In this document: positions 1 through 32,000 of the stretch, one piece after another
Position numbering within the stretch: the first letter of the stretch is position 1
Layout of the letters: every line of letters starts with the position of its first letter
Notes under the pieces: generated by a model
Seen by the model: the letters and a program-made list of their open reading frames with translations, nothing else
What the model was told of the DNA's origin: nothing
Database searches by the model: none
Assembly: GCA_016196885.1 (NCBI GenBank)
Contig: JACPWU010000002.1
Span: 63,629 to 95,628 of the forward strand
Direction of reading: 5' to 3'
Length of the DNA stretch: 32,000 nt
Source: Chlamydiota bacterium
GTDB taxonomy: Bacteria; Auribacterota; JACPWU01
Position numbers and translations under genes: made by a program

Positions 1-74
1 CATCCCTCTTATCTCCTTAGAAATCCGGAGTACAAACGCGAGGTTTGGAGAGATTTACAGTGGGTGATGAAGGA

Positions 75-179
75 GTTAGTAAGCGCGTAAGTGTCTAAGT
101 GCTTAGGTGCTTAAGTTGAAAAGGAAATAAATTTATTCCTTATTAACTTAAGCACTTAGACACTTATCAACTTAAGCAC
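75..179. repeat. Periodic-arm hairpin H1: long imperfect hairpin whose arms are tandem degenerate 8-nt units
   Basis: Left arm GTTAGTAA GCGCGTAA GTGTCTAA GTGCTTAG GTGCTTAA (75-114). Right arm TTAAGCAC TTAGACAC TTATCAAC TTAAGCAC (148-179) is largely its reverse complement, unit for unit. Small inner hairpin AAGGAAATAAATTTATTCCTT. The TAA at 88-90 could be the stop of a gene cut off by the window edge. Confidence 0.7.
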
Positions 180-193
180 TCACATGTATTCTT

Positions 194-2191
194 ATGAACT
201 ACGCCCGTCTTTTTTTTGAAGTTCCATTAAAGCAAGGTTTTGATTACCTCATTCCTGAACACTTGCGATCCCAGGTGGTGGAAGGTTCTCGCGTCTTGGC
301 CCCTTTCGGTCGCGCGAGGAAGTGGGGTTATGTGAAGGAACTTTTAGTCAAGCCGGATGTATCTGAAGTGAAAGAAATTTTAGAAATTGCAGAAGGCCCT
401 CCCGTTTTTACGCCTGCCCTTTTTCAATTGGCCCAGTGGATGAGCGATTATTACCTTTCTCCTCTGGGCATGGTTTTGAGAACGATGTTGCCCGGTCCAT
501 TTCGAAAATTTCGTTCAGCGACATCGAGAGTGAAGGAGACTCTTTTCGAAGAAGAAAATGAAATGGAGTCCCCTCATCTCTTGAATGAAGAACAGAAAAA
601 GGCCCAAGGGCTTATTTTTAAAAGATTAGATGAAGCCATTTTTTCCGTGGTTCTCATTCATGGTGTGACGGGCAGTGGAAAAACGGAGCTCTATCTTTCG
701 AGTATTGAAAAAGTCTTGGCCCAAGGAAAAGATGTGATTGTGCTGGTGCCTGAAATTTCTTTGACGCCACAAACAGTAGAGCGGGTAAAAAATCGCTTTG
801 GTAAAATTGTGGCCTTGATGCACAGCCGCATGAGCGAGGGGGAGCGCGTTAAGGAATGGGAGAGAATTCAAAGGGGTGAGGCCCGCATTGGGGTAGGGCC
901 TCGTTCTGCGGTGTTTGCGCCTTTTCGGAATTTAGGTCTGATCATTGTGGATGAAGAGCATGAGCGTACCTATAAACAAGAAGAAATGCCGCGTTATCAG
1001 GGTCGGGATGTCGCGATCATGCGGGCCAAGTTCGAAAGGGCCGTGGTGCTTTTGGGATCGGCGACTCCGGCTTTGGAGTCCTATTTTAACGCAGAACAGG
1101 GAAAATACGATCTTGTGACTCTTTTGAAGCGCGTGATGAACCGGCCCATGCCGGAGGTGCGAGTTGTGGACATGCGCAAAGAATCAGAAGCTTATGGACG
1201 ACTTATTTCTTTTTCCAAAACGTTAAGTGATGAGATCAATGAACGGCTGAAGCGTCGGGAGCAAGTGATTCTATTTTTAAATCGTCGCGGCTATGCCCCC
1301 ATGGTTTTATGTCCCAAATGTGGTCATGTCATTATTTGCGTGGAGTGCGATCAGGCAATGACCTATCATCGGAACAGAGAATACATGCTTTGCCATCTAT
1401 GTGAATCTCAAATTCCCATTCCTCAAAAGTGTCCGAAATGCGAGCATCCTAGGCTTCATCGCTTGGGGGTGGGAACGCAGCGCATTGAAACCCATTTGGA
1501 AAAAATTTTGCCTCATGCGACGCTTCGCCGCATGGATACGGACTCGACACGGACTAAAGATGCGCATGAAAAAATTCTACAGTCTTTTCGATCAGGGGAG
1601 GTTCAAATCCTGGTGGGAACCCAGATGATTGCGAAGGGGCTAGATTTCCCAAATGTCACTTTGGTGGGGGTGATGAGTGCAGATGTGGCCATGAGTCTTC
1701 CGGATTTCAGAATGGGCGAGCATACGTTTCAGTTGTTAACCCAGGTGGCAGGCCGCTCAGGAAGGGGAGACAAAAAGGGGGTGGTGTTGATTCAGACGCT
1801 CACGCCCTTTCATCCTGTGATTCGAGCGGCGATGGCGCAAGATTATTTACAATTTTATAAAAGCGAATTGGTTTATCGCAAACAGTTGGTCTATCCTCCT
1901 TTTTCGCGCATTGTCTCCATGGAATTTGAAGGCAAGCCTGAGCCCAAGGTCATTCAGGTGGCGAAAGAAATGAGCGTCTTAGTCAAAAAACATCTTCCCT
2001 CCTCAACTCGCGTTTTCGGTCCTCATCAAGCGCCCATTTCCAAGATCAAAGGAAAATTCCGCTGGCAAATCATTCTTTTTTATCCGCGTGGCCAATCCAT
2101 TCATGAACCTTTGAGACGGGTTCTGGATGATTTTAATCAGGATAGATTAGTGAAGGTGATGATCGACGTGGATCCGGTGAGTTTGATTTAG
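194..2191 (+). CDS. priA: Primosomal protein N' (replication restart helicase PriA)
   Basis: 665-aa ORF with Walker A GVTGSGKT, DEEH box (IIVDEEHE) and the PriA-typical Cys-rich zinc insertion CPKCG..CVEC..CHLC..CPKC, followed by helicase C-terminal motifs (TQMIAKGLDFPNVTLVG, QVAGRSGR). Confidence 0.95.
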   Translation: MNYARLFFEVPLKQGFDYLIPEHLRSQVVEGSRVLAPFGRARKWGYVKELLVKPDVSEVKEILEIAEGPPVFTPALFQLAQWMSDYYLSPLGMVLRTMLPGPFRKFRSATSRVKETLFEEENEMESPHLLNEEQKKAQGLIFKRLDEAIFSVVLIHGVTGSGKTELYLSSIEKVLAQGKDVIVLVPEISLTPQTVERVKNRFGKIVALMHSRMSEGERVKEWERIQRGEARIGVGPRSAVFAPFRNLGLIIVDEEHERTYKQEEMPRYQGRDVAIMRAKFERAVVLLGSATPALESYFNAEQGKYDLVTLLKRVMNRPMPEVRVVDMRKESEAYGRLISFSKTLSDEINERLKRREQVILFLNRRGYAPMVLCPKCGHVIICVECDQAMTYHRNREYMLCHLCESQIPIPQKCPKCEHPRLHRLGVGTQRIETHLEKILPHATLRRMDTDSTRTKDAHEKILQSFRSGEVQILVGTQMIAKGLDFPNVTLVGVMSADVAMSLPDFRMGEHTFQLLTQVAGRSGRGDKKGVVLIQTLTPFHPVIRAAMAQDYLQFYKSELVYRKQLVYPPFSRIVSMEFEGKPEPKVIQVAKEMSVLVKKHLPSSTRVFGPHQAPISKIKGKFRWQIILFYPRGQSIHEPLRRVLDDFNQDRLVKVMIDVDPVSLI

Positions 2192-2192
2192 A

Positions 2193-2410
2193 TTTTTATC
2201 CCATTGTGAGTCCTGCCCCTCCTCATCCAGCAAAGGAGGTTTTTCTGCCAGTGGCAGAAAAAAGCCGACTGCGGTAGTAAATGTTCTTTTTCCTCTGTCC
2301 CCATCGATGGCATCGGCTTCGTTAATGGTTTTTTGTTTAAGTCTTATGTCTCAGCCTGCTGGCACTCGATGGGGGACCCCCAGTCGGGTCACCCACAATG
2401 TGATAAAAAA
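2193..2410. repeat. About 218-bp intergenic block, rich in hairpins and bounded by an imperfect ~20-bp inverted repeat (possible MITE-like relic)
   Basis: Left end TTTTTATCCCATTGTGAGT (2193-2211) versus the reverse complement of the right end, TTTTTATCACATTGTGGGT (2392-2410). The interior holds several independent hairpins (CCTCC..GGAGG, TTTTCTGC-CAGTG-GCAGAAAA, CCATCGATGG, CGATGGGGGACCCCCAGTCG). There is no ORF. Confidence 0.4.
2241..2261. terminator. Palindromic hairpin flanked by T-run and A-run; candidate bidirectional terminator after priA
   Basis: TTTTCTGC CAGTG GCAGAAAA: 8-bp stem including the T/A runs, located 50 nt after the priA stop. Confidence 0.45.
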
Positions 2411-2448
2411 GGGGTGGTGTGGTAAAAAAAATCATCTCAAAATTAATA

Positions 2449-2469
2449 ATCATACTATGATTGTATGAT
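2449..2469 (+). promoter_or_regulatory. Palindrome with repeated TATGAT boxes upstream of vapB (candidate promoter/operator)
   Basis: ATCATA-C-TATGAT perfect palindrome (2449-2461) followed by TGTATGAT. It lies about 25-45 nt upstream of the vapB start, which has an SD-like GAGAGGTGA. Confidence 0.35.
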
Positions 2470-2492
2470 AAATAATGACGTATGAGAGGTGA

Positions 2493-2693
2493 ATGATGAA
2501 GATTACAACATATATTGATGGAGATCTCTTGAAGCGGGCTTTAAAGGAAACAGGATCTCATTCTCAGCGTGAGGTGATTGAGACAGGTCTCAGAAATCTC
2601 TTAGCTGATTTTAAAAGAAAGCGTTTTGTGAAGGATTTTAATAACCTGCGCCTCAATCTTTCTCTGGAAACCCTTAAAAAAGAGCGTTCATGA
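2493..2693 (+). CDS. vapB: Type II antitoxin, VapB/DUF2191-like
   Basis: 66-aa ORF. The N-terminal pattern TTYIDGDLLKRALKETGSHSQREVIETGLRNLL matches the T.IDIDD.LL..A...TG..TKRE.V..AL..L signature of DUF2191 VapB antitoxins. Its stop overlaps an ATG in an ATGA junction, as in TA operons. Confidence 0.7.
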   Translation: MMKITTYIDGDLLKRALKETGSHSQREVIETGLRNLLADFKRKRFVKDFNNLRLNLSLETLKKERS

Positions 2694-2790
2694 CAAAGCT
2701 ATCTTTCTTCATGCAGACATCGATTTTGACCGAATTGCTAAAATTTGCTCTCCACAGGTAGAGAGCTGTGTCAAAGAAACACGAGAGTAA
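2690..2790 (+). pseudogene. Remnant of a PIN-domain VapC toxin (start codon plus C-terminal about 30 codons, in different frames)
   Basis: The ATG at 2690 overlaps the vapB stop (ATGA) but opens only a 23-codon ORF. In another frame, 2698-2790 reads AIFLHADIDFDRIAKICSPQVESCVKETRE*, resembling the VapC C-terminal A.L.T.D.DF..I motif. There is no room for a ~130-aa PIN domain. Confidence 0.5.
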
Positions 2791-2804
2791 TAGGTTGAGT
2801 AAAT

Positions 2805-4199
2805 TTATTTCTGATACGCCTTCTGAACCCTCTGTGAGACGTCTTTGTAGGCGATGTCGACTTCGAAGATTTTTTTGTATTCCATGACGGCTTTGGGGAT
2901 TTGATTCATGGCTTCGTAGACGAGGCCTAGATGGTAGAGGACGTCTTTTTTGAAGGCGTCCATGTCTGTGAGTTCTTCGGAAACTTTTAACAGTTGTTTT
3001 TCGGCCAGGTCATAAAATTTTTTCTCAAGGAAGCACAGACCCAGATAATAAAGGGCTTTGAGCCTTTTCTGAGGATCCTTCGCAGCTTGCTGAAATTCCT
3101 GGATGGCATGATCGAACTGCCCTGCTCCATAGTAAAGACTCCCCAGTTCGTAACGGTAAGGCAGTTGGTTAGGGTAGCGTTCGACCCGCTTTTTGCATTC
3201 TAAAAGGGCCATTTCACTTTTTTGCTTTTCGAGTTCTTGAATTTGTTGGGTGAGGGACGCATCCGTTGATTTTTTCGCGAATTCATTGCGGAGTCTAAAA
3301 AGTTTTTCTTCTGTTTTTCTGAGTGTCAAAATCGAGACTTGTTGAGCAAATCCGCCATCTGAAGGAAGAAGCTTGGCCAATTTTTCATAAGTGGCGATGG
3401 CGTGATCGTATTCTTTCCCTTGTTCATAGAACTTGGCCAATTCGCGTAATAAAGAAGTGTTATCCGGTTGATTCTGCAATTTTTTCTGAAGATCAGCCAC
3501 CAAGAGTGTCAAATCCTCTTCGCTTTTCACAACCCGGCCCTGGGTTTCCAGAAGGTTTGCCTCTTTCTCATCCCTGATTTTGTTCCGATAAGTCGAGGTG
3601 TCCGACCATTGTCCCTGTTGAATGGTGCGCATGGCCTCAATGTCCTTGAATCCTTTGGCGGCCACTGGATCGGATGAATTTTTCTTGAGCGCTTCTTGAA
3701 AATATTTTTTGGACTTTTCAAAATTTCCTTCCTTAAGATGGAGCTGAGCCAGTTGGTTTAAGACAGAGGTGTCTTGGGGGCAGAGTTTTCTCAAAATTTC
3801 AAAGGTGTCTTGCGCCGTTTGCGTCCAGCCTAAGAGAAGGGCGGTGAGGGCCAGTTTTTTTAAGGCATAGATGTTTGTCGGATCAATTTTCAAAATAAGT
3901 TCCAGTGTTTGGGTTATGGCCAAATCTCTTTTTCTCATTTCTTGAATAAAAAGAAGACCCCATAAGGGAAGGGTAAAAATCCATTGAAAAACTTTTTTTG
4001 GGAGGAGAAATTTTCCGCTTTCCGCTTTTTGAAGCTGAAGCGTTCTAAGAAGAGCCCTCGCCTTGTGAAAATCAGGGTAAGAGAGGAGAAGATTCTTGAG
4101 CAGCGTGGAGGCATATTTGAAATGGCCCATGTTGTAGGCCTCTTTCGCCTTCTCATAGAAATCAGTCGCTCTTTGAGATATTTCGTGCTGAGATCCCAT
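2805..4199 (-). CDS. Tetratricopeptide-repeat (TPR) protein with one internal hydrophobic segment
   Basis: 464-aa ORF. Repeated 34-residue A/Y/L patterns (e.g. AKFYEQGKEYDHAIATYEKLAKLLP, GSLYYGAGQFDHAIQEFQQAAKDP, LGLVYEAMNQIPKAVMEYKKIFEVD). Hydrophobic stretch VFQWIFTLPLWGLLFI. Confidence 0.8.
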   Translation of the reverse strand: MGSQHEISQRATDFYEKAKEAYNMGHFKYASTLLKNLLLSYPDFHKARALLRTLQLQKAESGKFLLPKKVFQWIFTLPLWGLLFIQEMRKRDLAITQTLELILKIDPTNIYALKKLALTALLLGWTQTAQDTFEILRKLCPQDTSVLNQLAQLHLKEGNFEKSKKYFQEALKKNSSDPVAAKGFKDIEAMRTIQQGQWSDTSTYRNKIRDEKEANLLETQGRVVKSEEDLTLLVADLQKKLQNQPDNTSLLRELAKFYEQGKEYDHAIATYEKLAKLLPSDGGFAQQVSILTLRKTEEKLFRLRNEFAKKSTDASLTQQIQELEKQKSEMALLECKKRVERYPNQLPYRYELGSLYYGAGQFDHAIQEFQQAAKDPQKRLKALYYLGLCFLEKKFYDLAEKQLLKVSEELTDMDAFKKDVLYHLGLVYEAMNQIPKAVMEYKKIFEVDIAYKDVSQRVQKAYQK

Positions 4200-4271
4200 T
4201 CCCTATCCTTTGCGATAAGTTTGTGTCAATGAATATTTTCTCTAAATTCTAAAAGACGAGTCTAGAGAAGG

Positions 4272-4283
4272 TATGATATCATA
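4272..4283 (+). promoter_or_regulatory. Perfect 12-bp palindrome TATGATATCATA containing an extended -10-like TGATATCAT, 8 nt before the def ATG
   Basis: TG-A-TATCAT at 4274-4282. The def ATG is at 4291 with no SD in between, so the mRNA could have a very short leader or none. Confidence 0.35.
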
Positions 4284-4290
4284 AAGCCCT

Positions 4291-4836
4291 ATGATTCGAG
4301 AAATTCGTTTATACGGGGATCCTGTTTTGAGGCGCAAGGCTGAAGAGGTGAAGGCCTTTGATGCGCGGCTCAAGGCCCTCGTCCAGGATATGTTTGAGAC
4401 CATGGAGGATGCGGGTGGAGTCGGGCTTGCGGCTCCACAGATTGGGATTTCCCAAAGGATTTTTGTGATTGATTTAAAGGGTCCCGCGACGCGTTTAGGG
4501 GTGATCAATCCTCATCTAAAAATATCGGGTCCTTTGATCAAGGGATCAGAGGGGTGCCTTTCCATCCCTGGAATTTCTGCTCAGGTGGCCAGGCCAGCGC
4601 ATGTGCATCTTCAGGCGATGGATGAGGAGGGAAGGCCTTTTGAACTCGAGGCCGAGGGGCTCATGAGCCGGGCCCTGCAGCATGAATTGGATCATTTGGA
4701 CGGCATTTTCTTTCTGGACCGCCTCAGTTTAACGCAGAGATCTCTCCTTTTAACAAAGGTCAAGCGGCTGGAGAAAGAGGTCGCTGCGGGTCACAAGGTG
4801 GAGAGGCCCCGGGAAAACGCCGAGAGTGTTCTTTAA
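4291..4836 (+). CDS. def: Peptide deformylase
   Basis: All three deformylase motifs are present: GVGLAAPQIG, EGCLSIPG, HELDHLDG. Confidence 0.95.
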   Translation: MIREIRLYGDPVLRRKAEEVKAFDARLKALVQDMFETMEDAGGVGLAAPQIGISQRIFVIDLKGPATRLGVINPHLKISGPLIKGSEGCLSIPGISAQVARPAHVHLQAMDEEGRPFELEAEGLMSRALQHELDHLDGIFFLDRLSLTQRSLLLTKVKRLEKEVAAGHKVERPRENAESVL

Positions 4837-5628
4837 ATGCGAGACACCTTCCTTTGCGTCTTTCTTCATTCCCTGAGAGGTTTTCGCTATGTCTCTCTTG
4901 TGGTTCCATGGTCCGGCAAGCGGATCTTTGGATACTTATGCTTTCTGGGGTTGTGTTTTTCGCTGGTGTTTCTTTTTTTTCAACTTTCTCCTTTGATCAA
5001 GGGTCTAAACTCAACGACAGAATGGGCGATTCATGAACTTCCGACGTTCAGAATTGAAAATGGGCATCTTCGAATTTTAGAAGAATCCTCTCCTAAAAAA
5101 GAATCAGAGTCCAAAAAAGTTTATCGTCCGGTATGGAATCAATCCTTTGCCCTTTGGTTGGATGAGAATGCTCAAGGTTCAGATTTAGCTCCTTACCCCT
5201 TTGGCATGATTTTGAAATCGGGCGAGATGATTGTCAAAAGGGGACTCATGATTCAAAACGTTCACTATGGCCAGGATTTTTCTATCACCATTTCCCCGTA
5301 TACCCTTCGGGAGGCTAGAGACATCCTCTTGTGGGTGTCTCCTCTTTTTCTCCTAGGGGCAGGCTGGTTCAATTTGGTTTTGATCAAGGGCCTGGAGGCC
5401 ATTTTCTTAGGGACGTTGGCCTGTGTGGGGAGCCGGCTCTTTGGAAGAAAAATTTCCTGGAAATCCTCTTTTACCCTGGCTGTGGTGGCCTTAGCACCTG
5501 CTCTTCTTTTCTCATCGGTGCTGGGGATTTTTGGAATTTCCCTTCATTGGGGGAATCATTTTTATGATGGTCTTTATCTTCTCTTTTTTGGTGGGGCTTG
5601 TATTCAATGGGTGCGAGAGGTGAGATGA
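4837..5628 (+). CDS. Polytopic membrane protein, DUF1189-like
   Basis: 263-aa ORF starting directly after the def stop and ending in an ATGA overlap with fmt. An N-terminal TM is followed by a soluble segment (ELPTFRIENGHLRIL) and 3-4 C-terminal TMs, as in DUF1189 proteins. The family call is tentative. Confidence 0.6.
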   Translation: MRDTFLCVFLHSLRGFRYVSLVVPWSGKRIFGYLCFLGLCFSLVFLFFQLSPLIKGLNSTTEWAIHELPTFRIENGHLRILEESSPKKESESKKVYRPVWNQSFALWLDENAQGSDLAPYPFGMILKSGEMIVKRGLMIQNVHYGQDFSITISPYTLREARDILLWVSPLFLLGAGWFNLVLIKGLEAIFLGTLACVGSRLFGRKISWKSSFTLAVVALAPALLFSSVLGIFGISLHWGNHFYDGLYLLFFGGACIQWVREVR

Positions 5629-6563
5629 AAATTGTTTTTATGGGGACGCCGCACGTAGCGGCCCTGGCCTTGGAGGGGGTGGCAAGGCATTTTCCAATCA
5701 CGGGGGTGGTGACTCAACCCGATCGGCCTCGAGGACGTGGGCTTCATGTTTTTCCCTCTCCTGTGAAGGAAATGGCCATTCGTTTGGGTCTTGCGGTTTT
5801 GGAACCCGTGAAAACAAGGGATCCCGTTTTTCTCGCAAATTTAAAAAGTTGGGCCCCTGATTTGATCGTGGTGGTGGCCTATGGTGGACTCTTGCCGCGC
5901 TCGGTTCTTGAAATTCCTTCCCTAGGTTGTGTGAACCTTCATTCTTCGCTTTTACCCAAATACCGCGGAGCGGCCCCGGTTCAATGGGCTTTTTTAAATG
6001 TGGAAAAGGAAACAGGATGGACCACTTTTTATCTTTCAGAGGGGATGGATTCTGGGGACATGATTCTTCAGAAAAAAATGTGGGTGCAACCTGAGGATGA
6101 TGCCGCTTCTTTTTTTGAAAGGATGATTCCGTCAGGAATTGAATTGTTAAAAGAAACGATTCAGCAGGTTTTAAATGGAAGGGCGCCGCGCATCCCCCAA
6201 AATCATAGGGAGGCGACCCTCGCGCCTAAATTAAGCAAGGCCGACGGAAAAATAGATTGGAATCAGTCGGCTGTTTCCCTTTGGAATCGGGTTCGCGGGC
6301 TTCTCCCCTGGCCTGTGGCCTTTACCTCCTTTGAATGGAAAGGGAAGTTGCATGAGTTACGCATTTTTAAGGCATCTGTCGAAACGGGAAAATCACCTGC
6401 GCCGGGTAAGATCTTAGAAATTCGTTTGGATGGATTTTTGGTAGGGACGGGTCGGGATGCTTTATGGATTCAAGAAGTTCAGAAAGAAGGTTCTCGCCGG
6501 ATGAGCGCGGAAGAATTTTTGAGAGGGCATGCGATTGCGGTCGGGACTGTTTTAGGGAAATAA
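5625..6563 (+). CDS. fmt: Methionyl-tRNA formyltransferase
   Basis: MKIVFMGTP start (the ORF track extends to 5598; ATG 5625 overlaps the upstream stop as ATGA). Motifs VVTQPDRPRGRG, NLHSSLLPKYRGAAPVQWA, and a C-terminal Fmt domain. Confidence 0.93.
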   Translation: MKIVFMGTPHVAALALEGVARHFPITGVVTQPDRPRGRGLHVFPSPVKEMAIRLGLAVLEPVKTRDPVFLANLKSWAPDLIVVVAYGGLLPRSVLEIPSLGCVNLHSSLLPKYRGAAPVQWAFLNVEKETGWTTFYLSEGMDSGDMILQKKMWVQPEDDAASFFERMIPSGIELLKETIQQVLNGRAPRIPQNHREATLAPKLSKADGKIDWNQSAVSLWNRVRGLLPWPVAFTSFEWKGKLHELRIFKASVETGKSPAPGKILEIRLDGFLVGTGRDALWIQEVQKEGSRRMSAEEFLRGHAIAVGTVLGK

Positions 6564-6566
6564 AAC

Positions 6567-6674
6567 AAATTTCCAATAACAAATGTCAAATTAATTTCCA
6601 ATTCTCCAATGACCCATTGGGGATTGGAGCATGGGTCATTCATTTGATATTTGTTATTGGAAATTGGTTATTTC
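6567..6674. repeat. Periodic-arm hairpin H2 between fmt and rsmB (weaker 8-nt periodicity)
   Basis: AATTTCCAATAACAAATGTCAAAT (left) pairs with ATTTGATATTTGTTATTGGAAATT (right), and AATGACCCAT pairs with ATGGGTCATT. The left arm carries a 16-nt bulge. Units include ATTCTCCA, ATGACCCA / TTGGGGAT, TGGAGCAT, TTGGAAAT, TGGTTATT. Confidence 0.65.
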
Positions 6675-6675
6675 T

Positions 6676-7216
6676 ATGAGTCCTCGTGACGCTGCCTTTC
6701 ACGCCCTTCAAAATTGGGAAAAGAAATCTTTGCCTATCTCTTACACCCTCGAGCCCTATTTTTTAAAGGCGAGTGAAGAAGATTTTTGAGAACATGAGGC
6801 GGTTGGGAATCAAAATGATTCTACCGATGGTGGCGGATGCGACGAAGATCAAAAATCTTTTTAAAATTCCTTTTGACCGCATTTTGGTAGATGTCCCGTG
6901 TTCTAATTGCGGAGTTTTTGCTAAAAGGGTCGAGGCCCGCTGACGGTTTTCTATGAAAGAAGTCAAGCGCTTGGCTGCGTTACAGATTCAAATTTTAAAA
7001 GAGGCGCTTCGGCTTCTAAAGTCAGGGGGGATTTTGGTGTATTCTACGTGCAGCATTGATCCTATCGAAAATGAGGAAGTGGTTCGAGCTTCCTTGAAAG
7101 ACCAAGCTCAATTCCAGCTCACCGATGAAAAAACAATATTTCAAACTCTTCAGCAGGCGGGGGGCTATTGGGCAAAGATAAGACTTTCCCTTGACAAGGG
7201 CGCTTTCCTAATTTAG
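6676..7216 (+). pseudogene. rsmB: 16S rRNA m5C967 methyltransferase RsmB, inactivated (large internal deletion, frameshift, in-frame TGA)
   Basis: The conserved def-fmt-rsmB order is kept. 6676-6786 encodes 37 aa (MSPRDAAFHALQNWEKK..) and then a stop. A +1 frame from about 6767 reads ..ENMRRLGIK..FDRILVDVPCSNCGVFAKRVEAR*RFSMKEVKRLAALQIQIL..GGILVYSTCSI.P.ENE, which aligns with the E. coli RsmB C-terminus (FDRILLDAPCSATGV..PDIKWLRR..LQSEIL..GGTLVYATCS). The TGA at 6941-6943 replaces the conserved Trp. The NusB-like domain and the SAM-binding AAPGGKT region are missing. Confidence 0.85.
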
Positions 7217-7233
7217 ATTGAGTCTCAATTAAA
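7191..7233 (+). promoter_or_regulatory. Sigma70-like promoter with an overlapping palindrome upstream of the FTR1 operon
   Basis: TTGACA (7191-7196), a 17-nt spacer, then TAGATT (7214-7219). The palindrome ATTGAG-T-CTCAAT (7217-7229), within TTAGATTGAGTCTCAATTAAA, overlaps the -10. SD AGGAG at 7237-7241, ATG at 7248. Confidence 0.45.
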
Positions 7234-7247
7234 CCCAGGAGTGTCAG

Positions 7248-8654
7248 ATGTTTGAATCGTTCATTATTACCTTGAGAGAAGGGATTGAGGCCTCCCTGGT
7301 GATCGGCATCCTTTTGGGGATTTTGAAAAAAATCTCGAGGGAGGACCTCGTTCGCTTCGTTTACGGGGGTGTGGGGGCCGCGGTCGTGGCCAGTGGCCTG
7401 GGGGCTCTTTTCCTCCAATCCTTTGTCATCAATGAAGAGGTGTATGAAGGGACCCTTTACCTTGTCGCCGCTTTTTTTGTGATCACCATGCTTTGTTGGA
7501 TGCGCCGGCATGCCAGAACATTAAAGGGAGAAATTGAAACGGCTGTTCATCACATGACAGGTGGAGCCCAGAAAAAAGGAGAGGCCTGGGGAATTTTTGC
7601 CTTCACCTTTTTCATGGTTTTTCGGGAAGGGGTTGAGACGGTTCTTTTTTTAAGTGCCGTGGGTCTTACCACGCAAAAGCTTTTGTCTTTTATCGCAGGA
7701 CTGTTGGGTCTGGTGCTGGCCGTTCTTTTCTGCGTGGCTTTTGTGAAGGGGACCCTGCGGATTGATTTGGGGAGATTTTTCCGGGTGAGCACCGCCGTTT
7801 TATGGATTTTTGTTTTTCAATTGTGGGTCAATGGTTTTCACGAATTGTCCGAAGCTCAAATTTTACCTGCCAGTCAAAGGGAGATGGCCCTTGTAGGACC
7901 TTTGGTTAGAAACAATGCCTTTTTTATTTTGGCCATTCTGGCGATTCCCATTTTTATTTTTTTATTCTCTGCTCGGAAAAGGGAAAATTTACCCGATGAA
8001 ATGTCAGGCCCTGAACGCAGACTGGCGTTGTCCAAGGCGAAAAGTGAAAGGCGCTGGCGTTTCAGTTGGTCGGCTGTCTCTTTTTTGATTCTTCTGTCTT
8101 TGGGGGCGCATACCGTTTATTCCAATCGGTCTGAAAAAATAGACCCTCCCCTTCTCGTAGAAAGCCAAGGCGGCTCGATTAAAATTCCTCTTTCTGAAGT
8201 AAATGATGGAAGGCTTCATCGGTTTGGCTTGAATGTTGGGGAAGGCATGGTTCGTTTTCTTGTCATTAAAACCAGCGATGATCGTTATCGAACAGCCTTT
8301 GATCTTTGCGAAATCTGTGGAGATTATGGCTATCGCCAAGAAGGTGAGAATATTATTTGTCTCAATTGTACGGCGGCCATCCATCCTCCGACAATGGGTG
8401 TGGCAGGGGGATGCAATCCCATTCCTTTACAATCGTGGGTCGAGGGAGGGGAGCTTTTGGTTAAAGAGACAGATTTAAAAGTGTTTCAAGATCATTTCAA
8501 AATGAAGGTGCTACCGGAAGTGACGTGCACCCTTTGTCACATGAAATTACATTTTGAAGAGGCAAAAGAAATAAAGGCGAAGGGAAAAACTTTTTATCTT
8601 TGTCCGATGGAATCTTGCCAAAAAGAATTTGAGAAACGGTATTTGAATTATTAA
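7248..8654 (+). CDS. FTR1-family metal permease fused to a DUF2318/COG4393-like Cys-rich domain and a C-terminal YHS/TRASH-like segment
   Basis: Two REXXE motifs (TLREGIEA, VFREGVET) in a multi-TM N-terminal half. About 8139-8480 reads AFDLCEICGDYGYRQEGENIICLNC..GGCNPIPL. About 8517-8651 reads TCTLCHMKL..GKTFYLCPMESCQKEFEK. Confidence 0.85.
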   Translation: MFESFIITLREGIEASLVIGILLGILKKISREDLVRFVYGGVGAAVVASGLGALFLQSFVINEEVYEGTLYLVAAFFVITMLCWMRRHARTLKGEIETAVHHMTGGAQKKGEAWGIFAFTFFMVFREGVETVLFLSAVGLTTQKLLSFIAGLLGLVLAVLFCVAFVKGTLRIDLGRFFRVSTAVLWIFVFQLWVNGFHELSEAQILPASQREMALVGPLVRNNAFFILAILAIPIFIFLFSARKRENLPDEMSGPERRLALSKAKSERRWRFSWSAVSFLILLSLGAHTVYSNRSEKIDPPLLVESQGGSIKIPLSEVNDGRLHRFGLNVGEGMVRFLVIKTSDDRYRTAFDLCEICGDYGYRQEGENIICLNCTAAIHPPTMGVAGGCNPIPLQSWVEGGELLVKETDLKVFQDHFKMKVLPEVTCTLCHMKLHFEEAKEIKAKGKTFYLCPMESCQKEFEKRYLNY

Positions 8655-8693
8655 AAACTAATTTGGACGAAATTATTTTTAGAGACTTTTCCT

Positions 8694-9956
8694 ATGCTCT
8701 TACGAATCCTCAGTGAATCTTTCATGCGTCGCAAGCGGCGCAAAATACTGGGTGTTTTTGCCGTTTCCCTGGGCGCCAGCCTGGCGACGGCGGTGATTGG
8801 GATTTCCTTGGAAGTGGGAGATAAGGTGAGTCGTGAATTGAATGTTTATGGCTCGAATATCGTGGTTCATCCTTCGGATATTGTAGATGAAGAAGAGGGC
8901 CCCGTTCTGGGACAGCCCAGGCTCGACGAATCGGACCTTCCCAAAATGAAAACGATTTTCTGGGGCAATAACATCATGGATTTTGCCCCTTTTCTTTTGA
9001 GCGAGGTTACCCTCAAGGGCGAGACAATTTCTATTGAAGGAACATGGTTCTCTAAAGAAATGAGTGTCCCAGATGGCCCATCCGTTAGAACGGGAGTCGA
9101 AACCCTTTTCCCTACCTGGCATGTGGAAGGGTCTTGGCCTCGAGATGATCAGGCCTTGAGAGAGGTGCTCGTAGGAAAAGAGATCGCGGCCCAGTTTAAT
9201 ATTCATCCTTCTCAAAAAATCACGATTGAGAAAAACGGAAAACCACTTGAGGTTTTAGCAACAGGAATTTTAAATTCGGGAGAGCAATACGATTCGAAAA
9301 TTTTGGTGGATTTAGATTTGGCCCAAGGGCTCACTGGACTTCCTAAGGGAGTGGACCAAGTTTTCGTTCGAGCGCTCACCATTCCAGAAGATGATTTTCT
9401 GAAGCTTTACGCGCGTCATCCGCAGTCTCTTTCTCCTCAAGAGTATGAACGGTGGTCATGTTCCCCTTATGTCAGTACCGTTGCGGCTCAGCTTCAGGAG
9501 GCGATTGCGCATGCGGTTGCAGAGCCCATTCTTGAAGTTTCTCAAAGAGAAGGGGTTTTGCTTAAAAAGCTCAAAGGACTTTTTATTTTTATTTGTGCAG
9601 TTGCTTTATTAGCCGCTGGAGTTGCTTTAACCACTGTTTTAATGGCCACGGTGGTAGAAAGGCGTCAGGAGGTCGGGCTTTTAAGGGCTTTAGGCGCAGG
9701 CTCCAAAGATGTGGTTTTAATTTTTCTATCTGAATTGGCTGTCATGGCCATCCTCGGATCTTTTTTGGGGGGGGCCTTAGGCTATGGATTGGGACAATGG
9801 ATATCCTTTCATTTGTTTCACTCTTTTATTCAACCTAATCCGATGGTTCTCTTTATTGTTGCGGGAGTGACATTGACCATCTCTCTTATGGGAGGCCTTT
9901 TCCCTATACGATTTGCCCTCAAAGTAGACCCTGTGAGAGTCTTGCATGAAATTTAA
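8694..9956 (+). CDS. ABC transporter permease, FtsX/MacB-type with a large periplasmic domain
   Basis: 420 aa. N-terminal TM (RKILGVFAVSLGASLATAVIGISL), a soluble domain of about 250 aa, then a 3-TM FtsX-type C-terminus containing ERRQEVGLLRALGAG. Confidence 0.85.
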   Translation: MLLRILSESFMRRKRRKILGVFAVSLGASLATAVIGISLEVGDKVSRELNVYGSNIVVHPSDIVDEEEGPVLGQPRLDESDLPKMKTIFWGNNIMDFAPFLLSEVTLKGETISIEGTWFSKEMSVPDGPSVRTGVETLFPTWHVEGSWPRDDQALREVLVGKEIAAQFNIHPSQKITIEKNGKPLEVLATGILNSGEQYDSKILVDLDLAQGLTGLPKGVDQVFVRALTIPEDDFLKLYARHPQSLSPQEYERWSCSPYVSTVAAQLQEAIAHAVAEPILEVSQREGVLLKKLKGLFIFICAVALLAAGVALTTVLMATVVERRQEVGLLRALGAGSKDVVLIFLSELAVMAILGSFLGGALGYGLGQWISFHLFHSFIQPNPMVLFIVAGVTLTISLMGGLFPIRFALKVDPVRVLHEI

Positions 9957-11061
9957 AATGTTTTTAAAACTTTGTTTTGCTTCGATTTCTCATCAAAAGG
10001 GTAAATCAGCTTTGATGATGATTGTTTCTGTTATGGCCGTTGCGGTGACCACCAGTCTCTTGGGATTGATTTATGATGTTCGGCTTCAAATGCAAAAGGA
10101 ACTCATGGCCTTTGGCCCTAATTTTAAAGTCCAACCTCAATGGAATACCATTGGCAACATGATTTCGTGGGCCCAGTACGACGAAATTGAAAAAATGTTT
10201 TTCAGGCCAGATGCAATTATTTGCCCTGTTTTAGCGGGTGTGGTGTTGTGGAAAGATCGCTCTCAATTAATAGAAGGCGTTTTATTAGATGCTTACCAAA
10301 AGATTTCCAAGCATTGGATAGTGGAAGGTACATGGCCAAATAAGCCAGGAGAAGTTTTAGTGGGAGAAAAAGTCGCTCAGAAATTTCATTTAAAGTTGGG
10401 AGAGACTTTGACTTTTGATCAGTCCTCTCAAGCTTTTTTGATTCGAGGTTTTTTTCGATCAGGGACCCGAGAAGAAGAAAAAATAGTTTTCTCAATGAAA
10501 GGCGCGCAAAAAATTTTAAAAGAGGAAAAAAACTTTTCATTTGTTTTTGCCAGATTAAACAATTCTCTTCAGGAATTAGAAAATTTAAGCGAAAATATTG
10601 AAAAACATTTTCCTGATTTAAAGGCGGTTCCTATTCGAAGGGTTTCTTTGGCGGAGGGAGCGATTCTAGATCGTATTGGCAGTTTAGTGGGATGGGTGAA
10701 TATCCTGATTTTGATGGTTGCTGCGTTGGCTTTGATGGCGACTTCAACAGTTTTGGTGGATGAGCGCCGTGAAGAGTTTGGCTTGCAGCGGGCCTTGGGA
10801 GCAAGTCCCGCTCAATTGATGCGGCTTTTTTACATGGAAACTTTTTTGAGTGCCTTCATCGTTTCACCCCTTGGTTTTTTACTAGGATTCTGGGGGCTAA
10901 AAATATTGGCTTATGAGGTTTTTTCGGCTCAAGCGACTTTTCGGTGGGAAATGGTTCCTGTGATTTTGATTGTTTTAATGGTTGTCATTCTTCTAGGAGA
11001 GAGTGTGGCTGTGAGAAGAATTGCGACCCTTGAGCCGGCGATGGTTTTAAAAGGGGAGTAA
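9946..11061 (+). CDS. ABC transporter permease, FtsX/MacB-type (second copy)
   Basis: 371 aa with the same architecture and ERREEFGLQRALGAS. It overlaps the previous gene by 11 nt (alternative ATG at 9958). Confidence 0.85.
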   Translation: MKFKMFLKLCFASISHQKGKSALMMIVSVMAVAVTTSLLGLIYDVRLQMQKELMAFGPNFKVQPQWNTIGNMISWAQYDEIEKMFFRPDAIICPVLAGVVLWKDRSQLIEGVLLDAYQKISKHWIVEGTWPNKPGEVLVGEKVAQKFHLKLGETLTFDQSSQAFLIRGFFRSGTREEEKIVFSMKGAQKILKEEKNFSFVFARLNNSLQELENLSENIEKHFPDLKAVPIRRVSLAEGAILDRIGSLVGWVNILILMVAALALMATSTVLVDERREEFGLQRALGASPAQLMRLFYMETFLSAFIVSPLGFLLGFWGLKILAYEVFSAQATFRWEMVPVILIVLMVVILLGESVAVRRIATLEPAMVLKGE

Positions 11062-11068
11062 ATGAGTA

Positions 11069-11103
11069 AAGGACGATGGACGATGGAAGATGGACGAAGA
11101 TGA
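11069..11103 (+). repeat. Five tandem purine-rich heptamers between the permease and ATPase genes
   Basis: AAGGACG ATGGACG ATGGAAG ATGGACG AAGATGA. They carry four ATGs in three frames. A 13-codon mini-ORF (11062-11103, MSKGRWTMEDGRR) ends in an ATGA overlap with ATG 11100. Confidence 0.7.
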
Positions 11104-12173
11104 GCAGCCTTATTCAAGCAAAAAATTTAACGCGTCGTTATAGTGACCATGTCATGGCCCTCGATCATGTAGATTTAACAGTTGAACGAGGTGAATGGCT
11201 TGCCATGATGGGGCCTTCTGGGTCTGGGAAGACGACCTTGCTGAATTTATTGGGTTGTTTGGATCGTCCCACGGAGGGAGAAATTTTCTTTGAAAATCGT
11301 TTGATCAGTACTTTCAGTGCTCAAGAGTTGAATCGCTTTCGCCGCGAAAATGTAGGGATCGTTTTTCAGCAATTTCATTTGATTGGTTATTTGACGGCCC
11401 TGGAAAATGTAATGTTGGCTCAGTATTATCACAGCATGGTCGATCGTGAGGAGGCAAAGCGTGCCCTAGAGGATGTCGGATTGGGTGAGCGGATTCATCA
11501 TTATCCGTCACAACTTTCGGGAGGGGAGCAACAGCGGGTTTGCGTGGCCCGGGCCTTGATTAATCAGCCTAAATTGATTTTGGCAGATGAACCTACAGGA
11601 AATTTGGACGAGAAAAGCGAAGAGACGGTGCTGGATCTTTTTCGGCGTTTGCACGCAAAGGGACACACTATTTTAATGGTCACGCATGACGTGACCGTTG
11701 GAAAAATGGCGGATCGTCAACTGCAATTGGAACACGGAAGAATAGCAGGATCTTATTTAAGTCCCCTTCAAGCAGAGGAGGATATTGAGAATTTTCTCAA
11801 GCGCTTATGGGAATTACGTGAAGAGGGTAAGCTTTCGTATGACTATTTGCAGAAAAATAATTTTTTGGATCATGCGGGTGTTTTGAAATACATGCAGGCC
11901 AAAGAACTTTTGGAAGTGAAAGATCGAAAAATCTATTTTACTTCAGCAGGTGAGCTTCGTATGAGAGATATCATTCGTCGCCACCGGCTGGCCGAAATAC
12001 TTTTTTCTAAAGCTTTACACATGGATAAAGAAGAGTCGGCTGTTGAGGCCTGTCAATTTGAGCACATGCTCAATCCCGATATCACAGAAAGAATCTGTAC
12101 TTTTTTTCATCATCCAAAGAAATGTCCTCATGGGAAGGAAATTCCTGGAGGGAAATGCTGTGAAAGACCGTAG
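11100..12173 (+). CDS. ABC transporter ATP-binding protein (MacB/LolD-like) fused C-terminally to a DtxR/MntR-family metal-sensor module
   Basis: MSSLIQAKNLTRRY.. is a typical N-terminus (the ORF track start at 11076 is an in-frame alternative). Walker A GPSGSGKTT, signature LSGGEQQR, Walker B LILADEPT, H-loop VTHD. From about 11775: EDIENFLKRLWELREEG..RRHRLAEILF..EACQFEHML.P.I.ERI..F...P.KCPHGKEIP, the DtxR-family pattern. Confidence 0.85.
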   Translation: MSSLIQAKNLTRRYSDHVMALDHVDLTVERGEWLAMMGPSGSGKTTLLNLLGCLDRPTEGEIFFENRLISTFSAQELNRFRRENVGIVFQQFHLIGYLTALENVMLAQYYHSMVDREEAKRALEDVGLGERIHHYPSQLSGGEQQRVCVARALINQPKLILADEPTGNLDEKSEETVLDLFRRLHAKGHTILMVTHDVTVGKMADRQLQLEHGRIAGSYLSPLQAEEDIENFLKRLWELREEGKLSYDYLQKNNFLDHAGVLKYMQAKELLEVKDRKIYFTSAGELRMRDIIRRHRLAEILFSKALHMDKEESAVEACQFEHMLNPDITERICTFFHHPKKCPHGKEIPGGKCCERP

Positions 12174-12254
12174 CTCGTCTTTCGTCGTTCGTCTTCCGTT
12201 TATAAGCAAGAAGTTAGTAACGGACGACGAACAACTAACGAAGAACGACGAACA
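12174..12254. repeat. Periodic-arm hairpin H3 (7-nt units) directly after the ATPase stop
   Basis: Left arm CTCGTCT TTCGTCG TTCGTCT TCCGTTT (12174-12201). Right arm ACGGACG ACGAACA ACTAACG AAGAACG ACGAACA (12220-12254). The arms are complementary with mismatches. Confidence 0.75.
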
Positions 12255-12283
12255 AAAATTGTTCAAAAGAAAAACAGGTTGTT

Positions 12284-13561
12284 ATGAACCCCTATCATGG
12301 CTTATGGCTTAAGGCTCAAGAATTAATGCCCGGCGGTGTCAACAGTCCCGTACGGGCTTTTAAGTCTGTGGGGCTTGATCCGCTGATTGTTTCCAAAGCC
12401 AAGGGTTCCAAAATTTATGATGTTCGAGGCAAGGCCTATTTGGATTTGGTCATGTCCTGGGGACCTTTGATTTTAGGGCATGCGCATCCTGAGATTTTGA
12501 AAGCAGTAAAAGAGGCTTTGGAGGAGGGGTCTAGCTTTGGTGCCTTGTCTCATCGCGAAATTCTCTTGGCTGAGGCGATTTGTAACGCGCTGCCTTCCCT
12601 TGAAAAAATCCGTTTTGTCAGTTCGGGAACAGAAGCGGCCATGACAGCCATTCGTTTGGCGCGGGCTTTTACTGGAAGGGATAAAATGATCAAGTTCGAA
12701 GGTTGCTATCACGGCCATTCCGATTTTCTTTTGGCCAAGGCGGGCTCTGGCCTTGCGACTTACAGTCTCGCAGGAAGCGCGGGGATTCCTAAAGAGGTTT
12801 TGAAATCTACGCTTGTTCTGCCATTCAATGATTGGGTGGCTCTTGAAAAAACAATGAATCGCTTCGGTCGTGAAATCGCCTGTATTTTGGTAGAACCCAT
12901 TCCCGCCAACATGGGCTTGGTGTTTCCCGAAAAGGATATGCTTAAGACCTTAAGAAAAATGTGTACGCAAAAAGGAATCCTTTTAATCTTTGACGAAGTG
13001 ATCACAGGTTTTCGAGTCGGATACGGAGGCGCACAAGAGCTTTATCACGTTCAACCTGATTTAACTATTTTAGGGAAAATCATTGGCGGCGGATTTCCCG
13101 TGGGTGCTGTCGGTGGGCGTAAAGAAATCATGGATCAATTGGCACCTTTGGGACCCGTGTATCAAGCAGGAACCCTTTCTGGAAATCCGGTGGCCATGGC
13201 TGCGGGATTAAAAACTTTGGAAATTCTGAAGAGAAAAGGCGCTTATGAAAAACTTGAAAAGCTGGGCGCAACTCTTGCTGGTGGTCTCGAAGAAATATTA
13301 AAGAAGAAAAAAATTTCCTTTCAGCTCCATCGCATCGGCTCCATGATGACTCTCTTTTTTAATGATCGGCCGATTGAGAATTATCAGGATGTATTACAAT
13401 GTAATACAGAAAAATTTAATCAATTCTTTAGAGAGATGTTTCGAAAAAGAATTTTCCTTCCTCCCTCTGCCTTTGAAACCTGGTTTTTGAGCTTGAGCCA
13501 CTCTGCTCAAGACATCGAGAGCTTCTTAAAGGCAGCTGACCAGACGTTCAAGGCTTATTAA
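12284..13561 (+). CDS. hemL: Glutamate-1-semialdehyde 2,1-aminomutase
   Basis: 425 aa. PGGVNSPVRAF, SWGPLILGH, FDEVITGFR and LGKIIGGGFPVGA (PLP lysine) are typical of HemL. Confidence 0.95.
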   Translation: MNPYHGLWLKAQELMPGGVNSPVRAFKSVGLDPLIVSKAKGSKIYDVRGKAYLDLVMSWGPLILGHAHPEILKAVKEALEEGSSFGALSHREILLAEAICNALPSLEKIRFVSSGTEAAMTAIRLARAFTGRDKMIKFEGCYHGHSDFLLAKAGSGLATYSLAGSAGIPKEVLKSTLVLPFNDWVALEKTMNRFGREIACILVEPIPANMGLVFPEKDMLKTLRKMCTQKGILLIFDEVITGFRVGYGGAQELYHVQPDLTILGKIIGGGFPVGAVGGRKEIMDQLAPLGPVYQAGTLSGNPVAMAAGLKTLEILKRKGAYEKLEKLGATLAGGLEEILKKKKISFQLHRIGSMMTLFFNDRPIENYQDVLQCNTEKFNQFFREMFRKRIFLPPSAFETWFLSLSHSAQDIESFLKAADQTFKAY

Positions 13562-13617
13562 GAGCTCTTTTCCAACCCATTGTACAAGAAGGAGTAAGAT
13601 TTTGTTCATTTTTGTTT

Positions 13618-13650
13618 AACTTAACTCATTCTTTAGCAAGGAGTTAAGTT
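13618..13650 (+). terminator. Stem-loop after hemL
   Basis: AACTTAACTC (13618-13627) and GAGTTAAGTT (13641-13650) form a 10-bp perfect stem with a 13-nt loop, 57 nt after the hemL stop. There is no strong T-tract. Confidence 0.45.
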
Positions 13651-13732
13651 CTGAAATATTAAATTATTCTTTTAATCTTTCTGAAATGAACAGTGTCTAT
13701 ATATATGGGTGGGGAGATAGGACGAGGAAGCC

Positions 13733-13876
13733 ATGTCAACGAGAGAGTATATTTTGAATCAAGTGGAGCTGATCAAGAGAGATTGTGCAAAGTTGAAGAT
13801 TACGCCAGAAGAATGGGTTTCAAGATTTGCCAAGAAGTACCATGATGAACATGCTTTGCAGGTGGTTGTGGCTTAA
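13733..13876 (+). CDS. Hypothetical small protein (47 aa); possibly the 5' fragment of a decayed gene
   Basis: ATG preceded by GGACGAGGAAG. It encodes MSTREYILNQVELIKRDCAKLKITPEEWVSRFAKKYHDEHALQVVVA, with no recognisable family. An overlapping 108-aa ORF in another frame continues to 14153. Confidence 0.25.
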   Translation: MSTREYILNQVELIKRDCAKLKITPEEWVSRFAKKYHDEHALQVVVA

Positions 13877-14064
13877 TATCAAATCAGACTTTCTGCCCAA
13901 TTTAACCTTACCTAGAGATCCAGGACTTTCTTCAGAACTCAGTTCATCCCAGTTAAACTCAGATTTTGCAATAGACGCGTGGACTCAAGAGCAAGAGCTT
14001 GAGCCAGACAGGCCTTTGCAGTCCCTGTGGGATTGGCCTGAAGAAAACAAACAAATCAGGCAAA

Positions 14065-14083
14065 CTTGTGCCAGTGGCACAAG
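14065..14083. terminator. Perfect palindrome CTTGTGCCA-G-TGGCACAAG flanked by GGCAAA direct repeats, downstream of sucD
   Basis: 9-bp arms, about 75 nt beyond the sucD stop on the minus strand. It shares the core TGCCAGTGGCA with the hairpin at 2241-2261. Confidence 0.35.
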
Positions 14084-14156
14084 GCAAACTGACGCGTTAG
14101 TAAATGAGTTCCTCTTTATAGCATGCAAAAATTTGCCTGTCGAGTATTTCTGAAGG

Positions 14157-14990
14157 TCAAGTGCCTTCGCATACGGTAACGCCGGCTGCTTTGAGAGCTT
14201 CTATCTTAGAAACTGCTGTTCCTGAACCTCCTGAAACAATAGCTCCGGCATGGCCCATTCTTTTGCCGGAGGGGGCGGTTGTGCCGCTGATAAAGGCGAC
14301 CACGGGTTTAGTGAATTTTTCCCGAATGTATTCAGCGGCAATTTCTTCTTGGCTTCCTCCAATTTCTCCGATGAGAATGACCGCTTCTGTTTGAGGATCT
14401 TTTTCGAAGAGTTCGAGAAGTTCAATGTAGCCGGTTCCAATAATAGGATCACCGCCAATTCCAATACAAGTAGATTGGCCCAAGCCTAAAGAGGTCAATT
14501 GCCAAACGGCTTCGTAAGTCAATGTTCCACTTCTTGAAATAACACCGATAGAGCCGGGTTTATGAATGTAGCCGGGCATAATGCCTATTTTACATTCACC
14601 CGGGGTGATAATGCCTGGGCAATTGGGCCCGATCAATGTAGTGTCTGTTCCCTGTAAAACCCTTTTGACTTTGGCCATGTCGAGCGTAGGGATCCCTTCA
14701 GTAATACAGGCAATCAGTTTGATGCCAGCCGCATGGGCTTCTAAAATGGCATCCGCGGCAAAAGGGGCTGGAACATAAATCACAGACGCATTGGCCTGGG
14801 TTTTCTGAACAGCTTCCTGAACCGTGTCAAAAATGGGAATCTTTTCGAAATTTGTTCCGCCTTTGCCAGGGGTAACACCTGCTACCATTTTTGTCCCGTA
14901 TTCCACCATTTGACGGGTATGGAAAGAGCCGGCTGAACCGGTGATGCCTTGGCAAATGACGCGGGTATTTTTGTCGACCAGAATAGACAT
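14157..14990 (-). CDS. sucD: Succinyl-CoA ligase subunit alpha
   Basis: 277 aa. [28 protein letters not shown] and the GHAGAI phosphohistidine motif. Confidence 0.95.
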
Positions 14991-15008
14991 AATAGACTCT
15001 TTCTCTTA

Positions 15009-15125
15009 AAATTCGAAATACGAAACACAGAGTAAAAGCAGGCACGAAATACCAAGCACTAATTTTGAATTTGGGTATTAGAATTTGTTTCGAATTTTGT
15101 GCTTCGTTCTTCGAATTTTATTCGT
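15009..15125. repeat. Periodic-arm hairpin H4 (7-nt units) filling the 134-nt sucC-sucD spacer
   Basis: AAATTCG AAATACG AAACACA (15009-15029) versus CGAATTT TGTGCTT CGTTCTT CGAATTT TATTCGT (15091-15125). On the transcribed minus strand the array starts at the sucC stop codon. Confidence 0.65.
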
Positions 15126-21680: not shown

Positions 21681-24600
21681 ATGAATGAATACAAAAAAGA
21701 AGGTTTCATCGAGAGACTGATCGAATTTTCTGCTCGTAATAAATTTCTTATTCTTGCCCTTATTCTTGCGGCGGCAATCGGGGCGGGTTATACCCTTAAA
21801 AATATTCCTTTGGATGCGATTCCGGATCTTTCGGATACCCAGGTGATTGTTTACTCTCGCTGGGATCAGAGCCCCGATATTATTGAAGATCAAGTGACCT
21901 ATCCCATTGTCACGGCTCTTTTGGGTGCACCCAATGTCAAGGCCATTCGGGGGTTCTCTGATTTTGGATTTTCTTATGTCTATGTGATTTTTAAAGATGG
22001 AACGGATATTTATTGGGCCCGGAGCCGGGTTCTCGAATACTTAAGCAAAATTACTGCGAAACTTCCTGAGGGAGTGAAGACCGAGTTGGGTCCGGATGCG
22101 ACAGGGGTGGGATGGGTGTTTCAATATGCCTTGGTGGATACTTCTGGGAAACACGATCTCCAGGAGTTGAGGTCGTTTCAGGACTGGTATCTTAGGTACC
22201 ATCTTCAAAGTGTGCAGGGAGTTTCTGAAGTGGCGTCCCTGGGGGGATTTGTGAAGCAATATCAGATCACCCTTGATCCCAATAAGCTTTTGGCCTATCA
22301 CATTCCCATTTCGAAGGTCGTGGAGGCCATCCGCAGTGGAAATCAAGAAGTGGGCGGGCGGCTTCTTGAATTTTCCGGGGCAGAGTATATGGTGAGGAGC
22401 CGCGGATATGCGAAGTCTATAGAGGATCTTGAAAAAATTGTAGTGGGGGTTGACTCAAAAGGAACGCCCATTTTGGTGAAGCATGTTGCGAATGTGGCCA
22501 TGGGGCCGGAGATTCGAAGAGGGCTGGCGGATTTAGATGGAGAAGGGGACGTAGTAACGGGGACTGTGATTATGAGGTATGGGGAAAATGCCTTAAGGGT
22601 GATTGATCGGGTGAAGGGAAAATTAAAAGAGATGGAGTCTTCTTTTCCGTCAGGGGTCACCTGGAAAGTGACTTATGACCGTTCAGAGCTGATTAAGAAA
22701 TCCATAGAGACTTTGAAACATCAGTTGATTGAAGAAATGGTCATTGTCAGTTTTGTGATCATGATTTTTTTGTGGCATTTTCCCTCTAGTTTTATTCCGA
22801 TTGTGACAATCCCCGTGGCCGTGTTTCTTTCTTTTATTCCCTTTGTGGGGCTTAAATTAACTTCAAACATTATGTCGCTTTCAGGCATTGCGATTTCAAT
22901 AGGAGTTCTCGTAGATGGGGCGATTGTGGAATTAGAAAATGCCTATAAGCGTTTGGAACAATGGAATGAGGGAGGAAGACAGGGGAGTTTTCATGCCATT
23001 CTTCTCAAGGCGATGAAAGAAGTGGGGCCTTCCGTTTTCTTTTCTCTTTTGGTGATTGCCGTTTCCTTCATGCCCATTTTTACATTGGTCGATCAGGAGG
23101 GGCGTTTGTTCAAGCCCTTGGCCTGGGCAAAAAATTTAGCGATGGTGACGGCTGCGATTTTGGCGGTGACTTTGGATCCTGCCCTCAGAATGCTTTTCAC
23201 GCGAATGGATCCTTTTAAATTTAAACCGCTCTTTATTTCAAAGTTTTTTTCTACACTCTTGGTAGGAAAATATTATTCAGAAGAGAAACATCCGGTGAGC
23301 CGCGTTCTTTTTAAAATTTATGAGCCGGTTTGTCGTTTTGTTTTAAGGCATCGAAAGGCTACGATTCTTGCCGCCACGTTGTGGGTGGCGACGACCGTTC
23401 CCGTTTATTTCAAATTGGGCGCTGAATTTATGCCCCCTCTTTGGGAAGGGGATCTTCTTTACATGCCAACGACATTGCCCGGGATCTCTGTCACGGGGGC
23501 GCAAGACCTTTTACAAAAGCAGGATCAAATTCTTAAGAGTTTTCCGGAAGTCGAGCGGGTGTTTGGAAAATCGGGGCGCATTGAAAGTTCGACGGATCCG
23601 GCCCCCTTTTCCATGGGAGAAACCGTGGTCATGCTGAAGCCAGAAAGGGAGTGGAGAAACGTGAAGCGATGGTATTCGGATATCATCCCAGAATTTTTGC
23701 AAAGGCCTTTTCGTGCCATCTGGCCGGACCGGATTTCGAAGGAAGATTTAATTAATGAAATGGACAAGGCCTTGAAAATTCCTGGAACGACCAACGCATG
23801 GACCATGCCGATCAAAAACAGAATTGATATGTTGAGTACAGGCGTCAGAACTCCTATTGGGATTAAAATTTTGGGGGCTGATATTAAACAGATTGAAGAA
23901 ATCGGGACGAATCTGGAAATGATTTTGAAAGATATTCACGGAACACGCAGTATTTATGCGGAGCGGGTGGCAGGCGGTTATTTCCTGGACTTTGATTTAA
24001 AGCGAGAAGAATTGGCCCGGTACGGTTTGTCTGTCGCAGATGTTCAAATGGTGATGATGTCTGCCATTGGCGGAGAACCCATCACGACGACGGTTGAAGG
24101 GCGAGAACGCTATACGGTGAATGTTCGTTATTCTCGTGAATTGAGGGATGATGTTGAAAAACTGAAACGGGTTTTGATTCCGACCCCTGCGGGGCCCCAA
24201 ATCCCTCTGGCTCAACTTGCAGACATTCACAGAACCTCGGGTCCTGCCATGATTCGAAATGAGAATGGTCTTTTGGCTGGATATGTTTTTGTGGACATGA
24301 CGGCGAGAGACATTGGAGGCTATGTGAGTGAGGCCAAACAAATTGTTTCTCAAAAACTTAAACTTCCTGAAGGGTATGGTCTGATTTGGAGCGGGCAATT
24401 TGAAAACATGTTGCGGGTGAGGAAACGGTTGAAGGTAGTGATTCCCCTGACTCTCTTTATTATTTCTCTTTTGCTTTACATGAATACAAAATCTGCGGTG
24501 AAGACAGGGATTGTTTTGCTCGCAGTCCCTTTTTCATTGATCGGGGCGGTGTGGCTGCTCTGGATTTTAGGATATAATATTTCCATTGCGGTTTGGGTGG

Positions 24601-24974
24601 GGATGATTGCCCTCATGGGACTGGATGCGGAGACGGGCGTTTTCATGCTTCTTTTTTTGGATCTCTCGTATCAGGATGCTTTGGTGCGAGGACAGATGAA
24701 TACAGAAAAGGATTTAGAGGAAGCAGTTGTTCAGGGGGCCGTGAAGCGGGTGCGTCCCAAAATGATGACGGTGATGGCTGCTTTTGTGGGGCTTCTTCCA
24801 ATTATGTGGGCGACGGGAGCAGGCGCCGATGTGATGAAGCGAATCGCGGCTCCGATGGTGGGAGGGCTTGCGACTTCATTTATGCTGGAGCTTTTGGTTT
24901 ATCCAGCGATTTATGCGATGTGGAAATGGCATTTTGAAATGGACATGGGTAAAAATATGACTGCTGAAAAATAA
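21681..24974 (+). CDS. cusA: Heavy-metal RND efflux pump, CusA/HME family
   Basis: About 1097 aa from MNEYKKEGFIERLIEFSARNKFLIL (the track start at 21648 lies inside hairpin H7). 12-TM RND topology with two large periplasmic loops. Strong CusA-like stretches include DAIPDLSDTQVIV, GPDATGVGWVFQYAL and LSGIAISIGVLVDGAIV. Confidence 0.93.
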   Translation: MNEYKKEGFIERLIEFSARNKFLILALILAAAIGAGYTLKNIPLDAIPDLSDTQVIVYSRWDQSPDIIEDQVTYPIVTALLGAPNVKAIRGFSDFGFSYVYVIFKDGTDIYWARSRVLEYLSKITAKLPEGVKTELGPDATGVGWVFQYALVDTSGKHDLQELRSFQDWYLRYHLQSVQGVSEVASLGGFVKQYQITLDPNKLLAYHIPISKVVEAIRSGNQEVGGRLLEFSGAEYMVRSRGYAKSIEDLEKIVVGVDSKGTPILVKHVANVAMGPEIRRGLADLDGEGDVVTGTVIMRYGENALRVIDRVKGKLKEMESSFPSGVTWKVTYDRSELIKKSIETLKHQLIEEMVIVSFVIMIFLWHFPSSFIPIVTIPVAVFLSFIPFVGLKLTSNIMSLSGIAISIGVLVDGAIVELENAYKRLEQWNEGGRQGSFHAILLKAMKEVGPSVFFSLLVIAVSFMPIFTLVDQEGRLFKPLAWAKNLAMVTAAILAVTLDPALRMLFTRMDPFKFKPLFISKFFSTLLVGKYYSEEKHPVSRVLFKIYEPVCRFVLRHRKATILAATLWVATTVPVYFKLGAEFMPPLWEGDLLYMPTTLPGISVTGAQDLLQKQDQILKSFPEVERVFGKSGRIESSTDPAPFSMGETVVMLKPEREWRNVKRWYSDIIPEFLQRPFRAIWPDRISKEDLINEMDKALKIPGTTNAWTMPIKNRIDMLSTGVRTPIGIKILGADIKQIEEIGTNLEMILKDIHGTRSIYAERVAGGYFLDFDLKREELARYGLSVADVQMVMMSAIGGEPITTTVEGRERYTVNVRYSRELRDDVEKLKRVLIPTPAGPQIPLAQLADIHRTSGPAMIRNENGLLAGYVFVDMTARDIGGYVSEAKQIVSQKLKLPEGYGLIWSGQFENMLRVRKRLKVVIPLTLFIISLLLYMNTKSAVKTGIVLLAVPFSLIGAVWLLWILGYNISIAVWVGMIALMGLDAETGVFMLLFLDLSYQDALVRGQMNTEKDLEEAVVQGAVKRVRPKMMTVMAAFVGLLPIMWATGAGADVMKRIAAPMVGGLATSFMLELLVYPAIYAMWKWHFEMDMGKNMTAEK

Positions 24975-25023
24975 TAGTAATTATTGCTTTGTTGGCTTAT
25001 GATGTCTGAAGGAAGGACTGTTT

Positions 25024-25419
25024 ATGAAAGCACTGATGATGGCCTTTTTTTATTTCATGGCTTCCATGACTTGTTCTTGGAGCCTGATGCAGGAATGTTG
25101 TTCCGGGAAAGTCCATCCTCGGGTTTGCGTTGAAAATCATCACTCCCATCGTGCTGATAAAGAAAACTCAAAACATCATAGACATTCACAAACCAACAAG
25201 ACTTGCTGTAGTCAACTGATAACCCCCCTTGTCGATTCTTTCAGACTCTTGCAGAAAAGTTTTTTGACGGATTTTCAAGTGTGGATCAGAAATTTTCATC
25301 AGGGTTGTTTTGAATGGCAAAAATATTTTTCGATTTTTTATCGAGGGCCTCCATTTTCTATTCGTGGAAGGCCTCTTTATATCGTTCTTTTCTTTATCCA
25401 TGCACCTCCCCATCCCTAG
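25024..25419 (+). CDS. Small exported Cys/His-rich protein, paralog of 18196..18591
   Basis: 131 aa. N-terminal hydrophobic segment; CC-x8-C-x25-CC with ENHHSHRADKENSKHHRH; C-terminal GPPFSIRGRPLYIVLFFIHAPP. It has the same length and motif order as the protein at 18196. Confidence 0.55.
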   Translation: MKALMMAFFYFMASMTCSWSLMQECCSGKVHPRVCVENHHSHRADKENSKHHRHSQTNKTCCSQLITPLVDSFRLLQKSFLTDFQVWIRNFHQGCFEWQKYFSIFYRGPPFSIRGRPLYIVLFFIHAPPHP

Positions 25420-25515
25420 GCGATAAGGTGGCGTCTTTTTCTTCTCGTACGCGCAACCTTTCTATGTCTTGTCCCATTCTTATTTTTAAACGCAAATCAA
25501 CTATAAGGAGGAGAT

Positions 25516-25788
25516 ATGAAAAAGTTGTTTGGATTTTTAGGGATTGTTTTTGTGGCTCTGGCCTTTAATGTTTTTGTTCAGGCGCATGAAGGACAGGAAC
25601 ATGGAGGAGGAACACAGACAGAGAGTTCTTCGGTATCTCAGGAAGATAATCAAGAATCAAGCACGGCCAGTGTTACCTACACTTGTCCGATGCATCCTGA
25701 TGTGAGCGAGAAAGAGCCTGGAAAATGTCCTATCTGTGGCATGAATTTGGAGGAGAAAAAGCTTCCATCTGAGGCCAAGAAGGAATAA
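25516..25788 (+). CDS. Secreted stand-alone heavy-metal-binding-domain (HMBD) protein
   Basis: AAGGAGGAG SD, signal peptide ending VQA, a His/Glu-rich HEGQEHGGG stretch, an acidic Ser-rich linker, then YTCPMHPDVSEKEPGKCPICGMNL (25678-25749). Confidence 0.8.
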   Translation: MKKLFGFLGIVFVALAFNVFVQAHEGQEHGGGTQTESSSVSQEDNQESSTASVTYTCPMHPDVSEKEPGKCPICGMNLEEKKLPSEAKKE

Positions 25789-25902
25789 GAAGCAAGAGAA
25801 TCGTCTGTGTAAAAATATGATTTTGCTGAAAACTTATTGAGGCTGTCATCACATTCGCTTCGCTATTTTCAAAGGTCTCAATATCTAACAAAGGAGAGAA
25901 AG

Positions 25903-26271
25903 ATGAAAAAGATCGTGTTTGCAGTTCTTATGTCAGTGATAGGTTTATCAGCTTTTGCCCATGAAGAAGGTGAGGCGAAGGACGATAGCATTAAGGGTGA
26001 AGTGATGGATTTGGCGTGTTACGCGAGTCATCCGGATACAGGCAAAGGCGAAAGTCATGCAAAATGTGCCATGCAATGTATGGAAAAGGGTTTGCCTGTA
26101 GGAGTTCTAACCTCAGATGGAGTTCTTTACATCGCTTTAGGCTCTGAGCATGTCTCTGCCAATAAGAAACTGGTCCCTTATGCCGGAAAAATTGTCACCG
26201 TCGAAGGGCATGTTTATGAGATGAATAACGTCAAGTTCATTGAAGTCGAGGAAGTTGAAGCAGGAGCGTAA
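25903..26271 (+). CDS. Secreted small Cys-containing protein of unknown function
   Basis: Start moved to MKKIVFAVLMSVIGLSAFA (AAGGAGAG SD). The mature part reads HEEGEAKD..DLACYASHPDTGKGESHAKCAMQCMEKGLPVGVL..., followed by a likely beta-rich C-terminus. Confidence 0.65.
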   Translation: MKKIVFAVLMSVIGLSAFAHEEGEAKDDSIKGEVMDLACYASHPDTGKGESHAKCAMQCMEKGLPVGVLTSDGVLYIALGSEHVSANKKLVPYAGKIVTVEGHVYEMNNVKFIEVEEVEAGA

Positions 26272-26283
26272 GAAACCATTTAC

Positions 26284-26315
26284 CGAGGTCCTGTTTTTCT
26301 TGAGACAGGGCCTCG
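26284..26315 (+). terminator. Stem-loop after the small Cys protein
   Basis: CGAGGTCCTGT..ACAGGGCCTCG: an 11-bp stem with one G.T pair and a T-rich loop, 13 nt after the stop. Confidence 0.4.
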
Positions 26316-26350
26316 TGTGAATGATTAAGAAACGTGAAAAGGGGGGAACG

Positions 26351-27817
26351 ATGCAAATTTTTTTTAAGAAGGTAACCCTTTTTATTTTTAATGTGGGAGC
26401 CTTCGTGATCTTAGGGTGTGGGTCCATTCCAAAGAATCAAGATTCTCGTGAAGTGAATCAAGTTTTGGAAGAGCGTCTGGGATATTCTCGGCAGAGTGAT
26501 GAGAAAAAGGCCGAGAATGAAATTGAAAAAAGAGTACAGGTTCTTTTTAATGAAAAATTAACTTCTGACTCAGCTGTTCAAATAGCACTTCTTAAAAATC
26601 CTTCGATTCAATCCGCTTTTGAAGATTTGGGGATTGCTCGAGCGGATTGGGTTCAAGCGGGTTTGCTTAAAAATCCCATTTTTTCAGGGCATGCCCGTTT
26701 TCCTGAGGGAGGAGAGGGGGATACCAATGTCGAATGTGCAATTGGGACGGATCTTTTGGATGTTCTTTTTCTTCCCTTGCGCAAAAAGCTGGCCTCCTCT
26801 CAATTTGAGAAAGTAAAACTTCGTGTAAGTCATGAGATTATGGATGTGATCGCTGACGTAAAAACGCACTTTTATACCCTTCAGTTCACCATGCAAATTT
26901 GGACGATGAGGCAAATGGCTTTGAAGGCTGCCGAAATTTCTATGGAGTTTGCCTCTCGGCAGCATGAGGCTGGGAATATCAGTTCTCTGGACTGGGTGAA
27001 TGAAAAAGTTGTTTATGAGCAAGCAGAGCTAGATCTCATTCATAGCGAGGCAGATGTTGAAGTGGCTCGAGAGAAGTTGATCCCCCTGCTAGGTTTGTCA
27101 GGAAAAGGGGAGATGAGCTTGCAAATAGAAAATCACTTGCCAGAACTTCCATCCAGCGACCCCTCTTTGGAGGAGCTTGAAGAGCGGGCACTTGCGCAGC
27201 GTTTGGATTTAGCTGCTGCAAGGAAGGAAATAGAGATTTTGCACAGATCATTGTCACTCACTCAAGTTGGGGTTATTCCCTCTGTGAATGTTGCGGCCAA
27301 TACAGAAAAGGATTCAGATGGAACACGTGTGACAGGACCGATGTGGGAGTTGGAACTGCCTCTTTTTGATCAGAAGCAACCTGCCATCGCTCGGGTGAAG
27401 AATCAAATACGCAAGAGTCAATATGAACTTGCTGCAAAGGAAAACGAGATCCGTTCAGAGGTGAGAATTTTAAAAGGGAAAATGTTAACCGCGCGAAAAA
27501 TAGTAGAAATCTATCGAGACAAAATGATTCCCCTTCGAGGTCAAGTCATCGTTCTTACACAGCAAAATTACAATTATATGTTGATGGGGGTGTATCAACT
27601 TCTCCAGGCAAAACAAAATGAGATCTCTTCCCAGCGCGAGGGAATAGAGGCGCTCGGAGATTATTGGATTGCCCGGGTAGATTTAGAACAGGCCCTCGGG
27701 GGACGAGTTCCAGAAGCGGTGTCTGAAAAAAACTCAACGGTGTTGCCCATTCAACAAATAGAGGTCGAGCAACCCTTGCAGAGTGAAATGCATCATCACC
27801 ACGGAGGTGAGTCATGA
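26351..27817 (+). CDS. Outer-membrane efflux lipoprotein (NodT/TolC family), second copy, without its own pump
   Basis: Start at MQIFFKK.. (G-rich SD). Lipobox VILGC. Two OEP repeats. C-terminal tail ..SEMHHHHGGES. Its stop overlaps the oxidase start (ATGA). Confidence 0.85.
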   Translation: MQIFFKKVTLFIFNVGAFVILGCGSIPKNQDSREVNQVLEERLGYSRQSDEKKAENEIEKRVQVLFNEKLTSDSAVQIALLKNPSIQSAFEDLGIARADWVQAGLLKNPIFSGHARFPEGGEGDTNVECAIGTDLLDVLFLPLRKKLASSQFEKVKLRVSHEIMDVIADVKTHFYTLQFTMQIWTMRQMALKAAEISMEFASRQHEAGNISSLDWVNEKVVYEQAELDLIHSEADVEVAREKLIPLLGLSGKGEMSLQIENHLPELPSSDPSLEELEERALAQRLDLAAARKEIEILHRSLSLTQVGVIPSVNVAANTEKDSDGTRVTGPMWELELPLFDQKQPAIARVKNQIRKSQYELAAKENEIRSEVRILKGKMLTARKIVEIYRDKMIPLRGQVIVLTQQNYNYMLMGVYQLLQAKQNEISSQREGIEALGDYWIARVDLEQALGGRVPEAVSEKNSTVLPIQQIEVEQPLQSEMHHHHGGES

Positions 27818-29166
27818 AAAGATTTTGGAGAATGTTTTTAGTGGTTCTTATTTTAAGCAATATTCACGGTTTGGTTTATGCACAGAATGATTCAGAAAAA
27901 ACAGAGGAGAGCAACCTTCCTTACACACCCGTGATCACTCCCAATGGCAGCACCTTACCCTGGAAAATGGAAAATGGCGTGAAGGTTTTTCATCTTATTG
28001 CAGAACCGATCAAGCATGAGATTTCACCTGGTATGGTGATCAATGCTTGGGGTTACAATGGTCAAACCCCCGGGCCCACGATTGAAGCGGTGGAAGGGGA
28101 TATTGTGCGCATTCTGGTGACCAATCAATTACCGGAGCCCACAGCGGTTCACTGGCATGGCGTGCTCGTTCCCAACGGTATGGATGGGGTGCAAGGGCTG
28201 ACTCAAAAGCCTATTCTTCCTGGGGAAACGTTCGCGTATGAATTTACACTTCACCAGCATGGGACCCAGATGTACCATTCTCATGGGGATGAGATGACGC
28301 AGATGGGTTTAGGGACGATGGGATTTTTTATCATTCATCCCAAGAAGTCTGAGCACAAGATTGACCGCGATTTTGCTATTTTCCTCAATGAGTGGTTTGT
28401 TGAGCCGGGAACAGCCACTCCTAATCCGAACATCATGACGGATTTCAATATTTTTACCTTTAACTCCAGGGCCTATCCAGGTACAGCACCCTTGGTGGTG
28501 AAAAAGGGGGACCGTGTTCGCATACGCATTGGGAATGTCGGACAAGAATCGCATCCCATTCATTTACACGGCTATAATTTTAAAATGGTGGCAACAGATG
28601 GAGGAGATATCCCTGAGTCTGCTCAATATCCGGAGACGACGGGGGTCATTTTTCCCGGAGAAACACGTGACATTGAATTTGTTGCGGATGTTCCGGGAGA
28701 TTGGGCTCTGCATTGTCATCGTCGGCATCACCCCATGAATGCGATGGGTCACGATACTCCAAATATGATTGGTGTGAATCAGTCTGGCGTGGAAGAAAAA
28801 GTCAGAGATCTTGTTCCAGAGTATATGGCCATGGGAGAAAAGGGAATGCACGAAATGACCGAGATGAACATGCAGGGTCCTGAAAATACGCTTCCCATGA
28901 TGGGGGGCGCTGGCCCCTTTGGCTCTGTCGGGATGGGGGGCATGTTTACGATTCTAAAAGTCCGTGAAAATATAACGACTTATGAAGACCCGGGCTGGTA
29001 TCATCATCCAGAAGGGACGGTTGCTGAATCTATTGATAAGAGTCAGGCGCCGCAAGCTGAGGTTGTTAGCTACACTTGTCCCATGCATCCCGAAATTTAT
29101 CAAGAGAGTCCGGGCTCATGTCCCAAGTGTGGGATGACGCTTCAAGCAGAGTCGGTTTCTAAATAG
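27814..29166 (+). CDS. Two-domain multicopper oxidase with a Met-rich segment and C-terminal HMBD
   Basis: Sec-type signal. HWHG (H113), HSHG (H155), HPIHLHG, and HCHRRHHPMNAM (H300-C301-H302, matching HCH-x3-H-x4-M). Then EYMAMGEKGMHEMTEMNMQGPENTLPMMGG..GMGGMF and YTCPMHPEIYQESPGSCPKCGMTL (29071-29142). Confidence 0.85.
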   Translation: MKRFWRMFLVVLILSNIHGLVYAQNDSEKTEESNLPYTPVITPNGSTLPWKMENGVKVFHLIAEPIKHEISPGMVINAWGYNGQTPGPTIEAVEGDIVRILVTNQLPEPTAVHWHGVLVPNGMDGVQGLTQKPILPGETFAYEFTLHQHGTQMYHSHGDEMTQMGLGTMGFFIIHPKKSEHKIDRDFAIFLNEWFVEPGTATPNPNIMTDFNIFTFNSRAYPGTAPLVVKKGDRVRIRIGNVGQESHPIHLHGYNFKMVATDGGDIPESAQYPETTGVIFPGETRDIEFVADVPGDWALHCHRRHHPMNAMGHDTPNMIGVNQSGVEEKVRDLVPEYMAMGEKGMHEMTEMNMQGPENTLPMMGGAGPFGSVGMGGMFTILKVRENITTYEDPGWYHHPEGTVAESIDKSQAPQAEVVSYTCPMHPEIYQESPGSCPKCGMTLQAESVSK

Positions 29167-29185
29167 AATATTTAAGAAGCTGTGT

Positions 29186-29262
29186 CATAACTCCCCTAAC
29201 CCCTCTTATCTTAAGAGGGGAGTTTCTCTCCCCTTAAGGTAAGGGGAGATGGAGGGGTTATG
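29186..29262. repeat. Twin C/G-run hairpins inside a larger inverted repeat
   Basis: CCCCTCTTA-TCT-TAAGAGGGG (29200-29220) and CTCCCCTTA-AGG-TAAGGGGAG (29228-29248). The outer arms ATAACTCCCCT / GGAGGGGTTAT allow an alternative long stem. Confidence 0.65.
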
Positions 29263-29305
29263 AATGTTTTTTGCGAACATTCTGATCTCAGGAAAAAGGA
29301 GAGTG

Positions 29306-30076
29306 ATGCTCATGACAAAAAAAGGTTGGATGTTGTCACTGAGTTTGCTCTTCTTATGTGGATTTAGTTATGGATTCTTTCATTGGTGGAAGGCGCCTCT
29401 TTATTCCTCCTTTTCGCGCGGTCAGAAATTAGCCAATCAACTGGGTTGCTTTGGTTGTCATGGGCCTCAGGGAGCAAAAGGAATTCCAAATATGGGTTCT
29501 GATGAATCTGTGCCTGCTTGGGATGGAGGAACGCTGATGATGTATGCAAAAAATGATGAGGAGATTCGTGAATGGATTTTGGACGGGATGCCCAAAAGAA
29601 TGCGGGACGATCCTGACGAAAGGGCCGACCAGGCGAAAATGCTCATTCACATGCCAGCTTATCGGGACCGGCTTTCTGAAAGAGAATTGAACGATTTGGT
29701 AGTTTATTTCAAGGCTATTGCGTGGGCTGAAAACATTCCGGATGAATCGGCTCGCAAAGGCCGTGAAGTGGCGCTTGGCAAAGGCTGTTTCGGTTGTCAT
29801 GGGCCCGAGGGACGCTCTCCCATGTCCAATTCAGGATCACTCAAAGGATATATTCCCCCTTGGGACAGTGCAGATTTTAATGAATTGGTGAAGGACGATT
29901 CAGAACTCGAAGAATGGATTTTAAAAGGGTCTTGTCAGAGATTTGAAAACAATCGTCTGGCTCAATTTTTTCTTTCCAGGCAGAAAATCAGCATGCCAGC
30001 TTATGAAAAACACATGACCCCAGAAGAATTAACTGAATTAAAGGCTTATATTCATTGGCTTCGAAAGGGAGAATGA
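29306..30076 (+). CDS. Dihaem c-type cytochrome (internally duplicated)
   Basis: Start at MLMTKKGW.. (AAAGGAGAG SD; the track start is 29264). N-terminal TM/signal. Two CFGCHGP haem motifs, each followed by an MPAY candidate Met ligand and E(L)..(L)..Y helices. Confidence 0.85.
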   Translation: MLMTKKGWMLSLSLLFLCGFSYGFFHWWKAPLYSSFSRGQKLANQLGCFGCHGPQGAKGIPNMGSDESVPAWDGGTLMMYAKNDEEIREWILDGMPKRMRDDPDERADQAKMLIHMPAYRDRLSERELNDLVVYFKAIAWAENIPDESARKGREVALGKGCFGCHGPEGRSPMSNSGSLKGYIPPWDSADFNELVKDDSELEEWILKGSCQRFENNRLAQFFLSRQKISMPAYEKHMTPEELTELKAYIHWLRKGE

Positions 30077-30113
30077 TACAATAATACAGTATTTAATTGG
30101 AATTTGAATTTTA

Positions 30114-30572
30114 ATGAAAAGGATAACTGCGTTCATTCTACTTTTAGCTTTCAATCCTTCTTTTCTCCAGGCCGAAACGGGTGCGAGCCTAGAGCTTTAC
30201 AATCTTTCCCTGATGGATGAAAAGGGTCAGGAGGTGAGTGAGGGAACCGTACAGCCAGGCGCCCAATTGACGCTGGAGATGAAATACGGCCGCCGGGGCT
30301 TTCCCACAAATTCTCTCACCACGCTCGAGGTAGAGCTCTATGATCCAACAGGTGAAATTTTACTTCAGGACAGCGTCGAGCGCCCCTTTACCGAAGGGGA
30401 TCGGTTGGATCGCTATCGCGTAAATATTCCAGCAAATGCCGCTGGAAAATTTTTGCTTGCCCTGACCATTCGCGTGTCTGAAGGGGAGGCGGATACTGAA
30501 AGTGCTGCACAGGTTCTCGCCGAGGTTTCAAAAACCATTCCCTTTGATGTCGAGAAAGAAAATGCTTCATGA
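30114..30572 (+). CDS. Secreted protein of unknown function
   Basis: 152 aa with a signal peptide ending LQA and beta-strand-like alternation (TLEMKY, TLEVELY, FLLALTIRV). Its stop overlaps the next start (ATGA). Confidence 0.6.
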   Translation: MKRITAFILLLAFNPSFLQAETGASLELYNLSLMDEKGQEVSEGTVQPGAQLTLEMKYGRRGFPTNSLTTLEVELYDPTGEILLQDSVERPFTEGDRLDRYRVNIPANAAGKFLLALTIRVSEGEADTESAAQVLAEVSKTIPFDVEKENAS

Positions 30573-31438
30573 AGTTCTGGAAGTGGTTTTACCTCCTTCG
30601 CCTCTCCCATGTTTTAAAAAATCTTATTCTTTTTGCACCGCTTGTCTTTTCAAAACATCTTGTGAATTTCTCCGATTTCTTGAGAACAGAAGCGGCCTTT
30701 CTCGTCTTTTGTATTCTTTGCAGTGCGGTTTATGTCATCAATGATTTACAGGATCTTGGAGAAGACCGACTTCATCCTCTGAAGAAAACAAGGCCCTTGG
30801 CCGCTGGAGAAATTCGACGGGCTCAAGGATTTTGCCTGGCCTGCGGCCTCCTGACCTTGGGCTTTCTGGGCGCATGGGGACTGGGGAAATCTTTTCTGAT
30901 CGTTTGCATCACTTATGTTTTGATTCAAGTTCTTTATTCCCTTTTCTTCAAACACTTGCTTTTCATGGATGTTTCTTTCATTGCCTTCGGTTATATTTTG
31001 AGGGGGGTGGCAGGTGCCGCTGTGATCCAGGTTCGGATTTCTCATTGGCTGCTCATCTCGACCTTTTTTCTCGCCTTATTTTTAGCTTTGGGAAAAAGAA
31101 GACAGGAGTTAATGTTGGGAGAGGAGGAAAAATTGTTTCGCCCTGTTCTTCAGAACTACCGTCGTTTCTGGCTAGATTGTGCCCTGTTTACCCTGGCTCT
31201 TGGGATAGCCTTTGTCTATGGCCTTTATACCATTTCTAAAGACACGTTCATTCAATTTGGTTCTCATGCGCTCGTCTTCACCTGGCCCTTTGTGATTTAT
31301 GGCCTTGTCCGCTATTTGAATCTTCTTTATCGAAAGAGTTTAGGAGGAGATCCCGTGGACATGATCTTGAAGGATTTTCCTCTTCAGTGTAATGTGATTC
31401 TTTGGATTTTGAGCTGTATCTGGGTTGTCTATAGGTGA
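30569..31438 (+). CDS. UbiA-family prenyltransferase, decaprenyl-phosphate phosphoribosyltransferase-like
   Basis: 289 aa, polytopic. VYVINDLQDLGEDRLHPLKKTRPLAAGE matches the NDxxDxxxDRxHPxKxxRPxAxG motif of this UbiA subgroup. Confidence 0.85.
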   Translation: MKFWKWFYLLRLSHVLKNLILFAPLVFSKHLVNFSDFLRTEAAFLVFCILCSAVYVINDLQDLGEDRLHPLKKTRPLAAGEIRRAQGFCLACGLLTLGFLGAWGLGKSFLIVCITYVLIQVLYSLFFKHLLFMDVSFIAFGYILRGVAGAAVIQVRISHWLLISTFFLALFLALGKRRQELMLGEEEKLFRPVLQNYRRFWLDCALFTLALGIAFVYGLYTISKDTFIQFGSHALVFTWPFVIYGLVRYLNLLYRKSLGGDPVDMILKDFPLQCNVILWILSCIWVVYR

Positions 31439-31469
31439 TAAAGTTGTTTCAGGCAAAAGGAAAATTTAG

Positions 31470-31862
31470 ATGAAACGTCCACCTCTTTTAGGAATTCGTC
31501 ACATTGCCTTAAAGGTAAGAGACATTCGAAAATCCGAAGAATTCTACACGCGTTTGGGATTTCAAGTAGAATGGCGCCCGGATGGCAAAAATCTTTATTT
31601 AAGTTCTGGCCAGGATAATTTAGCGCTTCATCAGGTTTCCTCAAAAATTTCATCTATCGATGGAACATTGGATCACTTTGGTCTTTTGGTTCGGATCCCT
31701 GAAGAAGTAGATGAATGGGCTGAATATTTAAGAAGTTCAGGCTTAAAATTTATGAAAGAGCCCAAAACCCATCGGGATGGGGCGCGCTCTTTTTATTTTC
31801 AGGATCCGGATGGGAATGTCATTCAGATTTTGTACCACCCTCCGATTTCTAAAAAGCTTTAG
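31470..31862 (+). CDS. VOC-family (glyoxalase/bleomycin-resistance/dioxygenase) protein
   Basis: 130 aa. IRHIALKVRDIRKSEEFYTRLGF, LDHFGL and FYFQDPDGNVIQI are typical of VOC beta-alpha-beta-beta-beta modules. Confidence 0.8.
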   Translation: MKRPPLLGIRHIALKVRDIRKSEEFYTRLGFQVEWRPDGKNLYLSSGQDNLALHQVSSKISSIDGTLDHFGLLVRIPEEVDEWAEYLRSSGLKFMKEPKTHRDGARSFYFQDPDGNVIQILYHPPISKKL

Positions 31863-32000
31863 CCCGCATTTCTCATCAGATTTCGTAGCGAGACCGCCAA
31901 GTCCACCTTGGATGCGAGGAAGACGACCGAGGCCATGTGAGGCATACTTTACAGTATGTTGAGCGTGGCCGACCGAGTCTGACAACGCAGACGAGGCGGA

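Follow-up and report, generated by a model that had tools for sequence, protein, structure and literature searches.

Gene organisation and promoter region

The window, i.e. the whole analysed stretch of 32,000 nt, contains four co-directional ORFs on the plus strand at 7248-8654, 8694-9956, 9946-11061 and 11076-12173 (genes 1 to 4), with an 11 nt overlap between genes 2 and 3. These coordinates bear out the sequence-only reading of this DNA, which had described four tightly packed genes running in one direction. Domain calls of the cassette genes exceed the curated thresholds (Pfam, NCBIfam), the YHS/TRASH tail of gene 1 excepted, and the cassette is a genuine four-gene operon for iron uptake.

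A promoter-like site matching 10 of 12 consensus positions is located upstream of gene 1 on the plus strand (7191-7219). It consists of a -35 element TTGACA (7191-7196), a 17 nt spacer and a -10 element TAGATT (7214-7219). The -10 hexamer is overlapped by a palindromic candidate operator ATTGAG-T-CTCAAT (7217-7229), which occurs as a single exact copy in the window and ends 19 nt ahead of the gene 1 start codon. A ribosome-binding site AGGAG (7237-7241, plus strand), read from the sequence, lies 6 nt 5’ of the ATG. At the other end, a weak terminator-like hairpin (12157-12185, plus strand) with nine pairs and a poor T-tract overlaps the stop codon of gene 4 and is regarded as a candidate only.

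Of 84 loci only two contain an exact copy of the motif ATTGAGNCTCAAT, namely L001 (fur and hemP upstream) and L083 (hemP upstream). Upstream of fur, L001 shows a TTGACA-N17-TAAGAT layout with the same palindrome and L083 a near copy of it. Of 63 fused loci, 45 have a Fur-like box TGAAAT-N3-ATTTCA upstream of the fusion gene, compared to 2.6% of background windows, and the box is still carried by L005, where the DtxR fusion described below is missing. Moreover hemP and fur flank the cassette in relatives, fur being directly upstream in L001, L006, L014, L017, L083, L085 and L086. The palindrome at 7217-7229 is probably an iron-regulator box of the Fur type. Promoter, operator and the frequent fur neighbour had all been overlooked in the sequence-only reading.

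Gene 1 fuses an FTR1 permease to a FetA-type head

Gene 1 (7248-8654, plus strand; 468 aa) encodes an FTR1 permease and, in the same chain, a periplasmic head of the FetA type, as judged by Pfam and BLASTP. Its AlphaFold2 model has a pLDDT of 82.9 and a pTM of 0.71. The FTR1 domain with seven predicted TM helices covers residues 1-240 (7248-7967, plus strand), the Pfam match extending over residues 1-203 (E 6.6e-33, 114.7 bits, cutoff 25.3). NCBIfam EfeU scores 141.8 bits, below the equivalog cutoff of 255. As proposed from the sequence, both REXXE motifs are found: REGIE at residues 10-14 (7275-7289) and REGVE at residues 126-130 (7623-7637), neither of which varies among the 121 family members.

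The permease domain is followed by a basic, K/R-rich cytoplasmic linker helix and TM8 (residues 254-293, 8007-8126, plus strand; helix 254-292 in the model). FTR1 proteins have seven TM helices in an N-out/C-in topology. Together with the published topology (PMC6083913) this implies that TM8 would bring the chain back to the periplasm.

The DUF2318/FtrD-like domain (PF10080) comprises residues 318-417 (E 3.3e-28, 98.2 bits). Pfam hence supports the earlier assignment, which had put it at about 8139-8480, and places it at 8199-8498 on the plus strand. Its five cysteines C354, C357, C371, C374 and C389 (CxxC-x13-CxxC-x14-C) are invariant in 121 of 121 members. The model is beta-rich with a Rieske-like fold, and the best Foldseek matches in the PDB are Rieske domains with a probability of 0.97-0.99 at an E of only 0.04-0.5, which makes this likeness a weak one (E ≥ 0.04). 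An Fe-S cluster in the periplasmic domain would require Tat export, for which the evidence is inconsistent.

At the C-terminus a YHS/TRASH-like domain spans residues 424-468 (8517-8651, plus strand). The earlier assignment of this tail stands in part: in the window protein the best match, TRASH_HVO_1752_C, stays below threshold (E 0.004, 17.8 bits, cutoff 27), but the segment aligns with a C-terminal region that in roughly half of the homologues scores as Pfam YHS (PF04945). Its cysteine pattern is C427-x2-C430 ... C452-x4-C457, of which C430, C452 and C457 are kept in 59 of 59 long-form members while the position of C427 is mostly Asp.

In BLASTP searches the C-terminal half of gene 1 matches FetA and the N-terminal half the permease core of FetM (27% identity between FTR1 domain and FetM core, E 3e-15). 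By sequence, gene 1 is thus a chimera of a FetM core and a FetA head.

The chance that a frameshift or assembly artefact has joined two neighbouring genes into gene 1, which the sequence-only reading had left open, is practically nil. Nothing in its favour was found, and it is ruled out by three lines of evidence. L087, an independent assembly of 7181 nt corresponding to window positions 6584-13764, is identical to 99.986%, gap-free and with one mismatch; the gene 1 fusion is therefore no artefact and is upheld. FTR1 plus DUF2318 is the architecture of all 120 homologues among the matches listed, and query residues 1-410 or more are matched in 80 genome loci. The model also shows linker and TM8 as one continuous helix.

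Genes 2 to 4 encode a probable FetBCD-like ABC machine

Gene 2 (8694-9956, plus strand; 420 aa) encodes a FetB-like permease of the FtsX/MacB type (Pfam FtsX, E 3.3e-17), gene 3 (9946-11061, plus strand; 371 aa) a permease resembling FetC that contains a MacB periplasmic core domain (Pfam FtsX and MacB_PCD). The gene 2 product shares 37% identity with E. coli FetB over the full length (E 4e-98), exceeding its match to FetC; that of gene 3 shares 29% with FetC (E 4e-54), exceeding its match to FetB. With FetB, FetC and FetD of E. coli, genes 2, 3 and 4 form reciprocal best matches (37%, 29% and 57%), which confirms the Fet-type identity proposed earlier. Likewise Pfam FtsX, MacB_PCD and ABC_tran agree with the assignment of genes 2 and 3 as permeases and gene 4 as the ATPase.

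Gene 4 (11076-12173, plus strand; Pfam, homologue start) encodes a FetD-like ABC ATPase to which a DtxR-like module is fused. Translation probably starts at the ATG at 11100, resulting in 357 aa; P0241, 100% identical to the gene 4 product, is called from M9. The model has a pLDDT of 86.1. The nucleotide-binding domain (11100-11759, plus strand; 57% identity to E. coli FetD) is of the MacB/LolD/FtsE type, its nearest solved structures being MJ0796, MacB, LolD, YbbA and FtsE (TM-score 0.8-0.9, normalised to the target).

The DtxR-like module comprises residues 229-365 (11760-12170, plus strand; Pfam Fe_dep_repr_C, 78.8 bits, E 3e-22) and follows the final strand of the nucleotide-binding domain after a few residues only. 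It consists of helix 1, a winged helix, a dimerisation/metal-binding domain and a terminal Cys/His cluster with a CC pair, and aligns to residues 8-136 of DtxR/IdeR (E 7e-12). The ligand equivalents H303, E307, C326, E329 and H330 are (near-)invariant in 119 fused ATPases, and so are C341, H346, C350, H352, C361 and C362 of the extra cluster. The model contains a complete winged-helix fold (H-H-H-beta-beta wing), and stand-alone DtxR-type proteins are 36-48% identical to the module over its full length; a DNA-binding role is therefore possible. Conservation within the gene 4 protein is lowest in the helix-turn-helix region (residues 250-292; mean top-residue frequency 0.44 versus 0.69-0.73 elsewhere), and the recognition-helix residues of DtxR are absent. 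All 120 ATPase homologues among the matches listed carry the fusion, the nearest named relative being labelled Chlamydiae, and most relatives keep the module. A comparable domain was found in none of the solved ABC ATPases compared. The module had been overlooked in the sequence-only reading.

Distribution and neighbourhood

The gene 1 fusion occurs in all 120 protein matches listed and in 80 species genomes, mostly Acidobacteriota. Among roughly 70 complete loci of several phyla, some 60 exhibit the same four-gene cassette, which is common among uncultured soil and groundwater bacteria. The fusion architecture is thus widespread and already auto-annotated in databases and therefore no one-off. 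Published descriptions of either fusion (gene 1, gene 4) were not found in the literature.

No P19, thioredoxin or FMN-binding (FMN_bind) gene is present anywhere in the 32 kb window, in line with the absence of P19 and thioredoxins noted earlier for the locus. Similarly, no P19 homologue was found in the flanking DNA, up to 10 kb, retrieved for 80 related loci. The 25 commonest families among 132 flanking ORFs include no recurring partner, a survey in which a single P19 could be hidden. Genes for P19, thioredoxins or another FTR1 may lie outside the visible 32 kb of the genome. In L001, the closest relative, a redox partner gene of the FMN_bind type lies directly upstream of the cassette, which had been missed before. 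The window version may therefore depend on a redox partner supplied in trans.

Comparison with known systems

With FetMP-FetABCDEF (C. jejuni cj1658-cj1665; FetMP-Fls of E. coli/Salmonella plasmids; Yersinia FetMP-Flp) the cassette shares the B-C-D order and orthology, a DUF2318 protein of 7+1 TM layout with identical Cys spacing and a YHS-type tail, and the iron-regulon context. In contrast, it has no separate FetM, P19/FetP or FetE/F thioredoxins. Its ATPase also bears the DtxR-like module of 137 aa, whereas FetD of E. coli measures 231 aa and has just the ABC domain. In canonical FetA (Cj1660 of C. jejuni, plasmid FetA of E. coli) 8 TM helices, DUF2318 and YHS already form one chain (PMC10783030), so that the description of gene 1 as three normally separate proteins does not hold. 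The membrane domain of gene 1 is a true FTR1 with REGxE, whereas canonical FetA shows no FTR1 signal and no homology to this domain was detected (hhalign probability 0.4%). The novelty of gene 1 is limited to the FTR1 membrane domain replacing that of FetA. Of the earlier interpretation as a whole, the Fet-type system, the missing P19 and thioredoxins and the physical coupling remain. As to the latter, the natural fusion argues for the parts being physically coupled.

FTR1/OFeT systems (yeast Ftr1-Fet3, EfeUOB, FtrABCD of Bordetella/Brucella) have in common with the cassette a 7-TM permease, two REXXE motifs and an extracytoplasmic metal/redox module. Here, in contrast, the partner is covalently fused and cysteine-based instead of a multicopper oxidase, cupredoxin, peroxidase or P19, the neighbouring ABC ATPase machine is obligatory, and the EfeU score stays below its equivalog cutoff. 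Type VII ABC machines (MacB, LolCDE, FtsEX, HrtBA, BceAB, YbbAP) share the four-TM FtsX modules, the MacB periplasmic core and a closely similar nucleotide-binding domain, and the cassette permeases are heterodimeric like LolC/LolE. The client would differ, being the metal-binding domain of a permease, and solved members lack the C-terminal sensor domain of gene 4.

This sensor domain resembles DtxR/IdeR in its two-domain core and in keeping the equivalents of H79, E83, C102, E105 and H106. Unlike DtxR/IdeR it is fused to an ATPase, lacks the SH3/FeoA-like third domain and the H98 equivalent, has a divergent recognition helix and exhibits an extra invariant C-x4-H-x3-C-x-H-x8-CC, common to the stand-alone subfamily. 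MetNI (C2) and ModBC (TOBE) importers likewise have one C-terminal regulatory domain per ATPase subunit, placed to pair beneath the nucleotide-binding domains, and by analogy only the inhibitor would be the transport product. Their regulatory domains are ACT or TOBE folds and not DtxR-derived, and the machine of genes 2-4 is of the MacB and not of the importer type. In Chlamydia YtgC-YtgR a DtxR-like module is also found at the C-terminus of a metal-uptake ABC component (PMC5599777), but there the partner is a membrane permease of a TroCD-type ABC system, not a cytoplasmic ATPase of the MacB type.

A model for iron uptake and its alternatives

We consider it reasonably probable that the cassette is a self-sufficient, iron-starvation-induced, Fur-controlled and P19-less FTR1-type iron importer, which as part of the same reading would represent a FetM/FetP-less relative of FetMP-FetABCDEF. 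Transcription would start from the promoter at 7191-7219 and would be repressed in iron-replete cells via the palindrome, most probably by Fur. The 7-TM FTR1 domain with its two REGxE motifs would form the channel, above which TM8 would tether the Rieske-like five-Cys and the four-Cys YHS/TRASH-like domain. These head domains may capture or redox-process iron and pass it to the channel, thereby replacing P19/FetP. In MacB/LolCDE-type machines cytoplasmic ATP hydrolysis moves periplasmic domains rather than solute across the membrane. Genes 2, 3 and 4 would assemble into such a machine, FetB-FetC-(FetD)2, presumably acting mechanically on the gene 1 head or on iron chelates and thus loading or gating the permease. 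Under iron limitation, growth of C. jejuni requires each of the genes fetA, fetB, fetC and fetD (PMC10783030).

The least certain step concerns the two ATPase subunits, each ending in a DtxR-derived metal-sensor module. Rising cytosolic Fe2+ might bind the paired module, restrain the nucleotide-binding domains and halt uptake within seconds. We put the chances of such a direct shut-off by cytosolic iron, similar to the trans-inhibition of MetNI/ModBC, slightly below even. Since such a domain is missing from all solved ABC ATPases, the analogy is drawn from position and logic only.

The module may instead be a transcriptional repressor, tethered or proteolytically released like YtgR from YtgC, that targets the 7217-7229 palindrome and thereby places the operon under autoregulation by uptake. 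There is precedent in ABC-component/DtxR fusions reported from 11 phyla (PMC5599777). The alignment spans both the DNA-binding and the dimerisation domain, the winged helix is modelled in full, the stand-alone proteins of 36-48% identity have the same extra CPHG...CC motif, a conserved operator is present, and the nearest named relative among the matches listed is labelled Chlamydiae. Moreover, a stand-alone DtxR-type gene adjoins the cassette in L006, where the ATPase is unfused. The poorly conserved helix-turn-helix lacking the recognition residues and the short linker nevertheless render this role unlikely. The N-terminus of DtxR sits beside the DNA, so that a fused ATPase domain should collide with it unless cleavage sets the module free. 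Furthermore fur neighbours many loci, the boxes of Acidobacteriota are Fur-like including the one in a fusion-less locus, and the operator is also found ahead of fur in sister genomes as Fur autoregulation would predict.

According to the published model for FetBCD, the ABC part supplies the periplasm with reducing power or a small molecule; here it would in this way bring about reduction of the CXXC cysteines or Fe3+ and not gate or load the permease. Two CXXC motifs in the head domain agree with this scheme, as do variably linked redox partners (thioredoxins or FMN_bind in canonical systems, PMC6083913; FMN_bind in L001). We regard it as rather improbable given that thioredoxins or flavoproteins are usually absent from the cassette loci. 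L007 and L009 combine a DUF2318-only protein with a single FtsX and ABC but no FTR1, which points to a direct DUF2318-ABC contact and not to a diffusible reductant. Permeases and ATPase moreover belong to the MacB/LolCDE/FtsEX group, whose solved members are not known to carry solutes across the inner membrane. It is still less likely that the cassette serves another metal, for instance copper, lead, zinc or manganese. Pb2+ transporters occur among FTR1 relatives, YHS/TRASH domains like the gene 1 tail often bind copper, and Mn-specific members exist among DtxR-family sensors. Genes for a Cus-type efflux system and for a multicopper oxidase are located 6-17 kb downstream in the window, but the housekeeping genes hemL, sucDC and dacA stand between them and the cassette. 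Iron is favoured by fur and hemP flanking the cassette in relatives, by the Fur-like boxes, by the Cys-x2-Glu-His set of Fe-responsive DtxR/IdeR retained in the sensor, and by the iron-dependent phenotypes of the orthologous FetA-D genes (PMC10783030).

As an iron importer of this kind, the cassette represents a naturally reduced form of an iron system of pathogens that is poorly understood.

Four co-directional genes form the iron cassette

The cassette consists of four tightly packed, co-directional genes. Gene 1 (7248-8654) encodes 468 aa. It is followed by gene 2 (8694-9956, 420 aa) with an FtsX domain and by gene 3 (9946-11061, 371 aa), which overlaps gene 2 by 11 nt and carries MacB_PCD and FtsX domains. 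Gene 4 (11076-12173, 365 aa) combines ABC_tran with Fe_dep_repr_C; in its homologues and in an identical database protein the start is the ATG at 11100. Open reading frames and Pfam domains agree with the sequence-only reading, which had described an FTR1/DUF2318 gene, FtsX/MacB-type permeases and an ATPase in this arrangement. The Fe_dep_repr_C domain had gone unreported there.

That reading had left room for the gene 1 fusion being an assembly or frameshift artefact. An independent assembly (L087) matches the window from 6584 to 13764 with a single mismatch and no gaps, which confirms the observation. Together with the homologues and the genome loci, this match rules out an artefact as origin of the fusion.

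The FetA membrane domain is replaced by an FTR1 permease

Pfam assigns residues 1-203 of gene 1 to FTR1 (PF03239, E 6.6e-33, 114.7 bits, cutoff 25.3). The AlphaFold2 model (pLDDT 82.9, pTM 0.71) shows seven transmembrane helices, a long helix containing TM8, a beta-rich domain and a small C-terminal domain. REGIE (residues 10-14) lies within helix 2-28 (TM1) and REGVE (126-130) within helix 109-137 (TM4). Both REGxE motifs are invariant in all 121 sequences of the alignment, as are the five cysteines of DUF2318. The NCBIfam equivalog of EfeU (NF041756) yields 141.8 bits, below its cutoff of 255. Judged by these profile scores, the membrane part is an FTR1-family domain and no EfeU orthologue.

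The sequence-only reading regarded the modules of gene 1 as normally separate proteins. This does not hold, as canonical FetA already joins several of them: Cj1660 of C. jejuni (467 aa) comprises eight TM segments, DUF2318 and YHS (PMC10783030). In BLASTP, the alignment of FetA with gene 1 is restricted to residues 257-463 (30% identity), and the permease core of FetM aligns with residues 4-205 (27% identity, E 3e-15). A profile-profile comparison, with the canonical profile drawn from Enterobacterales only, gives no homology between the N-terminal membrane domains of gene 1 and canonical FetA (probability 0.4%). In E. coli FetA (459 aa), Pfam recognises DUF2318 and YHS, and no FTR1 match is seen even at E <= 1.

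The remaining genes have specific best matches in FetB (gene 2, 37% identity), FetC (gene 3, 29%) and FetD (gene 4, 57%). The four-TM FtsX module is scored with 63.1 bits in gene 2 and 64.4 bits in gene 3 (cutoff 25.5), MacB_PCD with 41.3 bits in gene 3 (cutoff 27). Pfam finds no MacB_PCD match in gene 2, and its orthologues at the sister-genome loci L001 and L083 match weakly only. By sequence and structure, the nucleotide-binding domain of gene 4 is closest to MJ0796, MacB, LolD, YbbA, FtsE, BceA and HrtA. Taken together, the BLASTP and profile-profile results and the best matches of genes 2-4 indicate that the cassette is a fetABCD set whose FetA membrane domain is a genuine FTR1 permease, with a predicted role in transport.

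The periplasmic head of gene 1 carries a conserved cysteine site

The FtrD-like/DUF2318 domain (PF10080) covers residues 318-417 (E 3.3e-28, 98.2 bits, cutoff 26.3). Its cysteine spacing, CxxC-x13-CxxC-x14-C (2,13,2,14), is found in 119 of 121 fusion proteins and 112 of 113 canonical FetA proteins. Solved structures related in sequence to gene 1 were not found. The top Foldseek matches of the model in the PDB are Rieske domains of ring-hydroxylating oxygenases, with probabilities of 0.97-0.99 and E-values of just 0.04-0.5 across ~110-130 columns. This lends weak to moderate support to a Rieske-like fold with an all-Cys site. An Fe-S cluster at this site is implied by the NCBI and Pfam names, a single metal ion being the alternative.

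For the tail, the YHS/TRASH assignment of the sequence-only reading stays below threshold, while profile searches bear out its FTR1, DUF2318, FtsX/MacB_PCD and ABC_tran segments. The C-terminal 45 residues match TRASH with E 0.004 and align with a segment that scores as Pfam YHS in about half of the homologues. The YHS domain of E. coli FetA reaches E 6e-17.

Arginine pairs precede TM8 in gene 1 (SERRWRF, residues 257-273, nt 8016-8066), and residues 235-250 of E. coli FetA (AQRRNALRLW) resemble a twin-arginine motif. An RR pair within 12 residues of TM8 occurs in 62 of 121 fusion proteins versus 106 of 113 canonical FetA proteins, a set of low diversity. The pattern raises the question of Tat export of a folded, cofactor-loaded Rieske-like head. 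Roughly half of the fusion proteins lack it, so that the evidence for Tat export is inconsistent; in view of this and of the low diversity among the canonical proteins, we mention the pattern as a side remark only.

The ATPase carries a DtxR-like module

The module occupies residues 229-365 of gene 4 and can be aligned with DtxR/IdeR residues 8-136 (E 7e-12), spanning the winged-helix part (DtxR residues 8-60) and the dimerisation and metal-binding domain (PF02742, 78.8 bits, cutoff 27). In the AlphaFold2 model (pLDDT 86.1), it starts with three helices and a beta wing and continues as three long helices; a gap of few residues sets it off from the final strand of the nucleotide-binding domain. 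PF01325 does not match gene 4, nor does it match a stand-alone relative at the Nitrospirota locus L006.

Among 119 fused ATPases, the equivalents of five of the six DtxR ligands (H79, E83, C102, E105 and H106) are strongly conserved: H303 in 112 of them, and E307, C326, E329 and H330 in each. The sixth, DtxR H98, corresponds to A322, a position variable in the family. Within gene 4, conservation is lowest along the helix-turn-helix, and the recognition helix is poorly conserved. At the end of the module, residues 341-362 (nt 12096-12161) form a C-x4-H-x3-C-x-H-x8-CC cluster, of which C341, H346, C350, H352, C361 and C362 are invariant in the same 119 sequences. This cluster is absent from classical DtxR/IdeR and present in a stand-alone DtxR-like subfamily. 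It may represent a third metal site or an Fe-S site.

Members of the stand-alone subfamily share 36-48% identity with the module and have the CPHG...CC motif in common; some carry a FeoA/SH3 domain. At L006 such a stand-alone gene adjoins the cassette and the ATPase is unfused. Four further members (P0362, P0363, P0370 and P0392) reside on contigs of 1.1-2.8 kb, which are uninformative for neighbours. Among the matches listed for gene 4, all 120 show the ABC and DtxR-like fusion, and look-ups seeded with the ATPase lead to the same gene set, immediately preceded by fur. A DtxR-like domain is missing from E. coli FetD, and neither sequence nor structure matches revealed a solved ABC ATPase extending into one.

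The architecture is common and the locus is free of P19

FTR1 and DUF2318 occur jointly in all 120 protein matches listed for gene 1, with YHS as well in about half. A scan of species-representative genomes reported at least 583 relatives; the fusion was verified in the 80 loci kept, each matching over residues 1-410 or more. The FTR1-DUF2318 architecture is thus common. These loci mostly belong to Acidobacteriota (Terriglobales, Bryobacterales), further hosts being Omnitrophota, Planctomycetota, Nitrospirota, Myxococcales, TA06 and deltaproteobacterial MAGs. The exact order [FTR1-DUF2318]-[FtsX]-[FtsX]-[ABC+DtxR-like] is retained in ~60 of ~70 complete loci. The best match of gene 1 among the species-representative genomes reaches 49% identity only. 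Among named relatives, a groundwater MAG labelled Chlamydiae by NCBI is nearest; over the cassette and hemL its nucleotide identity is 68-71%.

The reported lack of P19 and thioredoxin partners is confirmed: neither these genes nor FMN_bind are encoded in the 32 kb window. Queried with E. coli FetP, phmmer detected no P19 homologue in the window, nor in the flanking sequence of up to 10 kb fetched around the 80 loci. A separate second FTR1 gene was not seen in the fetched loci, and TlpA-like genes are rare, lying near the cassette at two loci only (L010 and L053). No recurrent extra partner emerged, as no Pfam family exceeds four members among 132 flanking ORFs from 23 diverse loci; a singleton P19 may escape this table since it shows the 25 commonest families. 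At L001, the closest relative (61% identity), the cassette is immediately preceded by FMN_bind and by a gene for a small membrane protein.

Several relatives have genes for putative outer-membrane beta-barrels or porins (DUF6662/Phenol_MetA_deg-like, OprB) immediately ahead of the cassette, frequently accompanied by hemP and fur: L001 (5533-6309), L083 (5203-5979), L006 (9047-9973) and a further related locus, L004 (8543-9980). L001 and L083 share the order fur-hemP-DUF6662. Such proteins could provide an outer-membrane entry route. The window contains no gene of this type.

Two related loci, L007 (16823-19255) and L009 (17011-19443), harbour a second mini-cluster ~2 kb downstream of the main cassette. 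It lacks FTR1 and encodes an ABC ATPase, a single FtsX permease and a 169-aa single-TM protein consisting of just a DUF2318 domain. Its composition suggests the pairing of DUF2318 with the ABC part as the conserved functional core.

The promoter region points to probable control by Fur

Ahead of gene 1 there is a promoter-like site with TTGACA at 7191, a 17-nt spacer and TAGATT extending to 7219. A perfect palindrome, ATTGAGTCTCAAT, at 7217-7229 overlaps the -10 hexamer. The motif ATTGAGNCTCAAT is restricted to two sister genomes among the 84 loci fetched by that stage, where it precedes fur, in an equivalent promoter arrangement, as well as hemP. Matched by hand, the operator agrees with the textbook Fur and DtxR consensus at about 9/19 and 10/19 positions, which does not discriminate between them. 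Fur-like boxes (TGAAAT-N3-ATTTCA) precede the fusion gene at 45 of 63 fused loci versus 2.6% of background windows. They are an Acidobacteriota pattern, one also being present at a Planctomycetota locus without the DtxR fusion. Given these boxes, including that at the unfused locus, and the operator shared with fur and hemP, the simplest reading is transcriptional control of the cassette by Fur.

Further features of the window

The iron-cassette promoter sits inside the 3' end of a decayed rsmB remnant (6680-7216), an RsmB/F methyltransferase-like frame of ~180 codons with in-frame stops at 6764 (TAA) and 6941 (TGA). Its sole piece scoring in Pfam is an 87-aa ORF (6953-7216). The remnant is also contained in L087. 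rsmB is expected after def-fmt. These two genes are usually neighbours; here a DUF1189 membrane-protein gene (4837-5628) lies between them. A RelB-type antitoxin ORF (16439-16813, minus strand) adjoins the PBP5 gene.

Further downstream, a copper-handling island (18671-30076) comprises two outer-membrane factors, a CusB-like adaptor with HMBD (heavy-metal-binding) repeats, a CusA-like RND pump, a multicopper oxidase with C-terminal HMBD and a di-haem-type cytochrome c. We rejected a linkage of the cassette to these genes because housekeeping genes intervene.

Relation to known systems and possible mechanism

The canonical locus of the E. coli plasmid pJJ1886_5 (L002) comprises FMN_bind, FetM, FetP, FetA, FetB, FetC, FetD and TlpA. 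Gene 1 resembles canonical FetA in the cysteine spacing of DUF2318 and in its linkage to fetBCD, but differs in having neither the homologous N-terminal membrane domain nor the linkage to fetM-fetP. We regard the cassette as a variant of the Fet system and not as a separate kind of system. Databases give both fusions automatic names only, and a literature search, covering few subscription journals, found no published account of an FTR1-DUF2318 or ABC-DtxR fusion.

The analysis shows domain identity, orthology, conservation, synteny and operator conservation, and the roles proposed here are inferred from these features by way of existing knowledge on FTR1 permeases, type VII ABC machines, trans-inhibition in MetNI/ModBC, DtxR and C. 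jejuni genetics (PMC10783030). The cassette would be a Fur-repressed, self-contained iron importer. Its fused periplasmic Cys head would capture or redox-process iron over the FTR1 channel in place of P19, while a MacB-type FetBC(D)2 engine would spend ATP acting on this head. The DtxR-like modules under the nucleotide-binding domains would sense cytosolic Fe2+ and halt the engine. In its most far-reaching form, the proposal is an ATP-gated FTR1 importer in which mechanotransmission would load the permease via the Rieske-like head and cytosolic Fe2+ would shut the engine directly through the DtxR module of the ATPase; as a corollary, canonical FetA would be a degenerate pseudo-permease descended from a self-sufficient ancestor of this kind. 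We put this form forward tentatively, as a rather unlikely whole. If true, it would make the module the first trans-inhibition domain of an ABC ATPase to sense a metal.

The main rival also concerns this module, which might act as a repressor like YtgR (PMC5599777). In YtgCR-type fusions the DtxR-like domain is borne by an ABC permease and released by cleavage, whereas that of the cassette is borne by the ATPase. The repressor reading stands because the winged helix is structurally intact in the model; the recognition helix is the poorly conserved part. We consider a repressor role possible, though less likely. If Fur governs transcription, the ATPase-borne sensor would be available for regulation at a second, post-translational level.

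FetMP-FetABCDEF is induced in human Campylobacter infection (PMC6083913, PMC10783030), and the cassette narrows the question of what FetA and the FetBCD ABC transporter contribute to it. The covalent tie of the DUF2318 head to the FTR1 channel argues for direct cooperation of FetA with the permease. P19, the extra domain of FetM and thioredoxins appear dispensable at the locus level, and the DUF2318-only protein accompanied by an FtsX/ABC set suggests that the conserved core is contact between DUF2318 and the ABC part. An iron-sensor module on the ATPase would imply that uptake is controlled through ATP turnover. Four genes are small enough for heterologous reconstitution and cryo-EM. Given its presence in many Acidobacteriota and in further uncultured lineages of soil and groundwater, the cassette may constitute a major, so far uncharacterised way of acquiring iron.

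Follow-up and report, generated by a model that had tools for sequence, protein, structure and literature searches.

The iron-uptake system closest to the one described here is FetMP-FetABCDEF (Ftr1-P19) of Campylobacter, Yersinia, and E. coli, which includes the ABC ATPase FetD (Cj1663/CJJ81176_1654). In FtsX/MacB-type (type VII) ABC systems, ATP hydrolysis in the cytoplasm drives work on the periplasmic side. Genetic analysis of C. jejuni indicated that FetA, FetB, FetC, and FetD are each required for low-iron growth (PMC10783030). The papers on the Campylobacter fetMP-fetABCDEF genes present FetD as a plain ATPase and do not mention DtxR (PMC10783030, PMC6083913), and the motif CxxC-x13-CxxC-x14-C was described for the DUF2318 domain (PMC6083913). 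Canonical FetD has about 240 aa and no tail.

The regulatory domains of the transporters MetNI and ModBC have ACT or TOBE-like folds. The winged-helix protein FeoC has FeoB and not DNA as its binding partner, and in some species it carries a Cys-bound Fe-S cluster; in a study of the Klebsiella NFeoB/FeoC complex, FeoC was reportedly bound to the G-domain of FeoB. FeoA acts on the NTPase domain of FeoB (PMC8980893). Trans-inhibition by C-terminal regulatory domains on nucleotide-binding domains (NBDs) is established for type I importers (PMC4245157). In Chlamydia trachomatis, the DtxR-type module YtgR is located at the C-terminus of the ABC permease YtgC (YtgC-YtgR, CT069), is cleaved off, and represses transcription of its own operon, and such fusions are reported from 11 phyla (PMC5599777).

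In the window, a stretch of 32,000 nucleotides from a Chlamydiota bacterium, we examined an ABC ATPase of the same kind as FetD that carries a DtxR-like tail, unlike canonical FetD. No ABC-ATPase-DtxR fusion was found in the literature searched, in agreement with the initial annotation of this DNA, which had not recognised the arrangement as a described system for Fet/FTR1-type uptake.

The fused gene and its iron-uptake cassette

The genes of the cassette, and the parts of the fused gene up to the tail, were as follows.
7248-8654, forward strand: iron permease of the FTR1 family with a fused, Cys-rich domain of the FetA-type DUF2318/FtrD-like kind (from profiles)
8694-9956, forward strand: FtsX-type permease, FetB-like (FtsX, E = 3.3e-17; conserved in eight of eight loci)
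9946-11061, forward strand: FtsX-type permease with a MacB periplasmic core domain, FetC-like (FtsX, E = 1.3e-17; MacB_PCD, E = 2.8e-10; conserved in eight of eight loci)
11076-12173, forward strand: fused gene encoding a FetD-type ABC ATPase and a DtxR-like module (single ORF, 365 aa)
11100-11750, forward strand: type VII ABC NBD, residues 9-225 (from profile and fold matches)
11751-11774, forward strand: short variable linker, residues 226-233 (about 8 residues; variable alignment columns 224-233)

The first gene product matched the FTR1 profile (E = 6.6e-33), the FtrD-like profile (E = 3.3e-28), and the EfeU model (2.8e-41). Its translation contained the REGIE, REGVE, and CxxC-x13-CxxC-x14-C motifs, and its C-terminal end was weakly zinc-ribbon/TRASH-like. 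The partners of the ATPase are the same as in FetMP-FetABCDEF, that is, an FTR1 permease, a DUF2318 domain with the CxxC-x13-CxxC-x14-C pattern, and two FtsX permeases; in the window, however, FetM and the FetA domain are combined in one protein, and the cassette has neither P19/FetP nor the thioredoxins. By these matches, the four genes make up a compact cassette for the uptake of ferrous iron.

The NBD matched Pfam ABC_tran (E = 4.6e-35) and the LolD, FtsE, and MacB models (E = 1e-61 to 1e-64), and its fold was close (about 0.9 TM by Foldseek) to the NBDs of MacB, LolD, YbbA, and FtsE, with 5xu1 among the best PDB matches. Profiles and fold indicated that the domain was complete, and it ended in ...LQLEHGRIAG as originally described. 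Walker A, the Q-loop (Q98), the LSGGE signature (S148-G-G-E), Walker B (D171-E172), and the H204 switch were intact and were invariant across the family. Furthermore, the NBD was 53% identical to the tail-less FetD in the canonical Brenneria cluster FetM-P19-FetA-FetB-FetC-FetD-thioredoxin (L011). From these comparisons, the ATPase is classed as a FetD orthologue of the Campylobacter-type FetMP-FetABCDEF system and as a type VII (MacB/LolD/FtsE-like) ABC ATPase, the mechanotransducer class. An in-frame second ATG at 11100 coincided with the start position of most homologues and is likely to be the true start of the fused ORF; the fused homologues were 353-365 aa long, with a query coverage of 96-98%.

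Beyond the NBD, the frame continued without a stop into the tail (11775-12173, residues 234-365, about 130 residues), just as the initial annotation had read it. The linker contained neither a stop codon nor a conserved internal start and had a pLDDT of 67-74 in the full-length model, which itself reached a pTM of 0.63 and gave no confident interface between the NBD and the tail. The NBD is joined directly by this short linker to helix 1 of the tail, the site of a metal-ligand position.

Among the best 120 homologues, the combination of ABC_tran with Fe_dep_repr_C was present in all 120, at about 355-365 aa. The carriers belonged to the Chlamydiae, Acidobacteria, Planctomycetes, and Latescibacteria, and a Chlamydiae MAG supplied the nearest relative with a name. 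In nine loci, the fusion was located within one cassette type consisting of the FTR1-DUF2318 permease, two FtsX permeases, and the fused ATPase, and fur adjoined the cassette in three of seven relatives. The search for ABC_tran-DtxR architectures and their contexts that the initial annotation had suggested thus returned 120 fusions out of 120 and the same cassette nine times. By these comparisons, the fusion is real and under selection, and the match of the tail greatly exceeds chance; fused proteins are widespread across several phyla of bacteria and not peculiar to this genome.

An error of assembly or annotation, in which a lost stop or a frameshift joined an ordinary ATPase to an ordinary dtxR gene, could draw on the adjacent rsmB, which is frame-broken, and on gene callers, which mis-split this family (L090, for example). 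Nevertheless, the homologues came from independent assemblies and phyla with the same continuous architecture and length in 120 of 120, the same cassette recurred in nine loci, the junction was in frame with a short linker, and no true split ATPase/dtxR version occurred among the loci examined. Such an error has practically no chance of being the explanation and was ruled out.

Several candidates were rejected. P0146 (L090), a supposed free two-domain tail, was a gene-calling artefact inside a full fusion ORF with a GTG start; P0152, considered as evidence for a split cassette, was on a 1.1-kb contig; and P0178 (transketolase, DtxR-like, and FeoA) was judged to be a chimeric gene call. A scan of the genome collection with the family alignment worked on generic Walker-A/Q-loop patterns and mostly retrieved unrelated ABC ATPases (78 of 80 loci); L007 and L008 were fusions, and L009-L011 were the closest tail-less relatives.

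Fold, metal site, and winged helix of the tail

The tail comprised the following parts.
11775-11942, forward strand: DtxR domain-1 equivalent, residues 234-289, with an acidic helix 1, a helix 2-turn-helix 3 of reduced length, and a beta wing (from AlphaFold2 and the IdeR alignment)
11943-12104, forward strand: DtxR domain-2 equivalent, residues 290-343, with the metal-binding/dimerisation helices, RRHRLAE and AC..EH (from Fe_dep_repr_C)
12096-12161, forward strand: Cys/His-rich C-terminal signature C341-x4-H346-P-x2-C350-P-H352-G-x2-I-P-x-G-x-C361-C362 (from conservation)

Residues 289-357 matched Pfam Fe_dep_repr_C (PF02742) with an E value of 3e-22 and 78.8 bits against a cutoff of 27, and all 71 family members matched the same profile. 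Residues 6-125 of the tail aligned with positions 10-134 of the NCBIfam DtxR equivalog (E = 1.3e-18), and phmmer against the PDB retrieved IdeR, DtxR, SloR, and ScaR (E = 7e-12 to 1e-7), with tail residues 5-125 lying contiguously on DtxR 9-134. Modelled with AlphaFold (pLDDT 91.7, pTM 0.85), the tail showed the topology H1-H2-H3-beta wing-H4-H5-H6 and superposed on the two-domain structures of IdeR, DtxR, and DR2539 with a TM of 0.78-0.83 and an rmsd of 2.2-2.8 Å over about 128 columns (Foldseek). By profile alignment and predicted structure, the tail is homologous to the DtxR/IdeR/MntR superfamily over domains 1 and 2. The end-to-end alignment with DtxR and IdeR that had been claimed was borne out by phmmer, the equivalog profile, and the fold. 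On the other hand, the description of the module as complete holds for the fold of domains 1 and 2 but not for M10, H98, the PF01325 match, or the third domain, since the SH3/FeoA domain of DtxR is absent from the tail.

The tail shares with DtxR, IdeR, MntR, and ScaR/SloR the homologous domains 1 and 2 and, in the alignments, the ligands H79 (H303), E83 (E307), C102 (C326), E105 (E329), and H106 (H330). These five residues, whose conservation the initial annotation had proposed, were invariant or near-invariant among the 120 homologues, and the metal-site residues were the most conserved portion of the tail. The position of H98, already reported as lost, is Ala322 here and E, S, or D in the family, and that of M10 is Asn239 here and E, D, or N across the family. 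The primary site accordingly has three of its four side-chain ligands (C326, E329, and H330, all invariant, with M10 replaced by Asn239), and the ancillary site is incomplete, with H303 and E307 present, H98 replaced, and the SH3-domain ligands absent. The helix-1 positions equivalent to D8 and E11 of MntR are E/D and E in most family members; the window protein and its closest relatives have Asn239 and Lys242 at these two ligand positions. The initial annotation had named a failed profile match, a frameshift, and non-conserved ligands as grounds for doubt; we found a strong profile match, no frameshift, and metal ligands conserved in the orthologues.

The terminal Cys pair first noticed as an addition is C361-C362, which is invariant in the family. 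Indeed, all six Cys/His residues of the signature were invariant in 120 of 120 fused proteins and in 117-120 of 120 free relatives, and most of the signature had a pLDDT of 97-98 in the tail model. This conservation suggests that the signature is probably an additional metal site. The full signature occurs in no solved DtxR-family structure; IdeR has V/N/S/F there, and SloR and ScaR share with the tail only the CPHG pair. A canonical DtxR paralogue in L092 also carries the Cys signature. Unlike DtxR, IdeR, MntR, and ScaR/SloR, the tail is fused and not free, lacks SH3/FeoA, has Asn for M10, has lost H98, has a helix-turn-helix (HTH) shorter by 5 residues, and carries the extra invariant residues C341, H346, and C361-C362.

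The winged helix evolved differently from the rest of the protein. The mean frequency of the top residue in the family alignment was 0.33 for the HTH and wing but reached 0.73 in the NBD and 0.69 in domain 2; the HTH and wing were the least conserved segment of the tail, where only the hydrophobic pattern was retained. The HTH was also 5 residues shorter than that of canonical DtxR or of the canonical paralogue, and the recognition-helix motif P-[ST]-V-[ST] was found in none of 240 sequences (none of 120 fused). PF01325, the profile of the DtxR winged helix, did not match the query at E<=1, was present in none of 120 precomputed annotations, and was not among the families matched by at least 13 of 71 members at E<=1. 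Nevertheless, the winged-helix fold was wholly kept at high confidence in the tail model. The net charge of the HTH was -0.6 in the fused family, -1 in DNA-bound IdeR, and -3.7 in the feoB-linked free relatives, and helix 3 of the window protein was not acidic. Net charge was dropped as a test of DNA binding, because -0.6 and -1 do not discriminate for the fused family. With an HTH no more acidic than that of IdeR and the fold retained, the fused proteins could still bind DNA.

The nearest free relatives of the tail had the same signature and the same atypical HTH plus a FeoA domain, and in four of five contexts they were encoded directly after feoB, with no separate feoA. In one case (L092/L093), the free relative was followed by a canonical DtxR with PF01325 and PF02742. 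The presence of both in one operon suggests that the two paralogues have different jobs.

Promoter, palindrome, and operon end

The elements flanking the cassette were as follows.
7191-7219, forward strand: sigma-70-like promoter, TTGACA, 17-nt spacer, TAGATT (10 of 12 matches)
7206-7240, strand not assigned: inverted repeat over the -10 hexamer and the transcription start, with 17-nt arms (71% complementary) and the core palindrome ATTGAGTCTCAAT at 7217-7229
12175-12248, forward strand: long stem-loop at the end of the operon, immediately downstream of the stop codon (MFE -32.4 kcal/mol, z -3.3 against shuffles)

The promoter was the best promoter-like site within 6500-12700. Its position is within the final remnant of a decayed rsmB, a neighbouring gene that is broken over different frames. 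At the other end of the operon, terminator-like matches were observed at 12157-12185.

The 15-mer AGATTGAGTCTCAAT recurred between fur and hemP in two relatives (L001 and L006), one of which (L001) also had a copy with 1 mismatch directly before the ATG of fur, and it was absent from 87 other loci. Operons with the fused gene have this box in front of them in these relatives. The copies in L001 and L006 agreed with the Fur-box consensus at 14 of 19 positions, a score reached by 24 and 14 of 1000 shuffles, respectively, and the Fur-box similarity was significant in four lineages. The window's own palindrome scored at chance level against the E. coli Fur consensus; its assignment to Fur is based on its identity with the boxes in the relatives. 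The inverted repeat at 7206-7240 is therefore a probable iron-box operator, with Fur as the most likely regulator. A DtxR box was rejected as the cassette operator, as its similarity was at chance in the nine upstream regions tested, and matches to the B. subtilis MntR-box consensus upstream of the cassettes were only counted. An operator common to distant loci was also rejected: palindromes differed between phyla, and one was shared only by the window, L001, and L006.

Possible roles of the tail

We tentatively prefer the reading, at somewhat less than even confidence, that the tail is a putative cis-acting cytoplasmic metal sensor feeding back on the ATPase and not a DNA-binding repressor. 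The work of the ATPase would support the entry of iron through the FTR1 channel, a connection whose basis is genetic only and comes from Campylobacter FetBCD. The two tails of an NBD pair would dimerise through domain 2 in the manner of DtxR, and the module would sense cytoplasmic Fe2+, bound between helix 1 (positions 239/242) and helices 4/5 (H303, C326, E329, and H330). Metal binding would cause the DtxR-type 'caliper' motion of domain 1, which would pull on the NBDs instead of positioning a recognition helix on DNA. When cytoplasmic iron is sufficient, ATPase turnover and consequently iron uptake would decrease, in a feedback of the MetN/ModC trans-inhibition kind. Since the ATPase is of type VII, shutting the pump, as envisaged in the initial annotation, would leave the iron channel itself untouched. 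Domain composition, fold, the conserved ligands and cassette, and the operator motif were observed directly, whereas we infer the dimerisation, the identity of the metal, the decrease in ATPase turnover, and the loss of DNA binding; transcription of the operon would probably be under separate Fur control through the promoter palindrome. As in MetNI and ModBC (also MalK), a ligand-binding, dimerising domain would follow the C-terminus of the NBD, here in the order NBD, linker of about 8 aa, and metal-binding module, with sensing and dimerisation presumed by analogy. Unlike those type I importers, this ABC ATPase is of type VII, its additional domain is DtxR-derived, and the ion enters through another protein (FTR1).

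We lean toward a sensor, the first of the two models in the initial annotation, because the winged helix is the least conserved part and lacks the hallmarks of a recognition helix, because a canonical DtxR is encoded in one operon with the nearest free relatives, and because the promoter palindrome resembles the Fur box of the lineage. A separate transcriptional regulator is at hand in the adjacent fur with its shared box, and the short linker leads straight into the ligand-bearing helix 1, both of which argue in the same direction. The selection on the fusion, the strong conservation of the metal-site residues, and the precedent of trans-inhibition in type I importers also speak for it. Points against a sensor are that the winged-helix fold is retained with an HTH no more acidic than that of IdeR, that the full-length model showed no confident contact of NBD and tail, that the window's own palindrome agrees with the E. 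coli Fur consensus only at chance, that YtgC-YtgR is a genuine repressor although fused to a transporter, with a Chlamydiae MAG as the closest named relative here, and that adjacency to feoB would also be expected of an ordinary local repressor. In addition, Asn239 and Lys242 make the caliper step weaker for the window sequence itself.

The main competitor, which we consider unlikely but worth serious attention, is a tethered or cleavable repressor like that of YtgC-YtgR, in which the tail, under iron-replete conditions, would bind the palindrome at 7206-7240 and repress the cassette promoter, either after proteolytic release or while attached to the membrane complex. The winged-helix and dimerisation fold is complete and overlays DNA-bound IdeR, conservation extends to the metal ligands, and helix 3 of the window protein is not acidic. 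The palindrome lies exactly over the -10/+1 region of the operon and has its counterpart before the fused-gene operons of the relatives, and YtgR is a precedent for a DtxR module that is cut from a transporter subunit and represses its own operon. As in YtgC-YtgR, the module is a C-terminal extension of an ABC metal-uptake subunit, is encoded at the end of an operon that is possibly its target, and comes from the same broad lineage. However, the HTH is the fastest-evolving segment, short by 5 residues and without the recognition motif or a PF01325 match; the linker is short and unconserved, with no conserved internal start; the palindrome is Fur-box-like and stands in front of fur itself, with DtxR-box similarity at chance; and a canonical DtxR stands in the same operon as the closest free relatives. 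Furthermore, YtgR, here compared by description, has as its fusion partner the membrane permease of an importer of type II-like (ABC-3) class, whereas the module in the window is fused to a soluble type VII ATPase, and its HTH lacks the canonical hallmarks. Still less probable, in our estimation, is a module that neither senses nor regulates ATPase activity, either a dimerisation clamp for FetD with structural Zn or an Fe2+ acceptor or docking site for iron from FTR1 or for a partner. The six invariant Cys/His residues within the last 22 residues do resemble a structural metal site, and a canonical DtxR paralogue has them too; Pfam describes domain 2 of DtxR as a dimerisation domain, two of the sensing ligands are Asn and Lys in the window subclade, and FeoC offers the analogy of a winged-helix protein sitting on the G-domain of FeoB. 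Nonetheless, the invariant C326, E329, H330, H303, and E307 are difficult to explain without reversible metal binding, and FetD works without a tail in canonical Fet clusters, so that a clamp is not intrinsically needed.

A broader form of the preferred sensor reading is possible, although we hold it with less assurance than the sensor itself: a clade of DtxR-derived modules may have given up DNA binding to become transporter-attached sensors of iron (or of Fe-S/redox state) that gate Fet/FTR1, by fusion to FetD, and Feo, by fusion to FeoA near feoB, post-translationally. The clade is marked by a winged helix that is shortened and evolves fast, combined with the invariant end C-x4-HP-x2-CPHG-x2-IPxGxCC, of which the Cys signature is also seen in the canonical paralogue of L092. 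The tail resembles the Feo accessory proteins in that its closest free relatives carry a FeoA domain and follow feoB directly; in contrast to FeoA and FeoC, it has no sequence kinship with FeoC, has no FeoA domain, and is attached to an ABC ATPase and not to a G-domain.

If the sensor reading is true, the requirement for FetBCD at low iron in Campylobacter, together with a variant whose ATPase bears a sensor, would make ATPase activity a control point of iron entry. The classic metalloregulator fold would gain a new output, the direct regulation of an NTPase; this would be the first metalloregulator 'caliper' acting on an NTPase instead of DNA and the first regulatory domain of the trans-inhibition type described for a mechanotransducing ABC ATPase of type VII. 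Acidobacteria, Planctomycetes, environmental Chlamydiae, and others would then control iron homeostasis rapidly at the post-translational level as well as through Fur. If the tail is a released repressor instead, the YtgCR principle would apply not only to permeases but also to ATPases, and to a second class of ABC systems. The label 'metal-dependent transcriptional regulator' of the feoB-linked cousins may be wrong, and the fused proteins are at present annotated only as 'ATP-binding cassette domain-containing protein'.

The fused ATPase and its Fet cassette

A single plus-strand ORF of 365 aa (11076..12173) was found to run from the nucleotide-binding domain (NBD) into the tail without a stop, as the initial annotation had read it. 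Residues ~9-225 form a complete ABC NBD (Pfam ABC_tran, E 4.6e-35), which matched the NCBIfam LolD, FtsE, and MacB models at E 1e-61 to 1e-64 and is joined in frame to the ~130-residue tail by a short linker (~8 residues). The full-length AlphaFold model of the protein had a mean pLDDT of 85.8 and a pTM of 0.63. Compared with the NBDs of a pneumococcal non-canonical ABC transporter, MacB, LolD, YbbA, FtsE, HrtA, and BceA, the predicted NBD gave target-normalised TM scores of ~0.85-0.92; on this model, its best structural matches are type VII "mechanotransducing" ABC systems. A short repeat of the GATGGA type (GACGATGGACGATGGAAGATGGACGAAGATG) lies in the start region (11070-11102), where ATGs occur in frame at 11076 and 11100. 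Initiation at 11076 would add eight residues (MDDGRWTK), and homologues favour 11100, which is the start position of most of them.

All 120 best database matches (50-100% identity) contained both ABC_tran and Fe_dep_repr_C; they were ~353-387 aa long, except for one 320-aa fragment, and their named sources included Chlamydiae, Acidobacteria, Planctomycetes, and Latescibacteria MAGs. The rsmB gene upstream in the window is broken across frames, indicating a problem of sequence quality or gene decay nearby, but the fusion itself is secured by the relatives of the protein, and it is extremely improbable that an assembly or annotation artefact created it. Consecutive rsmB pieces (6631-7216) lie in different frames and match Methyltr_RsmB-F 47-101 and 108-168. 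The gene lacks its N-terminal part, and the cassette promoter lies inside the last fragment; either a decaying pseudogene or assembly frameshift errors would account for this.

At every readable locus (the window, L001, L003-L008, and L090), the fused gene was the last of a four-gene cassette, in the following order.

FTR1 permease fused to a DUF2318/FtrD-like domain (7248..8654 in the window)
Two FtsX permeases
Fused ATPase (11076..12173, plus strand, in the window)

At L090 (6341-7414), the public gene call covers only the last 137 aa (P0146) of a 357-aa NBD-DtxR fusion ORF with a GTG start, and the 657-nt "gap" before this "free" protein is the NBD of the fusion. Short free forms in databases are therefore to be distrusted, and short two-domain members of the family may often be mis-calls of this kind.

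The nearest tail-less relatives of the NBD (53-60% identity) included a 239-aa ATPase of Brenneria roseae, whose cluster reads FetM(FTR1)-FetP(P19)-FetA(DUF2318+YHS)-FetB-FetC-FetD-thioredoxin. The product of the first cassette gene in the window has the permease motifs REGIE/REGVE and, for DUF2318, exactly the CxxC-x13-CxxC-x14-C motif reported in PMC6083913. The fused protein is thus FetD of a compact Fet cassette, with a DtxR-like extension. Unlike the C. jejuni and Brenneria systems, the cassette has FetM and the FetA domain fused and contains neither P19 nor thioredoxins. In Campylobacter jejuni, where this "widely conserved iron uptake system" requires fetA, fetB, fetC, and fetD individually for growth at low iron, what the ABC part does "remains unclear" (PMC6083913, PMC10783030); neither paper mentions a DtxR-like extension on FetD. 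The arrangement had been thought undescribed for Fet/FTR1-type uptake, and indeed no report was found in the literature searched, the proteins being annotated only generically. FetD, the DtxR fold, regulatory domains on NBDs, and transporter-DtxR fusions are known separately; their combination is undescribed in that literature. The fused ATPase gives unusual access to the role of FetBCD, and specialists in iron transport or metalloregulators would find it notable and directly testable.

Fold and conservation of the tail

The proposed likeness of the tail to DtxR held along nearly its entire length: the NCBIfam DtxR equivalog aligned over almost all of it, Fe_dep_repr_C matched at E 3e-22, and tail residues 5-125 aligned with DtxR residues 9-134, the solved IdeR, DtxR, SloR, and ScaR being found at E 7e-12 to 1e-7. 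In the highly confident tail-only model (pLDDT 91.7, pTM 0.85), helices 1, 2, and 3 were followed by a beta wing and by three long helices; its top PDB matches were the two-domain IdeR, DtxR, and DR2539 (TM 0.78-0.83, rmsd 2.2-2.8 Å), the last being the Deinococcus Mn repressor. The alignments bore out the predicted ligands (H303=H79, E307=E83, C326=C102, E329=E105, and H330=H106), the loss of H98 (Ala322), and the additional CC pair at the C-terminal end (C361-C362). The module was, however, only partly "complete": the fold of domains 1 and 2 is present, whereas M10 is replaced by Asn239, the third (SH3/FeoA) domain is missing, and the HTH is five residues shorter than that of DtxR. PF01325, the DtxR wHTH model, did not match the fused protein at E<=1.

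Conservation was computed on 120 aligned homologues of the fused protein. The (near-)invariant residues of the tail were W245, E249, the blocks R301-R302-H303-R304-L305-x-E307-x-L309-F310 and A325-C326-x2-E329-H330, and, at the C-terminus, C341, H346-P347, C350-P351-H352, I356-P357, G359, and C361-C362. The mean top-residue frequency was 0.33 in helix 2-helix 3-wing, whereas the NBD reached 0.73 and helices 4-6 reached 0.69. No "recognition helix" residue was conserved, and the P-[ST]-V-[ST] motif with which this helix begins in IdeR/DtxR was missing from 120/120. Precomputed PF01325 annotations were likewise found in 0/120, nor did this model appear among the families with matches in at least 13 of 71 members. 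Net charge of the HTH did not discriminate (-0.6 in the fused family versus -1 in DNA-bound IdeR).

The M10-equivalent position 239 was E, D, or N in the family (Glu/Asp in 85/120) and position 242 was Glu in 84/120; these positions are equivalent to the MntR ligands D8 and E11, 242 corresponding to Glu11. Relatives of the tail without an NBD had Glu/Asp and Glu there in 117-119 of 120. The window has N239 (11790-11792) and K242 (11799-11801), as do its four closest relatives (P0002-P0005). In this Asn/Lys subclade, metal binding may be reduced by one ion or changed in selectivity.

No solved DtxR-family protein has the whole Cys/His signature. At the positions of C341, H346, C350, and H352, the residues of IdeR are Val, Asn, Ser, and Phe; SloR and ScaR have only CPHG in common with the tail, and nothing in the solved proteins aligns to GxCC. 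The segment was modelled at pLDDT 97-98.

Transcriptional control and possible role of the tail

Two elements precede the cassette in the window.

7191-7219, predicted promoter TTGACA-17-TAGATT, a good match
7206-7240, 35-nt inverted repeat with core ATTGAGTCTCAAT, over the -10 and start site of this promoter

The 15-mer AGATTGAGTCTCAAT also occurs, non-syntenically, in the two closest relatives (L001 and L006), between fur and hemP, and L001 has a one-mismatch copy between a TTGACA/TATAAT promoter and the fur ATG; it was absent from 87 other loci. The L001 and L006 copies matched the E. coli Fur-box consensus at 14/19, a score reached by 24 and 14 of 1000 shuffles, respectively. L004 (2/1000 shuffles) and L008 (8/1000) likewise have Fur-like boxes ahead of the cassette, fur adjoins the cassette in L001, L003, and L006, and matches to the DtxR operator consensus never exceeded chance in nine regions. 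The flanks of the window's own copy are not significantly Fur-like by the E. coli consensus; it is read as a Fur box because it is identical to those of the relatives. These sequence comparisons suggest that Fur, not the tail, regulates transcription of the cassette, which falls short of proof because Fur and the fused protein are both encoded in those loci.

Our best-supported reading of the tail, with a chance slightly below even, is a cis-acting metal sensor on the ATPase. Two tails would dimerise via domain 2 beneath the NBD pair, with metal between helix 1 and helices 4/5; a DtxR-type rigid-body shift of domain 1 would be passed through the linker to the NBDs, lowering ATP turnover once cytoplasmic iron is sufficient. 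Since type VII systems act periplasmically, what is throttled would be whatever FetBC does for the FTR1 channel, not channel closure itself. The logic is that of trans-inhibition in MetNI/ModBC (reviewed in PMC4245157), whereas the ABC class and sensor fold differ. Counting against a sensor are the wHTH fold, which appears fully retained in the model, and Asn/Lys at two putative helix-1 ligand positions of the window's protein; the full-length model predicted no NBD-tail interface. The main rival, a YtgCR-like repressor cleaved off or acting tethered (cf. PMC5599777), would suit the retained fold, but the promoter evidence points to Fur, and we consider this rival unlikely. Less probable still is a non-sensing role of the tail as a clamp, iron acceptor, or docking element.

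Ahead of the cassette, hemP and a DUF6662 gene are found in L006 (1784-4050) and L001 (2944-3979), with an unannotated 298-aa gene, an FMN_bind protein, and an Aq_1264_TM protein also in L006. These genes, missing from the window, are possibly added uptake components, e.g. reductive ones. As fur-hemP-DUF6662 occupies the place of rsmB in L001 and L006, the upstream junction of the cassette has been rearranged. A long, stable stem-loop lies directly 3' of the fused gene's stop (12175-12248; -32.4 kcal/mol, z -3.3 versus shuffles). It consists of CGTCGTTCGTC/GACGACGAAC-type repeats, and the tract behind it is rich in A, not T; its possible roles are termination at the operon end and RNA stability. 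Four other ORFs of the window (131-152 aa; 18196-18591, 25024-25419, 25837-26271, and 30114-30572) had no Pfam match at E<=1e-3.

Free relatives of the tail and feo loci

When the tail was searched exhaustively with HMMER against 1.84 billion cluster representatives, 1720 proteins scored E<=1e-3, of which 334 reached E<=1e-10. The top matches were mostly non-fusions, proteins of ~215-240 aa matched from their N-terminus. Twenty relatives were scanned: all had Fe_dep_repr_C, mostly with FeoA after or ABC_tran before it, none had PF01325, and they had in common the entire Cys/His signature, including C341, H346, and the CC pair. Among the representatives, 129/150 had the C-terminal motif; the figures were 110/120 for free relatives and 115/120 for fusions. 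The free-protein family exceeds 3000 members, auto-annotated as "metal-dependent transcriptional regulator", and 119 of the 120 best-listed lacked a precomputed PF01325 match. The conservation pattern of the fused family recurred: the value for the HTH, which is acidic here (net charge -3.7), was 0.37 versus 0.73. Both helix-1 ligand positions were Glu in 117/120. One further protein, P0178 (428 aa; transketolase pyrimidine-binding and C-terminal domains, Fe_dep_repr_C, and FeoA), most likely reflects a gene call that joined neighbouring genes into a chimera.

Genes with an atypical acidic HTH, Fe_dep_repr_C, and FeoA were located as follows.

L092, 5001-6100
L093, 5001-6064
L087 and L088, 6001-6666

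The free-relative gene directly followed feoB in 4 of 5 contexts (3/4 when the syntenic L092 and L093 are counted once), in one case with a 4-nt overlap and fur upstream; none of the contexts inspected had a separate feoA gene. In L092 and L093, feoB is followed by a 59-aa Cys-rich ORF, then by the atypical DtxR-like-FeoA protein, and finally by a canonical 142-aa DtxR (PF01325+PF02742). This paralogue has a normal HTH, five residues longer ("KIAPPSAVEMLKKMEKLG"), and the Cys-rich C-terminal signature as well; the signature therefore belongs to a wider DtxR subfamily, and probably provides one more metal site, which may be structural. Shortening and rapid evolution of the HTH mark the forms tied physically or genetically to cytoplasmic NTPase partners of ferrous-iron importers, namely FetD (Fet) and FeoA/FeoB (Feo). 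The simplest explanation for two adjoining DtxR-type proteins in one operon is that they differ in function, and the free DtxR-like-FeoA proteins may be sensor-equipped FeoA rather than regulators. That a DNA-independent, DtxR-derived sensor clade gates both importers is compatible with all the evidence, although we hold it to be rather doubtful.

The 59-aa ORF (MKCPLCGYEF...CRACP...CSLKCCPRCGY..., nine Cys; L092 4832-5011, L093 4796-4975) had no Pfam match and overlaps feoB as well as the gene for the DtxR-like-FeoA protein; it could serve Feo as a zinc-ribbon or Fe-S accessory protein in a FeoC-like niche.
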